Virus record (IMG/VR): IMGVR_UViG_3300009132_000002 | Strand: one strand, 5' to 3' | Length of the DNA stretch: 64,000 nucleotides | From: a virus | Taxonomy: Duplodnaviria > Heunggongvirae > Uroviricota > Caudoviricetes | Shown here: positions 1 through 64,000 of the stretch, one piece after another | Layout: every line of letters starts with the position of its first letter | How positions within the stretch are numbered: position 1 is the stretch's first letter | Program-made: the position numbers and the translations under genes | Notes under the pieces: model-generated | What the model was told of the DNA's origin: nothing | Databases searched by the model: none | Seen by the model: only the letters and a program-made list of their open reading frames with translations

Positions 1-144
1 AATCCAAAAAGTACGGAAAGCAAGAGCTTTAAAAACATCATCCTGTTTTATTGGGAGAAATTCTGGTTTATCTTCATCATCTAATCCGACAGGCATTCCT
101 ATGGTTCTACTCCATAGTTTTAACCATCTTCTTTGTCCGCTCAT
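1..144 (-). CDS. hypothetical protein, N-terminal part only (gene continues beyond left edge)
   Basis: ATG (plus 'cat' 142-144) overlaps the stop of the upstream ORF as TAATG; frame stays open to the window edge (MSGQRRWLKLWSRTIGMPVGL...). Confidence 0.3.
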   Translation of the reverse strand, partial: MSGQRRWLKLWSRTIGMPVGLDDEDKPEFLPIKQDDVFKALAFRTFWI

Positions 145-329
145 TATAGATTTTTTCCATCAGGTTCGTGTGTTGCTGAATTAGACCAAGCCCAACGCAT
201 ACAATTAAATTTATTATAATGGTTATGCCATGAGTCGTTCTGGGACATACCCATGAGCATACCATTTTTTCTAAGAACATGATACCATGCTATAAATCTT
301 TTAAATCTTTGGGTCATATTGATTGCCAT
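144..329 (-). CDS. hypothetical small protein (61 aa)
   Basis: ORF track; tightly packed with neighbouring minus-strand ORFs. Confidence 0.3.
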   Translation of the reverse strand: MAINMTQRFKRFIAWYHVLRKNGMLMGMSQNDSWHNHYNKFNCMRWAWSNSATHEPDGKNL

Positions 330-564
330 TATATCCAGATCCTGTTTTATTTGGACCAGTTTCTACTCCGCTATTGCAACCTACAACAACCACAAGTAAA
401 AAGAATATGGACCAAAGTACTATTCTTTTAGTCCACACCATGAATTGTTCAAATGTTTTTTCTGCTTCTGCTTGCGCTGCGGCTCTTACTTCTTCGTCAG
501 TCATGTTCGCCGCCAGGACCTCTACTACTATAAAAACTATGGGGATTGCGTTTAGCTGTTTCAA
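301..564 (-). CDS. hypothetical membrane protein (87 aa, one TM segment)
   Basis: ORF track; hydrophobic stretch IVLWSIFFLLVVVVGC. Confidence 0.35.
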   Translation of the reverse strand: MKQLNAIPIVFIVVEVLAANMTDEEVRAAAQAEAEKTFEQFMVWTKRIVLWSIFFLLVVVVGCNSGVETGPNKTGSGYNGNQYDPKI

Positions 565-802
565 ATACAGCTACAGTAATAGCGGTAGCACCCAGTAACA
601 GCGTATGTGCTATCATACTATAAAGCCCTGCCCACATACTCCCTATAATAATACCAAACGCAATACACCACATCCAAGCCAATACTTGCATAATCATATG
701 TCTTGTATTTAAATCTGGAATGTTACGCAATGGATTAAGATTGTGATCCATTACAACATTCCAACTGTTGTAAATAAAATTAATCATCGTCTTTCCTATC
801 AA
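497..802 (-). CDS. hypothetical multi-pass membrane protein (101 aa)
   Basis: ORF track; several hydrophobic segments (WMWCIAFGIIIGSMWAGLYSMIAHTLLLGATAI). Overlaps the previous ORF, so one start is likely shorter. Confidence 0.35.
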   Translation of the reverse strand: MIGKTMINFIYNSWNVVMDHNLNPLRNIPDLNTRHMIMQVLAWMWCIAFGIIIGSMWAGLYSMIAHTLLLGATAITVAVFETAKRNPHSFYSSRGPGGEHD

Positions 803-862
803 AAATTAGAAACAGGGCCGCCATTACTAATGAAAGCCCCGCCAATATTACCCAATCGGGCA

Positions 863-1084
863 TTACTTTTTCTCCGTCACAAAAGAATACATTTCTTTTG
901 CCTTTTCCATTAGTTCATCCATATCATACATTTTATATGCATGTTCAATTTCTTCGTAGGTTTTCATCCCTTGTTCTCTGAAATCCTTCATCAGCTGTAT
1001 GTTCATATTATACTGCTGATCCATATAATCTTTTGCTAGTTTAAGCATATCTGCTCTAATTTCAAATGGGTTCTTATTAGTCAT
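863..1084 (-). CDS. hypothetical protein (73 aa)
   Basis: ORF track; same strand as the block; start overlaps the next gene's stop. Confidence 0.4.
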   Translation of the reverse strand: MTNKNPFEIRADMLKLAKDYMDQQYNMNIQLMKDFREQGMKTYEEIEHAYKMYDMDELMEKAKEMYSFVTEKK

Positions 1085-1277
1085 TGATAAGTCCTTTCAT
1101 ATCTTTTGCAAGCTTATCGACACCTTCGTCCATAGCCTTTAATTGATCTTTATAAAAATTGAAAGTATAAGCATTAAATGCTTTGCTAAAAGTATTCCAT
1201 CCGGTTACTTTTAAGTCGACCATTTCTTCAAAAAATGTTTTGTTATGATCCATTAGTTGTTTGTGTGTAAAAATCAT
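1077..1277 (-). CDS. hypothetical protein (66 aa)
   Basis: ORF track. Confidence 0.4.
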   Translation of the reverse strand: MIFTHKQLMDHNKTFFEEMVDLKVTGWNTFSKAFNAYTFNFYKDQLKAMDEGVDKLAKDMKGLIND

Positions 1278-1309
1278 TTAGATTCTCCTTGTGTGTGATG
1301 TGTGACCAT

Positions 1310-1348
1310 GGGGGCGATTACCCGCCCCCTCGGCTGTTTTATTTTTCT
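1310..1348 (+). terminator. plus-strand intrinsic terminator-like hairpin (GGGGGCG-ATTAC-CGCCCCC) followed by a T-rich tract
   Basis: Perfect 7-bp GC stem, then tcggctgTTTTATTTTT; oriented against the minus-strand genes around it. Confidence 0.35.
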
Positions 1349-1563
1349 CCAGCCATTTCTTTACAGTCAAATGATGATTTAGAAAGTTGAATCGGAACAC
1401 CGCCTGCTTGAATACAAGCTTGTTGCCAATTCGGTTGTCTATAACTATCATAAACCGCAAACATACCGATACTAATACAAATAAAGATTAATACCGACAT
1501 AGCTATGAAGGAAGCAACTCCTAATTTGTCTACAATCTCTGCAGACATTGTTTGACTAGTCAT
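1339..1563 (-). CDS. small membrane protein (74 aa)
   Basis: ORF track; TM segment VASFIAMSVLIFICISIGMFAV; start/stop coupled to the proteolipid gene upstream. Confidence 0.4.
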   Translation of the reverse strand: MTSQTMSAEIVDKLGVASFIAMSVLIFICISIGMFAVYDSYRQPNWQQACIQAGGVPIQLSKSSFDCKEMAGEK

Positions 1564-1799
1564 TATACAGCAAACATTAACAATAATGCAACAAGGAACG
1601 AAAAGATTCCTAGTGCTTCAGCAAATGCTATACCAACAAACATATTGGCATTTTGTTCTGCTGATCTATGTGGCATAGCCATAGCAGCTTTTAGAAAAGA
1701 ACCTACAACGGTTCCTACTCCAATTGCTGCTAAACCCATGCCCATGCATGCTAATCCAGCACCAATCAATGATCCCATTTGTACGATATCACCGGTCAT
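1563..1799 (-). CDS. F/V-type ATP synthase subunit c-like proteolipid
   Basis: 78 aa with two TM helices. Helix 1 is Gly-rich ([12 protein letters not shown]). Helix 2 carries a conserved acidic residue in [25 protein letters not shown], compare c-subunit VALVEALPIIGVV / AVAESTGIYSLVIALILL. The polar loop is HRSAEQN rather than the canonical RQP. Confidence 0.5.
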
Positions 1800-1977
1800 T
1801 GCGTAATTTCCCGGCTTCTATCATTAGCTTCTTGGCTTCCTCGTGCATACCCAGCTTTGTAAGTTCGGCAGCCGCTCTCGAGTAACCCAGAAGTCTCGCA
1901 TAGTGATCTATTGAAGACCACAATCCCGATAAGGGTGAGAATACATAGTTTGATACCAATGCTGTCATTAAACCCAT
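1789..1977 (-). CDS. hypothetical protein (62 aa)
   Basis: ORF track. Confidence 0.3.
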
Positions 1978-2285
1978 CCTTTCATGTTGCTGTTAGTTTC
2001 AGCTGATATTTTCATATCAGCGTCTTTACGTGCAACAGAATAGATGTCTCCTCGACACATACCAATATCTGCTAATTCACGATCAGTTAACATATTAAGT
2101 TCTCTAATAGTTTGTTTGATCGCTGCTTGATTTGTTCTGTATCTTATAAAAGACCTAAAGAGTTCTATGAATAGTTCAATTGCCCTCGTTGAGTAATTGT
2201 GGGCTGTTAGTATTGCCTGTGTCATTGTTTTCCTCGTTTTTACCAATGTTGATTTTACGAGGACGCATTTCTTCTGGAACAACAT
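1968..2285 (-). CDS. hypothetical protein; C-terminus resembles DUF1127 (LTDRELADIGMCRGDI). True start probably internal.
   Basis: ORF track. The 5' end overlaps the hsp20 gene by about 110 nt, so the real start is likely a downstream Met. Confidence 0.35.
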   Translation of the reverse strand: MLFQKKCVLVKSTLVKTRKTMTQAILTAHNYSTRAIELFIELFRSFIRYRTNQAAIKQTIRELNMLTDRELADIGMCRGDIYSVARKDADMKISAETNSNMKGWV

Positions 2286-2670
2286 ACTTCAGTTCGATTG
2301 CAAGTATGCCGTCTTGAATATCTGCTCCGTGCACTTTTACGTGCTCAGACAGCCGGAATGTGCGTTTGAATTTCTTTGTGGAAATACCACGGTGAATAAA
2401 CTCACGACCCCTTGAGACATGTTCTCCAGTTACTGTCAAAGTTCTATCTTTAACTTCAACGGATAATTCATCTTTAGAAAATCCCGCGACAGCAAGCTCA
2501 ATAAGATAATCGTTCTCATCGGCCTTAATAATATTATGTGGGGGATAATGATCTTTTGAATGTTTAGCGGTATATTCTAACTCGTTAAACAGATGGTCAA
2601 AGCCAACAAAAGATGAGCGTGGAAAAAGTGTTTGTATGCCTGTCATTGTTTTCTCCTTTTTGTCAAGCAA
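2176..2670 (-). CDS. small heat shock protein, Hsp20/alpha-crystallin family
   Basis: Alpha-crystallin domain signature NDYLIELAVAGFSKDELSVEVKDRTLTVTGE...FKRTFRLSEHVKV...ILAIEL, similar to IbpA/IbpB. Confidence 0.8.
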   Translation of the reverse strand: MLDKKEKTMTGIQTLFPRSSFVGFDHLFNELEYTAKHSKDHYPPHNIIKADENDYLIELAVAGFSKDELSVEVKDRTLTVTGEHVSRGREFIHRGISTKKFKRTFRLSEHVKVHGADIQDGILAIELKYVVPEEMRPRKINIGKNEENNDTGNTNSPQLLNEGN

Positions 2671-2749
2671 GAATTAATAGTGGACCAGTAAAACTGCATC
2701 CACTATTATTTATAATGATGAGCTATTACTCTAGTGAATAGCTGCTATT

Positions 2750-3166
2750 CTATTTACGTCCAATATTATATTTTGGACATAATTCCCATTCCTGTTTATC
2801 TTTAAACGGAATGATTTTAATTTGTCTTAGAGGTGATAAAGGCTGCGCTTTATTTTCATCTTGGATTGTAACCAAACCCCAATCAGACATAAGAGTTGCG
2901 ATTGTATTTCTACGAGCAATATCGCTTTCTTCTAAATTAGATTTTTTACCATCTAATAAAAATAGTTCTTTAAAATGAACTATAAAGTATCTGCCTTGCT
3001 TATGTAATATATGACAAGACTGAAATAATTTTTTTTCTTTTCGAGATGCAACGCCGATGCGTGTAAGTGTTTCTCTGACCTTTAGAAAATCATCAGGCTC
3101 ATTTAGAGAAACTTCTAACATAGTTTCTGGTGTCCATTTCACTAACTCATTATTGACTTCATTCAT
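2750..3166 (-). CDS. regA: translational repressor RegA
   Basis: Collinear similarity to T4 RegA (DFLKVRETLTRIGVA...LFQSCHILHKQGRYFIVHFKEL...DWGLV...EWELCPKYNIG). Confidence 0.75.
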   Translation of the reverse strand: MNEVNNELVKWTPETMLEVSLNEPDDFLKVRETLTRIGVASRKEKKLFQSCHILHKQGRYFIVHFKELFLLDGKKSNLEESDIARRNTIATLMSDWGLVTIQDENKAQPLSPLRQIKIIPFKDKQEWELCPKYNIGRK

Positions 3167-3248
3167 ATCTTCAACTCACGTAAATTTATTATTATAGTTA
3201 TAATACATGATTTTTTTTCATGATAAAACTATTTATAATATACAACTT

Positions 3249-3629
3249 TTAGGGTTTTCTACCACCCTTACTTAACTTTTTGCTGATAAATGTGAGTTGA
3301 TCTTTAGATAGTAATGGCAATACTTGAAATGCCTTTTCTTTAGAATATCCATAATATTCTTTTATCAGATCAATATCTGAATTTTTATCTTCCTTTGCCC
3401 ACTTTGAAAATCTTTTACGTTTTCTAATTAAGGTTCTAAGAAAATCATATTGTAACTTAGAATCTATATGGGCATATCTATTCATCTCATTTGCATATAT
3501 AACAGTATCATTAAAATAAGATAAACCACGATTAACCATAAAAGAATTATATGCTTTCTCATCAAGATTGTCGTGCATAATATTTTCTTTAGAATAGTTA
3601 ATACTATTTAAATAGTCAAAATGGTTCAT
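3249..3629 (-). CDS. clamp-loader small subunit gp62-like
   Basis: Segment RKRKRFSKWAKEDKNSDIDLIKEYYGYSKEKA resembles T4 gp62 [31 protein letters not shown]; located in the 45-44-62-regA block. Shorter than T4 gp62. Confidence 0.5.
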   Translation of the reverse strand: MNHFDYLNSINYSKENIMHDNLDEKAYNSFMVNRGLSYFNDTVIYANEMNRYAHIDSKLQYDFLRTLIRKRKRFSKWAKEDKNSDIDLIKEYYGYSKEKAFQVLPLLSKDQLTFISKKLSKGGRKP

Positions 3630-4231
3630 GATATAGCCCTTACTAATGTTTGCATTCTCATAACATCTACTGCAATATCGTGAACCGGATCGTGATGAAT
3701 AAAGTTATCACAGCCTTCGGGCATAAAACTATTTTTTAATCCGCTACCCCAAGACAGACCTTCTATTATTGATCTAGTATCTCTTAGTTGCCAAAAAGAA
3801 TATGGGTGAGGTTTACAAAGCTGATCCATAATATTTTCAAATATAATAGGATCAAAATTATTACCTCTAGTGTATACTTTACTTCTGAAGGTCATATCAC
3901 CAATTGTAGAAACAAAGAAATCATAAAGTTCTGTAATAGGCCTATCTTGATCCGAGGGAATTAACTGTTTTTTTGCTTCGGGACCCTGCTCGTTCCACCA
4001 TTTTAATGTTTTCTTATCAATAACACGATTATGATTTTTTACTTGATCTTGAACATCAAACTTAATAAGCTTTGCAGATTCTACTAATTCGTTAAATGAA
4101 TATCCATTTTCAGTAGTAAAATTATCTTCTGAAAACTTAAGAGCCGCCAATGAAACCACAACACAATTATATCTATCTGTAGATAATGTTTCAAAGTCAA
4201 AGATAATTGAATTAGACATCTTTAGCCTCAT
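3626..4231 (-). CDS. dexA: DEDDh 3'-5' exonuclease, DexA-like
   Basis: Exo motifs IIFDFETLS, YTRGNNFDPIIF, HHDPVHDIAVD. Collinear similarity to T4 DexA (IKFD..WW.EQ.PEAKK.LIPSDQD). Confidence 0.75.
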   Translation of the reverse strand: MRLKMSNSIIFDFETLSTDRYNCVVVSLAALKFSEDNFTTENGYSFNELVESAKLIKFDVQDQVKNHNRVIDKKTLKWWNEQGPEAKKQLIPSDQDRPITELYDFFVSTIGDMTFRSKVYTRGNNFDPIIFENIMDQLCKPHPYSFWQLRDTRSIIEGLSWGSGLKNSFMPEGCDNFIHHDPVHDIAVDVMRMQTLVRAIS

Positions 4232-4321
4232 CTATTTGTTTTTGGATTATGCGTTCAGGTAAAGAACATATCCAATAGTATGAAAACCAAAAAATAATAT
4301 TATATATTATAATATCTATGC

Positions 4322-5260
4322 TCATTGGAATTCCACATTTGCCATAAGTTCTGTCATACAGGCTACAACATTAAGTTCGTGATCTGCTACAAATGCATTT
4401 TTATATTGATAGTCTGCTAAAATAAGAACAACTTGTGGTATCGATTGTGGCTTTACGGAATCAGACATTCTATCATAGATTCCTCTAAAAATAGAAGATG
4501 CATCGGTATCAATATTATTTACTACCCATGAACGCATTTTCTTAAAATCTTTTGTTTTTAGAAAATCCATAAGGCTCTTAAAAGATTGATCACCAATATT
4601 AACTAGAATGCCAGAATCAATTTTACCACCAATAGAATATCTTTGTGCTTCATTTAAAATTCTACGCCAATCTGGACCATACTTCATGATAAGTTCCGCA
4701 AGAACTTTATTCTCAAATTCTACATTCTCAGACTTAAGAATGGTTTGAAGTCTAGTCATCATTTGGGCGGCTAGTGGTGCCATATCTTTTTTAGAAGTAT
4801 TAAATTCATATACAGAACACCGTGAATGCAGTGGTTCAATAATTCTATTTTTAAAATTACAGGTAAGAATAAATCTACAATTATTAGAAAATTCTTCAAT
4901 GAATCCCCGCAAGGCAGGCTGAGTTGACTGGGGGTTCAAGTAATCAGCCTCATCAAGGATAACAACTTTATAGCCTCCTTGCAGGGAAACAGAAGAGGCA
5001 AATTGTTTAATCTTAGTTCTAAGAGTATCAATATTGCCTTCTTCTGAACCGTTAACCAAAATATAATCAAGATCCAATTCGTTACATAACGCTTTGGCTA
5101 CGGTTGTTTTACCAAGACCGGCAGTACCAGAAAAGAGCATATTTGGCAGCTCTCCGGTCTTGATTATATTTTTAAAGATTGTTTTTAGATTAGGGGTTAG
5201 GATAGTATCTTCAATAGTTGCTGGGCGGTATTTCTCCACCCATAAAAAATCATCATTCAT
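4322..5260 (-). CDS. clamp loader large subunit gp44 (AAA+)
   Basis: Walker A SGTAGLGKTTVAKAL, DEAD-type ILDEADYL, SRC-like arginine region; 312 aa; position next to gp45. Confidence 0.85.
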   Translation of the reverse strand: MNDDFLWVEKYRPATIEDTILTPNLKTIFKNIIKTGELPNMLFSGTAGLGKTTVAKALCNELDLDYILVNGSEEGNIDTLRTKIKQFASSVSLQGGYKVVILDEADYLNPQSTQPALRGFIEEFSNNCRFILTCNFKNRIIEPLHSRCSVYEFNTSKKDMAPLAAQMMTRLQTILKSENVEFENKVLAELIMKYGPDWRRILNEAQRYSIGGKIDSGILVNIGDQSFKSLMDFLKTKDFKKMRSWVVNNIDTDASSIFRGIYDRMSDSVKPQSIPQVVLILADYQYKNAFVADHELNVVACMTELMANVEFQ

Positions 5261-5282
5261 AATATAGTTTTATCCTTAAGAA

Positions 5283-5483
5283 TTAATCTTCAGCTTGTTC
5301 TTGCTTCCAGCTTTCTACGATTTGGACACCCTGTGTACATTGATCCCGCAAATTACCAATAGTGGAAAGTTCTTCACCTCGAAAACCACCACGTTGAGTG
5401 ATAGTATCAATAATAGCAATAGAGCTACGAGAAACTTGATTTAATAGTTCCATTGCACGTTTTGTATCTTCATTATCAGACAT
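5283..5483 (-). CDS. hypothetical small protein between gp45 and gp44
   Basis: ORF track; 66 aa; not present at this position in T4. Confidence 0.4.
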   Translation of the reverse strand: MSDNEDTKRAMELLNQVSRSSIAIIDTITQRGGFRGEELSTIGNLRDQCTQGVQIVESWKQEQAED

Positions 5484-5486
5484 TTA

Positions 5487-6161
5487 TTATTCTCCGTATG
5501 TTGATGTCTTTTCAAGAGCAATCCAATACATAAGATCACTCGCTGAGTTGGTAAATTTTGAAATTAATTTTGAAGAAATTTCTACTTCATAATCTCCTTG
5601 GTCAATCTTTAAATTAGAAATATTAAAGACAAAGTTGTATTTATCACTGGATGAACTACCTTCCACATCAATAGAAAAACTATTTGCTGTAGAATTTTCA
5701 GACGATGTAACAGTCAAACTTACTGCAGATCCACTAGGGGAAACATGAAGTTCACTATGCCCAAGTGCTGAAGCTGCTCGTTTAACTTTACCAAGAGTGT
5801 CTCCATCAAGAGTAAATCTTACATCAGTCTCTGGCATCTTTACTTCTTTAGATGGTGATGTGAGCATTTCTGTATCTGAGTAAAAATACTTCACTTTTGA
5901 TCTACCAGTAGAATCACCAATAATAACATAATTTTCTTCAAAGTTAAGTCGTGGTGAGTCAACTAATCCTAAAACACCTAAAAATTCATTTAGATCATAA
6001 ACTCCAAATGTTTTTGGAAAGCTTTCCTTAATCTCTGCTTTTGAAAGAATATTCTTTGCTTCAGAGATAGTTTGAAGTGTACTACCCTCATTAATAACTA
6101 GGTTAGAATTTACAGAAGCATAATTCTTTAAGATTGAAAGTGTAGAGTCACTGAGTTCCAT
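5487..6161 (-). CDS. sliding clamp gp45
   Basis: N-terminus MELSDSTLSILKNYASVNSNLVINEG and VYDLNEFLGVLGLVDS match T4 gp45 (MKLSKDTTALLKNFATINSGIMLKSG / IYDLNGFLGILSLVND); 224 aa. Confidence 0.9.
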   Translation of the reverse strand: MELSDSTLSILKNYASVNSNLVINEGSTLQTISEAKNILSKAEIKESFPKTFGVYDLNEFLGVLGLVDSPRLNFEENYVIIGDSTGRSKVKYFYSDTEMLTSPSKEVKMPETDVRFTLDGDTLGKVKRAASALGHSELHVSPSGSAVSLTVTSSENSTANSFSIDVEGSSSSDKYNFVFNISNLKIDQGDYEVEISSKLISKFTNSASDLMYWIALEKTSTYGE

Positions 6162-6233
6162 TATATCTATTTCTCCGTTTCATAAAATATATAGTTAATT
6201 ATATCACATATTGTCACTATTGTAAATAGCTTT

Positions 6234-7439
6234 TTAATTTTTTTTAGAAATTAATTTCTCTAATATTGCTAAATTATTAGTTCCTAGGTTATAAAGCAAT
6301 TGTGGATGATTAATAGAACATTTAACAGAATTTCTAGTAAAGTCTAAATCAAAACGAGCACCGGCTGAATCCATACCAGTATTTACAAGAAATACATTAC
6401 AATTATTAGCATGTATCTTTTGCATCAATAAATCACTATATTCGGTTACAGGTCTAGGCATGAACGGTGATCCATAGCATGGGCTAAATATCTTTTTAAT
6501 TTCGTTATTTCCAGCCTCGGTACCGGGCATTTGGCTCGTATATCCTGTTTCAAAGAAACGCCGAACTGTATCACCTTTTATCATACTTATAGGAGGAAAT
6601 GATCCAGTCACATCCATAGTTAAAAAGAATATATTATCTGGATGACTAAAATCTTTATTACTATGATAGGCATTTTCAACTGAGGTAATTGGATAACTTA
6701 ATCTAGCATTTGGCACACCTGGATTTTCTACCACTAAACAGTCTTTATTTCTAGCATCTTCTACGGCATTGAAAATAGTTGGATGGGTTTCTAGGCTAAG
6801 ACCTTCACTTTTAGCATAGCATCCAGTCTCAATCATTCTAATTCCATCTTGATTCCAGTAAACTTCATCATCACTGATTAGCTTATAATCTGGATCACTA
6901 CTTAATGTTGTTTTACCTGTTCCACTTAATCCAAACATAAGATTGGTTGTATCTTTATAAGTAAAGGCACTACAGTGCATTGGTAGCACACCACTTTCTG
7001 GTAGCTCAAAGCTAACGATACCAAAAACACCTTTCTTAATTTCACCTAAAAATGTGGTGCCAGCAATAAGCATCCTGCACTCATTTAGGTGAACATAGAT
7101 TTTGGGTTCTTCGACTTTAAATCCAGTATGATGATATATCGTCCAATCTGCAGTGTATTGTAAAGGATTATCTACTACTGGAAACATATTGCGAACAAAT
7201 TGAGCATGTCTATCGTCATTAGTTTCTACTCTAAAGCAATAACCACAACTATAAAAAACCAAATTATGATTATATTCTAATTCGTACATATCGTTATGTA
7301 ATTTCCAAAAATCTTTTTCATCGCCAATTTTATTATAATCTGGACGATCATGATCAAGATATTTTGTTTTTGAACCAAAGAAATATTTGTTTTTTGGGCT
7401 TCTACCTGTAGGATATGTTTCTATTTCAATATTAGGCAT
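6234..7439 (-). CDS. pckA: phosphoenolpyruvate carboxykinase (ATP), PckA homolog
   Basis: Full catalytic core collinear with E. coli PckA: YPTGRSPKNKYF, HAQFVRNMF, kinase-1a P-loop MFGLSGTGKTTLSSDP, ISDDE..W...G..E.GCYAK, SYPI, FFLT.D..G..PP. 401 aa. Confidence 0.8.
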   Translation of the reverse strand: MPNIEIETYPTGRSPKNKYFFGSKTKYLDHDRPDYNKIGDEKDFWKLHNDMYELEYNHNLVFYSCGYCFRVETNDDRHAQFVRNMFPVVDNPLQYTADWTIYHHTGFKVEEPKIYVHLNECRMLIAGTTFLGEIKKGVFGIVSFELPESGVLPMHCSAFTYKDTTNLMFGLSGTGKTTLSSDPDYKLISDDEVYWNQDGIRMIETGCYAKSEGLSLETHPTIFNAVEDARNKDCLVVENPGVPNARLSYPITSVENAYHSNKDFSHPDNIFFLTMDVTGSFPPISMIKGDTVRRFFETGYTSQMPGTEAGNNEIKKIFSPCYGSPFMPRPVTEYSDLLMQKIHANNCNVFLVNTGMDSAGARFDLDFTRNSVKCSINHPQLLYNLGTNNLAILEKLISKKN

Positions 7440-9157
7440 TATGCCACCATTTTACTAAAGTTCTTTTCTTTTTTGAACTCCAGCTTTTCTTCAAATTTTC
7501 CATCAAGTATTTCTCCTTTATGAGAGATTACAAATACGTTTGTGTCATCATCTAGTGTATGTAAAATTTTCATTAGATTATCAACACCATCATGATCCAA
7601 AGATGAATCAAATGTTTCATCTAATATAAGCAAATTGGTAGCTACAGAGTTTTTCATCTTAGCAATCATTCGCCAAGTAAATAGCAAAGCAAGATCAATT
7701 CTTTGCTTCTCGCCTTCTGAGAAAGAATCATACGAGAATGCATCTCTATGACGTGATCTAATAGTTTCTTGAAAGCTTTCATCTAAATTAAAATGTACAA
7801 AGAAATCCAGAACTTGAAGATATTGATTTACTAATTTATTGATTACAGGAATATATTGTTTAATAACCTTAGTTTTAATGCCCGTATCTTTTAACATCTC
7901 AGCCATAACACTATTATACGAATATTCTTCATTAAGAGTTAATTTATATTCCATTAACTCGTTTCTTTCTTCATTCATATCATGAAGTTCTTGATTAGCC
8001 TCACCAATATCGCCTTCTCTTGAACTAAGTCTTTGTATATCGAGATTAAAACCATCTATTTGTTTTTGATAGGATGATATAAGTTTATTATTGGTATTAA
8101 TTAAATTATTATTATCTTTAACTTCTTCAGCTTTATTATTCCATTCGTCTATTAAAGCTGCTACATCATTAGCTTCCGATTGTATTCTTTCAAGGGTTTC
8201 TTTAGTTTGTAATGCTTTTTGCTTACATTCGTGTATTTTCCTCTTTTTAAAATCTGGTTCGATTTCCTGTGAACAGGTCGGACAGGTGTCATTCTGTTCA
8301 TAAAATTTAGAATCGCCAACGATTGTTTTAATTTCTGATGTGGCACTGGCCTTATCTTGTAAAATGATTTGTTTTTTATTATTTGCTTCTTTAAGTTGCT
8401 TTGATACCTCTTCGGCATTTGCTTCATTAAAAGCACTAGACGCGGCATTACTATTATGTAATTGCTTAATTTCACTTTCGACCTCTGAGATTTTTTTCTT
8501 TTTATCATTAATCTCATCCTCATTAATTTGTGTAATATCTCTAATATATTTTCTTTGAGAATCTAGTTTATTTTTTAGAATATCCAGTTGATAAGAATTT
8601 TCTTTTAGTTTTTCTTTTAGTACACTATTCTTTTCTTTTATAAGAATATTCATTTTTGAAAATACATTGATATCCAGAAGATCCTCAATAACATCTCTTC
8701 TATGCTGTGCAGGTAGTTGCATAAAAGGAATAAAAGATGAAGAACCTAGCACAACAATCTGGTGAAAACTTTTATGATTAAGCTTAATAATGTTTTGTTC
8801 AAGGACCTTCTGGTACTCTTTAGCGTGAGAAGATTGGTTAATCATCACGCCATTTTTCCATATTTCAAATATTTGTGGTTTTATACCACGAACAACCTTA
8901 AAGAGTGCTTTACCTATAATAAATTCAACCTCTACAACACTATCTTTATTATTGATAGTATTAACTAACTGAGGTTTATTAATATTACGATGCGGCTTAC
9001 CAAATAGTGCAAAGGAAAGAGCATCAAGAATAGTTGACTTTCCTGCACCGTTTTGACCTACTATAAGAGTTGATTTTGTTTTATTAAGACTAATAGTTGT
9101 CCAATTATTACCAGTCGATAAAAAGTTTTTATATCGAATAGATTTAAAAGTAATCAT
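7439..9157 (-). CDS. recombination endonuclease subunit gp46 (Rad50/SbcC-like)
   Basis: N-terminal Walker A GQNGAGKSTILDALSFALFGK, long coiled-coil middle, C-terminal signature/Walker B LLILDETFDSSLD. Confidence 0.85.
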   Translation of the reverse strand: MITFKSIRYKNFLSTGNNWTTISLNKTKSTLIVGQNGAGKSTILDALSFALFGKPHRNINKPQLVNTINNKDSVVEVEFIIGKALFKVVRGIKPQIFEIWKNGVMINQSSHAKEYQKVLEQNIIKLNHKSFHQIVVLGSSSFIPFMQLPAQHRRDVIEDLLDINVFSKMNILIKEKNSVLKEKLKENSYQLDILKNKLDSQRKYIRDITQINEDEINDKKKKISEVESEIKQLHNSNAASSAFNEANAEEVSKQLKEANNKKQIILQDKASATSEIKTIVGDSKFYEQNDTCPTCSQEIEPDFKKRKIHECKQKALQTKETLERIQSEANDVAALIDEWNNKAEEVKDNNNLINTNNKLISSYQKQIDGFNLDIQRLSSREGDIGEANQELHDMNEERNELMEYKLTLNEEYSYNSVMAEMLKDTGIKTKVIKQYIPVINKLVNQYLQVLDFFVHFNLDESFQETIRSRHRDAFSYDSFSEGEKQRIDLALLFTWRMIAKMKNSVATNLLILDETFDSSLDHDGVDNLMKILHTLDDDTNVFVISHKGEILDGKFEEKLEFKKEKNFSKMVA

Positions 9158-9269
9158 TCTTTTTGCCTTATTTGTTTCTTAGATTTCTGCCTATCTTTTT
9201 TCTTGGCAGCTTTTTTGTAAGCTTTTTCCCACTTCTTAGATAAACAGTGTATTCTTTCTCGTTTGGGCA

Positions 9270-10331
9270 CTAAACTATTTCCATTGATTGTGCTTCTGTA
9301 AGAAGTTTCCTCATATTTACTTTTATCTTATCTTTATCAAGATCCGTGTCAACAGCATCAACATAACTATCTAACAAGATTTCTGTATCCTCCAAAGATA
9401 TGTTTTCATCTTCAACATTTTCTCCAATAAACTCATTAAAGTTTTCTGCAATCTTTAGTTCATGAATCTTTCTATTCTGTATTCTATCAACTAAACGATC
9501 AAATGTAAAGAGGTCAGACTTATTAATTACAACTATTTTTACAAATTTATGATCTAAATGATCAACATTAAAATCCGAATAACTCTGTCTTGAATCATCA
9601 TATACAATCTTTTCATATAGAGTGTATGGATTTCTAATGGCTTCCATTTCACGAGTTTCAGTATCTATTACATGGAAGTGTTTGTTATCGTGAGCATCAG
9701 ACCAGAAAAATTCCATCTGTGTTCCAAGATATGTTATATTATCTTTTACTGATTTAGTATGAAAATGACCAGACAAAACTTTTTCAAATCGTGAAAATAT
9801 TTTATGGTCCATACCATGTTTATTTTCTATGCCTCTCATCATCTCAAATCCGCTTAATTCAAGATGGCCTCCAAGCCAATCGGCTTTACAGTTTTTAATA
9901 AACTCCATAGACTTGTCATGATTTTCTTGAGTAATCCAAGGTAGCATTGCAATCTTAAGAGAATCATATTCAAGAACACGAGGCTCCATGATAATATTAA
10001 TCTCATTCATAAAGTGACCTAATAATTCTTTTAAACTATTTAAGTCATTTGTATTCTTATAATAGGTATCATGGTTACCGGGCACAATATCCATAGACAT
10101 TCCATAATCACGAAGATGTGATAAAAAATGTTTACGGTTATGGTTTAAAGCTCGGAAATTAATAAACTTACGATTATCATAATAATCACCAAGATGAATA
10201 ATTTGCTTAATATCATGTTCTTTACAATATGGGAAAAAGATGTTTTCATAAAAATCTGCTGCATTATTTAAAAATACATCAGAGCTATTTCTGATACCAC
10301 AATGTGTATCATTTAATACTGCTATTTTCAT
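9270..10331 (-). CDS. recombination endonuclease subunit gp47 (Mre11/SbcD-like)
   Basis: Calcineurin-like phosphoesterase motifs LNDTHCG, LGDYYD, GNHD, GHFH; adjacent to gp46. Confidence 0.85.
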   Translation of the reverse strand: MKIAVLNDTHCGIRNSSDVFLNNAADFYENIFFPYCKEHDIKQIIHLGDYYDNRKFINFRALNHNRKHFLSHLRDYGMSMDIVPGNHDTYYKNTNDLNSLKELLGHFMNEINIIMEPRVLEYDSLKIAMLPWITQENHDKSMEFIKNCKADWLGGHLELSGFEMMRGIENKHGMDHKIFSRFEKVLSGHFHTKSVKDNITYLGTQMEFFWSDAHDNKHFHVIDTETREMEAIRNPYTLYEKIVYDDSRQSYSDFNVDHLDHKFVKIVVINKSDLFTFDRLVDRIQNRKIHELKIAENFNEFIGENVEDENISLEDTEILLDSYVDAVDTDLDKDKIKVNMRKLLTEAQSMEIV

Positions 10332-10337
10332 TATATA

Positions 10338-10940
10338 TTATTCCAAAAAATCAGATAGGTCTGAATCTACATTAACGGCTCTTTTCTTTCTGTTTTTCAC
10401 TTCTTTTGAAAAAGTTTTAATTTCTGTATCATAAGCTTTTACTTTATCAATTCTATCTTTAAGGGTATCAATAAAGTGATTAGCAACTTGAGATGATGCA
10501 TCTTGAGAACCAAGTTCTGTAACAAGGAATGCATCTATACCAGATTGAGCAAGATATTTTTCTTTAATATCCTGTTGTTTCTTTTCTTTTGTAATTCTTC
10601 GTAAAAAAGCATACCAAATAATCTGAGTAAAATAAGCAAACGCATTCGGTTTACCTGTTCTAGTTGTAGCATTAATATTATAATTTTCTATAGCCTTTAA
10701 ACAGTTTTCTACAGCATCCATTACCATTTCTTCACGATATGTATATCTGATAAAATTTGACTTATGTGATAAGTTTTCTGCAATTTGTAGAAAGCTACGA
10801 GCAATATAATCTGGAACAACAGGAAGCTTTTCTTCTTTCTGTTTTGCTAAAGTCACTTCTTTCACATATTCCACGATAGCCAATGAAAATTCTGAATTAT
10901 TAATGTAGTGTATGTTTTTTGTTTTTTTTGCTTTTGCCAT
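10338..10940 (-). CDS. late-transcription sigma factor gp55
   Basis: 200 aa, position downstream of gp47 as in T4, basic/helical composition; a sigma70-type early promoter lies upstream. Confidence 0.65.
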   Translation of the reverse strand: MAKAKKTKNIHYINNSEFSLAIVEYVKEVTLAKQKEEKLPVVPDYIARSFLQIAENLSHKSNFIRYTYREEMVMDAVENCLKAIENYNINATTRTGKPNAFAYFTQIIWYAFLRRITKEKKQQDIKEKYLAQSGIDAFLVTELGSQDASSQVANHFIDTLKDRIDKVKAYDTEIKTFSKEVKNRKKRAVNVDSDLSDFLE

Positions 10941-10954
10941 AAATATAAACCTTT

Positions 10955-10990
10955 TACATATATATTATAAACTAATCATCAACAGATGTA
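10955..10990 (-). promoter_or_regulatory. sigma70-type early promoter upstream of gp55
   Basis: Minus strand GTTTACA-TCTGTTGATGATTAGTT-TATAAT. Confidence 0.5.
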
Positions 10991-11096
10991 AACATATATT
11001 TTTCATATATTTTTTATAGAATTACATCATTTTTTGGTTTACAGTTGCACGAATCTAGTATATAATAAAAGAGTAGTTAGTTGAGAATAGGGAATA

Positions 11097-11501
11097 CTAG
11101 TGAAGCTTAGACTTATCTATAAAATTAAATTTTAATACGTTATCATTCTCTGGATCCGTTGTAATATTTAATTCTTCTTCTTTTTGATTTTCAGTTGTAA
11201 TAAGTTCTATTTCTTCTTTTATTTTTTCTATAGCATTTGTGTATTGATCTAAAATTTCTTTAGATGGTACCGAAGCCGCTATCATATGATATAAATTAAT
11301 AGTTATAAAATGATCTGGTCTTTCAACATAGGTCATCCAAGGCTTGAACATATAATAGCTTCTTTCATTATCTAAATCTACTCTAGCTATTCTGAAAGCC
11401 CCTCTGACAACAATATCTTCTTCAAGTTCTTCCATTATTTCACAAATAATTTCCGAGCCATCTGCTATTTTTAATTGTTTAATATTGTTTGTGTTTATCA
11501 T
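11097..11501 (-). CDS. hypothetical acidic protein (134 aa), translationally coupled to uvsW
   Basis: ORF track; ATGA overlap with uvsW stop. Confidence 0.45.
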   Translation of the reverse strand: MINTNNIKQLKIADGSEIICEIMEELEEDIVVRGAFRIARVDLDNERSYYMFKPWMTYVERPDHFITINLYHMIAASVPSKEILDQYTNAIEKIKEEIELITTENQKEEELNITTDPENDNVLKFNFIDKSKLH

Positions 11502-13006
11502 ATTGAAACCTTATAGAATTTAAATTTAAATCTCTCTTTTTTATATATTTTTAATCTTTCTTCGCTGTGGAGTAGGGCATAGTTTTTTCTTGACTTGTGT
11601 TGGAAGTCATCTGATATATCATAGAGTTTAGTAGTCGTTCCATCCTCTGACTTCCGTAATCCCCTCCCAATAGATTGAAGAACCTTAATTTGGGATTTCG
11701 AAGGTGAAGCAAAAATAATATTATGCAAGTTCCGTATATTAATGCCAGTACTAAAAGTACCCAGACTAGCAACGATAATAGCATCTTTTTGTCCCTCTGT
11801 TATTTTTCTAATAGCTTCCCTATCAGAAGTTTCTGTAGCACCACTTACAAAGAATACTTTTCTACCTTCTTTAGCTTTAGTATTTATCAACTCAAAAAGA
11901 GGTTTTCCATGCTTCTCAACGAACTGAAATAAAACCAAAGTATTACCTTTTTGATCCAACGCAAGATTTCTTATAAATTTATTTCTCTGTTCATACTTTA
12001 CAATATAATCTATTTCATCTTGGTATTGTAAACCAACCATCTGTTTTTTAATTTCTTCACTGTATTGTAGCTGAATCATAAGAATTTCTAAATCCGCAAG
12101 AGTTTGATTATCCTGTAAAGTTCTGGTTGTTGTGACTTTCATTACCTTACCAAATAAACCTTCAAGAACTAACTGGTGGGTCTGTGTTCCATCAAGTGTA
12201 CCAGTAGTACCATAGCGATATTCTGCTAGTTTACATTTATTCATAATATTAGTAAGCGATTTAGATTTAAAACCGTGACACTCATCTCCTAAGATCATAC
12301 CAAACTGATCGAACCAAGCGGGTGGCATTTTATAAATGGATTGCCATGTGCTTATACAGATAGCACTTTCAAACTCTTTATCTTTACCTGAATAGATTTT
12401 ATGCATACCAGTAGGATTTTGTCCATAATCCGCAAAGTCTCCATACATTTGTTCGACCAAAGATGTTGTAGGAACGATAATTAAAACCTTTCCTGCTCTT
12501 GGATAATTAAATCCATCTGTAAGCATCTGAAGCCAATACTTAGCTAAACAGTATAGAATTAAAGATTTGCCTGAACCTGTTGGAGATAAAAGAATTGATC
12601 TTTTTCTTTTTAATCCTTCACATATAGCATTAAACTGATAATCTCTTATGGATATAGGTTCTCCTTTACTTTTTAGTTCAAGAGACTTTATAAAATCCAT
12701 AATTTTATTAGGATTTATTTCATTATATGATTCAGGTAAACCATATTTGCTTTCTTCATATTCTAGTGTATAGTTTCTTTTTTCACAGAAATCTTTTACA
12801 TAAGATATGAGACCACAAGATAATTCGCAGTTATTTACGTTAAATAATCTTATTTTTCCATCCCACACTTTATTTCTATAAAGCGGCATAAATTTATAAC
12901 CAGGCACAAAGAAAGAAAAATAGTCGGATAATTCTTGAGCAATACCCCAATCACAACCGATGATCATATTAGCATGATCTTTTTTCTGTATTTTAACTAT
13001 ATCCAC
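11498..13006 (-). CDS. uvsW: SF2 DNA helicase UvsW
   Basis: Helicase motif I LLSPTGSGKSL, motif II DECH, motif III TGT, motif VI QSIGRGLR; 502 aa. Confidence 0.8.
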   Translation of the reverse strand: MDIVKIQKKDHANMIIGCDWGIAQELSDYFSFFVPGYKFMPLYRNKVWDGKIRLFNVNNCELSCGLISYVKDFCEKRNYTLEYEESKYGLPESYNEINPNKIMDFIKSLELKSKGEPISIRDYQFNAICEGLKRKRSILLSPTGSGKSLILYCLAKYWLQMLTDGFNYPRAGKVLIIVPTTSLVEQMYGDFADYGQNPTGMHKIYSGKDKEFESAICISTWQSIYKMPPAWFDQFGMILGDECHGFKSKSLTNIMNKCKLAEYRYGTTGTLDGTQTHQLVLEGLFGKVMKVTTTRTLQDNQTLADLEILMIQLQYSEEIKKQMVGLQYQDEIDYIVKYEQRNKFIRNLALDQKGNTLVLFQFVEKHGKPLFELINTKAKEGRKVFFVSGATETSDREAIRKITEGQKDAIIVASLGTFSTGINIRNLHNIIFASPSKSQIKVLQSIGRGLRKSEDGTTTKLYDISDDFQHKSRKNYALLHSEERLKIYKKERFKFKFYKVSI

Positions 13007-13467
13007 TAAAAGCCACCAGCCTCAAATTGTTTCCATTTTATAATATTACCAATAGTCTGATGCTTCCAATTAATATTGGTTACAATTTCTTGTAGTGTTT
13101 CAACTAAGGTTTTATAATAAATTACTCTTTCCTCACTCTTTTGTATATCTATATCAGAATCATAATAGTGATTCATATCACCCTTCATAACTTTCATACC
13201 ATTAAAAGGGTCATATTCCCAACCTCTTTCTTCTATTTGCTCTTGAGTCATTTTATCATTATAGTATAGCCATTTATCTTTAAGCAAAGTTTTCTGTTTT
13301 AACTCAGTCTTTTTCAACTGTAGTTTAGAAATAGAAAGAAGTTGTAAATATTTTGCGTGAAGTTTTGCTATGTTAATTGATGATTTATCCAGATGGTTTT
13401 CATCAATTTCACAGTCTTTTTTCCAATCATTAAGTATATCTTCAAGATTCAGCAAGTGCATCTCCAT
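13006..13467 (-). CDS. uvsY: recombination mediator UvsY
   Basis: C-terminal ...KWKQFEAGGF resembles the T4 UvsY C-terminus FEAGK; size 153 aa; adjacent to uvsW. Confidence 0.7.
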   Translation of the reverse strand: MEMHLLNLEDILNDWKKDCEIDENHLDKSSINIAKLHAKYLQLLSISKLQLKKTELKQKTLLKDKWLYYNDKMTQEQIEERGWEYDPFNGMKVMKGDMNHYYDSDIDIQKSEERVIYYKTLVETLQEIVTNINWKHQTIGNIIKWKQFEAGGF

Positions 13468-13495
13468 AATAAATTAATTTCAATATTAATAGTAT

Positions 13496-13993
13496 CTATA
13501 CTATTTCAAAGTATGATACTTTAAAGTTCACCGGAAACGTGACAACTGGTGTTTCAGTGGCAGCTGCTTCCAATAAAAGTGTTCCTATATTTGTAACCAC
13601 ACAGTCTATATATCTAATTTTTTTAATAACATTATTATGGCTGCTTAAAATTGATAGTGTTATATCTACTACATTTTGATCTTCAGCTATAATTTTATTA
13701 GGATTTTTAGATGGGGTTACTACAAGACTTTCTAACCAATTATAAACTTCTATATAACTTGACATATTTTCATCTACTAGAACATCAAAGGCAAGATCAT
13801 CAACACCAAGTGTATCTCCAGGTACTGAAATACTTTGTAAGCGACTATATGGTACTATAGGGGCTTGAACATTTACTCCAGGATGAATAACCCTTTGAGC
13901 AAAAAATTCTAAATTACCATAGTTTTTTCTATCTATAACAACTTTAAAGTTACTTGGTTGTAAAAAGTTAAAATTTTCAGTAAGGTCTGCCAT
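13496..13993 (-). CDS. hypothetical late protein (165 aa), probably structural
   Basis: T4 late promoter TATAAATA (plus 'tatttata' 14018-14025) lies 25 nt upstream of the start. Confidence 0.5.
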   Translation of the reverse strand: MADLTENFNFLQPSNFKVVIDRKNYGNLEFFAQRVIHPGVNVQAPIVPYSRLQSISVPGDTLGVDDLAFDVLVDENMSSYIEVYNWLESLVVTPSKNPNKIIAEDQNVVDITLSILSSHNNVIKKIRYIDCVVTNIGTLLLEAAATETPVVTFPVNFKVSYFEIV

Positions 13994-14017
13994 AAGCCTC
14001 TCCGTTGAAGTTATATC

Positions 14018-14025
14018 TATTTATA
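14018..14025 (-). promoter_or_regulatory. T4-type late promoter TATAAATA
   Basis: Plus 'tatttata'; 25 nt upstream of the 13993 start. Confidence 0.6.
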
Positions 14026-14040
14026 TTGATAAAAAGTACA

Positions 14041-14078
14041 TTTTAGGGGTTTACAAGCGGTGTTTTTTAGTATATATT
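14041..14078 (+). promoter_or_regulatory. early promoter cassette (TTTTAGGGGTTTACA-N17-TATATT) driving the plus-strand gene
   Basis: Same conserved motif as the minus-strand cassettes, here in the opposite orientation. Confidence 0.55.
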
Positions 14079-14106
14079 GTAAGAGTAAATAGAATCGGAG
14101 AAAGAT

Positions 14107-14457
14107 ATGACCAAGTTTGACAAATCTAAATTTACTTTTCATGGCGGTTATCTTGAGTACACAGGTACTTATGAAGGTCAGCCTACATGGGATCAAGTTG
14201 CTCCTGATTGTCACCCATCACGTATAGGTATGCCAAAAGAGTTGTTTATAGCTCGGTTTAAGTATAAAGGTCCTTTTACCAAGGCTAAATTTCTAAAAGA
14301 ATTAATCAAAAGCTTTACTGTTGAAGAATATGTAGAAGCACGTAAAAAAGAAGGCCCTGACGGGGCGCCTCTTAAAATTTTAGAAAATAATAATCCTGAG
14401 TGGGCAGAAAAGATTATGTCAGACTGGTTAAAGAAAATGTCTAATAAGATGGCATAA
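14107..14457 (+). CDS. hypothetical protein (116 aa), only plus-strand gene in the window
   Basis: Own sigma70-like promoter (TTTACA 14050-55, 17-bp spacer, TATATT 14073-78), RBS GGAG, intrinsic terminator hairpin immediately downstream. Confidence 0.55.
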   Translation: MTKFDKSKFTFHGGYLEYTGTYEGQPTWDQVAPDCHPSRIGMPKELFIARFKYKGPFTKAKFLKELIKSFTVEEYVEARKKEGPDGAPLKILENNNPEWAEKIMSDWLKKMSNKMA

Positions 14458-14485
14458 AAAAAAGCCCCACGAATGGAGCTTAGTT

Positions 14486-14512
14486 GGGAGGGTTGAACCC
14501 CTCCCTTTTTTT
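14486..14512 (+). terminator. intrinsic terminator (GGGAGGG-TTGAAC-CCCTCCC + T7) between convergent genes; A-run upstream allows bidirectional use
   Basis: Perfect 7-bp GC stem followed by TTTTTTT; preceded by AAAAAAAA. Confidence 0.7.
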
Positions 14513-14522
14513 ATTTTAAATC

Positions 14523-15845
14523 TTATGCGTTAAGGATGTTATCCACACGGAAGATTCTGTAGTACTGGTTAGACTTCGCTGCAGCAAGACCGTTCGCTGG
14601 GTTAGCACCTACGAATGGGTTTGATACCATGCCATAACGAGTTTTGAATCCGATTTTTGGCTGGAAGTCATTCTCACCAACTGCACGTACCATAGTTAGT
14701 GGTACATATGGGCAATAGAATACACCGGCGTCATATGCATTAGTACCTTTGTAACCTACAGTTACATAGTCTGTTGTTGCATATGGGTCGATATATACTT
14801 TTGTGCGTCCGTTAAGAACACCAGCAAAAGTATTACCTGTATCATCAACATTTAGGTTAGTTGACAATGCTGGAGCATAATCAAGCATACCTGTTGCAGA
14901 CAAGCATGATGCTACGTCTGAAGATGTGATGATGAAGTTACCGCGGCCTCTACGAGTTTCTTTAGCAATTGTATTTGCTTCACGCTCGATTTGTACCATA
15001 AGACCTTTGAACTTCTCTACTGACCAACGGCCATCAGCATCGTTTGTAAGATCAAATACACCGTTAAGAGCTGTTTGAGCTGTAGAAGCACCAGTCTTAG
15101 CTTGTGAGTTGATTGTACGGATTACTTCACGGTTGATTTCCGCAAGAATCTCTGTTGACAAGATGTTTGCCAATTCTGATTCTGCATCAAGACCATGAAT
15201 CGCTTTCAAGTCTTGTGCTAGCTCTAGGCTATACTCTGCTTTCAATGCACGTGTTTTCGCTGAAACAGTTGCTTTTTCAATGGTAAAGCCCATTTCATTG
15301 AAAGTAGATGAAGTTGTACCAAGTACTTCACCGTCTGCTGTTGGCATACCACCAGCAAAACCATTAGTTACACGGTTATCATCGATAGTTGAGTCAGAGT
15401 TAGCATCAGTTACACCAGTAAGACCTGATGGGCCTGCTGAACCGTTTGCTCCACCTGAATCGCCACCCCAAGCAGTATTTGCTTCGTTGTACAATGCTTC
15501 AGTTGAACCTGTTGCACCGGCACCATAGCGTGATTTCATTGCGAAGATCAAGCCTGTTGGACCAGTCATTGGCTGAACACCACATACGTCATAAGCCATC
15601 ATGTTTGGCATTGCACGACGTACAAGTGAGATAAGGATTGGATCCCAGTTACCCACTGAACCAGTGTTTGAAGTTTCTGTCAAGAAGCCTTGCTCTGCTT
15701 GACGCTGCTCAGCAAGAGCTTTTTCTTGGTTTTCAAGAACAACAGCTGTTACTGATTTTCTGTAAGAATCTTCGATTTTACCCGCTGATTCTTCATTGAG
15801 CACTGGTGCCCATTTTTCTGTAAGATTTTTATATGTATTAGACAT
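14523..15845 (-). CDS. major capsid protein gp23
   Basis: 440 aa; N-terminal propeptide-like region ending around ...VLENQ/AEQ as in T4 gp23; position after gp22 scaffold. Confidence 0.8.
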   Translation of the reverse strand: MSNTYKNLTEKWAPVLNEESAGKIEDSYRKSVTAVVLENQEKALAEQRQAEQGFLTETSNTGSVGNWDPILISLVRRAMPNMMAYDVCGVQPMTGPTGLIFAMKSRYGAGATGSTEALYNEANTAWGGDSGGANGSAGPSGLTGVTDANSDSTIDDNRVTNGFAGGMPTADGEVLGTTSSTFNEMGFTIEKATVSAKTRALKAEYSLELAQDLKAIHGLDAESELANILSTEILAEINREVIRTINSQAKTGASTAQTALNGVFDLTNDADGRWSVEKFKGLMVQIEREANTIAKETRRGRGNFIITSSDVASCLSATGMLDYAPALSTNLNVDDTGNTFAGVLNGRTKVYIDPYATTDYVTVGYKGTNAYDAGVFYCPYVPLTMVRAVGENDFQPKIGFKTRYGMVSNPFVGANPANGLAAAKSNQYYRIFRVDNILNA

Positions 15846-15864
15846 TTTCTTTTGTCCCCTTAAA

Positions 15865-16947
15865 TTAAGATGTTCTCAAAGCTGAGAGATATTTGTCCAT
15901 GTTGCTTGAAATTTCTGTTTCATTTGCTTCTTCTAATTCAACACTTTCATTAACCATTTCTACTGGTGCTTCTGTAGTTTCTACAGGCTTTTGAGCAAAA
16001 TATGATTCTTTAAGTGTAGCGATTTTTGAAGCAAAATCTTCTTCGGTTGTAAAGTCAACACTTTCAGCAAGACTTCTAAGTTTTTCAACTTGTGTTTCTG
16101 CTAGGTCTTTAGAAGCTTCACGAATGCAAACTTCTTTTTTCATTGATCTTACAGATTCTGACATTTCCATGTTTTTCTCTGTTTGTGAATTCAATTTGTT
16201 TTCAAGTTCTTCAACTTGCTCCACTAAATCGTCCACAAGATCAATTTTGGATTCTGGAACTTCGATATAAGATTCAGCAAACAAGTCTTTTAGATTTGTC
16301 ATGAATGTTTCTGCAATCTCTGTTCTCAAGCCTTTCTCAACGGCCAGCTTGTTTTCTTCCATCCAAGTTTCAACTACGTAATTTAGATAGCTGTCGATTT
16401 TCTCAACAAGCTCTCCACGTGTTTCATTGAGACCTTCTTCGATTTCAGTTGCATACTGCTCTTCAAGTGCGGCAACTCTTTCTTCTAACTGAGCATCTAA
16501 ATCTGCTTGTTTAGCAGCAACATGCTCATCGACTTTTGAGTTAACAGCAGCTTCAAAAATAGTAGCAGCTTTTTCTTTGAAACCTTCGGCTAATCCTTCT
16601 TCGTTAGAAATTAACGCTTCAAGATCTTGAGAATGATCAGAAGTAATGACCTCATCATCGAGCTCGATTTCTTCACCCATCATTTCTTTATACATAGCCT
16701 GTAGGCCTACTTTGTTTGTTTTTAACATTTTGCTATGCATTGCGTTAACAATACCAGCTTTTGTTTTTGGCATTGGCTCTGAATTTGACTTATCGCCTTT
16801 TCTTTTTGGAGCAGCGTCAGTCGCATCACCAGCAGCATCTACTGATGCTACAGATTGAGCTTCTGCATTCTTAGGATCATGAGCTTCGTCCACAACTTCC
16901 GCTGCTTCATCGAGCTCAACTTCCTGTTCTTGTACTTGATCAGTCAT
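15865..16947 (-). CDS. prohead scaffold/core protein gp22
   Basis: Highly acidic, Ala/Glu-rich, coiled-coil-like 360-aa protein between gp21 and gp23. Confidence 0.65.
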   Translation of the reverse strand: MTDQVQEQEVELDEAAEVVDEAHDPKNAEAQSVASVDAAGDATDAAPKRKGDKSNSEPMPKTKAGIVNAMHSKMLKTNKVGLQAMYKEMMGEEIELDDEVITSDHSQDLEALISNEEGLAEGFKEKAATIFEAAVNSKVDEHVAAKQADLDAQLEERVAALEEQYATEIEEGLNETRGELVEKIDSYLNYVVETWMEENKLAVEKGLRTEIAETFMTNLKDLFAESYIEVPESKIDLVDDLVEQVEELENKLNSQTEKNMEMSESVRSMKKEVCIREASKDLAETQVEKLRSLAESVDFTTEEDFASKIATLKESYFAQKPVETTEAPVEMVNESVELEEANETEISSNMDKYLSALRTS

Positions 16948-16961
16948 GTTTGACTCCTCTT

Positions 16962-17615
16962 TTATTTGAGCAACGAGAGGAAATTCTTAAACTCACGTTC
17001 CTGCACTAAATGCAGATCGCCACGCGGAGCTTTTTTAATTTCAGTCTCAATTTCTTCAATATCTTGAGGTTGAATAACACCATTGTTCCAAACCCACTCT
17101 ACACCTTCCATAATCCCATTAACGAAAGCTTCTGGAGCAGATGGATCTTGTACAATGTCGACAGTGTTTAACATAAAGTCTTCCTTTACATACATTGTCC
17201 CATTACGATTCTCAAGACTTCCCATACCACGAGTTGAAACGCCTAGTTGAACACCACCATCAAGGAGACCTTTTACAATGTTTCCCATTGGAGTATCTAA
17301 TATAAGCGCTTTCCCCATCACATTATTTCCTTCCCAAGTCATCTCGGTAATGCGATGCGAAACCTTATCTAAGTTAACAGTTGGTCCTTCTGGATGATTT
17401 AATTCTCCAACTGCTCTCTTAGTTGCAACCTGTTCGGTCGCAAATTTATGAACTGCAGATTCCATAATTTCTCTTGGATATATTCTGCCGTTTCTATTCT
17501 TACTTTCAGCTTGTGCGAAGATACCTTCGATCACATAGTTTTTCTTACCACTCTCATCTACCTCTTCGGTAACATAAGATAATTCTTGATCATTGTATTC
17601 CGCAATAAGCTTCAT
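16962..17615 (-). CDS. prohead protease gp21
   Basis: NRNGRIYPREIMESAV, GELNHP, VSTRGMGSL match T4 gp21. Start moved to Met23 (MKLIAEY..., 'cat' at 17613-15, RBS AAGGA) to avoid overlap with the upstream ORF; the ORF-track version is 16962-17681. Confidence 0.8.
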   Translation of the reverse strand: MKLIAEYNDQELSYVTEEVDESGKKNYVIEGIFAQAESKNRNGRIYPREIMESAVHKFATEQVATKRAVGELNHPEGPTVNLDKVSHRITEMTWEGNNVMGKALILDTPMGNIVKGLLDGGVQLGVSTRGMGSLENRNGTMYVKEDFMLNTVDIVQDPSAPEAFVNGIMEGVEWVWNNGVIQPQDIEEIETEIKKAPRGDLHLVQEREFKNFLSLLK

Positions 17616-17619
17616 AGTT

Positions 17620-17814
17620 TTATCCTTTATACTGTTTGACGAACTCTTTCGCCATTTTCTCAGCTTCTTTTTCTGAAGCATAAGTATCTAAAACGTCACC
17701 ATCAACTTTAGCCTGAAACTTATTTTTGACCTTTACAATCTCAATTGTAATGCCTTTAACTTTCATTTTCTTAGATTCTTCTAAGCTGGCTTTTAAAGTT
17801 TTAAACGATTTCAT
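17620..17814 (-). CDS. small basic protein (64 aa), possible prohead core component
   Basis: ORF track; position of T4 genes 67/68. Confidence 0.4.
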   Translation of the reverse strand: MKSFKTLKASLEESKKMKVKGITIEIVKVKNKFQAKVDGDVLDTYASEKEAEKMAKEFVKQYKG

Positions 17815-18160
17815 CTTCTACTTCTACTTCGTTATCTATTTCCATATCTACTTCTGTATCAACTTCATCAGTTGCATTATTATACATTCTATTAGCTAAT
17901 TCAATTTTTTTATTATCAATTGCATCTGCTAATTTATCAGCAACTAAATCATTAAAAATACTTGAAGAATTTACAAAATCTTTATCCTCAATAGACGATA
18001 TCATCGCTTCAATTGGATCAAGTTCCACTTCTGGTTCATCACTTGTAGCTTCCTCAGCAGATGTATCTTCCTCAGCAGATGTATCTACTGTGTCAATATC
18101 TTCAAGACTTTCGATGTTTTCGTCTGAAACATCTGTTACATTATTTAATTCATCATCCAT
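17801..18160 (-). CDS. highly acidic protein (119 aa), possible prohead core protein
   Basis: D/E-rich; late promoter TATAAATA at 18183-18190, 23 nt upstream. Confidence 0.4.
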   Translation of the reverse strand: MDDELNNVTDVSDENIESLEDIDTVDTSAEEDTSAEEATSDEPEVELDPIEAMISSIEDKDFVNSSSIFNDLVADKLADAIDNKKIELANRMYNNATDEVDTEVDMEIDNEVEVEDEIV

Positions 18161-18182
18161 AATTATTCTCCATATTTTAGAT

Positions 18183-18190
18183 TATTTATA
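18183..18190 (-). promoter_or_regulatory. T4-type late promoter TATAAATA
   Basis: 23 nt upstream of the 18160 start. Confidence 0.6.
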
Positions 18191-18208
18191 TAAATTAAGT
18201 TTTTAAGG

Positions 18209-19429
18209 TTAATCGCCAGATACTGCTGTATATGTTGGGTATCTTCTTATAGTTCCATCACCTTGAGTACCCCAAACAATTCTTACAGCTCCATCACCAC
18301 CTTTTTGTCCATGGCCAATAGTACTTTGAAGAATACCGGCACCACCACCGCCAGGTGAAGCAGCTTTACCACTAAAAAATGGGTGATTTGATGTACCAGA
18401 AGTTGGTGGAGTTATCGAACCTTCACCACTTGCTGGACCTAAGTTTACGTTACCAGATGAAGCGGTATTAGAACCATGAACGGAAGGATACTGATGTACA
18501 CCTGTATTTGAAGTACTTATGGGAGTTAAACCATTATCACCTTGACCATATATTCCGGTTGCACCACCCGCTTGTCTTAAATTTGGAAAAGTCCAACCAG
18601 AACCGGTTTGGGTGCGTAAACCACCGGCACCACCACCAGCACCACCACTACCAGCAGTAGGTGATCCATCTGCATCTTGTCCTCGTCCACCACCAGAACC
18701 ATAACCAGCTGCACCACCCCCACCTGGAGACCTATGTGGAGTAGAAGTTGAACTAGAACCACCACGACCACCAGTTCCTCCAGCAATTTTTGCAGCGCCG
18801 CCACTCATACCACCGGCACCACCTGCAGTGTTATTTGCTGTATCAGTCGACCCGCCTTCGCCACCATATGCAATTAATCTGTCGGTACCACCATAAGAAA
18901 TAATAGTATCCCCACCGTCAGATCCATCTGCCCCAGAGCTTGTTCCACCAGCGCCACCACTACCAACAGTAATTGTTACAGTATTTCCAGCAGTAACTGC
19001 CCAATGACCATAAACCGCACCGCCTCCGCCGCCAGCAGATGCCGCAGTGGCTGAAGTAGATGAATTACCTCCACCGCCGCCTCCGCCGCCTATACAAACA
19101 GCTGAAATTTCTGTAACTCCACTTGGTACTGTCCATGAAAAGGATGTATCAAAAGTAAGACCAGAAGTGTTTCTATCAAATATAGCAGACATTGCTATAG
19201 TATCAAATCCTTGATTTCGGAAATCACTAAAACTAATTTGACCACTTGTAGGAATTCCAGATGTAACCACAGAACTAGTTACAACATTAGTTGCTGTTAC
19301 AGCTGTTTGAACATTAGTCCCATTTCTATAATATTCTGATAAACTCATTGCGGGAGGTGATTGATCTTCAAACATTTCCTCTATATCGTTATCAAATGAT
19401 ATGGCTCCGGTGTTTGGTATAAATGGCAT
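18209..19429 (-). CDS. glycine-rich repeat protein (406 aa), probable fibre/structural protein
   Basis: Long GGxGG/GSGG tracts; start overlaps the stop of the giant fibre gene (ATGCC at 19429). Confidence 0.6.
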   Translation of the reverse strand: MPFIPNTGAISFDNDIEEMFEDQSPPAMSLSEYYRNGTNVQTAVTATNVVTSSVVTSGIPTSGQISFSDFRNQGFDTIAMSAIFDRNTSGLTFDTSFSWTVPSGVTEISAVCIGGGGGGGGNSSTSATAASAGGGGGAVYGHWAVTAGNTVTITVGSGGAGGTSSGADGSDGGDTIISYGGTDRLIAYGGEGGSTDTANNTAGGAGGMSGGAAKIAGGTGGRGGSSSTSTPHRSPGGGGAAGYGSGGGRGQDADGSPTAGSGGAGGGAGGLRTQTGSGWTFPNLRQAGGATGIYGQGDNGLTPISTSNTGVHQYPSVHGSNTASSGNVNLGPASGEGSITPPTSGTSNHPFFSGKAASPGGGGAGILQSTIGHGQKGGDGAVRIVWGTQGDGTIRRYPTYTAVSGD

Positions 19430-22400
19430 TATTTTTCCTTCTCAAGTCTTTCAACTTTTTCGGAAAGTTCTTTAATTGCTTCAATTAACAAAGGAACCAA
19501 CTTTTCATATCTAACAGCTTTATATCCATCTTCTCGTGTTGTTGTAACTTCTGGTAACACTTCTTCAACTTCTTGAGCTAAGACTCCAGCCTCTCTGAGA
19601 GTTTGATCTTTATCTTCAGCTAATTCATTCCAGTTAAATGTATATCCAGAAATTTTATTTATCTTATCTAAAGCATTATCAATTACAGAAACATTAGTCT
19701 TTAATCTTTCATCTGATGTTCCAAATGCAGTAATATCTCCTGTCGCAGTAAAGGCACCAGTAAGTGTAAAGTTACCAGTGTAAGCCCCGGACATTGCTAA
19801 ACCACTAGTTTGTTGTGTTAAACCACTACCAGCAGCAACACTAAATGTAGTACCACTTAAACCAATGCCACTACCCGCTGAATATGTAGTATTATTATCT
19901 GTGCTACTTATAGTAAAACTAGGATAAGTTCCACTAATACTTGTTGCGCCACTACCTGTTAAAACTACGGTTTGATCAGGGGCTGTATTAGTAAATTCAT
20001 TACTTGAATCAAGAGAAAGCCCAGTTCCTGCAGTATATACTTCACCAGCAGTCCCGGGCTCGAAGCTTGATGTAGTACTATTATAAACAATCGTTTCACC
20101 ATTAGCAATACCTGACGTTGACACGTCGGTTAAATCGTTAATAACCGAAGGTATAGTACCTAAAGCAGCAGTAGAAAGAGATTGTACATGGCCCCATTCA
20201 TCGTAGTTTACATTTTGTATTACAGTAGTGCCGGAATTACTACCAGTATGCGATGAACCAGAACCAGTGGCACCATGTGAAATTGTAACTGTTTCAGATG
20301 TTGAGCTGTTTGTTGTAAACGCTCCACTATTAGTTCCCGGCTGACCACCTCCACTAATAGCAATACCATTTACGCCGCCTGTGCCAGCTTGTCCTTGTAT
20401 TGTTATAGTTTCATTATTTATTTGTTCAATCTGAACAACTGAACCAATAACCATATCACCATTATTATCTACTTCAATTTCAATACCATCTGTTGACTTG
20501 ATAGTAAGTGTAGTATCTTCTCCACTGTCTGGACCTTGATGAAGTAATTTGAAATCAACCTCATTTGAATCACCACCAGCAACAAAATCTGAAATATATG
20601 TAGTATTAGGTAAGTGCATACTATCAGCACTAATTTCTATTCTTCCATCATGTGTTCCAGCTGGAGCGATAGATGAAACTGTTATTCCACCAGAACCGAA
20701 CACTTCAATATATTGAGAAGAAGTATTTGCATCTGCATCAGTCTCAGTAAATGTAATTCTTGGTAAAGTGCCAGGAGATGAAGCATTTGCTTGTAATGTT
20801 GAAGTAATTTGAAGTGGTGCTGCACTAAAATTAAGTGAAGCATTAGAAGCGCCAGGATTTGTAACACTTACGCTAAGCCCATTTGAAGCAGTAACTGCAA
20901 GATTAGTTGTAGTAGTAATACCAGTTGCAGGGCTTGAATCATTAAGAGTTATGAAATTAGAATTACCTACAGATGTTCCGGTAATTGTGCTTACAGCCTG
21001 AAGATCAACGCCCGATATTGTTATTTCATCAGAGGCTTGAGATACTGAAATGCCATTAGTTCCTAAAAAGCTTACTTGGTCATCAACCGTGGCACTATTA
21101 ATTGTTTCAGTAAGAACTAGCTTTGCGCCACCTGATACATCAGCAGATGATACAGCATATCTTGCGAGTAAAGGATTAGCGTCTATAACAATAGAGTTTG
21201 TGCCTGAACCATCTACGTTAATTCCATTAGTACCTGAAATACTAATTGTTTCTACTCTCTGTTGACCATCAGAATCAACAGTTAAATTTATTGTACCACT
21301 ATTTGATGCAGATCCACCGCCTGATAAAGCATAGCTAGATTGTAAACCAAATACAGTTTCTTGTGTAAGAGTTGAAGTAATTTCTATGGCATTATTACCA
21401 TCATCATAATTAACTGATATATTATCATCACCAGACATAATATTACCAACAGCATCTTGTGCACGCTCATTAGTAAAATATAAATTAGTAGTTCCTTCTG
21501 GTAATCCATCAGTATTAGTAATACCTTCAAAATCAATAGTTTTAGCTGACTGATCTACAGTAATTTTACCTATACCACCGCCCGATGCATCATAAACATT
21601 ATTATTATTAGTATTATCAGAAGTTAATGCTAAAAACACTCTAGCAGAATCAAAATATAAATTTAATCCTGACGGTCCTTCTGGAATATCATCCGTTGTT
21701 AAACCATTTTGTCGACCAGTTGCATCTCCAACTGTAGTTGGAGTGGTTCCACCAGGGTTAGTGAAATTGAATGAACCTCCATTTTCTATATTCATATTTA
21801 CAGTACCATCTTCTTCAACAGAAAATACTGCATCACCTTTTGCTGTAGCATCAACTAAAGGATTTTTATTTGAAAATATACCAAAGAAGTTATCAGTTTC
21901 ATTATCATTTCTATCTAAGAAATTAAATATACTCTGACGGGAAGCAGTTGCTATACTATTAGTACCTTTACCAAGATTATAACCAAGATCAATTATTTCA
22001 TGATCTAGGGAATCCGCAAAAAATCTATATGATTGAACATCAAGATCACCACCCAATTGAGGCGTTTGATCATATACAATATGAAGATTACCTCTATGGA
22101 AGTTTATAAATCCATTTTGTAATACACCATCTATATTTGGAGTTTCAAATGCTATTTTATCATTAAGATTATCACCAACTCTAATAATTAATGATCTTTG
22201 AGAATCTTCTTCAGACGCAAGATAAATTCTAGCACTATCTTCATTAATACCACTTGCTGTAAAAGAAGTTCCTTCAAAGGCTAATCCTTTATACCTACCT
22301 TCGGTGAGCATAAGAGTTTGATTAATTTTTGTATTATGATTTTCATCTATCCATGCTTCTCTCTGACCATTCCATGCAGATAAAGAGTTTGGCTGTTCAG

Positions 22401-25221
22401 GACCATATGTATGAAATGTTCCTTTTGTGATACTAAAGTTTAAATCTGCATATGGAGAACTTGAAGAATCATCGCTACTTATTTCATGAGCTTTAGCTGT
22501 TCCACCGGTACCGGTTTTTTGAAATACTGCTGCGTAAGGATTTCTAATAGGAGTTGTTGGCGCATTATAGAGTTTCATCAATCCCTGATCAAACGCCGTT
22601 GTTCTTAAATTATTATTTACGTTTGCTATCCAAGCATCAGCCGATGTTATTGCACCAATATGACCATTAGACATACTATTAATAGCATTAGATAATAATG
22701 TAGAATTGGCTGAATCACTATGTGTATCAAATGTAGTTGAAGAAAGCTTGGTTCCACTAGAATTAAATGTGGTAAGATTTAATCCTCTACCGTGTCCATG
22801 ATAACCCTTTAATAAAATTGGATTTTCATCAAACTCAAAATATTCTGTTTCATTATCAATATACAAATATGCTGGAGAATTATTATTTAATCCTGTTCCT
22901 CTCATTTCTATATATGCAGAACTTTGAGGTAAGCCACTTAAATCAACTTCTTTTATGAGCTGATATGAATTATCTGGATCTTTCCAATATAGAGTTTTTG
23001 ATCTATCATTGTAAAAAAATCTACCAGTTTTCATTACCTCGTCAACGCCAACACTACTATCTAAAATATAGTATCCAGCGCTATCTACTGCTATAGGAAC
23101 TTCACCATCTCTAATATCTCTATCTGAAATAAAAGTATAAATTAAATCATTTTTAAGATCAAATATATTTTTATCATTATCATCAGTAGTAAATACGATA
23201 TCACTTATGATAACACCAGCTTGACCCTGTGTTCCAAATCCATATGCAGTTTCCGCATTTAAAAATGGTTGTAAAAATGTTTTTCCACTAAGTATGGCTT
23301 CTTCAATATCTAATTCAATACCAGTTTTAAATTCTGAATTTTCTATATCAGTATCACCAAATTGGTTTGTAAGAACTCTTATTATATTCCCTTGTTTTTC
23401 AGCAAAAACAGTTGTCTGGCCAGATGAAACCCAATCACTAGTTGATTGACCATCATATGTTGGTGTTATCGGCGCAGGTGCAGCACCTTTTGAAACATAA
23501 TCAAAATCAAAATAGAATTCGTCTGATTGACCAAAATTATAGACTAAACCCCAAGAAGGCGGATCTACTATTATTGTACCATTTTCAAGATAATCACTAT
23601 AATCTTGAAGAGTGCCTTTTGGTCTTCTAAAAGCACTAATAGTGTATTCTTTACCGCGTATTCTTAACTGAGCTACAACTAAGAATATTGGAAAATCTGT
23701 TGCTGCTGTGGAATTAAACGTTGCATTAACATTATAATTTTCATATTTTTTAGGTGATATGATACCTGCAAATGTTCTCGGGGCAAAATCACTATATATG
23801 CTATTAGTAGTTTCATCATATCTTAATGCTTGTGTGTCTGAATCATTAAATGGAAAGGTAAAATCTTCTTCTGGATCAGTATCTAATTCTCTTTGATCGT
23901 AATGAGAAAATCTACTAAACTGATCATAGTATTTGTATTTACCTTGAGAATCCATAGACTCAAGTTGAGTATCAGGGATATAATCTTTTTCAACATTTAA
24001 CTGATCACCGTTAAATACGAATCTTCCTCTTTTAAGAGCATAATCTAAATAGTATGATTGTGCAGATTCTTCATATGATAAAAACTGCCCATCTCTTCCA
24101 GATAAATTAAGAAGAATATTGTTAGATGATGTGTTACCTGTAGTATCATCGGAAGCAATAGAATCAGCATATCCAAATAAATCTGGTTCTATTCTCCAAG
24201 CTTGTGCTGCACTATCATAGTATATTTTTACATTGCTATCAGCAGCCCATTTTATTCCATCACTGTCTAAAACGTATTGATTTACATGAATAGATTTTGC
24301 TACAACCACACCGGTTTCATCAATACTAAAAATCGCATTATTTTTATCAATTGAATCAGTATATGCGTTTAAATCGTTATATAGTGCCCAATAATTTCCG
24401 GTTTCAGTATTATTGACATCTAAGAAATTATGTATAGATTGTAGTGAAGTTAATCCTACATTATTATTTCTATCTACTGGTTCATCATAATCTAAATCTA
24501 ATGTATTACCACTATCTGCTGATCCAGCACCATATATTCTCTGACCATTTATTTCTAAGTCAGTGACAAGTGTATTAGCAGCTAATTGATTAGTTTGTAA
24601 ATAGTCAACATATTTTAGATTTGTAATATGAGCCGAATCAACTCTCATACCAGAAATATAAGCTGAATCTGCAGTAAGCTTTCCTATTACAGCTGAATCT
24701 ATATTAAAACTATTTACTGGTACACCAAAATCTGATTCAAACTCATCTACTGGTAAATCTGTTAAAAACACATCAGGCGGATTACCATTTGCAAATATTG
24801 TGAAATTTAAATCTGAAAAAGTGCTTTCTATCCATTGACCATTTTTTAAATTTCGTTCAGATTCTGCTACTGCAGTACCTATTATAAAATCTAATGATCT
24901 ATTTCCTTGTGGATCAAGAATAGTATTTTCATCAAGATATAATCTAACTGGGATATTAGATGTATACAGTTTTTTATCTGGTGGATTTAATCCTGTTTCT
25001 ATAGCTGATGAATTTGGAAAAAAACTATAACCGGGTAAAGTTTCCTGAGAAAAGAACCAACCACGAATATAATCTGGATTAGGTGCGGTTTCTAAATCTA
25101 CAGAAAACTCAACCCAAACTGTATCACGGTCAATTGTTCTAGTAATTGTGCCAGACGAACTGGAAGGATCTATTGTCCCGCTTTGCCCCTTGTCTGTGAT
25201 ATAGGAAACTAAATCATACAT
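19429..25221 (-). CDS. giant fibre protein (1930 aa) with C-terminal intramolecular chaperone (peptidase S74-type) domain
   Basis: C-terminus ...FGTSDERLKTNVSVIDNALDKINKISGYTFNWNE...GVLAQEVEEVLPEV...YEKLVPLLIEAIKEL matches the auto-cleaving chaperone of endosialidase / T5 L-shaped tail fibres. Ser/Thr/Gly/Asn-rich beta-rich body. Confidence 0.7.
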   Translation of the reverse strand: MYDLVSYITDKGQSGTIDPSSSSGTITRTIDRDTVWVEFSVDLETAPNPDYIRGWFFSQETLPGYSFFPNSSAIETGLNPPDKKLYTSNIPVRLYLDENTILDPQGNRSLDFIIGTAVAESERNLKNGQWIESTFSDLNFTIFANGNPPDVFLTDLPVDEFESDFGVPVNSFNIDSAVIGKLTADSAYISGMRVDSAHITNLKYVDYLQTNQLAANTLVTDLEINGQRIYGAGSADSGNTLDLDYDEPVDRNNNVGLTSLQSIHNFLDVNNTETGNYWALYNDLNAYTDSIDKNNAIFSIDETGVVVAKSIHVNQYVLDSDGIKWAADSNVKIYYDSAAQAWRIEPDLFGYADSIASDDTTGNTSSNNILLNLSGRDGQFLSYEESAQSYYLDYALKRGRFVFNGDQLNVEKDYIPDTQLESMDSQGKYKYYDQFSRFSHYDQRELDTDPEEDFTFPFNDSDTQALRYDETTNSIYSDFAPRTFAGIISPKKYENYNVNATFNSTAATDFPIFLVVAQLRIRGKEYTISAFRRPKGTLQDYSDYLENGTIIVDPPSWGLVYNFGQSDEFYFDFDYVSKGAAPAPITPTYDGQSTSDWVSSGQTTVFAEKQGNIIRVLTNQFGDTDIENSEFKTGIELDIEEAILSGKTFLQPFLNAETAYGFGTQGQAGVIISDIVFTTDDNDKNIFDLKNDLIYTFISDRDIRDGEVPIAVDSAGYYILDSSVGVDEVMKTGRFFYNDRSKTLYWKDPDNSYQLIKEVDLSGLPQSSAYIEMRGTGLNNNSPAYLYIDNETEYFEFDENPILLKGYHGHGRGLNLTTFNSSGTKLSSTTFDTHSDSANSTLLSNAINSMSNGHIGAITSADAWIANVNNNLRTTAFDQGLMKLYNAPTTPIRNPYAAVFQKTGTGGTAKAHEISSDDSSSSPYADLNFSITKGTFHTYGPEQPNSLSAWNGQREAWIDENHNTKINQTLMLTEGRYKGLAFEGTSFTASGINEDSARIYLASEEDSQRSLIIRVGDNLNDKIAFETPNIDGVLQNGFINFHRGNLHIVYDQTPQLGGDLDVQSYRFFADSLDHEIIDLGYNLGKGTNSIATASRQSIFNFLDRNDNETDNFFGIFSNKNPLVDATAKGDAVFSVEEDGTVNMNIENGGSFNFTNPGGTTPTTVGDATGRQNGLTTDDIPEGPSGLNLYFDSARVFLALTSDNTNNNNVYDASGGGIGKITVDQSAKTIDFEGITNTDGLPEGTTNLYFTNERAQDAVGNIMSGDDNISVNYDDGNNAIEITSTLTQETVFGLQSSYALSGGGSASNSGTINLTVDSDGQQRVETISISGTNGINVDGSGTNSIVIDANPLLARYAVSSADVSGGAKLVLTETINSATVDDQVSFLGTNGISVSQASDEITISGVDLQAVSTITGTSVGNSNFITLNDSSPATGITTTTNLAVTASNGLSVSVTNPGASNASLNFSAAPLQITSTLQANASSPGTLPRITFTETDADANTSSQYIEVFGSGGITVSSIAPAGTHDGRIEISADSMHLPNTTYISDFVAGGDSNEVDFKLLHQGPDSGEDTTLTIKSTDGIEIEVDNNGDMVIGSVVQIEQINNETITIQGQAGTGGVNGIAISGGGQPGTNSGAFTTNSSTSETVTISHGATGSGSSHTGSNSGTTVIQNVNYDEWGHVQSLSTAALGTIPSVINDLTDVSTSGIANGETIVYNSTTSSFEPGTAGEVYTAGTGLSLDSSNEFTNTAPDQTVVLTGSGATSISGTYPSFTISSTDNNTTYSAGSGIGLSGTTFSVAAGSGLTQQTSGLAMSGAYTGNFTLTGAFTATGDITAFGTSDERLKTNVSVIDNALDKINKISGYTFNWNELAEDKDQTLREAGVLAQEVEEVLPEVTTTREDGYKAVRYEKLVPLLIEAIKELSEKVERLEKEK

Positions 25222-25236
25222 TATTCAAACTTCGAG

Positions 25237-26754
25237 CTATTCGTTTTCAGATTCAATATTATCTATCTCATCCGCTTTTTCATTATTTTCATCTTCTACG
25301 TCTTGTTCCATATTTTTCATATCTTCTTCAGAAAACTTTAGAACATTTCTCATAACCCAATCTTTAGTGTAGTATTCTCCAACATATTGTTGCATCATAT
25401 CAAGAGTTTGAATACGCTCTTTTAATATTTCACTTTCCTTAGATTCAGCAAAATAGTTATCTCTAGCATAATCAATCTTGAAATGCATTTTATGATTATC
25501 CCAATCTGAATCGGTAATAATCTTTTTTAAGATAAGCTGTTTCTTTAAAATATTTAAGAATAGATGACTAAACTTTTTACGAAGTCTATCAATAAATTTT
25601 TGAAACTTCACTTCATCTCTTGAAATTTCTGTTGTTCTACCAAGAGAAAATTGAGCTTCTTGTTCTAATCTATTAATTGGTACATTTAATGCACGATAAA
25701 CACGTTTTTGGAAATAAACAATATCATCTATTTGACCAAGATTTTCTCCTCCTGGAAGAGTAGAGATTTCAGTACCTCTACCACCTTCTCTACGAGGTAA
25801 CCAAAAATCTTCCAACATAGACATATGTTTGCGATCATCTCTTAACTCTCCATTCTGAGCGTCATATACTAATTTATTACGATATTTCGTCATAATATTT
25901 TTCATATATTCTTCTGCTTTACCTTTTGGAAGGTTACCTACATCAATATAAAAAATTCTACGTTCTGGTGCTCTAGCAAGTCTATAGATAACAAGCGAGT
26001 CTTCCATCATTCTTAACTGGTTAATTGGTTTAATGCATTTATGTAAGTGAGATACTACCTTTTTACGAGTCTCATCCAATAAACCAGATGTTACATAGCT
26101 AATAGAATCAAGAGTAAACTTGACAGCATCTTTTTGTTGCCCTGGCTTTTCTTGGAAAACATAATATTCGTTTACATTTTCTATAACCTCTGCATTTGTA
26201 AGAGGATCTTTTTTCTTTTTTATCTCTTTCATTTTACGAATTTTCATAGCGTCAATAAAACGAATATCTTGAATACCAGCTTTTTCGTTCTTTTCGTCTA
26301 CTACTAAATGGTGGTATATTCTACCATCAATATACCATCTTCTAAATATATCATGACCATTTTCTTCAAAATTTAACATACCTAAAATATTAGTAAATTC
26401 TTCTTGTACTTGTTTTTTAATGTTTTCCGGAAAATCAACATCTTCAAGTGTAAGACTAATAGGATTAAGATCTGAAGTTCCTACTATTGATTCGTTGACA
26501 ATATCTTCAATAGCATTATCAACTTCGGGGTGTACTGCTACACCACGATATTTTCTTATCATCTGATAATTATCTTTTGCAGAACTACCATCAATATCTA
26601 AGTATTGTCCAAAGTGACTACCAGATGCTGTAACATAACCAGCACCATCGTCATCAGCTTTTGGAACAACTGATTTAATTTTTGATTGGGCTTTTTCAGA
26701 TGAATTAGCTCTTTTGATTTCAAATCCAAAGAGTTTAAGTGAATTATCTGCCAT
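25237..26754 (-). CDS. portal vertex protein gp20
   Basis: 505 aa; position between gp19 and the head genes. Confidence 0.75.
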   Translation of the reverse strand: MADNSLKLFGFEIKRANSSEKAQSKIKSVVPKADDDGAGYVTASGSHFGQYLDIDGSSAKDNYQMIRKYRGVAVHPEVDNAIEDIVNESIVGTSDLNPISLTLEDVDFPENIKKQVQEEFTNILGMLNFEENGHDIFRRWYIDGRIYHHLVVDEKNEKAGIQDIRFIDAMKIRKMKEIKKKKDPLTNAEVIENVNEYYVFQEKPGQQKDAVKFTLDSISYVTSGLLDETRKKVVSHLHKCIKPINQLRMMEDSLVIYRLARAPERRIFYIDVGNLPKGKAEEYMKNIMTKYRNKLVYDAQNGELRDDRKHMSMLEDFWLPRREGGRGTEISTLPGGENLGQIDDIVYFQKRVYRALNVPINRLEQEAQFSLGRTTEISRDEVKFQKFIDRLRKKFSHLFLNILKKQLILKKIITDSDWDNHKMHFKIDYARDNYFAESKESEILKERIQTLDMMQQYVGEYYTKDWVMRNVLKFSEEDMKNMEQDVEDENNEKADEIDNIESENE

Positions 26755-26764
26755 AACTATCCTT

Positions 26765-26801
26765 TAACTATATAAAGGTTAGGGGAATAACTCCCCTAAC
26801 C
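26765..26801 (-). terminator. hairpin (10-bp stem GGTTAGGGGA/TCCCCTAACC) followed by a T/A tract between gp19 and gp20; attenuator-like
   Basis: Perfect inverted repeat; located in the 67-nt gp19-gp20 gap. Confidence 0.4.
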
Positions 26802-26821
26802 AAATTATATTTATTCAACTT

Positions 26822-27364
26822 TTAAGAAGTTACAAATCCATCAGGAGCAATTGACTCCCAATACTGAACCTGAAACTCTACGCCGAACTCTTCAATTGTA
26901 TCTACATTCTCATATGATACCTCTATTGCGCTAATAGCAGTCGGGAAGATTCCTCTAAATTTATATTCATAAAGAACGGAACCATCTTTATCTAACTGTT
27001 GCACAGCTGCATCAACTTGATAATCAACTGGATTAGTGATACCAGTATTTGCTTGGTGTTGGTTAATACCATTCATCCACTGTTCCATTGATTTTCTGAT
27101 TTTAAAATCAGTATCATTGATAACAGTGACACCCCAAGGTTCAAACACTCTATCACCAGCCATTTGTAGCTGACGACCTCTATATGCTATAGGAATAGTT
27201 CCCATAACAGAAGCCGGCATTTGTGCTGCTTTGATCATGAATGATGCGAGTTCAACATCCCCAGCCACATAAGCAGGGAAACTTAATATTACTTGGAAGA
27301 GGTTAGGACGTGCCCCACCACCTCTAAGTTTTGATTTAAAATCATTTACGCCTAAAATTGCCAT
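26822..27364 (-). CDS. tail tube protein gp19
   Basis: ARPNLFQV...KAAQMP...RG..L...GDR.F..W.VTV.ND collinear with T4 gp19. Confidence 0.85.
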   Translation of the reverse strand: MAILGVNDFKSKLRGGGARPNLFQVILSFPAYVAGDVELASFMIKAAQMPASVMGTIPIAYRGRQLQMAGDRVFEPWGVTVINDTDFKIRKSMEQWMNGINQHQANTGITNPVDYQVDAAVQQLDKDGSVLYEYKFRGIFPTAISAIEVSYENVDTIEEFGVEFQVQYWESIAPDGFVTS

Positions 27365-27379
27365 TTTTATATACCCCTA

Positions 27380-29380
27380 TTATACTGCGCCGACGACTTC
27401 TTCAAAAGAAACGCCAGATCGGACAGCTACAAAATTAAGAGTAATGAAGTTGATTGATCTTGCGGGCTTAATGAAGATATTCGCTATAAATTGATTTGTA
27501 TCAACTATTTCTGCGGTGTTATTTGTTTCATCGCATACTAGTCTAAAATCTGTAATACCTCTTCGACCCTGAACATTTCTAAGAACTGGTTCTACGATAT
27601 TTACAAACTCAGCTCTTGTAAATTCATCATTGAATTCAAAGAGAATATTCTGAGCAGCTGTAGATATTGCTTTTTCAAGAGTAAGGAACAATCTACGAAC
27701 GTTAATTCTGTCGAATGCTGAAGGTCTTGAAAGATGAGTTTTATCACCAAACAATGTAATACCTTGACCCGGCAAATTAGCGATTGAATTATAACCTGCT
27801 TTGTAAAGCTCATCTCTATCTGATTTATCTGGATTAAATGCTAGAGATGCTACTCCAAAGTATGTACCTCTTCTTGTACCTGCTGGTGAGAACCAAGGTG
27901 CTGTATCATTATCTGATGCAGCCATGATACCAGCTGTTGAAGAAGCAGCAGGAATAAACACATAGTTGTCATTAAACTTATCATACACTTTAAGATAGTT
28001 AGCATCTGCAAATAGATATGAACTACGTGTAAATGTATTACTTGTTTGAGCTGCAATAATAGCTGTTCTTGGTGAGGCATTTCCAACCACTGCTGTTCTA
28101 TTTGGAGAAGCTACAACAACACAGTCTTTTCTAGTATTTTCTGCAATACTTACCATGTTATTAACTACTGTTTGTTGATCACTAGCAGATCCCATACCTG
28201 GAGCAATTAAGAAATCAACTGCAGTTCCGTTTGGATCATTCATAGTAGCAAAACCTGTTGCATATTCTGCAGATGTAAGACTACCAGAATTTGAACCATT
28301 TACAAGACTTACGGTGTGTACTAATTCACCTGAACCGGCATAATTTTTACCGTTTGCTGTTGCGGTACCTGCATTAGAACCAAATGCTGCTGGCATTGCT
28401 GCTGACCAAATATAATTTGAACTTCTAGCAATTACGTCAGGTGCATAGTTTCCTGTACCTTGTGTTGTCTTTGCGTTTGAAGCAAGTGACAAATATGAGA
28501 AAGTTTCAAGAACTCTGTTAGGAACTCCACTGAACTCTCCATCTTCATCAATAACCGCTACGTGAACTTCATCATTTGAAGCACCACGATCTGAAGCAAA
28601 GCTTGATGTACCAGGCGCGCCGTCAAATAATGAAGCATAAGCCCAGTTAGTAAAGTCTGAATCATTAGCGCCACACATAGAAACTTTTAATGAGTTTCCT
28701 AGTTCACCTGGCCACTTAGCAATAGTAATATGATTATTAGCTGCATGACCTGCTTTATCAGCATCCCATCCATCAGCATTTTGTACTACTGGTAAATTTT
28801 CTGGTGTATTTGTGGCATCATATGCGTTAACAGCAACTGTTTCTCTTCCACCACCAGTAATAGTAAATACTGGATCTGTGATATATGTATACCCTGAACC
28901 TGATACAGTAATTCCATCAATTTCATCATTTGCGGAATCATATAAAACGGTTAATGTTGGAGCCGCACCTGAATCAGGTGCTGAAATTGTAACTGTTGGT
29001 TCTGAAGTATAACCACCATTTGGTGCTACTGTAACCGAAGTGATAATACCTGAACCATTTTTGTTTGCGGTAAGTACTGCTGGGATTTGTGCACCACCGG
29101 TAGCTGTTGAAGTTGTAATTGCTCTAACGACATAAAGATCGTCTGAATATTGTAAGTAATTTGAAGCACTTAGGAAATCTATTGCTCTATCTGCATCGGG
29201 ATTTCCAAATTTGTTTGCAAGAGTTGCTTCGTTGTTGACGAGTACCGGCTCATTTACAGGACCCCAGCGAAAGTCACCTACAAACGCACCAGTCGATGTT
29301 GGTACATTCGGGACTCCGTTAGTAAGGTCTACTTCACGAGTAATAATTGCCGGAGACTCTGATGCTGTATATAAAGCCAT
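27380..29380 (-). CDS. tail sheath protein gp18
   Basis: 666 aa; adjacent to the gp19 tube gene, in T4 order. Confidence 0.8.
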   Translation of the reverse strand: MALYTASESPAIITREVDLTNGVPNVPTSTGAFVGDFRWGPVNEPVLVNNEATLANKFGNPDADRAIDFLSASNYLQYSDDLYVVRAITTSTATGGAQIPAVLTANKNGSGIITSVTVAPNGGYTSEPTVTISAPDSGAAPTLTVLYDSANDEIDGITVSGSGYTYITDPVFTITGGGRETVAVNAYDATNTPENLPVVQNADGWDADKAGHAANNHITIAKWPGELGNSLKVSMCGANDSDFTNWAYASLFDGAPGTSSFASDRGASNDEVHVAVIDEDGEFSGVPNRVLETFSYLSLASNAKTTQGTGNYAPDVIARSSNYIWSAAMPAAFGSNAGTATANGKNYAGSGELVHTVSLVNGSNSGSLTSAEYATGFATMNDPNGTAVDFLIAPGMGSASDQQTVVNNMVSIAENTRKDCVVVASPNRTAVVGNASPRTAIIAAQTSNTFTRSSYLFADANYLKVYDKFNDNYVFIPAASSTAGIMAASDNDTAPWFSPAGTRRGTYFGVASLAFNPDKSDRDELYKAGYNSIANLPGQGITLFGDKTHLSRPSAFDRINVRRLFLTLEKAISTAAQNILFEFNDEFTRAEFVNIVEPVLRNVQGRRGITDFRLVCDETNNTAEIVDTNQFIANIFIKPARSINFITLNFVAVRSGVSFEEVVGAV

Positions 29381-29449
29381 GTCTCTTTCCTTTTTTCCAT
29401 TTTGGTAAATTATAAGCTATTTCATAATACGGTTATGTTCAATTAATAG

Positions 29450-29457
29450 TATTTATA
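29450..29457 (-). promoter_or_regulatory. possible late promoter TATAAATA upstream of gp18
   Basis: 70 nt upstream of the gp18 start, inside the gp17 3' end. Confidence 0.4.
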
Positions 29458-29468
29458 TAAAAAAGAGT

Positions 29469-31064
29469 TTAGAAGTTTTCATGATCATACTGAACTGCCC
29501 AACCAAGCGCATCTGGATCATGTTGAACTACTTGATCTAATCCATCATCTATAAAACCAAATGGAAGTATATCATTCTCAATCTCTTTCATTCTTTCTTC
29601 AAATAACATTTTTTTAATATCAATGTCAGTTATTTCATTAAAGAATACGGTTCCACTAAAATAACTAAACATAACAAAGTTCATTACTAAATCATCATGA
29701 TTTCCTTGAGATGCTTCGTAAGATTGACCCTTTGCAACAAAGGTTGATATTTCAAGTATAGTTTCTTCATCAACAATATCAATTTTATGACTTTCTAATA
29801 AATCTTTAAAAGAAGAACAACCAATTCTTTTAACTTTTCTAGTCATAAGTAACCCAAGAGAATTAGCTTTTACTGTTGATTCAACAAACATATTTTCATA
29901 TTCTAATTCGTGATATAAACCATTACAAACAACTTGACCAGCATCATTTGATTCAATTACTACCATAGCATCATTGTAAGAACTCGCATATTTATAAATA
30001 ATATCGGGGAAGAGTATTGGAGAGATAGTATTGTTGCGATAAACAGCAACTTGCTTAAACGGGTTAGCAGTTACATCGAGTAAATTAAAAGTCGAATAGT
30101 CCTGTCCTCTTCCCTTCGCAACATCCACGGTCATAACATATTGATGATCTTTCTTTGGTGTTTCATATATTTTAACATCTTCTTTAGTAGTCTGAATAGG
30201 ATCTTTTTTTCTTAGCGATAATAAAGTTTCTGCACCAATAAGTGTATCTCCAGTACCAAAGAACGTATTTCCAAATTCTTGATCAAACTGTAACTGAGAC
30301 GTATTAGCAATAGTTTGCCTTTTCCATTCTTCATCTCTTCCGGGAACATCCCACCAATTAATTTCAAATCCTTTATATTCATTTACGCCTTGTACGGCAC
30401 CTTCCCAGATTTTATGGAATACATTACCAATTCCATTTGCGGTTGATGTGATAATAACCTTTGTATCTTTACCGGAAGAAACAACCGGATATGTAGATGT
30501 ATAAAATTCATTTGCTCTTTCCACAAAAGCAAACTCGTCGAGATAAAGAAGGTTAACAGACATACCACGAATGGAAGAACCAGATGTGGCAGCTGCAACT
30601 ATTCTTGAATTATTGCTAAATTCTATAGAACCTTTATTAAGTGCTTTACAACCCGGCTGCAAAAAGAACGGTAAATTTTCAAGCATAAGAGTAATTCTGC
30701 CAAGCATTTCTCTGGCAGTTGATCCCTTATTTGCCATAACTGCAATTGTTTTTTCAGGATGAAATAAAGCAAACCAAAGTAAATATGCAACAGATGAGAT
30801 AGATTTACCTGACTGACGACATGCTAAGACAATAGAAAACCTATTGTCGTTAAAATGTTTAAATAATCTCTCTTGATAATCGTATAATTTAAAAGGAACT
30901 AAACCTTCATCAAGAGATATAATTTTACAATATGTTTTTGCAAAGTAGGCAGCATCCTGAGAGCATTTCATATACTCACTTACTTCGTGATTAGTCCACT
31001 GCTGTACAACCCCATCACGCTTGACGTTCGGATTTCCTAAGTATGATTCATTTTGGTTCATCAT
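29469..31064 (-). CDS. terminase large subunit gp17
   Basis: Walker A LACRQSGKS, Walker B LLYLDEFAF, C-terminal nuclease domain. Confidence 0.85.
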   Translation of the reverse strand: MMNQNESYLGNPNVKRDGVVQQWTNHEVSEYMKCSQDAAYFAKTYCKIISLDEGLVPFKLYDYQERLFKHFNDNRFSIVLACRQSGKSISSVAYLLWFALFHPEKTIAVMANKGSTAREMLGRITLMLENLPFFLQPGCKALNKGSIEFSNNSRIVAAATSGSSIRGMSVNLLYLDEFAFVERANEFYTSTYPVVSSGKDTKVIITSTANGIGNVFHKIWEGAVQGVNEYKGFEINWWDVPGRDEEWKRQTIANTSQLQFDQEFGNTFFGTGDTLIGAETLLSLRKKDPIQTTKEDVKIYETPKKDHQYVMTVDVAKGRGQDYSTFNLLDVTANPFKQVAVYRNNTISPILFPDIIYKYASSYNDAMVVIESNDAGQVVCNGLYHELEYENMFVESTVKANSLGLLMTRKVKRIGCSSFKDLLESHKIDIVDEETILEISTFVAKGQSYEASQGNHDDLVMNFVMFSYFSGTVFFNEITDIDIKKMLFEERMKEIENDILPFGFIDDGLDQVVQHDPDALGWAVQYDHENF

Positions 31065-31425
31065 TTAATCTATCTGTAATATCAATTACATTATCTTGTT
31101 CTTTATTCATATCTTGAAGCATGCGCTGTAGTTCTACTGTAGAACCAACAAAAAGATTATTATTAGTCGTGCCTTCAACAGGTTTAGCTATATCTTTTTT
31201 ATTATAATCTTTTTTCTTTTTATGAAGATCCATAAGACGATCATTAACATCTGATATATTTTTTATCATACCAGAAACAACTTCAAACGCTCTTGGGTGT
31301 TCAAGTTGTTTAGCAACCTCCATCATTTCTTCAAGAGCGCCTTGACCTTTTTCAATTAAATCGTAGTATGTTCTTCTCGAATACTCAAAATCATCATCTA
31401 CATTTTCGTGTTTTTCATCACTCAT
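31048..31425 (-). CDS. terminase small subunit gp16
   Basis: HPRAFEVVSGMIKNISDVNDRLMDLHKKKKD resembles T4 gp16 [31 protein letters not shown]; overlaps gp17 start. Confidence 0.7.
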   Translation of the reverse strand: MSDEKHENVDDDFEYSRRTYYDLIEKGQGALEEMMEVAKQLEHPRAFEVVSGMIKNISDVNDRLMDLHKKKKDYNKKDIAKPVEGTTNNNLFVGSTVELQRMLQDMNKEQDNVIDITDRLNDEPK

Positions 31426-31439
31426 AAATTTACTCCAAT

Positions 31440-32219
31440 TTAACCTGAGTCAAAATCTTCTAATATTGTTGTGGTAAAACCATAATCGCTATCTGGATTT
31501 ATTGATAGTGGATTAGGTGTTGTTGTAATCTTTTGTAGCTTTGGGTCATTAGAAATACTAAAGTTCACAGCATCGTGAATAGTAGTATCTGTTTGACGAA
31601 TAATCTTTTTCGCATCTATTGGACCATAGAAATTAACAGACATACCAAAATCTAATGTGTAAATAATAGTTCTTCTGTTTTCAAGTGTTCCTTCAAAGTC
31701 ATCACTAAAATTGACACCTTGGATTGTAACGGGAACATCTTCAACAATATCTGCATGTGTATCAGTAAATGGCTTAATACTAATTGTATATTGTGGATTG
31801 AAATACGGAAGTATTTGTTCTACCACCTGTAAAGCATCATCTTGGTTCTTTGCAAATATATTCAATTGAAATGTAATTTGATATGGGCTTGGAGAAAAGA
31901 ATTTATCACGTGTTGTATTAGTAACACCTTTATGATAATTATTTAACTTCGGAAGTTTTCTTTCAGGATCATATCCAATACTCGTAATTTCAAAAGACAT
32001 TCTTGGAAGCTTTAAAGCAATTTGTGAATTATTTCTTAAATCAGGATTTGTTCTAATTCTTTCAAGATATTTTTCTCTTGGTGCATATGCTAAAGGTACT
32101 TTTATTTGACTAACAGATTTGCCAGTCTTATCTTTACGAATAACATAAATGTCATTAAAAAGAGTACCAAATAAAGCAACTGATTTTCTAATTCTTTGAT
32201 GATAAAAATATGTAAACAT
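31440..32219 (-). CDS. tail completion / sheath stabiliser gp15
   Basis: Position and size (259 aa) in the conserved 13-14-15-16-17 order. Confidence 0.6.
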   Translation of the reverse strand: MFTYFYHQRIRKSVALFGTLFNDIYVIRKDKTGKSVSQIKVPLAYAPREKYLERIRTNPDLRNNSQIALKLPRMSFEITSIGYDPERKLPKLNNYHKGVTNTTRDKFFSPSPYQITFQLNIFAKNQDDALQVVEQILPYFNPQYTISIKPFTDTHADIVEDVPVTIQGVNFSDDFEGTLENRRTIIYTLDFGMSVNFYGPIDAKKIIRQTDTTIHDAVNFSISNDPKLQKITTTPNPLSINPDSDYGFTTTILEDFDSG

Positions 32220-33181
32220 TATAAATCCTCTGGATCGCCGAATGGGTTATTCTCAGAGAAATCTAAGAAGTCCAAACCAAAAGTATTTTCTGATGTATCA
32301 AATACATCATTTTGAGCAAAGCTACTATCTCCATATATATTTTCGTCTAATGTAACTATATTTCTATATACGGTTGTTGCTGAATCACCTATAAATGCTA
32401 ATGCGCCTGAAACATTTCTTAATCTAGTATTACTAATGGATCCAGGCACAAACATTCCATATGTACCATCACTTGTGCTCACATGAGATACTACTATATA
32501 ACTCTCAGACTGATTATATTCAAGAACTTCAGCTGTAATTATTTTTCCACCAGCTAAGGTTTGTTGTACAAATTCACCTTCCATAAAGTCATATGATCTA
32601 TTAGAATTGATACTATCAACACCTACGCTCATATTCAATTTGAGATTGTAACCTAGTTTTTCAATATCATCAATTGCATCAATACTTGTATTAAGTCTTT
32701 CATCGCTGTAAGTAAATAGTTCACATCTAAGTTTAAATGTTGGAAGATTACTTAGTTGATAAAAAGGTTGTTCGTGCTCAACATGCATAATTTCAAATAG
32801 TTTATTAGTAAGAGTAAGATAGATTAAATCTCCTTCTCTTGGTCTAATACTTTCTATTTGATTATTCATCTGACCGACTACATTAGTCCATCTTTTTCTG
32901 GCTACTATAAATGTAGCAGCATCTCTTATTTCAACACCAAACTTTGTAAATAGATCACCTTCTCCATCAAACCCTTCGGTGTTTTCAATATACATTTCTA
33001 TCTTATGAGCAGAAGAAAATACAGATGGGACATCTTCTCCGAATATAGTATTTTCATTTACTATCTCACGAGGTAAATAATAAACATCTTGGCCATATAT
33101 TTTTAGACTCTCTATGATTATATCTTCATAAAGATTTTGTTCGTTTTTGGCTCTTTGATTAAAATAATGATTTAAAGCCAT
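32219..33181 (-). CDS. neck protein gp14
   Basis: Position and size (320 aa); ATGA overlap with gp15. Confidence 0.55.
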   Translation of the reverse strand: MALNHYFNQRAKNEQNLYEDIIIESLKIYGQDVYYLPREIVNENTIFGEDVPSVFSSAHKIEMYIENTEGFDGEGDLFTKFGVEIRDAATFIVARKRWTNVVGQMNNQIESIRPREGDLIYLTLTNKLFEIMHVEHEQPFYQLSNLPTFKLRCELFTYSDERLNTSIDAIDDIEKLGYNLKLNMSVGVDSINSNRSYDFMEGEFVQQTLAGGKIITAEVLEYNQSESYIVVSHVSTSDGTYGMFVPGSISNTRLRNVSGALAFIGDSATTVYRNIVTLDENIYGDSSFAQNDVFDTSENTFGLDFLDFSENNPFGDPEDL

Positions 33182-33184
33182 TTA

Positions 33185-33940
33185 TTATCCTACAAAAAAG
33201 TCTGCTGGCATTTCGTGCTCAAGACGCATATTCTCTTCAAGCTTTTCAATGTCTTGCATTGCATCTTCAAAGATTTGTCTGCCGTTTAGCATTACACCAC
33301 CCGGTAGTTGCATACCTTCAAATTTTATAAGATTAGCACCCCACTGTCTCTTAATAAGAGCAGTAGTATAGGCTTTTATGAATTTATCGTTATATACACT
33401 TGTATGTGTATCTGGATCAATTAATTGGTAAACTTCAGCTACAATATAATCACCAGCTTTTATATCATTATCTTTAAAGTCACCAAAAATATAAAGTCTA
33501 TGCTGATGTCTTGAAAACTGAACTTGCGGCAAACCATTTAACTTCATATCAATTAAAGTTAAATATTGCTGTAGTTGACTATAATATGCAAGATCACCCG
33601 CAAAGTTTTGTAGATCAGTAATATCATTAAGCATCATTTGATACTTAACACTGAACATATCAATGCTATTATTACTTGAACTTGAAACGGGGAAAAGTTT
33701 AGAAACAATGTCTATATTATTAGGCATTGTGATATATTCGTTAGTTACATCATCTTCTGTTATGAGATGCTTAAAGTAAGTACGAAGAGTGGCATCAGAA
33801 TGAAACTCTTGATAAAAATCAAATGCTTCATCTATTCTATCTTCTATTTGATCTGGATCTACATTGATGTCGATAACCGGAGCGCCAAGTCTTCTTAAAC
33901 AATACTCTGATAATTCATCTCTTGAGGTAACTGCAGCCAT
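33185..33940 (-). CDS. neck protein gp13
   Basis: Position and size (251 aa); late promoter TATAAATA at 33973-33980. Confidence 0.55.
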   Translation of the reverse strand: MAAVTSRDELSEYCLRRLGAPVIDINVDPDQIEDRIDEAFDFYQEFHSDATLRTYFKHLITEDDVTNEYITMPNNIDIVSKLFPVSSSSNNSIDMFSVKYQMMLNDITDLQNFAGDLAYYSQLQQYLTLIDMKLNGLPQVQFSRHQHRLYIFGDFKDNDIKAGDYIVAEVYQLIDPDTHTSVYNDKFIKAYTTALIKRQWGANLIKFEGMQLPGGVMLNGRQIFEDAMQDIEKLEENMRLEHEMPADFFVG

Positions 33941-33972
33941 TATAACTTTCCTATTAAATAGTATTTGCTACT

Positions 33973-33980
33973 ATTTATAT
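33973..33980 (-). promoter_or_regulatory. T4-type late promoter TATAAATA upstream of gp13
   Basis: 33 nt upstream of the 33940 start. Confidence 0.6.
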
Positions 33981-34002
33981 AAAAAATTATTAGAACTTGA
34001 AA

Positions 34003-36516
34003 TTAACCTTCTAGTGGTTCTGTAGGTGGTGTAAAGTTTGTAGTATAACGAGCAAGACCTTTTGTAATTCTCACATCTTGAATATTACCAAACCATCTTT
34101 CGTTTCCACTAAATGATGAAAATCCATCGATTGCCCCAATACAATATGGATCTTCAGACATACTATGACTTATATCAGCACTATAATTTCTGGTGTATCG
34201 CAAAGTACCATCAACGTAAGTATAGAAAACTCCATTTACTCTTGTTGCAGCTAAATGAGTCCATTGGTTTGCTGGAATATCGTATGTGCCATGATTTACT
34301 GCAGTATCACCATACCCGCCTCTTACACGGTTGTATACATGAAAATTACCTGAGACCATGCCGCATGCTAAATTAAAAGAATCACCACAGCTAACAACTG
34401 TCGAATAAGATTGTCTACTTGTTGGATATACCCATGCTTCTACGGTCCAATCTTCTGTGCCAGCAAGCTTTGGTGCCCCGTTCATTGGGGCTGGCATCCA
34501 GTGACCCACTCCAGGAAAATACATTGAATAGGTTCCACTAAACTTCACTGGAGATGAAGCCCCTGCTGCACTTCCTACCGTTTCAATATTAGTAGTTTGA
34601 GAAGCATCAACAACAGCAGCGCCAATTCCTTTAAGATGTAATCCCGCAGAAGAATGTGTACTCATTGGAGCAGTTGGTACAGTACTTTCCCTCGCATCAC
34701 CTTTTACAACTTGAAAATCAGCCCAATGTCTTCCTGTGGTAGAGGTGTTAGTATTATTAAATAATTCTAAGTTTTTTTCGCTAGATACTCCAAGGTTCGC
34801 ACCAGTTGTTGTAATAACACTTTCTCCGTTTATTTTTACATGACCAGATCCGCTTGATGGCTGCCACCATTCAATGTAATTCCAAGCCTGTCTTTTAAAA
34901 GCACCATAGCCACTAAATGATGAATTCCAAGATCCACCCCCATCTCTAAATGTTAAACGTATTCTATCACCATTATTAGTATCTGGATAGTGTTGCATTG
35001 CGTAATAACCAGCGGCTGAGGTATTTGTTCCTTTTCGAAACAAATAATTTACTGTTGTATTTGTATCAGTACTATAATGCCAAAACTTCAGGGTAAAATC
35101 TGATGTTCCAACAGACAATTCATCTGATGATTCCGTTGCAGTTATTTTTTTATTAGCTTCATTTACAGTAATTGAACCACCGTTGACAGTTTTGTCATAC
35201 GGCTCACGATCAAATGGGCTAAATTGGCGTGTATAAATATAATTAATTCTTTCAGTAATAGTTTTTGGACTAGAACTTTTATCTAAAAAATTTGCCTCGG
35301 AACATCCTAAGAAAACTGTTCCAGTACCAGCAGTTGCAGGTGTAGTAATTGAAGCAGCAGTAGGTTCATTTGCGTATCCTGCTACGATATGAACATCTTT
35401 CATATATCCTTTAAAATCATGCGAACCTTGATATGTTTCACCAAGTTTACAACCTTGAGCAGTAAAATTTGTAGTATCACTTACTGTGGTGCCTACCTGA
35501 GAACCATTTAAGAATAATTTATTATTTCCAGATCCATCTCTTGTCCAACATAGATGCATCCACTCATTCACAGCTGTTGGTGCATCACTATTAGCAATAT
35601 TGAAAATGTATGAAGATTGATTATGAACTCTTATTAATTGACCGGGCCATACTTTAAAATACCAACCTGTACCGGCTCCAGTCTGATTGTCAACTATGGT
35701 CTGTTCCTGTGTGTTATTATCAACATATAACCATGCACTTACAGTTAATGCTCCAGTTCCTAATTCATAGTCTGATGAATTTGCACTAACATACGCATCG
35801 CCAGCAGTATCAGGAAAATATGTACTATACTGTCTATAAGGACTTAATCCTCCTTGAAATACTCCATCCCCATCAACGCTTATACTTGTATTATTTGTAG
35901 ATGAATCAGTGATACTTTCATTATTTCCTGTACCAACTGCATTTGCGTGCATTATAGTAAGTTTACTATTTGCTATGATTGTGATAAAATTAAGAGTGAA
36001 ACTAGAAACTGCAGGTAAGATATTTACTCCATCTGTTGCTCTAAAGGTTATACTACCCGTACCACCATCCGGAACTTGAGTTGAAGTTTTTGGAGTAATA
36101 GTAAATACACTAGAATCTTGACTGATAGTCGCAATAGAATCCATTGACCCACCAGTTTCATAACTATAAGAAATAGGGAATCCTTCTGGGTCTGATGCAG
36201 AAAGTGTAATGATAGTCGCATCCTGTGGGCTATCCGGATCTAATACAAAAGATGCTCCTGGTTGTCCACCTGAATCCCACGTTGGCGATTCGTTAACAAT
36301 CGCAATATTATACCAACCAGCGCCACTCCAAACAAACAATTTATTTGTATCAGCAACAAAGGCTTGATCACCAGCAGTATTTCCTGTAGCTGGTAACGAT
36401 TCGGCTGTGGCCACATCTATTTGTCCAGTATTAACTGAAGGAGCTGAATCCGTAACTGTGGATAAAACTCCCTTTTCACTAAAAGCTTGTGCTATAAGGA
36501 CTGACTTTGATGGCAT
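34003..36516 (-). CDS. fibre/whisker-like structural protein (837 aa) with two LamG/concanavalin-like domains
   Basis: Two jelly-roll signatures WMHLCWTRDGSGNNKLFLNGSQVG and WTHLAATRVNGVFYTYVDGTL; sits where T4 has wac/gp12. Confidence 0.55.
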   Translation of the reverse strand: MPSKSVLIAQAFSEKGVLSTVTDSAPSVNTGQIDVATAESLPATGNTAGDQAFVADTNKLFVWSGAGWYNIAIVNESPTWDSGGQPGASFVLDPDSPQDATIITLSASDPEGFPISYSYETGGSMDSIATISQDSSVFTITPKTSTQVPDGGTGSITFRATDGVNILPAVSSFTLNFITIIANSKLTIMHANAVGTGNNESITDSSTNNTSISVDGDGVFQGGLSPYRQYSTYFPDTAGDAYVSANSSDYELGTGALTVSAWLYVDNNTQEQTIVDNQTGAGTGWYFKVWPGQLIRVHNQSSYIFNIANSDAPTAVNEWMHLCWTRDGSGNNKLFLNGSQVGTTVSDTTNFTAQGCKLGETYQGSHDFKGYMKDVHIVAGYANEPTAASITTPATAGTGTVFLGCSEANFLDKSSSPKTITERINYIYTRQFSPFDREPYDKTVNGGSITVNEANKKITATESSDELSVGTSDFTLKFWHYSTDTNTTVNYLFRKGTNTSAAGYYAMQHYPDTNNGDRIRLTFRDGGGSWNSSFSGYGAFKRQAWNYIEWWQPSSGSGHVKINGESVITTTGANLGVSSEKNLELFNNTNTSTTGRHWADFQVVKGDARESTVPTAPMSTHSSAGLHLKGIGAAVVDASQTTNIETVGSAAGASSPVKFSGTYSMYFPGVGHWMPAPMNGAPKLAGTEDWTVEAWVYPTSRQSYSTVVSCGDSFNLACGMVSGNFHVYNRVRGGYGDTAVNHGTYDIPANQWTHLAATRVNGVFYTYVDGTLRYTRNYSADISHSMSEDPYCIGAIDGFSSFSGNERWFGNIQDVRITKGLARYTTNFTPPTEPLEG

Positions 36517-36518
36517 TC

Positions 36519-36731
36519 CTATTCCCTTTTAATTTCTTTTAGCATGACATTACATATTTCTACAGCTCTGCCATACCCATTTCTAAATCTGTTTTTACGA
36601 TTACCATATCGTTTAAACCACTCTAAGCTATTTATAACTCCATGACGCTTATCCTCAGCAACATCAAAATTTCTTGCCAAGTCTTCATATTCAGATCGTA
36701 GTCTTAATAGTTCAGCCAGTGATATATTCAT
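36519..36731 (-). CDS. hypothetical basic protein (70 aa)
   Basis: ORF track. Confidence 0.4.
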   Translation of the reverse strand: MNISLAELLRLRSEYEDLARNFDVAEDKRHGVINSLEWFKRYGNRKNRFRNGYGRAVEICNVMLKEIKRE

Positions 36732-37299
36732 ACAGTTCGCTCCAGTTTTTCATTAAAGGGAATTGTTTATTGTCCATATTGTGACCATGTTCAATTAGGA
36801 TACTTTCTAGTCCAAGCCGATCACCAAGTTCGGCATTTTCTGTTTTATCTTCTAACCAAAGATAACCACTACCTTTGTAAGGTTCTAGTACATCATCTTT
36901 ATCTGCACCAGTATCTGCAAAAGAAAAACTAGTGAAAGCGGTTTCTCCAAATAGTTTTTTAGTATTTTCAATCCGAAGAGCTTGAGCTGAAGGATCTAAT
37001 GACAAAGAAGTAACCATATGAAAAACATAACCATGTTTCCGATGGAGCAAATCTACATAATACATTGCATCACGTAATGGTGGCAAAAAGCCAATAGCTG
37101 CAGACTCATTAAAAGTTTGGACAACTAATTTTTTAGTCTGACTATCTAAGCCATAACGTAGACCCATATCATAGGCATGTTCATTTTCTGGAGAGATTTT
37201 ATAACCTTTGTGTTTCATCCAAAGATTAAAAGCGAACTCCCAGTTCATAAGAACACCATCGCAGTCGGTTAAGATTATTTTATTCATATTGTCAATCAT
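36712..37299 (-). CDS. HAD-superfamily 5'(3')-deoxyribonucleotidase-like phosphatase
   Basis: HAD motif I ILTDCDGVL near the N-terminus; size 195 aa typical of the NT5C family; early promoter upstream. Confidence 0.55.
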   Translation of the reverse strand: MIDNMNKIILTDCDGVLMNWEFAFNLWMKHKGYKISPENEHAYDMGLRYGLDSQTKKLVVQTFNESAAIGFLPPLRDAMYYVDLLHRKHGYVFHMVTSLSLDPSAQALRIENTKKLFGETAFTSFSFADTGADKDDVLEPYKGSGYLWLEDKTENAELGDRLGLESILIEHGHNMDNKQFPLMKNWSELYEYITG

Positions 37300-37329
37300 A
37301 TTTATTCCTTTTATTACAGTTAGAACATA

Positions 37330-37368
37330 GCATATTTTTTCTGATTTGTAAACCTCTAAAATGTAAAC
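37330..37368 (-). promoter_or_regulatory. early promoter cassette (tandem GTTTACA boxes) upstream of the HAD nucleotidase gene
   Basis: Plus tgtaaacctctaaaatgtaaacc. Confidence 0.45.
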
Positions 37369-37401
37369 CTATACTCATTATCTTTTCCATATCTAAAAGT
37401 A

Positions 37402-38046
37402 TTAGGCTGCTCTCGCAGCCCTAGCACTTTCTAATCTTTCATATGTCTTGAGCCACTGCTCTGGAGATTTAATATGATTACTAATCGTGACTTTAAGTTT
37501 ACGAGCTTTAAACTGGTTCTTTAATTCTTGAGCTTGTTCTCTACCCAAGAAGCGCGACACAAGCTTTAATAAGCAAATACGGAAACCAACATCATGGTGC
37601 ATATAACCTGCACTATGAGCCAATTCATGAAGCATAATATACTCGTTCATACCATTTGAATGAAGGAGGATCTTATGGCCATAAGACACGCCAGCATAAC
37701 GGTATCCACCAAGAGATTCTATCTCAACTTTTTTACGGAATTCGTGACCACTTTCTTTTACTAACTTTTTCCAAGTAGCCGAATTAGTGATTTTGTTTGT
37801 GAATTTTTGACAATCTTTTATTGTCTCAAATCGCTTACCATAACCAAACTTTTTATTATAAGCAAATTCTGCAGAATAAGTTTTTGATCTTTGAGAATCG
37901 GATCCAAGTGTAATTCTTTTTGTACGAATTATTGATTTCTTTTTCGCTTCATATTTAAGATAAGCAGCTATTGCTTCACGCTTCCAGTTTTTCGCTTTAA
38001 GACTATCGAATAGTTCTCTTTGATCTGAAGTAATTACGATTTGCAT
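37402..38046 (-). CDS. putative zinc metallopeptidase (HExxH)
   Basis: MLHELAHSAGYMHHD motif. Confidence 0.4.
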   Translation of the reverse strand: MQIVITSDQRELFDSLKAKNWKREAIAAYLKYEAKKKSIIRTKRITLGSDSQRSKTYSAEFAYNKKFGYGKRFETIKDCQKFTNKITNSATWKKLVKESGHEFRKKVEIESLGGYRYAGVSYGHKILLHSNGMNEYIMLHELAHSAGYMHHDVGFRICLLKLVSRFLGREQAQELKNQFKARKLKVTISNHIKSPEQWLKTYERLESARAARAA

Positions 38047-38141
38047 TATAGATCCTCTTTCTTTCTACTATTACAACATATCATATTTTATATGTAATGT
38101 AAAGAAAAAAGAATCTAATAAAAAGAATAACTTATAATTTT

Positions 38142-38423
38142 TTATGATTTGTATATATCTGTTAAATGCGTTTCAAAGGCTTCTACCTTCGCTAACCGAT
38201 TCGGCCAGAGAATATATTCCTTCTCTGGATTAGCCTTAAGATTATTTAAAAGAGGAATAATAGCATTATAGAGTTTATCAAGTTTATCTTGATATTCATT
38301 GGCACTTGCTGCAGCGCGAGCAGCTTCAGAACCAACTTCTGCTAACTTTTGCTGTTCTTTTTGAACAGCTTCTAATTCGTGTTCATCGACGGCTGTAAAA
38401 CCAAAATCAAAAATATCAGTCAT
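38142..38423 (-). CDS. hypothetical protein (93 aa)
   Basis: ORF track. Confidence 0.4.
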   Translation of the reverse strand: MTDIFDFGFTAVDEHELEAVQKEQQKLAEVGSEAARAAASANEYQDKLDKLYNAIIPLLNNLKANPEKEYILWPNRLAKVEAFETHLTDIYKS

Positions 38424-38694
38424 CTTTATTTTCCTTTAACTTCCGTTTCATATATTCATGATAACTTTCTTGACGTTCAGTTATATGAGTGCCATATTCT
38501 TTTCGGAGGGACTTAATACTATTTATATCAAGCCACCAATTTTCTGGTTGAATATGTTTTCTTTGATATTCTTCAATTTTTTCCATTAAATATTCCGCTA
38601 TTGTATATGTTGGTTTACCGCAAAAATCATCTAATCGATGTTTTTGAATTAAATCTTGTAAATCTCTTTTAAACGCGTGTGGTGGTTGAGCCAT
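38416..38694 (-). CDS. hypothetical protein (92 aa)
   Basis: ORF track. Confidence 0.4.
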   Translation of the reverse strand: MAQPPHAFKRDLQDLIQKHRLDDFCGKPTYTIAEYLMEKIEEYQRKHIQPENWWLDINSIKSLRKEYGTHITERQESYHEYMKRKLKENKDD

Positions 38695-38865
38695 TAATAT
38701 CCTTGCTTTCTTCGTATATTTTTTTACATTCCTTTGAACAAAACCAAATTTTATTATTTATTTTATGACCGCACCAAGTATCAATGGCTTTATGATCACC
38801 ATTTTTAAGAGGTATAAAGCGTAAATGTTTTTTTCCACATTTCATTTATTTTTTCTAATTATAGG

Positions 38866-39039
38866 TTAATCCTTAAGCTCTAAATCCATTTTGACTAGAA
38901 CTGCTTCACCTTCAAAAATTAAAACAACAAATGTATCTGCATTTTGAATACCCAAATCTTTAGAAGATAAGTTTGTTTTAAGTCGAATATGACCATCACT
39001 ATCTACAGAAAAAGTATTCTGTGAACTCGCATTTCTCAT
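38866..39039 (-). CDS. small AbrB/MazE-like protein (57 aa), below ORF-track size cut-off
   Basis: MRNASSQNTFSVDSDGHIRLKTNLSSKDLGIQNADTFVVLIFEGEAVLVKMDLELKD resembles the swapped-hairpin AbrB fold. Confidence 0.3.
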   Translation of the reverse strand: MRNASSQNTFSVDSDGHIRLKTNLSSKDLGIQNADTFVVLIFEGEAVLVKMDLELKD

Positions 39040-39056
39040 AATATAATCTTTCTATT

Positions 39057-39566
39057 TTACATTCCAACGTCAACCATTACGGTCTGACCAACCCAATGTT
39101 TTTGATTGCTATAAAAATAACCACGTTTATTACCATACTTCCAGTGCACAATTTGTGTTTGTACTTGCTGATTTATTGGTTGATAAACAGTGTTACAAAC
39201 TTGTTGAGATTTATAACCAACGATTTGTCTTGATTGACCACCTTTTGTTGTACTACCAAGAAGACCACCTATAATAGCACCGGGCAAAATACCAGAGTCA
39301 TTACCTTTAGATGTTCCTCCAATTAGACCGCCAATAATTGCTCCAGCAAGAACATTATTATTAACACCTATAGCGTGTTGGTTACGAACTGTTCCATATA
39401 CCGGAACTTGCTGTAAAGAACATTCTTGAACTGGCTCTTGAGTTTGTTGCTGAACATTTACATTTTCTATATACCAAACTTCAGCACCTTGTGTAACAGC
39501 TAAAGCCGCTGAAGCGGTCATAGCAAATACAATTGCAGTTAAAGTTTTTTTCATTTTTTTCTCCAT
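39057..39566 (-). CDS. secreted glycine-zipper (Gly-zipper_Omp / 17-kDa-antigen-like) protein
   Basis: Signal peptide MKKTLTAIVFAMTASAALA; two GAIIGGLIGG-type glycine zippers. Confidence 0.55.
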   Translation of the reverse strand: MEKKMKKTLTAIVFAMTASAALAVTQGAEVWYIENVNVQQQTQEPVQECSLQQVPVYGTVRNQHAIGVNNNVLAGAIIGGLIGGTSKGNDSGILPGAIIGGLLGSTTKGGQSRQIVGYKSQQVCNTVYQPINQQVQTQIVHWKYGNKRGYFYSNQKHWVGQTVMVDVGM

Positions 39567-39609
39567 TAGATTTTACTATTCTAATATATTTTTTGGAAAA
39601 AGTAAACCC

Positions 39610-40104
39610 CTAATTTACACTTTTTCTTCTAATTGCTATTGCCTTTTTAGGATCAAATTTAGCATAGCTTACAGTATTGTCTTGATTTCCACCCAAGATT
39701 ATCCATCTTGTTTTATTTTCATATTGAACTTCTTCTATAAAGAAACCTACATGTCCTTGCCATATTTTATCTCCTCTTGGAAATACTACTATGTCACCTT
39801 TTCTAGGTTTATCTAATACTTCTTCACCCCAAGTTAGAAATGATCTAGCCAAAAGTGGATAATCACTTGTAACTTCAGATCCGGATATTCCTTGCATATC
39901 AAGAACAAAATTAACAAATGCTGCACACCATTGAGTATATACTGGGTCAACACCGACTAATTTTTTTATTTGATTTCTGTCTTTATTTTCATCTAAGCCA
40001 ATATATTGTTCTGCTGGTTTAGATAAATCTTGAAATTCCTCTATAGGTTGACACGCTATAAGAAAACTTAAACAGAAAATTCCTACTGCATTTTTTCTAA
40101 ACAT
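39610..40104 (-). CDS. NlpC/P60 (CHAP-like) peptidoglycan hydrolase lipoprotein
   Basis: Lipobox FLIAC; catalytic Cys in QWCAAFVNFV and His in QGHVGFF. Confidence 0.6.
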   Translation of the reverse strand: MFRKNAVGIFCLSFLIACQPIEEFQDLSKPAEQYIGLDENKDRNQIKKLVGVDPVYTQWCAAFVNFVLDMQGISGSEVTSDYPLLARSFLTWGEEVLDKPRKGDIVVFPRGDKIWQGHVGFFIEEVQYENKTRWIILGGNQDNTVSYAKFDPKKAIAIRRKSVN

Positions 40105-40838
40105 GGCAGATATGCACCCATTGGATGATCACCAATGTTGTCTATTTTGCCTTTCTTTAAGCCCATCCACATGCCCATCAGTCTATCTTTCACTCTTCTC
40201 CAGCCTGTGGCTTTACTATAATCGCCGTGTCTATTAAAATAGTGCATAGTACCATGATGTCTATAACCCATAATCCAAAGAGGAACACGAGTAACTACAT
40301 CATTATTATTTACAAATCTGTGGTGAATCATTCCTAGACTCTTAACATATTTTTTCCAGCCAACTCTTGGCGAACCATATGTGTAAACTTCTACAGGATC
40401 TGCAAGCTTTTCATCGTGAAATGCTCTACTAGCCATAATAGTTGTCATTGCAGCACCTAAACTGTGTCCACAAAACCATAGCTTTTTTCTTACGTTTGTT
40501 TTAACTTCAAGATGTGGTTTTATCATTGGCCATAAATCATCAACTTCGGCTTTAAATCCTTGATGTACTCTGCTTATAGTTTCTGCCATGACAGGTACTG
40601 CTTTTAAATCAGCTTTAACATCATTCCATTGAGTTGGTTCTGTGCCTCTACAAGCAATAACAATGTCATATTTATTCATAAATCTATATGCTTGGGCGCC
40701 ATCTCTATCATAAAATGTTGTTTGATTAAATCCTAAACGTCTTGCAGCTTTCTTCGCTTCTTCAAAAGGTAAATACGATATAGCTGCTAATTTACCAAAT
40801 AATAAACTTCTTTCTTCAAATGATAATCTGGATAGCAT
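40083..40838 (-). CDS. class 3 lipase / alpha-beta hydrolase
   Basis: Nucleophile elbow FCGHSLGAAMTT; late promoter TATAAATA at 40866-40873, 28 nt upstream. Confidence 0.65.
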   Translation of the reverse strand: MLSRLSFEERSLLFGKLAAISYLPFEEAKKAARRLGFNQTTFYDRDGAQAYRFMNKYDIVIACRGTEPTQWNDVKADLKAVPVMAETISRVHQGFKAEVDDLWPMIKPHLEVKTNVRKKLWFCGHSLGAAMTTIMASRAFHDEKLADPVEVYTYGSPRVGWKKYVKSLGMIHHRFVNNNDVVTRVPLWIMGYRHHGTMHYFNRHGDYSKATGWRRVKDRLMGMWMGLKKGKIDNIGDHPMGAYLPCLEKMQ

Positions 40839-40865
40839 TTTGAGCTCCTATGTTTCTATAGAAGC

Positions 40866-40873
40866 TATTTATA
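40866..40873 (-). promoter_or_regulatory. T4-type late promoter TATAAATA upstream of the lipase gene
   Basis: 28 nt upstream of the 40838 start. Confidence 0.6.
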
Positions 40874-40876
40874 TAT

Positions 40877-41209
40877 TTAAACTGTTATATCAATAGTTCC
40901 ACCCGAAGGTTTGCCAACTGTTTGTTTGAAATATGCTCTTAATCTTAAATCTTGAATTAAACTTAACCATTTATCCTGTTTATCATAAAATTCTTTCAAT
41001 AAATCTATATTAACTGATGCTCTAGTCGCAGGTTCAACTACTCGTCGAGCTTCTGTTTTTGGTGGTCTAATATTTTCTGCATTTGGAAATGTATTTGCAC
41101 TAAATGGCATATTTTTAGATTTGCCTACTAGTGATTTATCACCTTCGTTCATAGGCATAGAACTATTACTTTGAAATAATTGGGCTTGTTTAAGTATATG
41201 TGTTTCCAT
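40877..41209 (-). CDS. hypothetical late protein (about 110 aa)
   Basis: Start moved to Met15 (METHILK, 'cat' 41207-09) because a late promoter TATAAATA (41236-41243) lies inside the longer ORF. Confidence 0.45.
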   Translation of the reverse strand: METHILKQAQLFQSNSSMPMNEGDKSLVGKSKNMPFSANTFPNAENIRPPKTEARRVVEPATRASVNIDLLKEFYDKQDKWLSLIQDLRLRAYFKQTVGKPSGGTIDITV

Positions 41210-41235
41210 ACTATTTCTCCGTGTTGGTATAATAG

Positions 41236-41243
41236 TATTTATA
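41236..41243 (-). promoter_or_regulatory. T4-type late promoter TATAAATA
   Basis: 27 nt upstream of Met15 of ORF 40877-41251. Confidence 0.55.
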
Positions 41244-41664
41244 TAAAGCAAAGCTATACCAGTGTCATCGTTAAGGATAAACCTACTGGCATGACAGACA
41301 CTCCCCGCATTCTAGCTGCGGCTGATATAACTTTACATTTTCGAAGAAAGTCATAGCAGCTGATAACTTTCCCTTAATCGCACATATCGGCCACGATGTT
41401 CCGCCTAGGTTTTGACGTACTAGGAACTAACGTACCTATGTTAGAGGGCCACTTCCATGGACATAGGAGTTTTTTGGGTACGTTCGACGAAATTGTCAGG
41501 CATTCCCCTTCGCCCTTATCCAATCAGATGCATCTGATTGAATTCTGTTAGTTTAACCAATACAATTGGTCAAACAAAGAGTAAAAGGATTTCCATCCTG
41601 TACTGCAGCAATTAGAAGCATGATGCCATACACTAATTCCATTTTCACTTCTCCTCATAATATA

Positions 41665-41749
41665 TGGTACGCCTGGAGGGCTTCGAACCCCCACTCCTTA
41701 CGGAACTAGATCCTAAATCTAGCGTGTCTGCCTATTCCACCACAGGCGC
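41665..41749 (-). tRNA. tRNA-Leu (anticodon TAG), type II
   Basis: Acceptor GCGCCTG/CAGGCGT, anticodon arm CTAGA-TTTAGGA-TCTAG, T-loop GGTTCGAAG, encoded CCA, long variable arm. Confidence 0.7.
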
Positions 41750-41754
41750 ATATT

Positions 41755-41827
41755 TGGTAGTGTTGGATAGAATCGAACTATCTCTTCAGGCTTATGAGAC
41801 CCGAGTCGGCACCTAACCGCAACACTA
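41755..41827 (-). tRNA. tRNA-Met/Ile2 (anticodon CAT)
   Basis: Acceptor AGTGTTG/CAACACT, T arm GATAG-TTCGATT-CTATC, loop CTCATAA, CCA encoded. Confidence 0.6.
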
Positions 41828-42364
41828 TTTTACTATAAGCTCATCAATATGAACGGGCTTATAATCAGTTTGTTCAACACATACACATTTGTATGGTCCA
41901 TTTGGGCTTGCATTTTGGTGAATATGACCATGAACATTAATTAGGTTATTTTCACCAAATCTATCTTTTTCTCCTAAAGTAGTTGGATGTGCTGGAGTAT
42001 GTGTAAACAATAATCCATGCGGCATATTTTCTAAAAGAAGATGTCTCCATAACGTTACCTTTTTAAAAAAAGGAGCTAACATTTTTATGTTATCGTGGTT
42101 ACCAACAACCAATCTTTTTCGTCCGGGCAACTTTACAAAATTTTCTTCTAGCCACTCTACCTTGTTTAAACCGAAAAGAACATCACCCAAATGATAGATA
42201 ATATCACCGGGTTTGACAGTGTCATTCCAATTGTCTAACATACACTCATTCATTTCATTAACATTAGAAAAATTACGTGTTGGTTTACCAACAGAATCTT
42301 TAAAGGTTAATATGTTTGAATGATTAAAGTGTGTATCACTAATAACCCATATATCTCTATTCAT
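41825..42364 (-). CDS. calcineurin-like metallophosphoesterase
   Basis: ISDTHFNH, LGDVLF, GNHDN, HGHIH motifs. Confidence 0.65.
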   Translation of the reverse strand: MNRDIWVISDTHFNHSNILTFKDSVGKPTRNFSNVNEMNECMLDNWNDTVKPGDIIYHLGDVLFGLNKVEWLEENFVKLPGRKRLVVGNHDNIKMLAPFFKKVTLWRHLLLENMPHGLLFTHTPAHPTTLGEKDRFGENNLINVHGHIHQNASPNGPYKCVCVEQTDYKPVHIDELIVK

Positions 42365-42554
42365 AGTACATTCCTTTATGAATTGGCAACTGAGGCTCTG
42401 TTATTACCTTCTCTGAGAGGGCCAGTCATTTCGCTCTTTACGTCCTTAGAATCGCAGCAAGGACTTCCAACTTATGAAACTAATATACTATAGTTCTTAT
42501 GATAAGTAAATAGATAAAATATGTTTTTACCTTTCTGTGACAAATATGTTACAG

Positions 42555-42989
42555 TCAATGATGATAAGAATTTTTGACTTCAACAAATGCACCATCTTCA
42601 ACTTTAAAGAAATTTGTTGGATGTTTATTAATGTCTCCCGTACAGCGAAAATATGCTCTACCACCATCTAAGGCTATAGTACCAACAGCATGGAAATCGT
42701 GTCTATGTTGACTATAATGCCAACAATCACCCACCTCTTTCATTCCAAACTCAACCTTTTCAATTCTATCAGCATTTGTAATCACCATATCATCATGGTA
42801 CCAATATAAACCAAAATATTTATTTCCAAATTCTGGATGAGGTGTCTCTCTATAAAAAATATCCATCGCTTTGGATTCATAACCGAGAGCGCTTGTACAG
42901 ATATACTTTATTTCAACACCATCTTTTTTAGAATAGTGATCCACAATAGTTGCGGTATTAAAGATAGGTCTATGACAAATATTAAACAT
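42555..42989 (-). CDS. hypothetical His-rich protein, possibly cupin-like
   Basis: Start moved to Met54 (MFNICHRP, RBS AAGGGA) because an early promoter (-35 at about 43044-50) lies inside the longer ORF-track version. Confidence 0.4.
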   Translation of the reverse strand: MFNICHRPIFNTATIVDHYSKKDGVEIKYICTSALGYESKAMDIFYRETPHPEFGNKYFGLYWYHDDMVITNADRIEKVEFGMKEVGDCWHYSQHRHDFHAVGTIALDGGRAYFRCTGDINKHPTNFFKVEDGAFVEVKNSYHH

Positions 42990-43009
42990 GATATTTCCCT
43001 TATTAATCC

Positions 43010-43052
43010 TTTCACTACTAGTATAACATATTTTTTCTAATTTGTAAACCAT
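43010..43052 (-). promoter_or_regulatory. early promoter (GTTTACA-N17-TATACT)
   Basis: Minus strand GGTTTACAAATTAGAAAAAATATGTTATAC. Confidence 0.45.
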
Positions 43053-43070
43053 TTTATGCATTATATTATT

Positions 43071-43146
43071 TGGAGTACGTGACTGGATTCGAACCAGCAT
43101 GATCCGGGGTTGCAATCCGGCGCCTAACCATTCAGTCCACACGCAC
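43071..43146 (-). tRNA. tRNA-Cys (anticodon GCA), tentative
   Basis: Acceptor GTGCGTG/CACGTAC, anticodon loop TTGCAAC, T arm GCTGG-TTCGAAT-CCAGT, CCA encoded; D arm irregular. Confidence 0.45.
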
Positions 43147-43153
43147 ATATTTT

Positions 43154-43230
43154 TGGAGAACCGTCAGGGGTTCGAACCCTGGACCCCCCGATTAAAAGTC
43201 GGGTGCTCTACCAACTGAAGCTAACGGTTC
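43154..43230 (-). tRNA. tRNA-Lys (anticodon TTT)
   Basis: Acceptor GAACCGT/ACGGTTC, loop CTTTTAA, T-loop GGTTCGAAC, CCA. Confidence 0.75.
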
Positions 43231-43237
43231 AATAAAA

Positions 43238-43313
43238 TGGCGGTCTCAGAAGGACTCGAACCTTCAACCTACGGTTTAGAAGACCGTTGCTCTTCCAGTT
43301 GAGCTATGAGACC
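43238..43313 (-). tRNA. tRNA-Arg (anticodon TCT)
   Basis: Acceptor GGTCTCA/TGAGACC, anticodon arm ACGGT-CTTCTAA-ACCGT, T-loop GGTTCGAGT, CCA. Confidence 0.75.
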
Positions 43314-43314
43314 A

Positions 43315-43689
43315 TTATTCTTTTTCATTAAGTGGCTTAAAGCCATCTAATTTTTCTGTTCTTGGTTCTGGTGTTACAATTTCTTTATCAGAACCATATT
43401 GTTGTTTATGAACTACTTCATTATGAATTTGCTTACTATCTACACTGCGTACGATATAGAAACCTTTATTATATGAAGATATAGCAAAAACTAAAAAGGC
43501 TAAACCAACCGCTATTTTAAATGCGATTTTGACCTTCTTTAGTGCTTCAATTCTATCGCCAAAAATTTCGTTTTCAGGCTCTTTCAGGAATCCTCGGCAT
43601 ATAATATATACGCCGAAGATAAACACTAGAGAAATAATAAGTTTAGCAATTGCATATAGAAGTGCAGAAACTAAAAATGTAAACTCCAT
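43315..43689 (-). CDS. membrane protein (124 aa), partner of the SPFH protein (NfeD-like role suspected)
   Basis: Two TM segments; start 8 nt after the SPFH gene stop. Confidence 0.5.
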   Translation of the reverse strand: MEFTFLVSALLYAIAKLIISLVFIFGVYIICRGFLKEPENEIFGDRIEALKKVKIAFKIAVGLAFLVFAISSYNKGFYIVRSVDSKQIHNEVVHKQQYGSDKEIVTPEPRTEKLDGFKPLNEKE

Positions 43690-43696
43690 TTTTCAC

Positions 43697-44611
43697 CTAT
43701 TTTTTGGTTGGATCAGTTAAAGCAATAGCTGTTTCTAATCCTTGTGAACTTAGCATCTCAACTGGAAAGAATACAACATTTTCATTTCCACCTAGAGATT
43801 CAAGAACCTTCAACCGGCGATACTCTAATAGATCTGGAGTTACACCATTTGCAAGAATACGATTAGTTTCTGCAATTGTTTCAGCTTGTAGAATTTCAGC
43901 ATCTCGTTCTGCTCGTTCAACTTCTAGTTGAGCTTGTGCTTCTCGGATCCGAACTTGAGCATCAGCTTCTGCTCTTTCAATTGCAATGGTACGTTCTGCT
44001 GTGGCTTCCATAGCTTCACGTACAACATCTGGAAACTTAATGCTAGCTAAACCAAATTGTTTAACATCAAATGGTGTTCCTGCAAGTGCTTCTTCAACAA
44101 CATTTCTAAGGGATGCTGAGATTGCTGCCTGATTTGCTGCAATTTCTGATGTTGAATATTCTGACAGCTTAGATCGAACAATGTTACGAACAACTGCTTT
44201 ACCATAAACATCATAAATTCGAGCTAAATCAATATACATTTGATTTGTACCATCACGCCGTGAAGGTGATACCCGATCAAATACACCACGGAGAACTTTT
44301 TCATCCTGAGATAAACCTAGTGTAAATCTAACATCAACACTGATAATCAGGTTATCTTTTGGTAATAGGACATCTAAACTTTCCAGCATACCTTCGTCAC
44401 CTGCTTGGATAACAACTAACTTTTCACAGCCAACTGTCCACCACATACATGGCTTAAGTCTAAACGTTGATGGATTAATGACATCGCCAATATAACCATT
44501 AGGTCCAAGAACCATACCTACAGAAGCGGTTGGAACTTGCGCTCTTTCTCCACATGCTGTTAAAGCTAGTACTGATGCAGAAAGTAGAGACATTTTCAAA
44601 TATTTGTTCAT
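43697..44611 (-). CDS. SPFH / band-7 (stomatin-prohibitin-HflK/C) domain lipoprotein
   Basis: Lipobox LTAC after signal peptide; SPFH core; C-terminal Ala/Glu/Arg-rich coiled coil (ERAEADAQVRIREAQAQLEVERAERDAEILQ); strong sigma70 promoter 44660-44689. Confidence 0.7.
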   Translation of the reverse strand: MNKYLKMSLLSASVLALTACGERAQVPTASVGMVLGPNGYIGDVINPSTFRLKPCMWWTVGCEKLVVIQAGDEGMLESLDVLLPKDNLIISVDVRFTLGLSQDEKVLRGVFDRVSPSRRDGTNQMYIDLARIYDVYGKAVVRNIVRSKLSEYSTSEIAANQAAISASLRNVVEEALAGTPFDVKQFGLASIKFPDVVREAMEATAERTIAIERAEADAQVRIREAQAQLEVERAERDAEILQAETIAETNRILANGVTPDLLEYRRLKVLESLGGNENVVFFPVEMLSSQGLETAIALTDPTKK

Positions 44612-44659
44612 TCGAACACAATCATCCTTTTATTGTTTAAAATTTATAATAACTATACA

Positions 44660-44689
44660 ATTATAACATAAAATTTAATAATTGTAAAC
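44660..44689 (-). promoter_or_regulatory. strong sigma70-type promoter (GTTTACA-N17-TATAAT) for the SPFH operon
   Basis: Consensus -35 and -10 with 17-bp spacer; 49 nt upstream of the SPFH start. Confidence 0.6.
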
Positions 44690-44701
44690 CTTTTTTTTTA
44701 T

Positions 44702-44785
44702 TGGTGGGTCGAGCAGGAATCGAACCTGCCGTGCTTTTCAGCGGAGGATTTACAATCCCCTGTCACACCTTGTAACATCCGACCC
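44702..44785 (-). tRNA. tRNA-Tyr (anticodon GTA), type II
   Basis: Acceptor GGGTCGG/TCGACCC, anticodon arm GGGGA-TTGTAAA-TCCTC, T-loop GGTTCGATT, CCA. Confidence 0.7.
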
Positions 44786-44790
44786 AAATC

Positions 44791-44882
44791 TGGAAGAAAG
44801 CGGGTGGTATCGAACCCCAAGGAGCTACTAACCCCTCCACTAGTTTTCAAGACTAGGCTGTAGACCTCTACAGATCACTTTC
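44791..44882 (-). tRNA. tRNA-Ser (anticodon TGA), type II
   Basis: Anticodon arm CTAGT-CTTGAAA-ACTAG, long variable arm, T-loop GGTTCGATA, CCA. Confidence 0.7.
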
Positions 44883-44888
44883 CATATT

Positions 44889-44962
44889 TTGGTTGTCCTA
44901 GAAAGAATCGAACTTACATCTCACGATTATCAGTCGCGTGCTCTACCGTTGAGCTATAGGAC
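44889..44962 (-). tRNA. tRNA-Ile (anticodon GAT)
   Basis: Acceptor TGTCCTA/TAGGACA, D arm GCTC-AACGGTA-GAGC, loop CTGATAA, T-loop AGTTCGATT, CCA. Confidence 0.7.
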
Positions 44963-45377
44963 AATATTTTTTGTGGCGACACCACGGGAAGTTTAACCCG
45001 ACAGCAAATAGCAGTAAAACCAGTAACTGAACGTATGAGGTTCAATTATAAACCACTAGACTCACCACTTCCTAGGCACTGTCATGTTGTTTAACCAACA
45101 AGCTCCTAGCCACGGAAGTCTGATAACACACGTTCACAAATTCTGGTAAATTTGCTTCTATGCTTATCAGTGCCGCATTCGTATATAATTTGGTGCAGCT
45201 TACGGAATCGAACCGGGGTGATCAAGCCCATCTATCTAGAATGCCGTCCAACGGCTTCACTGCACAATTTAGTCAAAAGCAGAACATCAGGTGGGGACTC
45301 ACCCGACCCAATGTCCCAATGTGTTGTCGACAGCGCTTAGCAAATGCCAGTGGGGCAAGCCGACTGCTCTTAAGTTT

Positions 45378-45454
45378 TGGCTCCCTACTGAGGATTCGAA
45401 CCTCAAACACACAGATTAACAGTCTGCCGCCCCTGCCAATAGGGCCCCTAGGGA
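45378..45454 (-). tRNA. tRNA-Asn (anticodon GTT)
   Basis: D stem GCCC/GGGC, anticodon arm GCAGA-CTGTTAA-TCTGT, T arm TGAGG-TTCGAAT-CCTCA, CCA. Confidence 0.65.
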
Positions 45455-46063
45455 ATAATTCTCTTAGCTTTTTGACACGTTATTCCGTTTCATGCCTAAG
45501 TTCTTTTCAGCTAATGACTTTCAAGGTGTGCGTATTATGCGCTGGCCAACTCGGAACCCCGTTCGCACTCATTTGTATTTTCGTCAACACCCAATCTTTT
45601 CTCTTCCCCCTCACACAAGGAACGATGAGTTCGCAATCACGCTTATCATTATTCCTATAAAGAGCAGGTGTGCTGTGATAAAATAGAGTATCAATCCAAA
45701 TCGTGCTACCTCTACACTATAGGAGCCATAGCCCCTAGCAGGGATCGAACCTACGCCTATCCGGAGATGATACTCTACATTATCCTATACACCAGTTAAA
45801 CTTTTTTAACACCGTCGACTGTGTAACTGGATGTTGACGAAAATACAAAACAGTTTGGTTTTCCGTATCACTGGTCACGACACCACAGTATAGAGTTATC
45901 ACATAATTACTTTAGCTGGTTAAGCTTTAGTTGTATATGTATCAACTTGTATATCAAGGGAACTGACGGGACCAACCGCCTTCATCCTATCAAGAACTTA
46001 GTCTATCTCTAGTAACTGTCCATCGCGCAACCATCCACCGCCGTAACACTGGACACGGAAACT

Positions 46064-46139
46064 TGGCTCCCCAGCGAGGATTCGAACCTCGGACCTTCCG
46101 GTTAACAGCCGGCTGCTCTACCACTAAAGCTACTGGGAA
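46064..46139 (-). tRNA. tRNA with anticodon GTT (second Asn-like copy, identity uncertain)
   Basis: Acceptor TTCCCAG/CTGGGGA, D arm GCTT-TAGTGGTA-GAGC, loop CTGTTAA, T arm CGAGG-TTCGAAT-CCTCG, CCA. Confidence 0.5.
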
Positions 46140-46150
46140 AAATTCTTTTT

Positions 46151-46226
46151 TGGCGCTCCCGGAAGGACTCGAACCCTCAACCTCTTAGTTCGTAGCCAAG
46201 TGCTCTTCCAATTGAGCTACGGAAGC
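46151..46226 (-). tRNA. tRNA-Arg (anticodon ACG)
   Basis: Acceptor GCTTCCG/CGGGAGC, anticodon arm CTTGG-CTACGAA-CTAAG, T-loop GGTTCGAGT, CCA. Confidence 0.7.
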
Positions 46227-46235
46227 ATTTATTAT

Positions 46236-46310
46236 TGGTGCTATGGGGAGGGATCGAACCCCCGACACCAGGATCTTCAATCCTGTGTTCTACCTCTGAA
46301 CTACCATAGC
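46236..46310 (-). tRNA. tRNA-Phe (anticodon GAA)
   Basis: Acceptor GCTATGG/CCATAGC, anticodon arm CAGGA-TTGAAGA-TCCTG, T-loop GGTTCGATC, CCA. Confidence 0.75.
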
Positions 46311-46317
46311 GTAATTT

Positions 46318-46393
46318 TGGTACGGGATAAAGGAGTCGAACCTATGACCTTCTGTGTGTAAAACAGCTGCTCTACCAACTGAGCTAATCCCGC
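46318..46393 (-). tRNA. tRNA-Val (anticodon TAC)
   Basis: D arm GCTC-AGTTGGTA-GAGC, anticodon arm CTGT-TTTACAC-ACAG, T-loop GGTTCGACT, CCA. Confidence 0.6.
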
Positions 46394-46466
46394 TCTAATA
46401 GCAAACTTTTTAGAAGGGTAGTCTTTCCCCACTGTTTACCAGATATGTAAACGACTTTTTGTTTCT

Positions 46467-46958
46467 TCATTCTATTAGATTCTTTATATAATCTGTGCGG
46501 CCGTGAGCAACACCATCTGCTCCAAAGCTGGCTGCCCAACTTTCTGGCTTAAGCTTAGGTTCGATCCCTGTCATTCCAAGAACATAACCTGCTGCTTCAC
46601 TGGCCGCACAGTTTGAACCATGACGCGGGTCGGTGTTAATATCAAGATGTATCTCGATATCAAACTCGTCAATAAATGGTCCAATTTGAGTATATAATTC
46701 ACAAACTTTTTGAACTTCTTTCATCATCCGCATTTTGGGACGATTTGCTTTCATATCATAGTCTGGTTCACGTGAAGTATGAGAAAATATTTTACAACCT
46801 TTATTGCCATTTTTATGAATAATAGCAACAGTAGCATATCGAGCCATTTTACGCCCTTTAATATATCTTACTGAATCACAACCAAGATATACCTTTGTGT
46901 TTTCATCACATTCTACTAGTATATCAACCATTTCTTCGATCTGATTTTGTGTAAACAT
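46467..46958 (-). CDS. hypothetical protein (163 aa) embedded in the tRNA island
   Basis: ORF track; flanked by tRNA genes on both sides; possible RNase-H-like fold (speculative). Confidence 0.5.
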   Translation of the reverse strand: MFTQNQIEEMVDILVECDENTKVYLGCDSVRYIKGRKMARYATVAIIHKNGNKGCKIFSHTSREPDYDMKANRPKMRMMKEVQKVCELYTQIGPFIDEFDIEIHLDINTDPRHGSNCAASEAAGYVLGMTGIEPKLKPESWAASFGADGVAHGRTDYIKNLIE

Positions 46959-46993
46959 TTTCTTATTCCATTTATGTGTTACGAATTACTTTT

Positions 46994-47067
46994 TGGATGC
47001 CCGCTGAGGGGTCGAACCTCAATTTCTTGATCCAAAATCAAGCGTCCTGCCATTAGACGACCGGGCA
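46994..47067 (-). tRNA. tRNA-Gln (anticodon TTG)
   Basis: D arm GTCT-AATGGCA-GGAC, anticodon arm CTTGA-TTTTGGA-TCAAG, T arm TGAGG-TTCGACC-CCTCA, CCA. Confidence 0.75.
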
Positions 47068-47070
47068 TTA

Positions 47071-47163
47071 TGGCGGAAGCGCTGAGAGTTGAACTCAATG
47101 GAAGGATCACTCCCACACTTGGTTTAGCAAACCAGTCCTAAGACCACTTAGATTGTCACTTCC
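47071..47163 (-). tRNA. tRNA-Ser (anticodon GCT), type II
   Basis: Acceptor GGAAGTG/CGCTTCC, loop TTGCTAA, long variable arm, T-loop AGTTCAACT, CCA. Confidence 0.6.
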
Positions 47164-47168
47164 ATTTT

Positions 47169-47245
47169 TGGTCAGGGTAAGAGGATTCGAACCCCTGGCT
47201 TCCGCAGCCCAAGTGCGGCGCTCTACCAGACTGAGCTATACCCTG
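47169..47245 (-). tRNA. tRNA-Pro (anticodon TGG)
   Basis: D arm GCTC-AGTCTGGTA-GAGC, anticodon arm CCGCA-CTTGGGC-TGCGG, T-loop GGTTCGAAT, CCA. Confidence 0.75.
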
Positions 47246-47484
47246 AAAATTCTTACGCCGTTTGGATTCGATACCAAATCTCCCCACCCGTGGGGGCGCT
47301 TTATCATAAGCTAACGGCAGCCACTATATCTTTCTTGAATGAGCTCTTTAGACTTTACTCAATATAATGGATTAACTAAAACTAACTTTTATTTTTTGTG
47401 CAGGTCTCTCCCTGCTTGTCACCGTTACCCTTACGGTCTGGGTAGGGTGCGACCCTACGATCCTAACATTCTATTCTATGGTTT

Positions 47485-47560
47485 TGGTCCCATCTTCTGG
47501 ATTTGAACCAGAGCCTTCTGATCCACAATCAGACGTGCTTACCACTAACACTAAGATGGA
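47485..47560 (-). tRNA. tRNA-His (anticodon GTG)
   Basis: Anticodon arm TCTGA-TTGTGGA-TCAGA, T arm TCTGG-TTCAAAT-CCAGA, CCA. Confidence 0.75.
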
Positions 47561-47565
47561 ATAAT

Positions 47566-47640
47566 TGGAGCGGGCAATGAGATTCGAACTCACGACATCG
47601 GACGTGGAAGGACCGCGCTCTACCACTGAGCTACACCCGC
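47566..47640 (-). tRNA. tRNA-Gly (anticodon TCC)
   Basis: Acceptor GCGGGTG/TGCCCGC, D arm GCTC-AGTGGTA-GAGC, loop CTTCCAC, T-loop AGTTCGAAT, CCA. Confidence 0.55.
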
Positions 47641-48084
47641 AATTAATTGGCGACCCGTTAGCTGCACACCGTTGGAATGATGTTCGCAACCCCTATCGTA
47701 ATAGGATTTAATTCTCGCAGTAAAATGCCACGGGTCAACAGCATTGTTTACTGGGTTTTAATGCAGGTCTGAGATTACAACCTGTACAGAAAGTCTTTGG
47801 TCATTACCCTATCCCTTGCGAGGAAGGTTCTACCGTTATCCACTGAGCGCCTTACGGCTATCTCAGTAACTTTCAACGCTGCCTTTTTTAAGGAGTGGCT
47901 TTTCTCCTATCATATGCTGCTATTCATCTATCTATATCCCGTCTGCTTTGCACAGCAGTTCACAATCGCTAAATCGTTACGTTTTCAATTTAAATAACTA
48001 CATTCACCTTGCGGGTTTCAGTAGACCACATTCTTCTAGTGAAGTGTGGTATTAAGCGCCTTTCACAGCATACTGGAACAGTCT

Positions 48085-48159
48085 TTCGCTTTTTTGGTTC
48101 ACAGAGTAGGATTTGAACCTACAACCTATTGTTTTCAAGACAATCGCTCTACCGTTGAG
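48085..48159 (-). tRNA. tRNA-like gene, anticodon TGA on a type-I (short variable arm) body, weak acceptor stem; possible pseudogene or unusual decoder
   Basis: D arm GCTC-AACGGTA-GAGC, anticodon arm ATTGT-CTTGAAA-ACAAT, T arm GTAGG-TTCAAAT-CCTAC, CCA; acceptor TCACTAA vs TCTGTGA has two mismatches. Confidence 0.35.
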
Positions 48160-48630
48160 CTATTAGTGAGAAACCTATTAAGATGCGCTGCTCCAGTTGC
48201 TCCATATTTTGTTAAATACAGAATACAACACACCTTCTGTCTTTTGCCTTGCGGGCTACTTGACGTTACTTCGAGACTATTTCTCTAGTAATGCTATAAC
48301 GCCTTTCTACGCAAATAGTCAGACTATATAACTACCTGTTAGTATTCGACATTCAACGAATTGGTATGTCATAGCAAAACCACCACAGTTTTTTTAATCC
48401 TCAGCGATCGCCTCCGGACCTATCCTTTCGGACTATAACTTCGTTTTACTGCCTACCACCTATTACTAATAGATGGGCTTTCTTTCGGATTGGCATAAAT
48501 GCGTCCGAGTAAAGCTAACCCAGGCTTGTTTAGATGGACTCATATTGAGCGGTGACACTTAGGTATATCACCTTTGGGTGTATTGCTACACTTACCCTTT
48601 TTGTATGGATGCTAAACCACCCAGTAATTT

Positions 48631-48705
48631 TGGTATTCCGTAGGGGAATCGAACCCCTCTTTCCAGGTTGAAAACCTAGCGTCCTAACCGATAGACGAAC
48701 GGAAC
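48631..48705 (-). tRNA. tRNA-Glu (anticodon TTC)
   Basis: Acceptor GTTCCGT/ACGGAAT, loop TTTTCAA, T arm AGGGG-TTCGATT-CCCCT, CCA. Confidence 0.65.
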
Positions 48706-48750
48706 ATTATTTATATTATAGAGATATATTAAACTATTTTTACTAGATTG
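48700..48750 (-). promoter_or_regulatory. early promoter cassette for tRNA transcription; about 55-nt near-identical copy of the 50255 cassette
   Basis: Plus aaactatttttactagattgtaaacccctaaaatgtactttttt. Confidence 0.5.
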
Positions 48751-48783
48751 TAAACCCCTAAAATGTACTTTTTTATTTTTTAT

Positions 48784-48858
48784 TGGAGCGGGTAGTGGGA
48801 CTCGAACCCACGACCTTTTCATTGGCAACGAAATGCTCTACCTCTGAGCTACACCCGC
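48784..48858 (-). tRNA. tRNA-Gly (anticodon GCC)
   Basis: Acceptor GCGGGTG/TACCCGC, D arm GCTC-AGAGGTA-GAGC, anticodon arm TTTCG-TTGCCAA-TGAAA, T-loop GGTTCGAGT, CCA. Confidence 0.75.
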
Positions 48859-48989
48859 AATTTCCTTAATATACATGTTGCTAACAAACCTTGTGACCCG
48901 ATATGTTATTTCAGTCACCGCTTCTAGGTAATATCTAATACTGAAATCAAGTACTTAAAAATCAATATCACGATATACAACATGTATTT

Positions 48990-49064
48990 TGGCGACCATG
49001 ACGGGAATCGAACCCGCTGCGACAGCATAGACAGTGCTGCTTCCCACCATAGGAACCCATGGCC
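48990..49064 (-). tRNA. tRNA-Asp (anticodon GTC)
   Basis: Acceptor GGCCATG/CATGGTC, anticodon arm CAGCA-CTGTCTA-TGCTG, T-loop GGTTCGATT, discriminator G, CCA. Confidence 0.75.
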
Positions 49065-49509
49065 AATTAAATTCAGCTTTAACAAAGATACACTATCTAC
49101 TTCAAAACCAATCTTCAGTTATACAGAACCAACTGTACAGGGCAACTAAACCCTTAGTGTATCTATGATAGAGCATCTAAACTACCCGAACGGCGTATAG
49201 CCTATCCCCGTGCCAGTGGCAAAAATGATAGTGTAGATCCTTATTCGGTCCCATCAAATACGCTCCTACACTTCACGCCCTTTAGATCAGGCACTTTCTT
49301 GGAACGTATATGGTGGAACCGCTAGGTACTGCCTCAACAAAGATACACCACAAATGGTCTAGCCGTTCCACCCGAGGCCTCTAGTGTAGCGGGGTGGTGC
49401 ATCTTTATTGAGGCAGCTAAGTACTGCCTTAAAAAGATAACACTAAGAGCCCATATCTCCGATGAAGGAACGCTCCAAAGGGTGGGAATCGAACCCACTA
49501 GTGTTATTA

Positions 49510-49585
49510 TGGTGGAGAATAGCGGGCTCGAACCGCTGACCCTCTGCTTGCAAAGCAGATGCTCTCCCAACTGAGCTAATTCCCC
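49510..49585 (-). tRNA. tRNA-Ala (anticodon TGC)
   Basis: Acceptor GGGGAAT/ATTCTCC with G3-T70 pair, D arm GCTC-AGTTGGGA-GAGC, anticodon arm TCTGC-TTTGCAA-GCAGA, T-loop GGTTCGAGC, CCA. Confidence 0.75.
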
Positions 49586-49681
49586 ATTACTAAAAACACT
49601 TGCTGGACACCATGTTATCGTTCCAGGTTTACCTTGCGGCTCAGGTGATCCAATCCTTACGGTCTCGGACAAGTGTTATTT

Positions 49682-49757
49682 TGGAGCCCTTGACAGGAAT
49701 CGAACCTGTTATCTTCTGGTTACAAATCAGTTGCTTCGCCAGCAAAGCTTCAAGGGC
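49682..49757 (-). tRNA. tRNA-Thr (anticodon TGT), tentative; anticodon stem weak
   Basis: Acceptor GCCCTTG/CAAGGGC, D arm GCTT-TGCTGGCG-AAGC, loop TTTGTAA, T arm ACAGG-TTCGATT-CCTGT, CCA. Confidence 0.45.
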
Positions 49758-49769
49758 AATTGTAATTCT

Positions 49770-49843
49770 TGGTTGCGCCGGATGGATTTGACACCACCAG
49801 TTCAAGATTATGAGTCTTGCGTGTTACTTGACACTACTGCGCA
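49770..49843 (-). tRNA. tRNA with anticodon CAT (Met, fMet or Ile2), atypical T-loop
   Basis: Anticodon arm CAAGA-CTCATAA-TCTTG, D arm GTGT-CAAGTA-ACAC, T region GGTGG-TGTCAAAT-CCATC, CCA. Confidence 0.55.
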
Positions 49844-49850
49844 TCAATAT

Positions 49851-49932
49851 TGGTGCTAGCGGAAGGAATCGAACCTACTCCCCTTACGGAACCCGTTATG
49901 AGCGGGTGGCCTACCCAATTGGCATCACTAGC
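49851..49932 (-). tRNA. tRNA with anticodon CAT on a type-II-like body (3-bp D stem, 12-nt variable arm); unusual
   Basis: Acceptor GCTAGTG/CGCTAGC, D arm GCC-AATTGGGTA-GGC, anticodon arm ACCCG-CTCATAA-CGGGT, variable TCCGTAAGGGGA, T arm GTAGG-TTCGATT-CCTTC, CCA. Confidence 0.5.
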
Positions 49933-49942
49933 ATATTCTATT

Positions 49943-50027
49943 TGGTGCCTCCACCCAGACTCGAACTGGGACGCCCGAAGGCGGCAAATTTTAAGTCTGC
50001 TGCGTCTACCTATTTCACCATGGAGGC
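49943..50027 (-). tRNA. tRNA-Leu (anticodon TAA), type II
   Basis: Acceptor GCCTCCA/TGGAGGC perfect, anticodon arm GCAGA-CTTAAAA-TTTGC, variable arm hairpin CGCCTTCGGGCG, T arm CCCAG-TTCGAGT-CTGGG, CCA. Confidence 0.7.
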
Positions 50028-50035
50028 ATTATTTT

Positions 50036-50109
50036 TGGCATCGGTAAAAAGAATCGAACTCTTATCTGCGGGGTTGGAAGCCGCCGTGTTACCATTACAC
50101 TACACCGAC
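50036..50109 (-). tRNA. tRNA-Trp (anticodon CCA)
   Basis: D arm GTGT-AATGGTA-ACAC, anticodon arm GCGGC-TTCCAAC-CCCGC, T-loop AGTTCGATT, CCA. Confidence 0.65.
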
Positions 50110-50254
50110 TCTCTGTTTTCAATTACATACTTAGCAAATATGCACGTGAAAACAGAGATATTTTTCTGTTTCCAATCTATTATCGAGTTTCCTCTAAGAT
50201 CAAGCCCAAATTTTCAAATAACGTTGTAACAATTTTCTTTTTTGTTACTATAAA

Positions 50255-50300
50255 GATATACTAAACTATTTTTACTAGATTGTAAACCCCTAAAATGTAC
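50255..50300 (-). promoter_or_regulatory. early promoter cassette at the upstream end of the tRNA island
   Basis: Plus aaactatttttactagattgtaaacccctaaaatgtactttttt. Confidence 0.5.
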
Positions 50301-50325
50301 TTTTTTCACTTTTTTTTATTTTTTG

Positions 50326-50360
50326 CAAAAAAAAATCTCCTCAACTTACGTTGGGAGATT
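50326..50360 (-). terminator. minus-strand intrinsic terminator (AATCTCC / GGAGATT stem, then T9 on the minus strand)
   Basis: Plus caaaaaaaaatctcctcaacttacgttgggagatt. Confidence 0.55.
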
Positions 50361-50600
50361 CGAATGTTTAAAAGTTAATACTTTACTTTATTCGTGTATC
50401 CCCCATTCGGCAATCCCGCGATCTGTCTCAATCATAAACGCATAGCCGCAATTGGTCGCCGGTTTTACCGTCGATAATGGTTGCCATGAATTGAGTCTAT
50501 GTATTGAAAACATTTTTTCTTGTATCTCCTTTGATACTATTATATATACATTTTTTTAGTTATTTTGTACATAATATTATATTTTTTTTTTATTAAATTG

Positions 50601-50858
50601 CTAATAAACTGCTGCCCAAATATCAGCACTAAAGATGCGTAGCCTAGGATACATAGATATAATAATATCACGCGCAGTAATATCATACTTACATTTAAGA
50701 CAACTAATAGGACACTTAAGTATTATATCCTCAAAGACTTCATCTGGACAATTATCAACAGTATAAGGAATTAATAAACACTCTCCTGCTTTAGATTGTT
50801 CAATATTCGCTTCTTCACATTTTGGACATACAATTGTCACTTCATCAAACATACCCAT
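50601..50858 (-). CDS. zinc-ribbon protein (CxxC...CxxC...CxxC), 85 aa
   Basis: IVCPKCEE, CP...CLKCKYDI. Confidence 0.45.
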   Translation of the reverse strand: MGMFDEVTIVCPKCEEANIEQSKAGECLLIPYTVDNCPDEVFEDIILKCPISCLKCKYDITARDIIISMYPRLRIFSADIWAAVY

Positions 50859-51065
50859 TTTAAAATTGCTCCATTAAAGCTTTATTTTTTTCTTGTTAAA
50901 AGATCAAGAACGATAGTCAACTCATATATAGCTTTATCTAAAACTAAGTGAGCAGTTCTATTGTTGTTCTTTTTCTTTTCATCTCGTAGCATCTCTAGTC
51001 TTACTTTTATATATGCCTCTGTTTTATCACGCATATTTTGTATCTTTCTTAATTAACAAAACTTA

Positions 51066-51138
51066 GGCTCCGGCGGTAGGACTCGAACCTACTAGCAGTC
51101 GACTGCAGTCAATTGCTCTAGCCCAGTGCTACGCTGGA
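51066..51138 (-). tRNA. tRNA-like sequence with intact T arm and acceptor but disrupted anticodon arm (probable pseudogene); no CCA
   Basis: T arm GTAGG-TTCGAGT-CCTAC, acceptor TCCAGCG/CGCCGGA with one mismatch; internal direct repeat GACTGCAGTC-GACTGC where the anticodon arm should be. Confidence 0.35.
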
Positions 51139-51343
51139 ATAATTTAGGGTGGAGCCACCACAGTTGGACTCCAGTGTTAGGATTTCGACAAATAGGGTCT
51201 GTTTGCAACCATCCACCTAAAGTGTACCTAACTCTATGCAATTAGATAAATTTTGAAATACACGCGCCTTGATAACCTCTCGGCTCTTGTCCTATGCACA
51301 GGAAAGCAGGTGCATCTACTCCCGCGTGTACATCAAAATTTAT

Positions 51344-51420
51344 TGGCGGTCCCTGCAGGACTCGAACCTGCAACCTACTGCTTAGAAGGCAGTTGCTCTA
51401 TCCAATTGCGCTAAGGAACC
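51344..51420 (-). tRNA. tRNA-Arg (anticodon TCT), second copy with a different body
   Basis: Acceptor GGTTCCT/AGGGACC perfect, D arm GCGC-AATTGGATA-GAGC, anticodon arm ACTGC-CTTCTAA-GCAGT, T arm GCAGG-TTCGAGT-CCTGC, CCA. Confidence 0.7.
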
Positions 51421-51570
51421 TTAATTTATTAACTTAATTGTCCTCATTTACATATGGATTATCTTCTCCATAAATCTTTTTTGCATCTTTCCAGCCTTGG
51501 CGAAGACCTAATACATAACCAATTTCAATGGCCACAATTGCAATACAGATGGTGATTACGATTTCATTAG

Positions 51571-51777
51571 TCATTTTTTTACTCCTAGTTCAAGGATCAT
51601 GGTGTCAATTAACTCACAAATGATTTCAACATCTTTATCATTCATAGGTTCAAGTTCTTTTTTAAGAATACCTTCAATTATTTTTTCTTCGATATTCTCA
51701 CGGTTACACTTACCATTTTTAAATGGTCGGTGATAATTAAAATACAAAATATCAAGCGCTACTTGCGCATGGTACAT
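51571..51777 (-). CDS. hypothetical protein (about 69 aa; start trimmed to MYHAQVAL to remove a 116-nt overlap)
   Basis: ORF track with start adjusted. Confidence 0.35.
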   Translation of the reverse strand: MYHAQVALDILYFNYHRPFKNGKCNRENIEEKIIEGILKKELEPMNDKDVEIICELIDTMILELGVKK

Positions 51778-51778
51778 T

Positions 51779-52108
51779 TCATTCTGTATCATTGTTATCC
51801 CAACTAATAATCTGATATGATTTTTCAGTAGATACAAGATGGCCACTATAATCACCGGCTGTCCTAGGATCCCTTTCATGGATTTTATATCCAAGGTCTA
51901 TATATTTACTGACTTCATCATTATTCAACCGAAAAGGAATTTGAGCGTGGTATTTTCCTTGCTGTGAAGATTGCGCAATTTCCTTTTGAATTATTTGAAT
52001 TCGGAAAATCGCTGTATCGACAGCAACTTGTCTAGCACATATAAATTCAACAAGCTCACCATTATTCAGCCTTTCAAAAAAGGTCATACTATCAAATGTT
52101 TTTGACAT
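51779..52108 (-). CDS. hypothetical protein (about 109 aa; start at Met14 giving a TAATG junction with the upstream gene)
   Basis: ORF track with start adjusted. Confidence 0.4.
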   Translation of the reverse strand: MSKTFDSMTFFERLNNGELVEFICARQVAVDTAIFRIQIIQKEIAQSSQQGKYHAQIPFRLNNDEVSKYIDLGYKIHERDPRTAGDYSGHLVSTEKSYQIISWDNNDTE

Positions 52109-52317
52109 TAGTAAATCTCCATTCCAGTGGAATACTCTTGAAGCCATCCACGGTCAATAGCATGAAGAACAACAATGTTCTTATATGGTTCGGTTGTCCA
52201 CAGACCCTTTTTAAGAGACCATGCTTTCATATCAGACTGAACCATATAAGACTGCTCACCTTGAACAGGTTCAGCATTTATTTTACGTTCTTCGGCTTCG
52301 ATAAAGTCATATGTCAT
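52108..52317 (-). CDS. hypothetical protein (69 aa)
   Basis: ORF track. Confidence 0.35.
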   Translation of the reverse strand: MTYDFIEAEERKINAEPVQGEQSYMVQSDMKAWSLKKGLWTTEPYKNIVVLHAIDRGWLQEYSTGMEIY

Positions 52318-52337
52318 TATAAGTTCTTTCTTTTAAG

Positions 52338-52583
52338 TTAAGAATAGCATACTGTTGCATTGTAAAGAGTGACTGCATCATACCAAAGATTATTAGCACA
52401 ATCGTCTGTTTCAAAACCATATTCAGATGCAAAATCCATTGAAGAGGAAGTATAGACATCTCCATCAAACCCATAATCCTGAAGGATACGCAAAGCTCCT
52501 TTCGCAGTACTTACTTCTGCTACACAGCGATTTTCATTCCACAGTTCCAATTCACCGTTACGAGCTGAGATATAATTAATCAT
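52338..52583 (-). CDS. hypothetical protein (81 aa)
   Basis: ORF track; early promoter cassette upstream at about 52600-52650. Confidence 0.4.
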   Translation of the reverse strand: MINYISARNGELELWNENRCVAEVSTAKGALRILQDYGFDGDVYTSSSMDFASEYGFETDDCANNLWYDAVTLYNATVCYS

Positions 52584-52624
52584 TTTTAGTTCCTTCCGAT
52601 TCTCTTTATACTACTAATATAGTA

Positions 52625-52660
52625 TATCCACAACCATTTGTAAACCCCTAAAATGCATTT
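52625..52660 (-). promoter_or_regulatory. early promoter cassette
   Basis: Plus tttgtaaacccctaaaatgca. Confidence 0.4.
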
Positions 52661-52757
52661 TTTTTATTTTTTTTTATTCCAATATAACCATTTACTTAAG
52701 TCACGTCCGCTTACGTCATCACAAGGATCGTCACTGTCTGCCATTGCAGTATTCCTA

Positions 52758-53171
52758 TTATGCTGAGAAAAATTCTTTTGTCATGAGTCTTTGAAGCCTA
52801 AAAGCTTCTACTTCCCAAGGAAGCTCCTTGTAGGGAGTTTTTGTTGTGTCATACGTTTTACCCTTCCATGTTCGACCATCTTCATCTAAACGGCCGTCTA
52901 TGATTTGTTTTACGTGAACTAACTCATGAAATATGGTTTCTACCATATCAGAAGTATTTATATTAGAACTAATTTCAACTACATAATCTTCGTCTTCCAA
53001 ACCGTTACAATAACCCCAGACCTGTTTTCCAAGATCCGAAAGAAAAACTAACTTTATAATAAAGTCGTCATCCAATCCAAGATAATATTGTCCGAAACCA
53101 AGAATCTCATCAAGAAATTCCATTGAAATAGTTGATGGCTTATTGTCAATATAGTAATACATTTCTAACAC
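52758..53171 (-). CDS. hypothetical protein with HExxH motif (FHELVHVKQI), 137 aa
   Basis: ORF track; early promoter cassette upstream at about 53180-53215. Confidence 0.4.
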   Translation of the reverse strand: MLEMYYYIDNKPSTISMEFLDEILGFGQYYLGLDDDFIIKLVFLSDLGKQVWGYCNGLEDEDYVVEISSNINTSDMVETIFHELVHVKQIIDGRLDEDGRTWKGKTYDTTKTPYKELPWEVEAFRLQRLMTKEFFSA

Positions 53172-53189
53172 CTCTGTAGCTATAATAAA

Positions 53190-53225
53190 CTATTTTTCAG
53201 AGAATGTAAACCCCTTATGCACTAG
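53190..53225 (-). promoter_or_regulatory. early promoter cassette variant
   Basis: Plus gaatgtaaaccccttatgcac. Confidence 0.35.
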
Positions 53226-53889
53226 AAACTTTAGTTTTATCAAAAGGTTCTGGTTTATAATCTTTATTACGAGTACGTTTTGCTCTACGACCTTTATTAT
53301 TATCTCTTACTTCAACATTTTTTGGAAGGGGAATCTGAGATTTACCTACATCGTGGTAAAGTATAAATTGTGTATCCTTAAACTCATTAAAAATTCCATG
53401 CCAAATAGGTCTCCACTTAGATGTTAATCTCTGTGTATTTAAATTATCTCTAGCAGATTCCATAAAGGTATCAGACATACTTGTAGTATCAAATTCAAAG
53501 ATTGAGTCAAATCCATACATGTGAATTTCTTTACGTTTCAGTTTATTTGCGATCCAATGCGTTGCCATATGTCCACAATTAAAATCGGTATAATTCGGCG
53601 CATATTTCGGAAGTGTAAGATAAAATTCTTTAATCTGTTTTGAATATTTTACATAGAAATCATTTTTCATTTCCATCCATTTATGAGGTCTAGCACCGAG
53701 AACCCAATCCCCAGGTACTGTTATATTCTGCTTATGAATAGCATTCATCATTTTAAAATCAACCATAACAGTAGTATAAAGATTCTGCACCTCAAAAGGA
53801 GGAAGATTACAAGCAATCTTTAATCCTTTGGCGTGCTGATAAAAACCAGAACTTTTACCGTTTCCTATTAGATGTGCTACGTCACCCAT
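53215..53889 (-). CDS. putative glycosyltransferase, GT42 (CstII sialyltransferase)-like / DUF115-like
   Basis: N-terminal HLIGNGKSS (compare CstII IIAGNGPS) and CGHMATHWIANKLKRKEIHMYGFDS (compare CAVAIALGYKEIYLSGIDF). Confidence 0.45.
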   Translation of the reverse strand: MGDVAHLIGNGKSSGFYQHAKGLKIACNLPPFEVQNLYTTVMVDFKMMNAIHKQNITVPGDWVLGARPHKWMEMKNDFYVKYSKQIKEFYLTLPKYAPNYTDFNCGHMATHWIANKLKRKEIHMYGFDSIFEFDTTSMSDTFMESARDNLNTQRLTSKWRPIWHGIFNEFKDTQFILYHDVGKSQIPLPKNVEVRDNNKGRRAKRTRNKDYKPEPFDKTKVSSA

Positions 53890-53892
53890 AAA

Positions 53893-54579
53893 TTATCTCC
53901 AATAATCTTTAATCCAATCTTGTGGTTCAAATGTCTGCATAGGTGTAACCACTGTTTCATTCATTGCCTGAATAATACTAGGTCTCCCATGAAAGCATAC
54001 AATAGATGTATCTTTATCTAAACCTTTATTATATATCTGGTACTTATAGGACTTTAATTTGCCGGGATGTATCTTTTGTAACAGCTGTCTCTGATATTTT
54101 GGAACCGATGCATTTAAGTATTCTCCATCACCACGAAAAGATTTTACTGCCCAGTCTTTTCTTAATATAAATTCATTCCATATGCTTGCACCTACCATAG
54201 GAGTCCAAGACATTACTGCCGATTGTAATACATTTTTTAAATGCGGTTGATGTGAATTTACAGAACCAACATCTTCAATCCCAAGAAAATCTCCGTCATA
54301 TTTAAATAACCAATCAAGATCACCAGTAATTACAGTATCTAAGTCAAAGTAGAAACATCTATCACCTAGTTTATGAAATGTATCAAATAGTTGTAGTTTA
54401 TTCCACCAACCAGTAAATCCCGGTTTAAGTATTCTACAATCAAAACCTTTTCTATGTCTATCAGTAAGAACAACAAACTTATGCTCAACTGTAGTATTTC
54501 TCTTGATCATTGATCTAAGATTTTCAAGATATTCTATAGGAAACTTATCACCCCAATATACACATGCCACTGTAATCAT
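53893..54579 (-). CDS. putative GT-A fold glycosyltransferase (DXD: FDLDTVI)
   Basis: Nucleotide-diphospho-sugar transferase-like N-terminus (VACVYWGDKF) and a DxD motif. Confidence 0.45.
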   Translation of the reverse strand: MITVACVYWGDKFPIEYLENLRSMIKRNTTVEHKFVVLTDRHRKGFDCRILKPGFTGWWNKLQLFDTFHKLGDRCFYFDLDTVITGDLDWLFKYDGDFLGIEDVGSVNSHQPHLKNVLQSAVMSWTPMVGASIWNEFILRKDWAVKSFRGDGEYLNASVPKYQRQLLQKIHPGKLKSYKYQIYNKGLDKDTSIVCFHGRPSIIQAMNETVVTPMQTFEPQDWIKDYWR

Positions 54580-55229
54580 AATAAACTATATCCTTCTCCA
54601 TATCCATGTTTAGCTAAGCAACCTTCCACTTTTTGGATTGTTGAGAAATTTTCTTTTACTGAAATCGGCCAAGGATAAAATTCTTTTAGCCATGGAAAAT
54701 TATTATTATTAAAGAATATATCAGTAGGAGCCGCATCAGTTAAAGATTTTTCAAGAGCGGCTTTTGCTCCTTTTGGAGACATTACATATGCATGAGCACC
54801 TGGAAAATATTGTTTGGAAACTAAAGGTCCAATCCCAATGGATTGTGGAGTATTATATTTACCGTAAGATGGTTCCCCAAGAGAAACAATCATTTCGTTT
54901 CCATGCATTACATTAGTTGATATTGCATTATTAATTATAGCATCATGTTCGAGAATGAGATAGTTTTCTTTTCCTTTAGAACATAGCTCCCAAAGTGATC
55001 TATGAGATAAAAATGCAGATAAACAACTTTCATATCGTGAATATTTATTGTTCTCAAAGTTCTTTGTTGGAAGACCTTTATCTTTAAATAGTTTTACTGG
55101 GTCATCTTTCGGAGTGATACCAGAATGTTTTTTTACTATAAACCCATAACGACTTGCTGACTTTATACATCTTTCAGCTGCTTGCACAGACTCTTCAATG
55201 TTATCAACTGTTATAACAAAAGCTTTCAT
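54576..55229 (-). CDS. glycosyltransferase family 25-like (LPS beta-1,4-galactosyltransferase family), paralog 1
   Basis: MKAFVITVD...CLSAFLSHRSLWEL...YLILEHDA pattern; paralogous to 56572-57270 and 57815-58498. Confidence 0.55.
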   Translation of the reverse strand: MKAFVITVDNIEESVQAAERCIKSASRYGFIVKKHSGITPKDDPVKLFKDKGLPTKNFENNKYSRYESCLSAFLSHRSLWELCSKGKENYLILEHDAIINNAISTNVMHGNEMIVSLGEPSYGKYNTPQSIGIGPLVSKQYFPGAHAYVMSPKGAKAALEKSLTDAAPTDIFFNNNNFPWLKEFYPWPISVKENFSTIQKVEGCLAKHGYGEGYSLL

Positions 55230-55230
55230 T

Positions 55231-56028
55231 TTATAACCATCCAGATGCTTTTACAATTTTTCTTATATTACTATCCATTACGTCATTAAACTCTTCATCA
55301 GATTGTGGATATTTTAATCCTTCACTTAGTGCTCTACTAAAGCTTGCTGAGACTCCTCTATTCCGTGACATTCTTTTACATGCTTCTTTTGTGGAATATC
55401 CGCCACTGAGGAATACCACTTTGGCATTTGGTAGCAAAGTAAAATATTCATATAAATTTGGTTTTTCTGGTGGCGTAACTTTTAATATATACCGACCCTG
55501 AAACTTATTCAGTTTTGTTTCTAAATATGCTGATAAAAGATTTTCTATTTGCTCTTTCCAAGGATTGTCAATAGGAACTTCTGGTTCTATAATAGGAACT
55601 AATCCAGATTCTGCTATTTTTTCTGCATACATTATTTGTTGTTTTACTACTGGTATTACCATGTTTTCAGATATTACTATACTTCTCATTTTAGTTCCAA
55701 AACAACCATGATAGCAGGCGTATTGTATCATATCATCAACATCAAAAGGTTTTAAAGTTCCATCAGGTTCGCAGCCCTCATCAATCTTAATAATACTACG
55801 AATCCACTTTTTATCTAAAACATCAACAGCACCTCTTTCGACACTATCCTTATAAAGAATGGCACCATATATATTTTCACTTGTAAATTCTGGAGCAGAC
55901 ATCATTCTAAGACGAAACTCATGGATACGCTCCATTTTATTTTTCTCGTCCCATTCTCTATCATATAGATCAAGAACACCACCGGCACTACCACCACTAT
56001 TATCCATAGCTGCGATAAAATTACCCAT
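55231..56028 (-). CDS. class I fructose-bisphosphate aldolase-family protein (short, 265 aa)
   Basis: IAAMDNSGGS (compare ILAADESTG), IYGAILYKDSV (compare ISGVILFEETL), VVFLSGGYSTKEA (compare ITFLSGGQSEEEA). Confidence 0.55.
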   Translation of the reverse strand: MGNFIAAMDNSGGSAGGVLDLYDREWDEKNKMERIHEFRLRMMSAPEFTSENIYGAILYKDSVERGAVDVLDKKWIRSIIKIDEGCEPDGTLKPFDVDDMIQYACYHGCFGTKMRSIVISENMVIPVVKQQIMYAEKIAESGLVPIIEPEVPIDNPWKEQIENLLSAYLETKLNKFQGRYILKVTPPEKPNLYEYFTLLPNAKVVFLSGGYSTKEACKRMSRNRGVSASFSRALSEGLKYPQSDEEFNDVMDSNIRKIVKASGWL

Positions 56029-56042
56029 ATGTTTCTCCTGTT

Positions 56043-56381
56043 TTACTCATATGTTTCACCAGTTTCTCTAAAGAAGTTTCCGCTCCAGAAGGCCTTATCG
56101 TCTACCCATACGTCATAGTGTTCTTTTTCTCCAACACTTAATTCGTGATACTTAGCGCCCCAAGCCATTAGCTGCCGCCTAGTAAGCGGTTCATAATCTA
56201 TACCACTTGTAATACCGCGGGCAGTCATATATTTAATAGTGTGACCTAGGTCATATAATCTATTGATCTTTTCTATTCTATCCATATACGGGATATGGTT
56301 CTCATAATCTTTCTTACCACCACTATCTGGAATAATTACTTCTTTACAAATAGTTCCGTCAATATCAATTATATATTTCAT
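56043..56381 (-). CDS. small HAD-like phosphatase (112 aa)
   Basis: Motif I IIDIDGTI. Confidence 0.5.
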   Translation of the reverse strand: MKYIIDIDGTICKEVIIPDSGGKKDYENHIPYMDRIEKINRLYDLGHTIKYMTARGITSGIDYEPLTRRQLMAWGAKYHELSVGEKEHYDVWVDDKAFWSGNFFRETGETYE

Positions 56382-56569
56382 TCCATTAGCCTTTGCGCAG
56401 TTGTTTGCTTATAATCATATTCTTCTCTTATTTCAGGCTCATCACTCATTTTTTCAACCGTGTAAAGAGCTGAATGTCCTAAGTCTTTACACGCCAATGC
56501 TTCAGCATCTTCCTTTGTTGAACACATCGCAGTAATTTCACCATTTATTCGTTTTTTTACAGCCCACAT
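56378..56569 (-). CDS. hypothetical protein (63 aa)
   Basis: ORF track; ATGA coupling. Confidence 0.35.
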   Translation of the reverse strand: MWAVKKRINGEITAMCSTKEDAEALACKDLGHSALYTVEKMSDEPEIREEYDYKQTTAQRLME

Positions 56570-56571
56570 TT

Positions 56572-57270
56572 TTAACTCCTTGTAGTAGTTGATTTAAGAC
56601 CTTGTATATGAGTATAGAATTTTCTAGTTACTCCTAATCCATTTACAAGTTGTCGACACATAAGTGCATCATTCGGCCACATGCCATATCTATAAACCAA
56701 AGAAATCATTTGTTCTGCTCCTTCTGGTTTTATAAGGTATGCTGAGTTTCCAGCAAGTCCTTGAGGAACTTTCATATCCTCATCCACGTAAGGTGTTAGC
56801 TGAAATGCTTGTTTATTTTTTACTACCGTATTATAATATTCTCTTGCCCTACGAGTAGCACCAAGAGGATTATTTAAACCAACAATATCGAACCCCGTAT
56901 CATCTGGTATAAAATCTATTTTTTGAGCAAAATAAGCATCATGCTCTAATATGATAATAGGCTGTCTTCTTTCAAAGCAGAGTTGCCATAAGTAAAAATG
57001 GCTCATGGCACATGCCATTCTTGCCTTTGGATTAGCAGTTATATAGGCATGCTTTGTAAGACCTGTTGAAAAATCCACAACAGAACCTTCCCAAGGATAG
57101 TTCCATGTAACATCTTGATCTCGCATATCTTTTTCAACGGTATCAGGAGTAATGGCTTTAAACTGTTTTAGTTTAAATTCATTACCTACATCATATGAAC
57201 TTTTAGCTAAAGCGGCATATCCAAATTCAGATATTTCATTACCTTCAATTACTATAGCATAAGCTTCCAT
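56572..57270 (-). CDS. glycosyltransferase family 25-like, paralog 2
   Basis: MEAYAIVIEGN...CAMSHFYLWQLCFERRQPIIILEHDAYF. Confidence 0.55.
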   Translation of the reverse strand: MEAYAIVIEGNEISEFGYAALAKSSYDVGNEFKLKQFKAITPDTVEKDMRDQDVTWNYPWEGSVVDFSTGLTKHAYITANPKARMACAMSHFYLWQLCFERRQPIIILEHDAYFAQKIDFIPDDTGFDIVGLNNPLGATRRAREYYNTVVKNKQAFQLTPYVDEDMKVPQGLAGNSAYLIKPEGAEQMISLVYRYGMWPNDALMCRQLVNGLGVTRKFYTHIQGLKSTTTRS

Positions 57271-57281
57271 TTTAAAACCTA

Positions 57282-57602
57282 TTATCCTTTCTCATCAGTA
57301 TGGAACAAAATTCTATAATTTGGCCAATACGTTTGTGGTTTACACTGACAATAGTCATCAACATCACCAACAATATTTGGCACTTTCATAATCTCATAAT
57401 CAACACCCATTTTATAATTTCGTAATGCTAATATTATCTGGTGTCTAACCTCAGAATAATCATAAGAACTATTATTCGTATCCCTAACTTGAATGAGTAT
57501 TTGTCCTGTTTGTTTCCAAGCTTCCTCGAATATTTCAGTATCTTCTTTTTCCCAAGGTGCCCTTGCTAGCATTTGAATTGTTGGCTTTTGATAATCAAAC
57601 AT
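57282..57602 (-). CDS. hypothetical protein (106 aa)
   Basis: ORF track. Confidence 0.4.
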   Translation of the reverse strand: MFDYQKPTIQMLARAPWEKEDTEIFEEAWKQTGQILIQVRDTNNSSYDYSEVRHQIILALRNYKMGVDYEIMKVPNIVGDVDDYCQCKPQTYWPNYRILFHTDEKG

Positions 57603-57605
57603 TAT

Positions 57606-57750
57606 TTTTTCCCATTATAAAATTTCTTTTTCTTAATAAAATCTATAGAAATATAAATTCCAAGAATTATGAAACAACCAATGATCCAAATTGGCCAAAT
57701 CATATTAATGAATGTTCTATGCATCTTCTTCTTGTATTCAATAGTCATTA
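57606..57750 (-). CDS. small membrane protein (about 48 aa), below ORF-track cut-off
   Basis: MTIEYKKKMHRTFINMIWPIWIIGCFIILGIYISIDFIKKKKFYNGKK; early promoter cassette at about 57770-57795 points at it. Confidence 0.3.
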
Positions 57751-57764
57751 TTCTTTATACCACA

Positions 57765-57800
57765 GTTACGAGTAAAAGTAAACCCCTAAAATGCATTTAG
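57765..57800 (-). promoter_or_regulatory. early promoter cassette
   Basis: Plus gtaaaagtaaacccctaaaatgca. Confidence 0.4.
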
Positions 57801-57814
57801 CATAAGCTTCCATT

Positions 57815-58498
57815 TTAAAATCCGTGACTCATATTTAAATTTTTTAAAGTAAAAGTAAAATACTCAGGAACTACATATTGAATGTGAACATTGTGTGTAT
57901 TGATAAAAAAGTCACTTTGTTCCCATCCATGTTTCTTAACGGCACTTAGAAGCTTTTTGGCTCCTTTTGGATTAATTGCATAAGCAGCTGTTCCAGGAAT
58001 CATTAAAGAGTTCTTCCAAGTTCTGTTTGGATGTCTATATGGAATAGGAGAATCATTATAATCATTAATTCCTAATCTCCAAGAATTATTATAACCTAAA
58101 CTACTAAGGTGTTTAAACACTTGTTGTTTAAAAGCGCTTTCAATGTTTAATATTAACAATTCATCAAAAATATTATTTTTCCAAGGCCGAATGCAATCTG
58201 AATCTTGTTCTATAAATGCAACCGGTTCATTTAATTCGATGCATTTTTTCCATACTCTTATATGATTATTAAAACATGATTTCTTAGTTCTATATATCCC
58301 ATTTTTATCTTCTTTAAAAAAAGCGGCAGCTCTTGAACCTTCCGCAGTTGGTATATCATCGTAACTATCTAATGTTTCAGGTGTAACCCCTTTTATGGGT
58401 TCTACATCCCATCCATACCGTTTGCAACTTTCCATACAATATTTCATATAAGATTCTGAAGCTTTATGACCTTCTACATATATCACAAACGTTTTCAT
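57815..58498 (-). CDS. glycosyltransferase family 25-like, paralog 3
   Basis: MKTFVIYVEGH...VAFIEQDSD pattern similar to the other two paralogs. Confidence 0.55.
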   Translation of the reverse strand: MKTFVIYVEGHKASESYMKYCMESCKRYGWDVEPIKGVTPETLDSYDDIPTAEGSRAAAFFKEDKNGIYRTKKSCFNNHIRVWKKCIELNEPVAFIEQDSDCIRPWKNNIFDELLILNIESAFKQQVFKHLSSLGYNNSWRLGINDYNDSPIPYRHPNRTWKNSLMIPGTAAYAINPKGAKKLLSAVKKHGWEQSDFFINTHNVHIQYVVPEYFTFTLKNLNMSHGF

Positions 58499-59055
58499 CT
58501 TTTAAACCTATAGATTTTTGAATTTTTTTCTTTATTTTTAAAAGCTCCAATAAAGGTTAATCCAACATTAGTGGCCAATTCTAAAAGTTCTTGTTCACTT
58601 AACTCTAAAGGATCTGTAGATCTTGAAAGATTATTTTCTCCCCATCCCCATTCAATATATAATGATCCATTGGGTAAAAGCTGATCAGCCCAAGTCTGAA
58701 TGCATTTTTGAGGATCATAAGAATGATCAAATGAGTTTGAATATACTATATTAAATTTATTAAGCCATTCTTCTTTTGGTTCGTGAAAATCATGCTGTAT
58801 AGTCATCGGAAACTGAGATGCCGTATGAGATATTTCAGTTCCAATTATTTCTGCCATTTTAAAATGATCTTTAAAATACTCTTGTTCTCTTGCATTTCTA
58901 GTGCCATGGCAAAGGATTGCTGATGCTGTAAAATTTTCTTTACAGATTTTATTAATCACATCTTTTCTAACCCACACAGCTTTTAATTTTTTAACATTAG
59001 CCCGAGTTTGTTCAGAAACATATTCTTCATAATTTTTATACTTATAAATTTTCAT
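58495..59055 (-). CDS. putative class I SAM-dependent methyltransferase
   Basis: ILCHGTRNAREQ, NIVYSNSFDH, LLPNGSLYI motif-like segments. Confidence 0.4.
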   Translation of the reverse strand: MKIYKYKNYEEYVSEQTRANVKKLKAVWVRKDVINKICKENFTASAILCHGTRNAREQEYFKDHFKMAEIIGTEISHTASQFPMTIQHDFHEPKEEWLNKFNIVYSNSFDHSYDPQKCIQTWADQLLPNGSLYIEWGWGENNLSRSTDPLELSEQELLELATNVGLTFIGAFKNKEKNSKIYRFKR

Positions 59056-59056
59056 A

Positions 59057-59653
59057 CTATTTCCTTTTTATAGTAGCATGACCACATTTTCCAAGAGTAT
59101 AATGTTCATACATTCTCCACTCTTTATGTTCTTTTAAAAAAGTTTCCACTACTTTCCAAAGTTGAAATTGTGTTCCATTCATTGGGTTTCCAAGCTTTGT
59201 GTCATGTAAAGTAATAAATTTAGAAACACTTTTATGATGCAAATATAGTTCTTTTTTTAGGTGTTGTGGATTGTGCCAGCTATCAATATGTAGAAGATCA
59301 ACTTCTCGCACACTTTCTTCACTTATAGAGCTTGCTTCAATTAGTTCAAAGTTTATGTTATTCTTATCAGCATACTCCTGAAATATTTTTTTGAGTTTAG
59401 GAGTAAATCTATTTAAATTAATATCAACACCGTGAATACTTTTTATTCCTTGTTGCATAAAAAGTGCCATAGTCCTACCCTGAAAAACACCTAGTTCAGA
59501 AACGGTTTCTACTTTTTTTCCAAGTTTTATTAAATGCTTATATCTCTCAGTATCATGAATTCCATTGTCTGTGGCAGTGAATATTTCTTCATTAAGAATA
59601 AACTGACTCAAGTCCTCTAGTGAATTAAATACACTATAGTCACCTTCTTTCAT
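59057..59653 (-). CDS. TylF/MycF/CmcI-family (Methyltransf_24-like) sugar O-methyltransferase
   Basis: VSELGVFQGRT (motif I), LLHIDSWH, ITLHD. Confidence 0.5.
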   Translation of the reverse strand: MKEGDYSVFNSLEDLSQFILNEEIFTATDNGIHDTERYKHLIKLGKKVETVSELGVFQGRTMALFMQQGIKSIHGVDINLNRFTPKLKKIFQEYADKNNINFELIEASSISEESVREVDLLHIDSWHNPQHLKKELYLHHKSVSKFITLHDTKLGNPMNGTQFQLWKVVETFLKEHKEWRMYEHYTLGKCGHATIKRK

Positions 59654-59996
59654 TGCTCTTTACCTCTTTTATATCTTTATTGAAGAATTTAAATTGTAAC
59701 TTCTTCTTTATTTCATATCTTTCACTATTTAATTCATCTATTACTGATGCTAGTATTAGATTAGGATCTTTTCTTATTATTTCAAGCTTATCATAAATTT
59801 CTTCATTTAATCTAATAAGTTCTTTATATTCTTCTGATTCAATAATATCATGAAACTTAATTCCTAATTGAAATTCTAAGCTGTCATAATAAAAAACAAG
59901 TTGTTCTTTCGCGCCATTTAATTTTTTCTTTGCTTTTACTACTGCAATGCTTAAAAAATCAAATGCAAATGCTTCATCAACTTCAATAGTAACCAT
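59640..59996 (-). CDS. hypothetical protein (118 aa)
   Basis: ORF track. Confidence 0.4.
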   Translation of the reverse strand: MVTIEVDEAFAFDFLSIAVVKAKKKLNGAKEQLVFYYDSLEFQLGIKFHDIIESEEYKELIRLNEEIYDKLEIIRKDPNLILASVIDELNSERYEIKKKLQFKFFNKDIKEVKSNERR

Positions 59997-60651
59997 GCGA
60001 CAAATACCTATTATAATTTTTCCAAGTACCCAAATCTATATATTTACCGCCTTGGACAGTAGTAAATTTAAAACTATTAACAATTGTACCGACTTCACTA
60101 TATCTATTAAATAGCCCTTGTTTAATAGCATCACTTATATTTTGTCCGTCAAATTTTAATATTCCCCAAAAATTTTCAGTAGTGTTCATATCTAATTCTG
60201 TTTTTACATAAAATTTTTCACCAAATTTATCTAACCTATCAACTTTAGATTCGGAATCTGTTACAAATAATCCGGCTACCACACCACTTTCTTTAACCAT
60301 CTGAATGTATAAATTATCTTCAAAAATGGTATCTGGCATTCCAAATAAAACTATATCATTTTCCTTTATGTTTTCTATTCTATATGCTTCATATAAAACG
60401 TTTGCAAACCCTGTTTTGGATTGCTTATAATGTTTATACTCATTAGCGGTATAGAAAGAAGTGACATCTATTTTAAAATCATCACCGTGTATAAAAATTA
60501 TTTTTTCTGCTCCGGCTTCAAGCATTTTATTAACTAAATGATTTGATATCGGATTATATAAACTTGTATCTTTTTGAGGTAACATTTCTTTTGAAAAAGT
60601 TAACCCTAATCTTGTTCCTAATCCGCCTATTGGTACAACGCCCACAATCAT
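59983..60651 (-). CDS. sugar-1-phosphate nucleotidyltransferase (GalU/RmlA-type), short form
   Basis: N-terminal VVPIGGLGTRLGLTFSKEMLPQ matches the G-x-G-T-R-x(8)-K-x-x-L-P signature of glucose-1-phosphate uridylyl/thymidylyltransferases. Confidence 0.55.
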   Translation of the reverse strand: MIVGVVPIGGLGTRLGLTFSKEMLPQKDTSLYNPISNHLVNKMLEAGAEKIIFIHGDDFKIDVTSFYTANEYKHYKQSKTGFANVLYEAYRIENIKENDIVLFGMPDTIFEDNLYIQMVKESGVVAGLFVTDSESKVDRLDKFGEKFYVKTELDMNTTENFWGILKFDGQNISDAIKQGLFNRYSEVGTIVNSFKFTTVQGGKYIDLGTWKNYNRYLSHGYY

Positions 60652-61355
60652 AATATCTTGCTTTCTCTTAACATTTTTTCAATAGTTTTATAATTATTTG
60701 TTAAAACACCATCACCATGATAATTATGGTGTTGTCTTGTTCTTATCAAAAGTTTATTTTCTATTTTATCTATAAGACAAGAACGAAGGTGAGATTCTAT
60801 GGCACCGCCCCAATCATTATCATTTCTAACAGTCATTGGTAATGGAAATAAATGCTCTATACTATTTGGAACAAATGATAATATACTAGCATTAGGATAG
60901 TAATTGCCTTTCTTATTTTTATTTTTTCTTATACCAGTTCCAAATTGTGCATATGCTAAATCATAGTTTGATTGACTTAAAATTCTAAGAGTTTCTCCTG
61001 TAGTAAAGAAATGATCTTCAGCTAATAATAATACTTTTTCATTTAGACCTCTTACTTTATTAAATATGGAGTTATACCCCTCAGTAAATATTTGAAGATT
61101 TCTTTTACCTGGAGATCCCGATGTTATTTCATCATTATCAATTTCTGGACTAGTGTTAGTGTTATTTTTAAGTTGAGTTTTTTCATAAAAAATATGATTT
61201 ACATTTTCAATCTTATCAAGAGAATTATATTCGGATTTATGATTATCATAAAAACATAGACATCTTATATCAGCATCAGGAATAAAATGTCTTATACTTT
61301 TCACTGTAAGATTAAGTGTTTTATTTCTAAAATAATTTCTTAAATATATGATCAT
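60648..61355 (-). CDS. hypothetical protein, possibly GT-A-like transferase
   Basis: ORF track; cluster context; LLLAEDHFF acidic motif. Confidence 0.35.
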   Translation of the reverse strand: MIIYLRNYFRNKTLNLTVKSIRHFIPDADIRCLCFYDNHKSEYNSLDKIENVNHIFYEKTQLKNNTNTSPEIDNDEITSGSPGKRNLQIFTEGYNSIFNKVRGLNEKVLLLAEDHFFTTGETLRILSQSNYDLAYAQFGTGIRKNKNKKGNYYPNASILSFVPNSIEHLFPLPMTVRNDNDWGGAIESHLRSCLIDKIENKLLIRTRQHHNYHGDGVLTNNYKTIEKMLRESKIL

Positions 61356-62020
61356 TTATTTACCATTTTTTTAAAAAAATGACCTCTTCTGTTACTACCA
61401 TCTAAATGTTTAACTGTGGCAGGTAAATTAACTGTCCCGTATATCGAACCTTTAAAGTTTTCTACTGCAGTTAAATTCTGTTCAACACCACCTCTTTGAC
61501 CTTCTGGTGGAACAGTTATATGCGGAAGACCTTTCTTTATAAATTTTTCTCTATGTATTAAATGAGGATTATTTGATACTGCATCTGTCAAACAATAATC
61601 GTTTTTTATGATAAGATTTTTATCCCACTTGATTGCTAATGTTTGCCTTTTATTAAATCTCATGTGGATTAAATTATTATCATTCATAATTTTACAAATA
61701 TTATCTAAACTATGTGATATATGTTTTTTATTAAAAATCCAATCATGTTCTAACATAAATAAGAAATCGCTTTTAGATTCATTAACTGCTCTAATATATC
61801 CATCTGCAAAACAAGTTGTAGTATTTACCTTTGTAAAAATACTTTTAAGGTTTTTTTCATATATTTTAAATGATGATTTATTTGGTTTTGGGTCGCACCA
61901 AACAGTAGCATTCATACTACCAAAAGTTTCACAAAAGCTATTATATGTTGTTTTTATAGTATCAATATTTGGTGCATATTGTGTACAATTTGTGAAGATA
62001 TGAAGTTCTATATTATACAT
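61352..62020 (-). CDS. hypothetical protein, possibly transferase
   Basis: ORF track; cluster context; FMLEHDWIF. Confidence 0.35.
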   Translation of the reverse strand: MYNIELHIFTNCTQYAPNIDTIKTTYNSFCETFGSMNATVWCDPKPNKSSFKIYEKNLKSIFTKVNTTTCFADGYIRAVNESKSDFLFMLEHDWIFNKKHISHSLDNICKIMNDNNLIHMRFNKRQTLAIKWDKNLIIKNDYCLTDAVSNNPHLIHREKFIKKGLPHITVPPEGQRGGVEQNLTAVENFKGSIYGTVNLPATVKHLDGSNRRGHFFKKMVNK

Positions 62021-62021
62021 T

Positions 62022-63167
62022 TTACCACTTTGGAGAATTTAATATAACATCTTTATTAACTTTTTCCTTTGTGGAATCAGCAATAAAGAGAATGTCGTCA
62101 ATTAAACCATCACTTAACAATGTTGGTTTAAAACCTAAAGAAATAAGACCAGAGTTTTCAACCTCTAACTCATTCTTTGTAAGTTCCTTTCTTGGGTTTT
62201 CAAGATAATTTATCTCAACGTTGGCTTTTGATGAAATCATTTCGGCTAATTCTTTAACTGATCTTGTTTCAGCCACTTGGTTAAATATTCTCACTCTTTC
62301 AGTGTTATCAGGTCTATTTTCTAATGCAAGTTGTATACACTTAACACTATCTTTAATGTGTATAAAAGCTCTTGTTTGCCCACCAGTTCCGTAAACTGTT
62401 ATATTGTTTCCACTAGCCGCTTGCGAAATAAATCTGTTTAAAACCGTACCATATAATCCATCATAATCAAATCTATTAATGAGTTTATCATCTGCCTTTG
62501 TTTCGTCTGTTTGTACACCCCAAACCACACCTTGATGCAAATCTGTTATTGCTAAATTCCAATTCTTATTATAAAATTGAAATAGTATTTGATCTAAACT
62601 TTTTGTCATATGGTAAACACTACCGGGGTTTGTAGGATATAAAATATCCACATCCTTTTGTGTAGAATTAATCTTAATATTTAAATAACCTTCCGGCAGT
62701 TTTCCAAAGTCTTTACTATATCCATATACACCCATTGTACCAAGATGCACTAAATGAATATTTTTATCAACTTCTACAATAGCATTAAGAATATTATGCG
62801 TTGCACTTATATTTTTATCAACAGTTGATCTTCTTTCTCTTTCACCTAACATTGAATATGGTGCAGATTTTAATTCAGCTAAGTGAACTACTGCATCAGG
62901 CATGTACTTCTTAAATATATTTTCTAATCTTAAGTAATCTCCAGCAATATCACAAAACTCAAAATTTATTTTTCCAAAAATATTTTTTGCAGTTTTAAGT
63001 CTTACACCTATTGATTCAAGATCAGTTAAACTGTTACTTGACATTTCATCATCAAGTGCTCTGCGTGAAAAATTATCAACAATTGTAACCTCATGGCCTG
63101 CTGAAACTAATTTTAAGGTTGTTGGCCATCCACAAAATCCATCGCCTCCGAGCATTAATATTTTCAT
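62022..63167 (-). CDS. sqdB: UDP-sulfoquinovose synthase (SqdB/SQD1) homolog, SDR-family sugar-nucleotide enzyme
   Basis: Full-length collinear match to plant SQD1: MKILMLGGDGFCGW (SQD1 VMVIGGDGYCGW), APYSM, HLVHLGTMGVYG, DLHQGVVWGVQTDET (SQD1 DLNQGVVYGVKTDET), FDYDGLYGTVLNRFISQAASG..ITVYGTGGQTRAFIHIKDSVKCIQLAL. Confidence 0.8.
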   Translation of the reverse strand: MKILMLGGDGFCGWPTTLKLVSAGHEVTIVDNFSRRALDDEMSSNSLTDLESIGVRLKTAKNIFGKINFEFCDIAGDYLRLENIFKKYMPDAVVHLAELKSAPYSMLGERERRSTVDKNISATHNILNAIVEVDKNIHLVHLGTMGVYGYSKDFGKLPEGYLNIKINSTQKDVDILYPTNPGSVYHMTKSLDQILFQFYNKNWNLAITDLHQGVVWGVQTDETKADDKLINRFDYDGLYGTVLNRFISQAASGNNITVYGTGGQTRAFIHIKDSVKCIQLALENRPDNTERVRIFNQVAETRSVKELAEMISSKANVEINYLENPRKELTKNELEVENSGLISLGFKPTLLSDGLIDDILFIADSTKEKVNKDVILNSPKW

Positions 63168-63943
63168 TCAACTAATTCCCTCAATTGTTCCACATTCTCA
63201 CCTCTATTTGGAAGATGATCTTTTAAGAAGAAATGAACAAAGTGGCATTCTTTAATGCGAGTATTAGCAGTAAACAATCCGTTCCATCTCCAGTCCATAT
63301 TTTTAATTTTCATATTTTCTTCACGAATCCATGTATTTAATAGTGTTTGATCGGTAGACCATTTCCAAGCACCCATACCATCAACAAATGGTTTAAACTC
63401 TGGTCGCCGAATAAACTGTGTTGGAGTTTCTCCTCTTAGATATTTTTGGATCTTTTGGTTCATAACCATAATACCCATATTCATAAACTCAGCACCAAGA
63501 TTATTCCATTTCCAATCCACTTTCTTAATAGTCTGATATTGCATACGTGAATAGTTTGCAATCTTACCTTTATACTGATTTGTAATAGGCATCTCACGTT
63601 CCACAACACCACCAAAATCATACTGTGGTTCTAAATCATCAAAGATATTTGGAGCACCAGGACGAATCCATACATCAGCATCTACTATAGCTACTTGATC
63701 ATATGACTTAAGATATGAGAAGGCATTTTCTTTTTCATAGATTGGTAAGTAACCACCATGTTTTTCATATGATTCTCGGCTACGGTTTGTTACAAACACG
63801 TCTGGTTTAATCATGAGTATGGGAGTTTTTTGTACTTCGTGTACGATACCGTGTGCTTTACAGTATTCTGCTACTGAGTTAACACAATGGTCATAGAGTT
63901 TTGAACGCTTTCCAACGTACACCTGATAAATCAATCGTTTCAT
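63164..63943 (-). CDS. putative GT-A glycosyltransferase (DXD: IVDADVWI)
   Basis: ORF track; DxD motif; sigma70-like promoter at about 63975-64000 upstream. Confidence 0.45.
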   Translation of the reverse strand: MKRLIYQVYVGKRSKLYDHCVNSVAEYCKAHGIVHEVQKTPILMIKPDVFVTNRSRESYEKHGGYLPIYEKENAFSYLKSYDQVAIVDADVWIRPGAPNIFDDLEPQYDFGGVVEREMPITNQYKGKIANYSRMQYQTIKKVDWKWNNLGAEFMNMGIMVMNQKIQKYLRGETPTQFIRRPEFKPFVDGMGAWKWSTDQTLLNTWIREENMKIKNMDWRWNGLFTANTRIKECHFVHFFLKDHLPNRGENVEQLRELVE

Positions 63944-63969
63944 GACGAAATCATCCTATTATTTAATCT

Positions 63970-64000
63970 ATTATATACTATTATCTATATAATGTAAATA
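63970..64000 (-). promoter_or_regulatory. sigma70-type promoter (TTTACA-N17-TATAAT) in front of the glycosylation-cluster genes
   Basis: Minus strand ATTTACATTATATAGATAATAGTATATAAT. Confidence 0.45.

Follow-up and report, generated by a model that had tools for sequence, protein, structure and literature searches.

Host-derived core subunits of bioenergetic complexes are carried by marine T4-like phages: cyanophages encode psbA (D1), which is thought to sustain the host complex. Small proteins associated with c rings include the assembly factor AtpI/UncI and, inside the c rings of V-ATPases, the single-pass proteins Voa1 and Ac45. In the Fillingame laboratory, mutants of the E. coli c subunit at R41, Q42 and P43 reportedly assembled Fo, with poor F1 binding or coupling; papers by Fillingame also deal with the binding of epsilon to this loop. 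The corresponding loop reads RQPE in Bacillus (PMC2914638), RQPD in Burkholderia (PMC5376962) and RQPD, RQPE, KQPE or RNPS across the F-type family (bioRxiv 10.1101/2024.02.27.582367). This polar loop of c links the ring to the central stalk subunits (PMC3542316). For mitochondria, an F1-free c ring has been proposed as a leak channel, the uncapped ring dissipating the membrane potential, in a model that is debated (PMC9433415). ATP synthase is the cell's central energy converter; in the literature searched, no virus-carried subunit of the enzyme was described and no report of a virus-encoded c subunit was found.

The window analysed here is a stretch of 64,000 nucleotides with a GC content of 0.347 (IMG/VR record IMGVR_UViG_3300009132_000002). 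Structural genes of the T4 type were recognised for the gp23 major capsid protein (488 bits), the scaffold, the gp20 portal (568 bits), the gp18 sheath, the gp17 terminase and the neck. Replication genes of the same type encode UvsW, a gp46-like SMC ATPase, the gp44 and gp62 clamp loader and the gp45 clamp, and the RegA translational repressor is also encoded. By capsid protein, the nearest cultured relatives are Phage C48C1 (66%), Pelagibacter phage HTVC008M (61%) and Methylophilales phage Melnitz (60.7%). A gene for an ATP synthase c subunit (hereafter phage c) is flanked on both sides by T4-like core genes and is phage-encoded. On one side of it lies regA/hsp20 and on the other, in related contigs, the gene for DNA polymerase; this is the early/middle replication-gene region, a position that reveals little of when c acts. 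Coordinates are given in Table 1, together with those of other genes of the window, among them five membrane, lipid and sugar-modifying auxiliary genes (the last five lines).

Table 1. Positions of the c gene, its neighbours and other features in the window.
Feature	Coordinates	Strand	Description
F-type ATP synthase c-subunit homolog	1563-1799	-	78 aa; ATG start; PF00137, 5dn6_J, NF005733
Partner	1339-1563	-	Orphan 74-aa single-pass membrane protein; next to c in 85/87 viral loci
Upstream small ORF	1789-1977	-	59-62 aa; 3' end overlaps c start by 10 nt
DUF1127 (YjiS-like) protein	1968-2285	-	Pfam PF06568, 41.2 bits
GC-rich stem-loop	1305-1334	-	Directly after partner gene
Two-TM protein (predicted)	497-802	-	101 aa; no family match; 15 related loci keep it about 750 nt downstream of c
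PEPCK_ATP, ATP-dependent phosphoenolpyruvate carboxykinase	6234-7439	-	291 bits; between clamp gene and gp46-like ATPase gene; also in L001-L005; unusual carbon-metabolism auxiliary gene
1930-aa ORF	19429-25221	-	Between portal and capsid-region genes
26 tRNA genes	41665-51420	-	Nearly all amino acids; anticodons mostly for A/T-ending codons
SPFH/Band-7 scaffold	43697-44611	-	
Class-3 lipase	40083-40838	-	
Class-I aldolase-like	55231-56028	-	
GT25 glycosyltransferase	56572-57270	-	
NAD-dependent sugar epimerase/dehydratase	62022-63167	-	

The product of the c gene matched the Pfam family ATP-synt_C (PF00137) over the whole profile (positions 1-60 of 60) with 41.7 bits (E=1.4e-10), the gathering cutoff being 24 bits. 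It was aligned without gaps to the Paracoccus denitrificans c subunit (5dn6_J; E=2.2e-22; residues 5-78 onto 4-77), as a two-helix hairpin that can be superimposed in sequence, end to end, on a solved c subunit. Glu61 ('AFAEALGIF'), in the middle of helix 2, coincides with the ion-binding Glu of the P. denitrificans protein. In helix 1 the Gly packing motif is kept (G13, G15, G20, G22, G27, G29 and G33 are all there), and G23 is replaced by Leu, which also occupies this site in 5/66 cellular sequences. The cytoplasmic loop reads A41-M42-P43-H44-R45-S46 where cellular relatives have R-N-P-S-A-A, Pro alone being retained. Against the alphaproteobacterial-type equivalog NF005733 of NCBIfam, phage c scored 83.1 bits, under the curated cutoff of 85 bits; host proteins scored 110, the intermediate viral forms P0035 and P0101 97-99, which exceeds the threshold, class B 69 and class C 60-61. 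No PHROG family was matched, PHROG holins included, and tblastn against 50,697 GenBank phage records gave no hit. Among PADLOC defence profiles the best for phage c reached only E=0.056, and its neighbours in the cassette had no match.

Judged by sequence, phage c is a genuine c-subunit homolog of the Rhodobacterales type inside a T4-like myovirus. The preliminary description of this DNA had proposed a c-subunit-like proteolipid encoded by the phage: the two-helix ORF was found as described there, on the minus strand and starting with ATG, both helix stretches quoted (12 and 25 letters) were correct, the Glu stands at the ion-binding position and the canonical RQP is gone from the loop. The suggested comparison with PF00137 yielded the full-length match reported above. 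Generic Gly-zipper composition, which had been considered as the sole cause of the likeness, is ruled out by the PF00137 and 5dn6_J matches and by the number of homologs (1047). The word 'mimic' used at that time is too weak, this being a real host-derived c, about 65-76% identical to those of Rhodobacterales.

The 1047 homologs were obtained by searching 5.8 billion proteins. All named matches at 65-73% identity were 'F0F1 ATP synthase subunit C' of Rhodobacteraceae/Paracoccaceae. The best 80 loci, taking one genome per species, were exclusively from Rhodobacterales, with at most 76% identity to phage c, and the atp operon neighbours AtpI, a and b/b' were recovered beside 74-76 of the 77 cellular c genes. 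The top protein matches (about 31, with 74-100% identity) and all 80 loci drawn from IMG/VR lie on contigs of low GC (0.33-0.44) that reach 221 kb, with one on a 328-kb scaffold. The gene is widespread in marine phages, relatives being carried by 83 IMG/VR contigs (GC 0.33-0.44) and many metagenome contigs; public pipelines label the viral proteins just 'F-type H+-transporting ATPase subunit c'. Counts below refer either to loci (87 viral, 77 cellular) or to unique sequences (47 viral, 66 cellular). In a neighbour-joining tree, viral and cellular sequences separated cleanly. The c gene appears to have been captured from a Rhodobacterales-type host by an ancestor of these marine T4-like phages and then remodelled.

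The remodelling is concentrated in the loop. R-N-P, in the form (L/F)RNP, was present in 77/77 cellular loci and in 0/87 viral loci. Among unique sequences, Arg41 was found in 0/47 viral and 66/66 cellular copies, Asn42 in 1/47 and 66/66, Gly38 in 0/47 and 66/66, and Asn34 in 2/47 and 64/66. Ile55 was changed to Val in 46/47 viral and 0/66 cellular sequences; Ala in place of Gly27, or Ala/Ser in place of Gly29, was found in 28/47 and 0/66, respectively. Glu61 was invariant (47/47 and 66/66). At least three loop architectures were distinguished in the viruses: A(M/L)PHRS, to which the window belongs (78 aa), TAVKDANAQQ (77 aa) and VLK(V/Y/H)MPKKxD (73-76 aa), the last being five residues shorter and found in most viral copies. 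One or two basic residues remain in each viral loop, and the Pro remains in class A, so that some contact with F1 is possible. Overall, the loop that docks the F1 central stalk has been swapped out in every viral copy, whereas the ring-forming, proton-site and stator-facing parts (helix 2 with Glu61, and the glycines of helix 1) have stayed host-identical.

Selection was estimated within viral classes (NG86), where dS was approximately 1. Whole-gene dN/dS values were 0.093 and 0.076; by region, helix 2 gave 0.048 and 0.030, helix 1 gave 0.12 and 0.09, and the loop gave 0.25 and 0.115. GC3 was 0.30 in viral c genes versus 0.72 in cellular ones, and the best nucleotide identity of a viral c gene to any cellular gene was 69%. 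With dS at this level, such a gap in GC3 and at most 69% nucleotide identity, the identity of helix 2 has been kept by selection and not by recency. Taken together, dN/dS, GC3 and nucleotide divergence indicate that the acquisition is old, that the gene is functional and that the new loops are constrained as well. As is expected of an auxiliary metabolic gene (AMG), phage c has a close cellular homolog, resides in a bona fide viral genome and is under purifying selection.

Downstream of c, the stop codon of c and the ATG of the partner gene overlap by 1 nt (TAATG at 1561-1565). The two viral loci in which the partner was not seen beside c are on contigs that stop just beyond the c gene. The overlap and the co-occurrence support the earlier proposal that c is co-transcribed with this small membrane protein gene. 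The partner has 'SAEIVDKLG' in its N-terminal part and a TM helix of strong hydrophobicity; its conserved tail, 'QPNW..ACI..GGVP.Q...FDCK', includes two Cys and is truncated in one subclade. It was not assigned to any Pfam, PHROG, NCBIfam or PADLOC family. A word search gave three hits. Seven came from an exhaustive HMMER scan across 1.84 billion representatives, and five of these seven are credible small proteins. As to membrane orientation, the positive-inside signal of the partner is a weak bias (K+R 1.1 versus 1.9). An AF2 model of the partner consists of the TM helix, a short helix and a beta hairpin (pLDDT 73), and that of the upstream ORF of two helices (pLDDT 80); for neither model did Foldseek find a match with E<1 in the PDB. 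By analogy, the partner could nucleate ring assembly, plug the lumen or form a cap. Supply of the RQP motif in trans by the partner, which has Y-R-Q-P-N-W after its TM helix, was considered and dropped, the Arg being K, N or S elsewhere in the family.

The c gene is the third of four minus-strand genes with overlapping stops and starts: DUF1127, the upstream ORF, c and the partner, followed by the stem-loop. The DUF1127 gene heads this run and is present in 82/87 viral loci; its true start is probably an internal Met, giving a protein of about 85 aa (roughly 1968-2225), and in L001-L004 the protein is called as 85 aa. The upstream ORF has a marginally hydrophobic N-terminus and a conserved helical hairpin, 'G(Y/R)(S/A)RAAAEL.R.G..EEAK..M', occurs in at least 64 of the 87 viral loci and has 168 unnamed homologs. 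The stem-loop folds with -22.7 kcal/mol (z = -4.45), and 0/200 shuffled sequences were as stable (RNA fold). In many related loci the partner gene is likewise followed by a hairpin, in several cases with a T-tract; the copy in the window was missed by a simple terminator scan because it has no T-run. It is likely the 3' end or a stabiliser of the transcription unit. A consensus scan for promoters and terminators gave nothing beyond shuffled expectation.

The same DUF1127/small ORF/c/partner module was observed at positions 1-20237 of L005, a viral locus on a 328-kb scaffold (ERZ23486420 scaffold_1). This scaffold also encodes IF3, ribosomal protein S21, ClpS, IMPDH, a class-II aaRS-like protein, a xanthine/uracil permease, PEPCK and a plastocyanin-like protein, and may derive from a jumbo phage with a translation-related gene set.

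Which neighbours belong specifically to c was deduced from loci with partial modules. In the cultured OM43 phage Melnitz, the upstream-type ORF (gene 45) adjoins DUF1127 (genes 45/46) in a genome with neither c nor partner. Conversely, L169, with an unrelated phage backbone (PhoH, glutaredoxin), carries c and a clear partner homolog and neither DUF1127 nor the upstream ORF. There, c and partner (913-2234) lie directly upstream of an endolysin-like gene (PG_binding_1 and weak GH19), and the c loop is LLNPKIAP, with Asn-Pro retained. Since L169 has c and partner alone and Melnitz has the reverse pair, the specific unit is c plus the downstream single-pass protein. The upstream ORF and DUF1127 were accordingly rejected as c-specific partners, the Melnitz pair occurring without c; the upstream ORF is probably part of an older DUF1127-linked pair. 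That pair, DUF1127 with a 'RAAAEL..G..EEAK' protein, was seen in the window (1789-2285, minus strand), in L168 (3462-3889) and in Melnitz, where genes 45/46 are otherwise unannotated. A c gene with the loop LSNPRNA and without the partner was also observed in L171 (6001-6494) and L172 (2722-3238), which look viral (ClpP, WYL and Eco57I-like methylase neighbours) and have a tRNA-like sequence downstream of c.

Profile searches (E<=0.01) recovered no subunit a, b/b' or AtpI in the window or in the viral loci, so that any Fo function of phage c needs host parts. The partner and the upstream ORF were also examined as diverged AtpI, a or b proteins and discarded: hmmsearch gave nothing, and hhalign gave at most 17.7% probability, on a generic TM stretch.

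Three features, the origin of c, the DUF1127 genes and the array of 26 tRNA genes, would agree with an AT-rich phage growing on a higher-GC alphaproteobacterial host of the Rhodobacterales; a tRNA array of this kind is typical of such a pairing. Low-GC pelagic Rhodobacterales are present among the cellular loci (locus GC 0.30-0.47, including Planktomarina and single-cell genomes), and a suitable host type is thus available. The c gene is also a clue to host range, tying an uncultured phage group to Rhodobacterales.

Were the gene retained merely to provide additional ATP synthase, one would expect the residues found in all host sequences to be retained too. Because the F1 interface alone has been rewritten, repeatedly and under constraint, and the rest is host-like, the simplest reading is a rotor subunit of Fo that is uncoupled from F1. 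Loss of R-N-P from every viral copy and its retention in every cellular copy favour the earlier idea of a poison or uncoupler over a plain metabolic booster, and the replacement of the loop suggests that the phage tampers with host energy coupling rather than merely boosting it. In the mechanism proposed, viral c would be inserted by a YidC-type route, assisted or capped by the partner, and would join host Fo, interspersed with host c or in a ring of its own. The resulting rotor would turn against host subunit a and still carry protons, and would be unable to grip gamma/epsilon, so that proton flow would be cut off from both ATP synthesis and ATP-driven pumping. Phage c would thus fit host Fo and not F1, and would uncouple the host ATP synthase or act on it as a dominant-negative, a reading that we put forward tentatively and rate a little short of an even chance. 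Several points count against it: some F1 contact is possible through the basic residues of the viral loops and the Pro of class A, it is not evident what a phage in need of ATP would gain, and a host c of the Rhodobacterales kind is required for co-assembly, the nearest cultured relatives infecting SAR11 and OM43. A more elaborate version, in which c and partner form a two-protein 'proton valve', the F1-blind c rotating in the host Fo rotor or replacing it and the virus using c and its dedicated partner together to set host proton-motive force and ATP synthase activity, is possible and rather doubtful.

Were phage c an ordinary AMG, an extra functional c subunit would sustain or raise host ATP synthase capacity, its altered loop still coupling to F1. 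This agrees with the ion-binding site and the two helices being very highly conserved under strong purifying selection, with the passage of P0035 and P0101 over the equivalog threshold, with c being present in more copies than any other subunit (12 per ring in 5DN6) and with further genes for energy and carbon metabolism on the phage, among them PEPCK and, in relatives, the plastocyanin-like gene. We nevertheless consider it unlikely: the residues that dock F1, kept without exception by the host sequences (66/66), are gone from 47/47 unique viral ones, a loop five residues shorter in most viral copies is hard to square with the same interface, no other subunit of the enzyme is supplied, and c is tied to an orphan partner absent from host operons. 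A further alternative assumes that viral c enters host rings in a mixture and shifts their stoichiometry (H+/ATP), so that ATP would be made at lower proton-motive force, F1 coupling being supplied by the remaining host loops. Gly to Ala changes in the helix-1 motif are known to enlarge c rings (PMC5376962), and the substitutions at Gly27 or Gly29 in 28/47 unique viral sequences, against 0/66 cellular ones, point in this direction. The class found in the window, however, keeps G27, G29 and G33, the sole change among its glycines of this motif being G23L, which is found in some cellular sequences; as the systematic loss of the F1 loop and the need for a partner would also go unexplained, a change of gear ratio seems quite improbable.

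Finally, the viral c ring and the partner might work without host Fo, as a channel or plug for holin-like lysis timing, depolarisation or superinfection exclusion. The obligate pairing with a small membrane protein would fit such a device, as would the position of the pair directly upstream of the endolysin-like gene in one other lineage (L169), the F1-free c rings proposed as mitochondrial leak channels (PMC9433415) and the helix-1 Gly to Ala/Ser changes (28/47 unique viral, 0 cellular), which could alter ring geometry. Yet helix 2, including lipid- and stator-facing residues, is host-identical at saturating synonymous divergence, which is unexpected in a protein without host contact, no recurrent lysis gene was recognised among the commonest neighbour families of the 87 loci, no PHROG holin was matched and the module lies in the replication-gene region; independence from F1 and Fo is in our judgement improbable. 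A lysis cassette or holin as such was rejected, an endolysin-like neighbour occurring in the L169 lineage only and no recurrent one among the commonest neighbour families. The idea that c is a passenger without function, or that cellular DNA was wrongly joined to a phage contig during assembly, draws only on the general caveat that viral metagenomes may hold cellular sequence. It is extremely improbable given the same synteny in dozens of independent assemblies, phage-like codon composition, dN/dS of about 0.08 and the start and stop codon overlaps that join c to phage neighbours.

If the uncoupling or rewiring of ATP synthase by phage c is true, it would be a new viral route to control the bioenergetics of abundant ocean bacteria. 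A 'proton valve', if it exists, would mark the first case of a rotary ATPase component encoded by a virus and, at the same time, a dominant-negative of ATP synthase that arose in nature. Given uncoupling or rewiring, the loop variants and the ring-associated partner would also constitute a natural toolkit for studies of F1-Fo coupling and c-ring assembly.

Compared with known systems, phage c resembles most directly the c subunit of Rhodobacterales (e.g. 5DN6 chain J; NF005733), with which it shares length, hairpin, helix 2 with its Glu and the helix-1 glycines, at 65-76% overall identity. It differs in the loop (A-M-P-H-R-S versus R-N-P-S-A-A), in the clade-wide changes at G38, N34 and I55 and in its genomic setting, the Rhodobacterales gene sitting in an atpI-a-c-b'-b operon and the phage gene beside an orphan membrane partner instead. 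In the E. coli Arg41/Gln42/Pro43 mutants the same loop positions are changed and the helices intact; those are laboratory point mutants, whereas the phage loop has been rebuilt naturally in three ways and is conserved, alongside a wild-type host c. Like psbA, phage c is a host-derived membrane subunit under purifying selection that relies on the rest of the host complex. Copies of psbA keep their functional sites, whereas phage c lost its interface to the catalytic sector, which indicates modification and not maintenance. The mitochondrial leak-channel model offers a parallel in the idea of an F1-free c ring that dissipates the membrane potential, but starts from normal rings that have lost F1. 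The partner can be likened, by analogy only, to AtpI/UncI, Voa1 and Ac45 as a small membrane protein tied to a c subunit; neither in sequence nor by profile is it similar to AtpI, a or b, and no structural match was obtained. Phage c is thus a member of the c-subunit superfamily by descent that lacks the loop and the operon, two features defining the working subunit, and has gained a new partner.

Follow-up and report, generated by a model that had tools for sequence, protein, structure and literature searches.

The pck gene of the window (i.e., the whole stretch of 64,000 nucleotides that was analysed) encodes an ATP-type phosphoenolpyruvate (PEP) carboxykinase that, judged by its sequence, is a compact and divergent variant of PckA and not a standard PckA. 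The protein is probably catalytically competent and carried by the T4-like marine phage as an auxiliary metabolic gene (AMG) product feeding the synthesis of sugar and nucleotide precursors. The predicted enzyme would convert oxaloacetate and ATP into PEP, ADP, and CO2, a step by which carbon from the citric acid cycle would be drawn into gluconeogenesis and PEP-consuming sugar synthesis. PEP and the triose and hexose phosphates downstream of it could then be turned into NDP-sugars and keto-sugars for a glycosyltransferase island, as well as into pentose phosphate and PRPP for nucleotides.

Identity and genomic context of pck

In agreement with the first-pass annotation, pck was found between the gp46-like and gp45-like genes; it lies on the minus strand (Table 1). 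It is flanked by gp47/gp46 on one side and gp45/gp44/gp62/regA on the other, all of them phage core genes, and with genes for gp23, portal, sheath, and terminase present in the window as well, pck is encoded on a phage genome. The gp46-like gene matched the Pfam families SMC_N and AAA_23, its product shares 48–52% identity with gp46 of Phage C48C1 and of cyanomyophages, and the annotation of the matching phages reads gp46/SbcC-like; the C48C1 counterpart of the gp45-like gene is annotated as a DNA polymerase processivity factor. The major capsid protein encoded in the window is closest to those of Phage C48C1 (66%), Pelagibacter phage HTVC008M (61%), and Methylophilales phage Melnitz (61%), and a megablast search with the 8 kb surrounding pck returned a sole match, of 266 bp, to Phage C48C1, on which the literature yielded nothing relevant.

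Table 1. Positions in the window of pck and of the other features discussed in the text.
Feature	Position	Strand	Description
pck, compact ATP-type PEP carboxykinase (PckA-like) gene	6234..7439	-	401 aa, ATG start; Pfam and structure matches
gp46-like gene (SbcC/Rad50-type recombination nuclease subunit)	7439..9157	-	upstream of pck, same transcription unit (predicted)
gp45-like sliding clamp gene	5487..6161	-	next gene downstream of pck; Pfam gp45-slide_C
TAATG, gp46 stop overlapping pck start	7437..7441	-	sequence read directly
Promoter-like TTTACA-17 nt-TATAAT (TG-extended)	6198..6226	-	between pck stop and gp45; 11/12 consensus positions
Class-I fructose-bisphosphate (FBP) aldolase-like gene	55231..56028	-	265 aa, in glycosyltransferase island; Pfam Glycolytic E = 3.9e-7, above cut-off
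Small HAD-like gene, DIDGT motif	56043..56381	-	112 aa; PDB 9iqw 'capsule biosynthesis protein' E = 8.2e-10, also 1xpj

The window protein matched the PEPCK_ATP family (PF01293) with 291.2 bits (E = 1.8e-86; cut-off of 26.5 bits) over residues 10–374 and profile positions 37–434 of 465, and it also matched solved PckA structures by sequence (best E = 7.9e-57; the top match is the Actinobacillus succinogenes enzyme). Its AF2 model (pLDDT of 88.1, pTM of 0.89) likewise points to a PckA fold, with the top 35 PDB matches in Foldseek all being ATP-PEPCKs (E about 1e-36, rmsd about 3 Å) at TM-scores of 0.80–0.84 when normalised to the query and 0.62–0.66 when normalised to the target. The two-domain fold thus modelled is shared with the PckAs of E. 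coli (PF01293, EC 4.1.1.49; PDB 1aq2/2pxz) and Thermus thermophilus (1xkv), with a query-normalised TM-score of 0.83. These matches bear out the first-pass call of an ATP-dependent PckA homolog, and the motifs quoted with that call, i.e., YPTGRSPKNKYF (residues 9–20), HAQFVRNMF (78–86), GLSGTGKTTLS (170–180), ISDDE (188–192), and GCYAK (206–210), are all present and align collinearly with E. coli PckA. All six NCBIfam pckA models scored below their curated cut-offs (e.g., 246 vs. 590 bits for TIGR00224 and 283 vs. 636 bits for NF006820), which we attribute to the shorter length and the divergence of the protein, and a PHROGs search with the window protein gave no match.

Some plausibility for an HPr kinase/phosphorylase or another P-loop kinase instead of a PEPCK comes from the P-loop domain fold that HPr kinase shares with the C-terminal domain of PEPCK. 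This identity is refuted, however, by the lack of any Hpr_kinase_C or Hpr_kinase_N match at E values up to 1, by the presence of the N-terminal PEPCK domain with its TGRSPK motif, and by the ATP-PEPCK identity of the Foldseek matches. PEPCK_ATP was the best Pfam match and AAA_33 (E = 0.17) the sole other one, while a protein with a true HprK C-terminal domain, encoded in L089, was recognised by the same Pfam search.

At the upstream end of the gene, the gp46 stop codon (TAA, 7441–7439) overlaps the pck start codon (ATG, 7439–7437), and the TAATG junction reported at first pass is kept in the relatives L007 and L011 in the DNA alignment. Translation of pck would start from this overlapping codon and may well be coupled to that of gp46. 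Transcription of pck is predicted to take place together with that of gp47 and gp46, both recombination genes, and would probably fall in the early or middle phase of infection. The scan revealed no strong promoter-like site directly upstream of pck, and sigma-70-like sites were located upstream of gp55 and gp45. No T4-late-type TATAAATA motif was detected within the 5.2–11 kb region, whereas structural genes in other parts of the window are preceded by such late motifs. The promoter-like element between pck and gp45 is kept in L007 and L011, it follows the gp46 stop codon directly in three phages without pck at this site (L032, L056, and L076), and C48C1 carries a similar TTGACA-17 nt-TATAAT after gp46. 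Since the promoter and terminator scans as a whole were no richer than shuffled sequence (35 promoter-like sites found in the region vs. 33 expected), this element is only suggestive of a promoter.

Compactness and active site of the protein

With 401 aa against about 530–540 aa for standard PckA, the window protein is shorter than the E. coli enzyme by ~135 residues and falls outside the range of about 510–540 aa taken as standard for the full-length two-domain PckA architecture. Compared with E. coli PckA, ~52 N-terminal residues, ~50 C-terminal residues, and internal segments of 4, 9, 9, and 9 residues are absent. The protein belongs to a compact family with intact ORFs of 394–404 aa, and its own identity to the nearest full-length PckAs is about 41% at most. 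The active site was examined in an alignment of 121 members of this compact family, with 126 diverse full-length PckAs as the comparison set.

As far as the Lys, His, Asp, Arg, and P-loop residues are concerned, the first-pass description of a complete catalytic core is correct; ~135 residues of a normal PckA are absent, however, and the position of Tyr207 (E. coli numbering) is occupied by Phe. The P-loop GLSGTGKTT (residues 170–178) and D190/D191 are invariant in 121/121 compact members, and the same is true for K136, H155, D191, and T177, corresponding to E. coli K213, H232, and D269 (the Mn2+ ligands) and T255 (the Mg2+ ligand). The residues scored as binding oxaloacetate/PEP and phosphate (R65, K212, K254, K288, and R333 in E. 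coli; R13, K135, K176, K210, and R246 in the window protein) are kept in 119–121 of the 121 members. Put in E. coli numbering, the equivalents of Lys212/213/254/288, His232, and Asp268/269 are invariant among the compact members, and those of the G248–T256 P-loop, R449, and T455 are invariant or nearly so. No catalytic Lys, His, or Asp has been lost, and the window protein retains its metal, oxaloacetate, and adenine residues along with the P-loop.

The window protein therefore resembles E. coli PckA in its TGRSPK motif with Arg65, its GE(I/M)KKG motif with Lys212/213, His232, GLSGTGKTT, Asp268/269, Lys288, Arg333, Arg449, Thr455, and the lid loop. This lid segment is present in the alignment and has a low pLDDT in the AF2 model, as is expected for a mobile loop. 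Unlike standard PckA, the window protein combines its reduced length and its terminal and internal deletions with Phe, His, and Val at the positions of Tyr207, Glu297, and His271, respectively. Tyr207, one of the two CO2-binding residues of E. coli PckA, corresponds to Phe130 and is replaced by Phe in every compact member (121/121), whereas it is Tyr in 122/126 of the diverse PckAs. The changes of Glu297 (Glu in 121/126 diverse PckAs) to His and of His271 to Val or Ile are also fixed in the compact family, the three positions being nearly invariant in the full-length set, and the altered CO2 pocket further includes Gly208Leu and Trp206Thr.

Fixation of these three changes in all 121 members, set against the near-invariance of the original residues in diverse PckAs, might indicate a shifted chemistry, in which the protein acts mostly as an oxaloacetate decarboxylase or a pyruvate-kinase-like enzyme, phosphorylates another 2-oxo or hydroxy acid, or uses another nucleotide. 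The scores under the NCBIfam equivalog cut-offs would fit such a shift, as would the PDB structures of E. coli CO2-pocket mutants (Y207F, G209S/N, and K212 variants) with thiosulfate or methanesulfonate bound, since these non-native ligands suggest that the ligand preference of the pocket can be changed. Nevertheless, the residues for phosphoryl transfer, metal binding, and oxaloacetate binding are all kept, and E. coli Y207F was crystallised with oxaloacetate bound (according to the entry title of 6at3). Moreover, a cellular homolog located beside hprK suggests a role as the PckA of the cell, and the genes neighbouring pck fit PEP formation (both are described below), which makes a shift in chemistry distinctly unlikely. 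The literature offered no usable kinetic data for Tyr207 or for a Y207F mutant. A competent PEP carboxykinase is the reading retained here.

Distribution, selection, and a cellular counterpart

With at least 29 clusters at 90% identity on viral contigs, compact pck is widespread among uncultured marine T4-like phages. When the GenBank phage collection was searched by tblastn, no cultured phage with a compact pck gene came up. The eight matches obtained share at most 37% identity with the window protein. Some lie in Staphylococcus, Salmonella, and Escherichia records, two of which carry the title of a Salmonella enterica genome, and the others in short fragments lacking annotation or in an uncultured-phage record of 636 kb; they were read as host DNA instead of phage genes.

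The insertion seen in the window recurs in L007 and L011, but in other close relatives pck is absent from the gp46–gp45 site (as in L032, L056, and L076) or placed elsewhere. Its position between gp46 and gp45 is thus lineage-specific and not conserved across pck phages. The first-pass annotation had deemed a central-carbon enzyme within the replication block unexpected; pck is indeed there, but its position is less surprising given that insertions between T4 core genes are common.

The pck genes of these phages are kept by purifying selection, with a dN/dS of 0.09–0.17 (about 0.12; seven comparisons over large divergence, dS above 1). At the same time, pck is highly divergent while its flanks are near-identical, and its dS exceeds that of the flanks three- to fourfold, which indicates allele replacement by recombination in the window; relaxed selection as the cause of this divergence was ruled out because dS is raised as well. 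The variable position of pck, its absence from the gp46–gp45 site in close relatives, and its absence from cultured phages in the GenBank phage collection would be compatible with a passenger, i.e., a host gene captured not long ago that is now in decay or plays no part in infection. Such a passenger is strongly disfavoured and highly improbable, however, in view of the low dN/dS at high dS, the invariant catalytic residues, the intact ORFs in at least 29 viral clusters, a GC content equal to that of the flanking genes, and the conserved start/stop overlap.

A 397-aa homolog is encoded on the chromosome of marine Alphaproteobacteria with 28–30% GC, in six genomes that each represent a species, i.e., the single-cell genomes AG-414-O15, AG-911-F16, AG-910-B21, AG-404-G18, and AH-287-M23, and the MAG LRMED-261. 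This cellular compact PckA shares 64–65% identity with the window protein, has the same deletions, and also carries Phe at the Tyr207 position (within TTFLGEIKKG). Unlike the window gene, it is cellular and sits in housekeeping synteny beside hprK and rapZ: the six genomes share the order ETF-HBD-rapZ-hprK / pckA / DUF429-ACAD-GcvT, and cluster members lie on contigs of up to 1.1 Mb. Classical alphaproteobacterial pckA is located next to hprK too, and the location of the compact homolog beside hprK suggests that it serves as the cell's own PckA.

The Alphaproteobacteria carrying compact PckA are probably SAR11-like, and AT-rich, streamlined marine Alphaproteobacteria are the probable host group of the phage. 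Given the compact PckA encoded on the chromosomes of such bacteria, the pck gene of the window can be regarded as host-like. Two MAGs, the Neomarinimicrobiota L087 and the Flavobacteriales L088, came up as further cellular hosts, but were treated as viral or misbinned because of their synteny with the viral contigs L020-22 and L073 and their phage-type neighbours. The literature yielded nothing usable on pckA in Pelagibacter.

Gene neighbourhoods and the direction of the reaction

Since the PEPCK reaction is reversible, its PEP-forming direction is read only from the neighbouring genes. In 15/29 dereplicated viral pck clusters, an aldolase homolog is found no more than 6 kb from pck, and a class-I FBP aldolase, a phosphomannomutase (PMM), or a small HAD gene lies within this distance in 20/29 clusters; no such sugar-gene linkage was seen in 9/29. 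Small HAD homologs are located 3–60 nt from pck in several phages, and the order FBA - pck - PMM - nucleotidyltransferase is recurrent, with pck and PMM overlapping. Contiguous genes for a UDP-sugar dehydrogenase, PRPP synthetase, GAPDH, and pck occur in L018, L019, and L072, and contiguous genes for a KdsA-type DAHP_synth_1, a KdsB-like cytidylyltransferase, and pck in L043, L045, and L046. KdsA-type DAHP_synth_1 is a PEP-consuming family. In some phages, PRPP synthetase and phosphoribosyltransferase genes are also found near pck.

In the window itself, pck is about 48 kb away from the sugar genes and does not adjoin them, and the homologs of the aldolase and HAD genes are situated inside the glycosyltransferase island, at 53–64 kb. 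The aldolase-like protein matches PDB 2iqt (class 1 FBP aldolase; E = 6.8e-43), and the small HAD-like protein had no Pfam match. Taken from related phages, these neighbourhoods lend support to the earlier proposal that PEP/oxaloacetate flux would be redirected to nucleotide and sugar-nucleotide synthesis.

An active enzyme could also work mainly in the carboxylating direction (PEP + CO2 + ADP -> oxaloacetate + ATP), refilling oxaloacetate and aspartate for pyrimidines and purines and yielding ATP. Besides the reversibility of the reaction, this would be in line with the carboxylase activity of some bacterial PckAs in vivo (e.g., in Actinobacillus succinogenes), with the occurrence, in some phages, of PRPP synthetase and phosphoribosyltransferase genes close to pck, and with the predicted co-transcription of pck with replication and recombination genes, which fits its position in the replication module. 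The recurrent neighbours of pck, however, use PEP or follow it in gluconeogenesis (i.e., the KdsA-like synthase, GAPDH, aldolase, and phosphomannomutase), and the Tyr207 hydroxyl, the loss of which is expected to weaken carboxylation, is gone in every compact member. A mainly carboxylating enzyme therefore seems quite improbable, and PEP formation is the direction favoured here.

A stronger version of PEP formation would be that compact PckA, with its Phe in place of Tyr207, constitutes a distinct 'CO2-blind' and effectively one-way decarboxylating, PEP-forming kinase that is spread mainly by phages, with the cellular copy having been acquired from, or repeatedly exchanged with, phages. Phage origin or exchange of the chromosomal copy would be compatible with a neighbour-joining tree in which the cellular sequences fall within the viral diversity, as would transfer from host to phage; we put this version forward tentatively and regard it as unlikely overall. 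If true, phages of streamlined heterotrophs would carry modular gluconeogenic cassettes, combining PckA with aldolase, GAPDH, PRPP synthetase, KdsA, and phosphomannomutase, which would be to such phages what the photosynthesis and pentose-phosphate genes are to cyanophages.

Like the carbon-metabolism AMGs of marine phages (e.g., talC, cp12, zwf, and gnd of cyanophages), pck encodes a host-like enzyme among phage core genes, is under purifying selection, and varies in position. Cyanophage carbon genes act in a phototroph and channel carbon into the pentose-phosphate pathway, whereas the pck gene of the window points to gluconeogenesis in a heterotroph. Virome AMG catalogues contain 'pckA' and 'ALDO' entries, and pckA has already been listed, though only listed, among putative viral AMGs (PMC12482060, PMC12448302). 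Our literature search found no description of the compact PckA variant, its operon contexts, or a pelagimyophage-like link, and a survey of pelagimyophage genomes (PMC7029224) makes no mention of carboxykinase, aldolase, or gluconeogenesis.

The compact family may offer a natural minimal PEPCK (about 400 aa) in which a Tyr of the CO2 pocket is replaced by Phe, and which could serve the enzymology of CO2 recognition and reaction directionality, and the enzyme type shared by phages and Alphaproteobacteria provides a host-linkage clue for uncultured phages. Phage reprogramming of carbon metabolism has been well worked out for cyanophages, but poorly for the phages of abundant ocean heterotrophs. 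Such heterotrophs live on organic and amino acids and have to make all their sugars and riboses via gluconeogenesis, for which PEP formation is the entry step. The repeated wiring of compact PckA to PEP-consuming and downstream enzymes offers a testable model of how these phages may obtain carbon for glycans and nucleotides.

Identity and build of the pck product

The product of pck was matched by the Pfam PEPCK_ATP model over residues 10–374 with an E-value of 1.8e-86 (score 291 bits; gathering threshold 26.5), and by solved ATP-PEPCK structures in sequence comparison with E-values down to 7.9e-57. These matches bear out the first-pass annotation, which had called a PckA homolog from motifs that are indeed all present in the translated ORF, in the same order as in E. 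coli PckA. The sole other Pfam match was AAA_33 (E = 0.17), which excludes the identity as HPr kinase or generic P-loop protein that the same annotation had raised as its counter-case, and leaves a non-PEPCK P-loop kinase with next to no probability.

The protein is, however, a non-standard PckA. All six NCBIfam pckA models scored it far under their curated cut-offs (e.g., 283 vs. 636 bits), and compared with E. coli PckA (540 aa) it is without ca. 52 N-terminal and ca. 50 C-terminal residues, as well as internal segments of 4, 9, 9, and 9 residues. A confident AlphaFold2 model built from 37 family members (pLDDT 88.1, pTM 0.89) returned ATP-PEPCKs as all of its best 35 Foldseek matches in the PDB, with TM-scores of 0.80–0.84 when query-normalised but only ca. 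0.64 when target-normalised, indicating a predicted PEPCK fold that is complete yet trimmed. The lid segment is present and forms the sole long low-confidence stretch of this model.

Across 121 members of the compact family, the equivalents of E. coli R65, K212, K213, H232, D268, and D269, and likewise of the P-loop G248–T256, K288, R333, R449, and T455 (E. coli numbering), are invariant or nearly so; in E. coli PckA these residues contact substrate, metal, phosphate, and adenine. Tyr207 and Arg65 hold CO2 in that enzyme. Many such sites were the targets of mutation in E. coli PckA structures deposited in the PDB (R65Q, Y207F, G209S/N, K212 variants, K213S, S250A, K254S, and D269N, according to the entry titles). 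The earlier claim of a complete catalytic core therefore stands for these contacts, but not for Tyr207, which is replaced by Phe, nor for the full length of a PckA. When compared with 126 diverse full-length PckAs, the compact family has a fixed Phe at the Tyr207 position (Tyr in 122/126), a fixed His at the Glu297 position (Glu in 121/126), and Val or Ile at the His271 position (His in 113/126). The aromatic ring is thus retained at the Tyr207 position, where a cellular homolog (see below) also carries Phe within the motif TTFLGEIKKG, as does the window protein, and an E. coli Y207F mutant has been deposited with oxaloacetate bound (PDB 6at3, entry title). The missing hydroxyl may bias the compact enzyme against carboxylation. 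That these fixed pocket changes shifted substrate or nucleotide specificity would be one way to read them, but we regard this as improbable alongside the (near) invariance of the remaining contacts.

Coordinates of features in the window and in two other viral loci
Feature	Location	Strand	Remarks
pck, compact PckA-like	6234..7439	-	ATG start, 401 aa
gp46-like gene	7439..9157	-	upstream of pck
gp45 clamp gene	5487..6161	-	downstream of pck
Rv2179c-like 3'-5' exoribonuclease	3626..4231		between gp44 and gp62
class-3 lipase	40083..40838
metallophosphoesterase	41825..42364
SPFH/Band-7 protein	43697..44611
RNase H-like protein	46467..46958		inside tRNA island
class-I aldolase homolog	55231..56028		PDB 2iqt, E = 6.8e-43; inside glycosyltransferase island
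small HAD-like homolog	56043..56381		inside glycosyltransferase island at 53–64 kb
GGxGTRL nucleotidyltransferase-like ORF	59983..60651		glycan island; no Pfam match
SDR epimerase/dehydratase	62022..63167		glycan island; Pfam Epimerase, E = 2e-24
UDP-sugar dehydrogenase-PRPP synthetase-GAPDH-pck run	L018 1214..5083
KdsA-like synthase-KdsB-like cytidylyltransferase-pck run	L043 6535..9200

Insertion site and allele history

The location of pck between gp45 and gp46, and the TAATG overlap of the gp46 stop codon with the pck start codon, were both confirmed, and this junction is kept in relatives. The closest related loci (L001–L015) share the order gp47-gp46-pck-gp45-gp44; in a lineage further removed (L032, L033, L042, L056, L067, and L076), gp46 is directly followed by gp45 and pck is located ca. 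6.5–7 kb further on. In Phage C48C1, too, gp46 adjoins gp45, and pck is absent from between them. Between the pck stop codon and gp45, the window has a promoter-like element, a TG-extended TTTACA-17 nt-TATAAT. The identical element directly follows the gp46 stop codon in L032, L056, and L076, and a similar TTGACA-17 nt-TATAAT element follows gp46 in C48C1. Since the element directly follows gp46 in relatives without pck at this site, pck was inserted exactly between the gp46 end and the gp45 promoter-like element, joining the gp46 transcription unit. In T4 itself, genes 45 and 46 are separated by small non-essential genes, so the junction is a known plastic spot rather than an inviolable block. 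No T4-late-type TATAAATA motif was found at 5.2–11 kb of the window and several are located just upstream of structural genes elsewhere, which would fit early or middle pck expression, although the motif is no commoner than chance would give.

At the DNA level, flanking genes are mostly 0.85–0.99 identical between the window and L007/L011 but pck only 0.50–0.87, with edges at the gene boundaries. The same cassette-like pattern was seen for window 6225..7420 against L001–L015 (flanks mostly 85–99%, pck 50–87%). Moreover, pck dN (0.14–0.16) and dS (1.2–1.4) both lie several-fold above those of gp44 to gp47 (dS 0.2–0.6), with pck dS reaching 3–4 times that of the flanking genes. The combination indicates that the window allele was replaced by recombination; relaxed selection was rejected as the cause, because dS is raised along with dN. 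The dN/dS of 0.09–0.17 shows purifying selection, and the gene is most implausible as a decaying passenger. Its GC content equals that of the flanking genes.

Viral distribution and a cellular counterpart

The major capsid protein is nearest to those of Phage C48C1 (66%), Pelagibacter phage HTVC008M (61%), and Methylophilales phage Melnitz (61%), which together with a GC content of ca. 31% indicates a T4-like myophage of a group infecting streamlined marine heterotrophs. The window also carries a large tRNA island (41665..51420, minus strand; 26 tRNA genes for nearly all amino acids, with small ORFs between) and a 1930-aa ORF of tail-fibre-like appearance (19429..25221, minus strand), the C-terminus of which resembles, by eye, an intramolecular-chaperone/endosialidase-type domain. 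The start of the next ORF on the coding strand (18209..19429, minus strand; 406 aa, Gly/Ser-rich) overlaps the stop of the 1930-aa ORF.

Searching IMG/VR with pck yielded 80 viral loci, and the exact window protein occurred on five metagenome contigs with identical neighbours. A large protein collection held many marine-metagenome homologs (394–404 aa, 67–95% identity), and a search of 1.84 billion representatives (50% identity) reduced the compact family to essentially one cluster (556 bits), with full-length PckAs following only after a wide gap (≤208 bits, 38–41% identity). No compact pck was found in cultured phages of the GenBank phage collection; all matches there were ≤37% identical, came from Staphylococcus, Salmonella, or Escherichia records or unannotated fragments, and were taken to stem from host DNA, not from phage genes. 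Because marine virome lists of putative viral auxiliary metabolic genes (AMGs) include pckA (PMC12482060, PMC12448302), the mere presence of pckA in viruses is no novelty. We found no published description of a compact PckA with Phe at the Tyr207 position, of its occurrence in both AT-rich marine Alphaproteobacteria and pelagimyophage-like phages, or of its operon contexts; a survey of pelagimyophage genomes (PMC7029224) is silent on it.

A search covering one genome per bacterial species revealed a compact PckA (397 aa, 64–65% identical) in six marine alphaproteobacterial genomes (single-cell genomes and MAGs; GC 28–30%). The cellular gene has conserved housekeeping genes on both flanks: on one, ETF-beta, ETF-alpha, hydroxyacyl-CoA dehydrogenase, rapZ, and hprK; on the other, DUF429, acyl-CoA dehydrogenase, and GcvT-family genes. 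In the cellular loci L089–L093 and L095, rapZ and a short hprK lie beside the divergently oriented pckA, and the ETF/acyl-CoA dehydrogenase genes belong to the same conserved block. Cluster members lie on contigs of up to 1.1 Mb, one exact sequence recurring on 432 contigs, and none of the IMG/VR loci share this synteny. The six genomes, housekeeping synteny, and long contigs together show that an abundant group of AT-rich marine Alphaproteobacteria has the compact form as its resident PckA; we infer this group to be SAR11-like. Two further "MAG" matches (L087 and L088) were rejected as hosts, being viral or misbinned. L087 comprises the first 11.9 kb of PBPT01000016.1, a contig of 335 kb assigned to a Neomarinimicrobiota bin. 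This contig end carries pck with phage-type neighbours (HNH endonuclease, class-II aaRS-like gene) and is syntenic with viral contigs L020–L022; the contig may be chimeric, misbinned, or a very large phage.

In other Alphaproteobacteria, pckA also lies beside the hprK regulatory cluster, and this analogy favours vertical descent in the cell, with transfer to phages. A neighbour-joining tree, however, places the cellular clade inside the viral diversity, and the gene may thus have moved from a virus into the host.

Gene partners and predicted function

Dereplication at 90% identity left 29 viral clusters of pck, over which neighbours within 6 kb were counted. An aldolase, phosphomannomutase, or small HAD gene was near pck in 20 of them, i.e., a class-I fructose-bisphosphate aldolase in 15, a eukaryotic-type phosphomannomutase in 9, and a small HAD-like gene in 9. 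Outside the window lineage, pck thus lies repeatedly in sugar/precursor-supply clusters. One recurrent order is aldolase, pck, phosphomannomutase (overlapping pck), and a cytidylyltransferase-like gene; another row (L027, L037) comprises a fused nucleotidyltransferase/mannose-6-phosphate-isomerase, HAD gene, pck, aldolase, and glycosyltransferase. In L018, L019, and L072, pck is contiguous with UDP-sugar dehydrogenase, PRPP synthetase, and GAPDH genes, the latter two looking like a gluconeogenesis-to-nucleotide cassette with pck; a class-3 lipase homolog directly follows on the opposite strand. In L043, L045, and L046, pck adjoins a KdsB-like cytidylyltransferase and a KdsA-type enzyme of the DAHP_synth_1 family, which condenses PEP with a sugar phosphate.

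In the lineage of L027 (4168..6647 and 11265..12925), GTP cyclohydrolase I and phosphoribosyltransferase genes (Pfam) flank pck, and QueD-like and large tgt/DpdA-like ORFs were noted by eye, without a supporting Pfam match; together these suggest a putative 7-deazaguanine DNA-modification module. In the window, aldolase-like and HAD genes are embedded among many small glycosyltransferase- or methyltransferase-like ORFs of the glycan island (53215..63943), whose SDR has, by eye, a UDP-sulfoquinovose synthase-like N-terminus.

Since the partners of pck consume PEP or act downstream in gluconeogenesis, its genomic context points to an enzyme that would work in the PEP-forming direction, supplying carbon for glycan and nucleotide-precursor synthesis, in agreement with the flux proposed in the first-pass annotation. 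A carboxylating, anaplerotic role is unlikely next to such partners. We consider it fairly probable that pck encodes an active, compact, host-type PckA that serves the phage as an AMG and would convert oxaloacetate to PEP early or midway in infection.

Follow-up and report, generated by a model that had tools for sequence, protein, structure and literature searches.

A fibre gene and a glycine-rich partner behind the portal gene of uncultured marine T4-like phages form a probable host-recognition module

Here, a fibre gene (FIB) and a glycine-rich gene directly after it (GLY) are identified between the portal and prohead protease genes of a 64,000-nucleotide stretch of a virus genome record (IMGVR_UViG_3300009132_000002; the window). 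Together they probably constitute a two-gene host-recognition module of the virion, a view drawn from the observed domain content, conservation pattern and synteny and from the predicted fold of GLY. The best reading is that of a receptor-binding fibre with an adhesin that would work like gp37 and gp38 of phages S16 and T2, and the pair resembles the usual kind of host-recognition module, albeit at an uncommon location. Its bearers are an uncultured group of marine T4-like phages that keep FIB and GLY after the portal gene, and the baseplate or tail is the most likely site of attachment. A literature search found no description of the portal-FIB-GLY arrangement, nor of phage C48C1, one of the cultured relatives compared below. 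Little is understood of how abundant uncultured marine T4-like phages recognise their hosts; FIB and GLY are a candidate host-range determinant for one group of them, and the variable fibre tip and swappable adhesin could serve host prediction or viral tagging.

An earlier note on this DNA had placed a 1930-residue fibre frame between portal and protease and contrasted the position with the gene order of T4. The frame is present exactly as noted (Table 1), and the position is indeed unusual: the cultured relatives C48C1, HTVC008M, Melnitz and S-SSM4 have one to four small ORFs there and no more, and the T4 interval from gene 20 to gene 21 holds genes 67 and 68 only. As in T4, small acidic and basic ORFs adjoin the protease gene upstream, behind the TATAAATA motif, but in the window an extra 7 kb with two large fibre-type genes follows the portal gene. 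The acidic ORF matched no family in a Pfam search and is kept in relatives, where the basic ORF is 53-97% identical. Scaffold and major capsid protein genes follow the protease gene, and all neighbours of FIB lie on the same strand. Only 15 nt separate the portal stop codon from the FIB start, with no terminator between, and the 1-nt overlap of FIB and GLY is present in all relatives of two lineages.

Table 1. Features of the portal-protease region and domains of FIB and GLY, from high to low positions
Feature	Position	Strand	Description
TerL	29469-31064	(-)	
Sheath	27380-29380	(-)	
Tube	26822-27364	(-)	
GC-rich hairpin	26777..26801	(-)	Between tube and portal genes, AATAAATA before it; pattern match only
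Portal gp20	25237-26754	(-)	Portal_T4, E 1.5e-170
FIB (fibre gene)	19429..25221	(-)	ATG start, 1930 aa + stop; ORF list, translation
FIB aa 1-170	24712..25221	(-)	All-beta N-terminal domain, phage-group-specific; presumed attachment domain
FIB aa ~175-345	24187..24699	(-)	Short 'DSAxI' repeats, then conserved NFLD...NYWALYN...IFSIDETG module; alignments
FIB aa 392-785	22867..24048	(-)	Globular central domain
FIB aa 812-886	22564..22788	(-)	ILEI-like domain; PF15711, E 6.7e-7, 30.2 bits vs cut-off 27
FIB aa 1059-1141	21799..22047	(-)	Second copy of the module, NFLD/IFSVEEDG
FIB aa 1241-1600	20422..21501	(-)	Ser/Thr/Gly-rich shaft; composition and sequence reading
FIB aa 1601-1835	19717..20421	(-)	Hypervariable distal tip, predicted to remain on the fibre after cleavage
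FIB aa 1836-1930	19432..19716	(-)	Peptidase_S74 intramolecular chaperone
TAATG overlap	19427..19431	(-)	FIB stop and GLY start codons, one base in common
GLY	18209-19429	(-)	406 aa, glycine-rich, directly after FIB
GLY aa 1-80	19190..19429	(-)	Conserved N-terminal segment, presumed docking region
TATAAATA	18183..18190	(-)	Late-promoter consensus of T4 type, 22 nt ahead of the 119-aa ORF
119-aa ORF	17801-18160	(-)	Very acidic; position of T4 prohead-core genes 67/68
64-aa ORF	17620-17814	(-)	Basic; conserved in both lineages
Prohead protease	16962-17681	(-)	Peptidase_S77, E 6e-43

Judged by its position only, the TATAAATA octamer may mark the start of a core, protease, scaffold and capsid transcription unit; its count over the whole window is not above chance. 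Similarly, the hairpin between the tube and portal genes is a possible boundary of a portal-FIB-GLY unit, and scans of the window for sigma-70 promoters and terminators gave chance-level results. Late expression of FIB is weakly indicated.

FIB is not a one-off, and very probably no recent mobile insertion. Its reading frame is intact at 1826-2103 residues in dozens of independent metagenomic contigs, which is more than chance. A homologue directly follows the portal gene in all 41 metagenomic loci whose contig includes the upstream flank, and these comprise four fibre lineages, 26-79% identical in their alignable parts. The portals of FIB-bearing loci are 72-95% identical to that of the window, where the whole portal gene is on the contig. 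Contigs of the homologues P0090 and P0089 were obtained by exact look-up, and metagenome scans for relatives of these two found none. Extension past the end of the window led to short contigs only.

The C-terminus of FIB carries the S74 chaperone that the earlier note had read from its motifs: GTSDERLKTNVSVIDNALDKINKISGYTFNWNE and GVLAQEVEEVLPE are both present, and Peptidase_S74 (PF13884) matches residues 1836-1892 at 61.2 bits against a Pfam cut-off of 22. Homologues P0090 and P0094 match the family too. At the start of the domain stands a putative catalytic serine with a lysine five residues on (S1836-D-E-R-L-K1841); SDxRLKEN is the consensus over the family alignment, and SDERLK aligns with SDRRIK of S16 gp37. 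Cleavage is predicted before Ser1836, between GT and SDERLK, with Lys1841 as the putative partner. In S16 gp37, autocleavage at DLNVS^SDRRIKK bares the docking surface for gp38 (PMC7917993). The match to S16 gp37 in the PDB (6f45_A) has an E-value of 2.9e-7 when the single sequence is searched and of 3.1e-12 when a profile is used, and the FIB family profile matches PDB sequences by the chaperone domain only. The domain lies at the extreme C-terminus, is 77-90% conserved among relatives and ends in a stretch (...LVPLLIEAIKELSEKVERLEKEK) that reads as heptad-like.

Peptidase_S74 is common to FIB and to such proteins as the K1F endosialidase, the T5 L-shaped tail fibre, the GA-1 neck appendage and annotated 'fiber' proteins of cyanophages, P-SSM2 among them, and the likeness of FIB to other S74-chaperone fibres and spikes ends at the chaperone and the adjoining tip. 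The C-terminal 110-150 residues or so are 35-62% identical to fibres of cyanophages and marine viruses, and 11 of the 15 PHROG matches of FIB are tail-fibre families, those of the 'long tail fiber distal subunit' being matched by the chaperone and tip region only. A single match is to a 'head and packaging' family (virion structural protein), and it spans no more than residues 1797-1908, around the chaperone. The S74 chaperone domain is promiscuous and no guide to where a fibre attaches.

The other end of FIB is specific to this group of phages. Residues 1-170 align with the N-termini of P0089, P0090, P0094 and P0002, the first 100 residues are 82-85% conserved among close relatives, and among 1.84e9 representative proteins the N-terminal domain has matches in fibres of the FIB family only. 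Residues 1-400 have no match at E<=1 in 50,697 phage records (tblastn) and, as an alignment, none in a word-indexed search; a search with residues 1-1100 matched two proteins and no others. An AF2 model of residues 1-172, built on three aligned sequences, reached a pLDDT of 40 and could not be used. FIB was also considered as a T4 long tail fibre protein of the gp34-gp37 type and rejected as such, given the unmatched N-terminal 400 residues and the position after the portal gene. Searches of phage records, of proteins and, by profile, of the PDB gave no characterised homologue for any stretch of the N-terminal 1200 residues, which tells against a firm assignment of the attachment site.

Behind the N-terminal domain, the 'DSAxI' repeats vary in copy number, with indels at residues ~172-216. 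The NFLD...NYWALYN...IFSIDETG module recurs within other long fibre-like proteins, and its two copies in FIB cross-match between orthologues (residues 198-306 vs 1059-1141) at 35-46% identity. The central domain, which occurs twice in P0090, is 25% identical (E 2e-15) to annotated tail fibres of the Bacillus jumbo phages AR9 and PBS1, and is the one domain that these have in common with FIB. It is followed by the ILEI-like domain, a likely carbohydrate-binding lectin by analogy with FAM3/POMGnT1-type domains; residues 751-1050 are the best conserved stretch of the protein, at 80-92% identity among relatives.

Richness in Ser, Thr and Gly, earlier ascribed to the whole fibre, is a property of its distal half (S14 T12 G10 % in residues 1241-1600; T19 G16 S15 % in residues 1601-1835), whereas D, N, T and S abound in the proximal half. 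In the shaft, some six degenerate repeats, each 55-65 residues long (...SGTNGI.V...), can be seen by eye. This periodicity of ~60 residues is visible by eye alone, as a BLAST self-comparison of residues 1201-1835 gave no significant internal repeats, and tandem repeats are absent from the shaft DNA. Matches to PHROG tail-fibre profiles begin at residue 1244. Conservation is lowest in the tip (47-57% identity, against 93-98% for neighbouring core genes), with its minimum at residues 1600-1800, just before the predicted cleavage site, and with indels of up to ~190 residues at residue ~1690. Overall, relatives that have 85-98% identity in their portal, protease and capsid genes have 64-79% identity in FIB.

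GLY is as glycine-rich as had been claimed for the gene next to the fibre (24% Gly), and matches Gly_rich_2 (PF21722) over residues 95-277 at 56.9 bits against a cut-off of 24.3; nearly all 85 GLY homologues among the matches listed carry this domain. From its model, GLY is a putative adhesin made up of a TNF-like and a polyglycine ('brush') domain. The AF2 model has pLDDT values mostly above 85 over residues 81-270 and of 76-88 over residues 351-400, and Foldseek matches it to the Bxb1 tail tip (9d93_Qa, E 1e-7), the Pam3 tail fibre gp24 (7ypx_A, E 3e-6) and also ALK/LTK domains, all at a match probability of 0.9-1.0; target-normalised TM scores against the two phage proteins are 0.56-0.65. 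Polyglycine 'brush' domains are proposed anti-receptors of siphophage tail hubs (PMC13243795), and in Pam3 TNF-like/glycine-rich domains serve in host recognition and are similar to S16 gp38 (PMC9608196). Distant Gly_rich_2 proteins are found in fibre regions upstream of neck genes or beside a tail-fibre assembly chaperone. A tblastn search of GLY against phage records gave no match, probably due to low-complexity masking.

The N-terminal segment of GLY (residues 1-80) is 76-89% conserved, against 33-60% for the variable body. Residues 1-76 are modelled at pLDDT <50, with one short low-confidence helix at residues 30-43. In the second lineage, the partner gene encodes a 571-residue GLY homologue (E 7e-20) that has the motif SL(S/T)(E/D)YYR.G...IPTSG.I...DF of this segment in common with GLY. 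In the P0090 lineage, the gene after the fibre has a beginning different from that of GLY. Residues 1801-1835 of FIB, which adjoin the predicted cleavage site, are conserved like the N-terminal segment of GLY, an indirect hint that GLY may cap the cleaved tip.

These features resemble the S16/T2 gp37-gp38 system in several respects. The product of the fibre gene terminates in a chaperone of the S74 type that carries the cleavage motif S|SDxR.K and matches 6f45_A directly in sequence; an adhesin gene lies directly downstream, here with the TAATG overlap in two lineages; and GLY, like gp38, has a presumed N-terminal docking part, which is conserved, and a putative polyglycine receptor-binding part. 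Unlike the four-protein fibre of S16/T2, FIB is a single chain of 1930 residues, nothing N-terminal of its chaperone resembles gp34-37, and the two genes follow the portal gene instead of lying in a tail-fibre cluster. Neither is GLY a gp38 homologue, because S16 gp38 (entry 6f45) is absent from the best 50 Foldseek matches of the GLY model, which are TNF-like/glycine-rich proteins instead; a PDB search found no sequence match to gp38 either. The gp38 protein combines an N-terminal Trp-prong domain, a beta-helix and a polyglycine sandwich, whereas GLY has a TNF-like and glycine-rich fold. GLY may nevertheless work like gp38 without being a member of its family.

The assembly of such a fibre can be pictured as follows. 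FIB would be made late, probably from one transcript with the portal gene, and its chaperone would nucleate folding of the beta-rich shaft as a trimer and then release itself by a cut before Ser1836, so that the mature fibre would have ~1835 residues. The phage-group-specific N-terminal domain would anchor the fibre to the particle, the conserved globular domains of the middle would probably bind sugars, and the last ~235 residues of the mature chain would form the fast-evolving tip. GLY, presumably coupled to FIB in translation, would be the adhesin, with its conserved N-terminal segment for docking and its variable body for receptor binding, and most likely docks on the surface bared by release of the chaperone, as gp38 does on gp37.

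Alternatively, GLY could form a short fibre of its own, docked at the baseplate by its own N-terminus in the manner of Pam3 gp24, with the two genes merely neighbours. This is compatible with the reading of FIB as a receptor-binding fibre and has a minority chance of being right. Pam3 gp24 is a complete fibre in itself, and all of its receptor-binding part is matched by the GLY model; a TNF-like beta-sandwich with a glycine-rich lattice is predicted for GLY as for Pam3 gp24 (7ypx) and Bxb1 (9d93) (probability 1.00), and variability lies away from the glycine motifs in Pam3 gp24 (PMC9608196) and, as measured here, in GLY. Furthermore, the variable FIB tip suggests that FIB itself binds a receptor, and the P0090 lineage seems to do without a GLY-type gene after the fibre. 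On the other hand, the TAATG coupling and the strict co-occurrence of the two genes in two lineages argue for a partnership, and the GLY model, at low confidence here, shows a short helix and no long one like that by which gp24 docks at the baseplate. Sequence identity to Pam3 gp24 and Bxb1 is only 19-24%, and, as a further difference, no separate Tfa-type chaperone gene follows GLY.

As for where FIB itself attaches, every annotated or solved phage relative of any part of FIB or GLY is a tail or neck component, and the tail or baseplate is inferred to be the most likely site. Homologues at the distal tail fibre of related phages, in a merely rearranged gene block, were what the earlier note would have taken to refute its reading; searches of phage records, the protein set and the fibres of C48C1 placed no homologue of the N-terminal or central parts of FIB at any baseplate or tail-fibre locus. 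Two large fibres of C48C1 (1754 and 3348 aa, upstream of gp13) were considered as relocated FIB orthologues and rejected, since a motif of ~50 residues is all that they have in common with FIB. Most 'tail fiber' labels in public records come from inference and not from measurement.

The position after the portal gene invites another view, in which FIB is anchored where head and tail join (collar, neck or portal), in the way of T4 whiskers and of the A-1(L) neck fibres, for long-range first contact or sensing, and the gene position reflects co-assembly. We consider this unlikely. In its favour, FIB keeps its place in all 41 loci, with fibre identity falling to 26% among the four lineages, its N-terminal domain is exclusive to the post-portal position, and the gp14 neck gene of the second lineage is enlarged and split. 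There are also parallels in other phages: S74 chaperones occur in the GA-1 neck appendage (a weak match here; 3gud, E 0.4), and cyanomyophage A-1(L) is described as having neck-anchored fibres. Gene position is nonetheless the sole argument, Pfam and PDB searches found no similarity to fibritin or any neck-fibre protein, and the late operon tolerates insertions in general, because accessory genes of relatives also sit at the gp14/gp15, gp15/gp16 and gp16/gp17 junctions. If it were true, neck or portal anchoring would make FIB an appendage of a type new to T4-like phages.

The gathering of unrelated fibre genes in the same interval of other marine T4-like phages is a further point for this view, as it is for the main reading. 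Large cargo lies between portal and protease in 7 of about 60 informative other loci (about 11%), and in six of these seven it is fibre-like and unrelated to FIB (collagen-like proteins, Mtd_N fibres, phrog tail-fibre families). The cargo of one locus, L067, is 47% identical to annotated tail-fibre genes of Melnitz just upstream of its neck genes, and the collagen-like cargo of other loci matches cultured phages via collagen repeats only. On the main reading, the portal-protease slot is proposed to be permissive, expressed late and repeatedly filled by fibre genes. A bolder and rather improbable version of the neck view holds that the post-portal interval is a locus dedicated to head-tail-junction fibres, with FIB as a fibre of ~90 nm anchored at portal or neck whose adhesin and lectin-like domains would make long-range first contact with dilute ocean hosts. 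Such a locus would explain four FIB lineages and unrelated fibre families at one position and an N-terminal domain found nowhere else, and the fixed place together with the exclusive domain could mean a functional link to portal or neck, not a neutral slot.

Returning to the receptor-binding fibre on tail or baseplate, the gene position is judged to be no sign of a head role. The earlier note had leaned towards a head-associated fibre or decoration, in which FIB trimers would be anchored on the capsid shell, and its sole basis, the place of FIB inside the head-gene block, has not been borne out by the protein: Pfam gives the S74 and ILEI domains only and no Ig-like, Hoc/Soc-like, cement, head-fibre or other decoration domain, solved phage relatives of FIB and GLY domains are all tail or neck components, other marine T4-like phages have unrelated fibre genes in this interval, one of them the L067 cargo akin to annotated Melnitz tail fibres, and a hypervariable tip with an adhesin is a pattern typical of receptor-binding fibres. 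Head attachment has no positive support and is very improbable. More generally, where a gene sits relative to a 'head block' says little about its function in marine T4-like genomes, and fibre genes repeatedly enter the portal-protease interval, which matters for automated annotation.

The least probable explanation, a receptor-binding cassette recently acquired by horizontal transfer that landed by chance in the head block (the earlier note had offered a mobile insertion as its alternative), could appeal to the close cultured relatives without FIB and to the exchange of the C-terminal half of GLY and of FIB tip indels among relatives, but neither direct nor inverted repeats were found to flank the locus, nor was any integrase, transposase or homing endonuclease, all members found have FIB at this one site, and divergence in place down to 26-35% identity among the four lineages fits old vertical inheritance. 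A local rise in GC content at 18-21 kb would suit such an acquisition, but the rise is accounted for by Gly, Ser and Thr codons.

FIB, the large fibre protein of the window, and GLY, the glycine-rich protein encoded directly after it, are a putative group-specific, chaperone-matured receptor-binding fibre and an adjacent putative polyglycine adhesin. It is this group's fibre-adhesin pair that is new, the kind of system being known already. The genome is that of a T4-like phage, and the ORF list and Pfam matches place both genes between portal and prohead protease, all on the minus strand. Pfam and translation bear out the earlier note's description of a large fibre ORF with an S74 C-terminus followed by a glycine-rich gene: the Peptidase_S74 match scores 61 bits against a cut-off of 22, and the C-terminal end reads ...GTSDERLKTNV...ISGYTFNWNE...GVLAQEVEEVLPE.... 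The Ser/Thr/Gly richness reported there holds for the distal 700 residues, whereas the proximal half abounds in Asp, Asn, Thr and Ser. A PDB search aligns the chaperone region to gp37 of the S16 long tail fibre tip (6f45_A; E 2.9e-7 from the single sequence, ~3e-12 from the family profile). In S16, cleavage at S^SDRRIKK removes the final 113 residues of gp37, exposing the docking surface for the adhesin gp38 (PMC7917993). By alignment, the predicted counterpart in FIB is GT^SDERLK at Ser1836.

Features of the window, of FIB and of compared loci. Conservation is that among nine close orthologues of FIB, the window's own fibre not included.
Feature	Position	Strand	Remarks
Large terminase, then sheath, then tube	upstream of portal	minus	Pfam
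Portal	25237-26754	minus	Portal_T4, E 1.5e-170
FIB, 1930-aa ORF	19429-25221	minus	directly after portal
GLY, 406-aa ORF	18209-19429	minus	after FIB
ORFs of 119 aa and 64 aa	between GLY and prohead protease	minus	
Prohead protease	16962-17681 (as called)	minus	Peptidase_S77; after 64-aa ORF
Scaffold, then major capsid protein	after protease	minus	Pfam
Laminin_G_3 protein, 837 aa	34003-36516	minus	three Laminin_G_3 (ConA-like lectin) domains; just upstream of neck gene gp13
26-tRNA-gene array	41665-51420	minus	most amino acids covered
Sugar-modifying cluster	53215-63943	minus	
Two family-25 glycosyltransferases	56572-57270, 57815-58498	minus	sugar-modifying cluster
NAD epimerase / GDP-mannose-dehydratase-like gene	62022-63167	minus	sugar-modifying cluster
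FIB N-terminus	aa 1-100		conserved 82-85%
FIB indel region	aa ~172-216		copy-number indels among the nine
FIB, AR9/PBS1-like	aa 392-785		25% identity to AR9 and PBS1 proteins annotated tail fibre
FIB central stretch	aa 751-1050		highest conservation in protein, 80-92%
ILEI-type domain	aa 812-886		inside central stretch; exceeds Pfam threshold
FIB shaft	aa 1241-1600		Ser/Thr/Gly; degenerate repeats of ~60 aa, about six in number
FIB variable region	aa 1601-1800		lowest conservation, 47-57%; indels up to ~190 aa
FIB chaperone domain			conservation back up, 77-90%
Collagen-repeat protein	L067 9235-10449		directly after portal
Five non-structural genes	L091 5852-10375		between portal and protease
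Extra 359-aa gene	L016 2667-3746		between gp15 and gp16
Apparently split gp14	L003 417-2902		second lineage
Large terminase, matched in two pieces only	L133 1024-1794		P0090 contig

In the same contigs as the nine orthologues, the core genes adjoining FIB are 85-98% identical. A conserved anchor, a hypervariable region preceding the cleavable chaperone and divergence outpacing that of the backbone are together the pattern expected of a receptor-binding fibre. The ILEI-type domain may bind sugars, as we presume from FAM3/POMGnT1-type domains.

The closest deposited phages are distant, the portal of C48C1 being 64.5% identical to the window's; the others are pelagiphages HTVC008M and Mosig, methylophage Melnitz and cyanophages (about 50%), and all deposited relatives inspected are filed under Kyanoviridae. 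The gene position is indeed unusual by comparison with C48C1, Melnitz, HTVC008M and S-SSM4, where just one to four small ORFs separate portal from protease. Meanwhile, the fibre encoded on 24 IMG/VR contigs shares 69-100% identity with FIB aa 1-1100; wherever flanks exist, it comes after tube and portal and is followed in turn by the glycine-rich gene, the acidic ORF, the 64-aa ORF and the protease. The same order is found in a second lineage (P0002/P0094; portal 72-73% and capsid protein 79% identical to the window's), with fibres of 1826-1877 aa that are ~26% identical to FIB and a glycine-rich gene homologous to GLY (522-571 aa, E 7e-20). The FIB stop codon overlaps the GLY start codon (TAATG), and this overlap is kept in every relative of both lineages with a GLY-type partner. 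When the N-terminal 400 residues of FIB were searched exhaustively with HMMER against 1.84 billion representative proteins, only 17 matched, and none of these places a true FIB N-terminal domain outside this fibre family. Two further lineages came from this search: P0089 (35% identical to FIB), encoded directly after a portal gene, and P0090 (~27% identical, 2103 aa, with an S74 end), directly after a portal 72% identical to the window's.

A portal gene lies immediately upstream of the fibre in all 41 loci with an upstream flank, and the alignment gives all lineages a common N-terminal architecture of beta domain, 'DSAxI' repeats and a G.FL.Y...DYAL..GRFV motif. Since site and architecture are kept across diverged lineages, FIB is, judged by sequence comparison, an old, vertically inherited, fast-diverging component of one uncultured group. 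The mobile insertion proposed earlier is contradicted as a recent event, the site being shared across lineages and neither flanking repeats nor mobility genes being present at FIB.

The probable attachment site of FIB is the baseplate or tail. Attachment to the neck or portal is a minority reading and rather unlikely, kept alive because FIB is strictly fixed next to the portal gene and fibre genes recur in this interval in other phages. Most of 80 further IMG/VR loci, whose portals share 50-71% identity with the window's, have 0.2-2 kb between portal and protease. Of ~60 informative loci, 7 hold large cargo, which is fibre-like in six and includes Mtd_N-type fibres as long as 1562 aa, collagen-like proteins whose genes directly follow the portal gene and, in L049, four paralogous fibre-like genes. 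The seventh is L091. The 1562-aa cargo of L067 has 47% identity across 600 residues to Melnitz genes annotated as 'tail fiber', a label from annotation, which precede the neck genes by about 0.9 kb; in T4 the corresponding region also encodes neck whiskers. Against neck or portal attachment, accessory genes in relatives also occupy the gp14/gp15, gp15/gp16 and terminase-subunit junctions; the late structural operon thus tolerates insertions at several junctions, many being fibre or lectin-type genes. For this reason a position in the 'head block' is weak evidence of head function, and attachment to the capsid, the earlier note's head fibre, is without positive support and very improbable. The position of the FIB gene is unusual and stable, and in principle not unique.

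The collagen-repeat proteins, which directly follow the portal in several marine T4-like lineages (L053, L067, L092, L101, L111), have a conserved, coiled-coil-like N-terminus (..NEA.L.A..LK.L..E...LK), often with an Mtd_N-type fibre next.

GLY is 24% glycine and matches Gly_rich_2 in Pfam. Its AF2 model, built from 31 homologues, has pLDDT mostly above 85 within aa 81-270 and of 76-88 across aa 351-400, and Foldseek matches it to a tail-tip protein of Bxb1 (9d93_Qa, E 1e-7), the cyanophage Pam3 tail fibre gp24 (7ypx_A, E 3e-6) and TNF-like/glycine-rich domains of ALK and LTK. In Pam3 the tail fibre ends in such domains, which recognise the receptor and were likened to the S16 gp38 adhesin (PMC9608196), and polyglycine 'brush' domains of siphophage tail hubs have been proposed as anti-receptors (PMC13243795). 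The first 80 residues are 76-89% conserved against 33-60% in the body (19 close homologues), and many homologues are alike over the N-terminal ~155 residues only. Genes of more distantly related Gly_rich_2 proteins sit with fibre genes, ahead of the neck genes, in another T4-like phage, or beside a tail-fibre assembly chaperone. On these fold matches, the literature on the fold, the conservation pattern and the neighbourhoods, GLY is best read as a putative adhesin. The first 80 residues, unplaced in the monomer model, would fit a segment that folds on a partner. GLY may cap FIB, by analogy with the gp37-gp38 model, or may be a short fibre in its own right. Homology to gp38 itself was rejected, since gp38 came up neither in a PDB sequence search nor among the 50 best Foldseek matches listed for the model.

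The 15 nt between portal stop and FIB start codons contain no terminator-like site in a sequence scan. Between tube and portal there is a strong hairpin, with AATAAATA ahead of it, and the acidic 119-aa ORF is preceded at 22 nt by a perfect TATAAATA. Taken together, these features suggest two late transcription units, one comprising portal, FIB and GLY and the other core, protease, scaffold and capsid; over the whole window the motif counts are not above chance. The protease ORF as called mechanically overlaps the 64-aa ORF, which ends at 17620, and the relatives' proteins begin MKLIAEY, corresponding to an ATG at 17615, 22 codons downstream of the called start; the shorter form is therefore favoured, and 17615 is probably the start.

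Elsewhere in the window, the Laminin_G_3 protein shows just 31-65% identity between relatives that share 86-98% in their neck genes, making it a candidate second host-recognition protein. The sugar-modifying cluster, which also has weak GT8 and methyltransferase matches and varies in content among relatives (L132 has a sulfotransferase-like gene), could serve host-surface modification or glycosylation of the Ser/Thr-rich fibre. The tRNA array accounts for the ORF-poor, GC-richer stretch at ~44.6-51.5 kb. Among compared loci, the extra gp15/gp16-junction gene (MPIVLRNSKNSALTHSELDGNFTDL...; L016, L017, L023, L026) has a fibre-like N-terminal motif and no Pfam match. In the second lineage (L003; L120-L125 equivalent), gp14 is seemingly split into a 201-aa N-terminal part and a protein of 590-628 aa that matches gp14 aa 202-319 at its C-terminal end; the latter may be a neck protein carrying a large extra domain. 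In L133 the large terminase is matched only over aa 1-40 and 328-510, and a 125-aa ORF is called at this place; the cause may be a deletion, an assembly artefact, or else an intron or intein.
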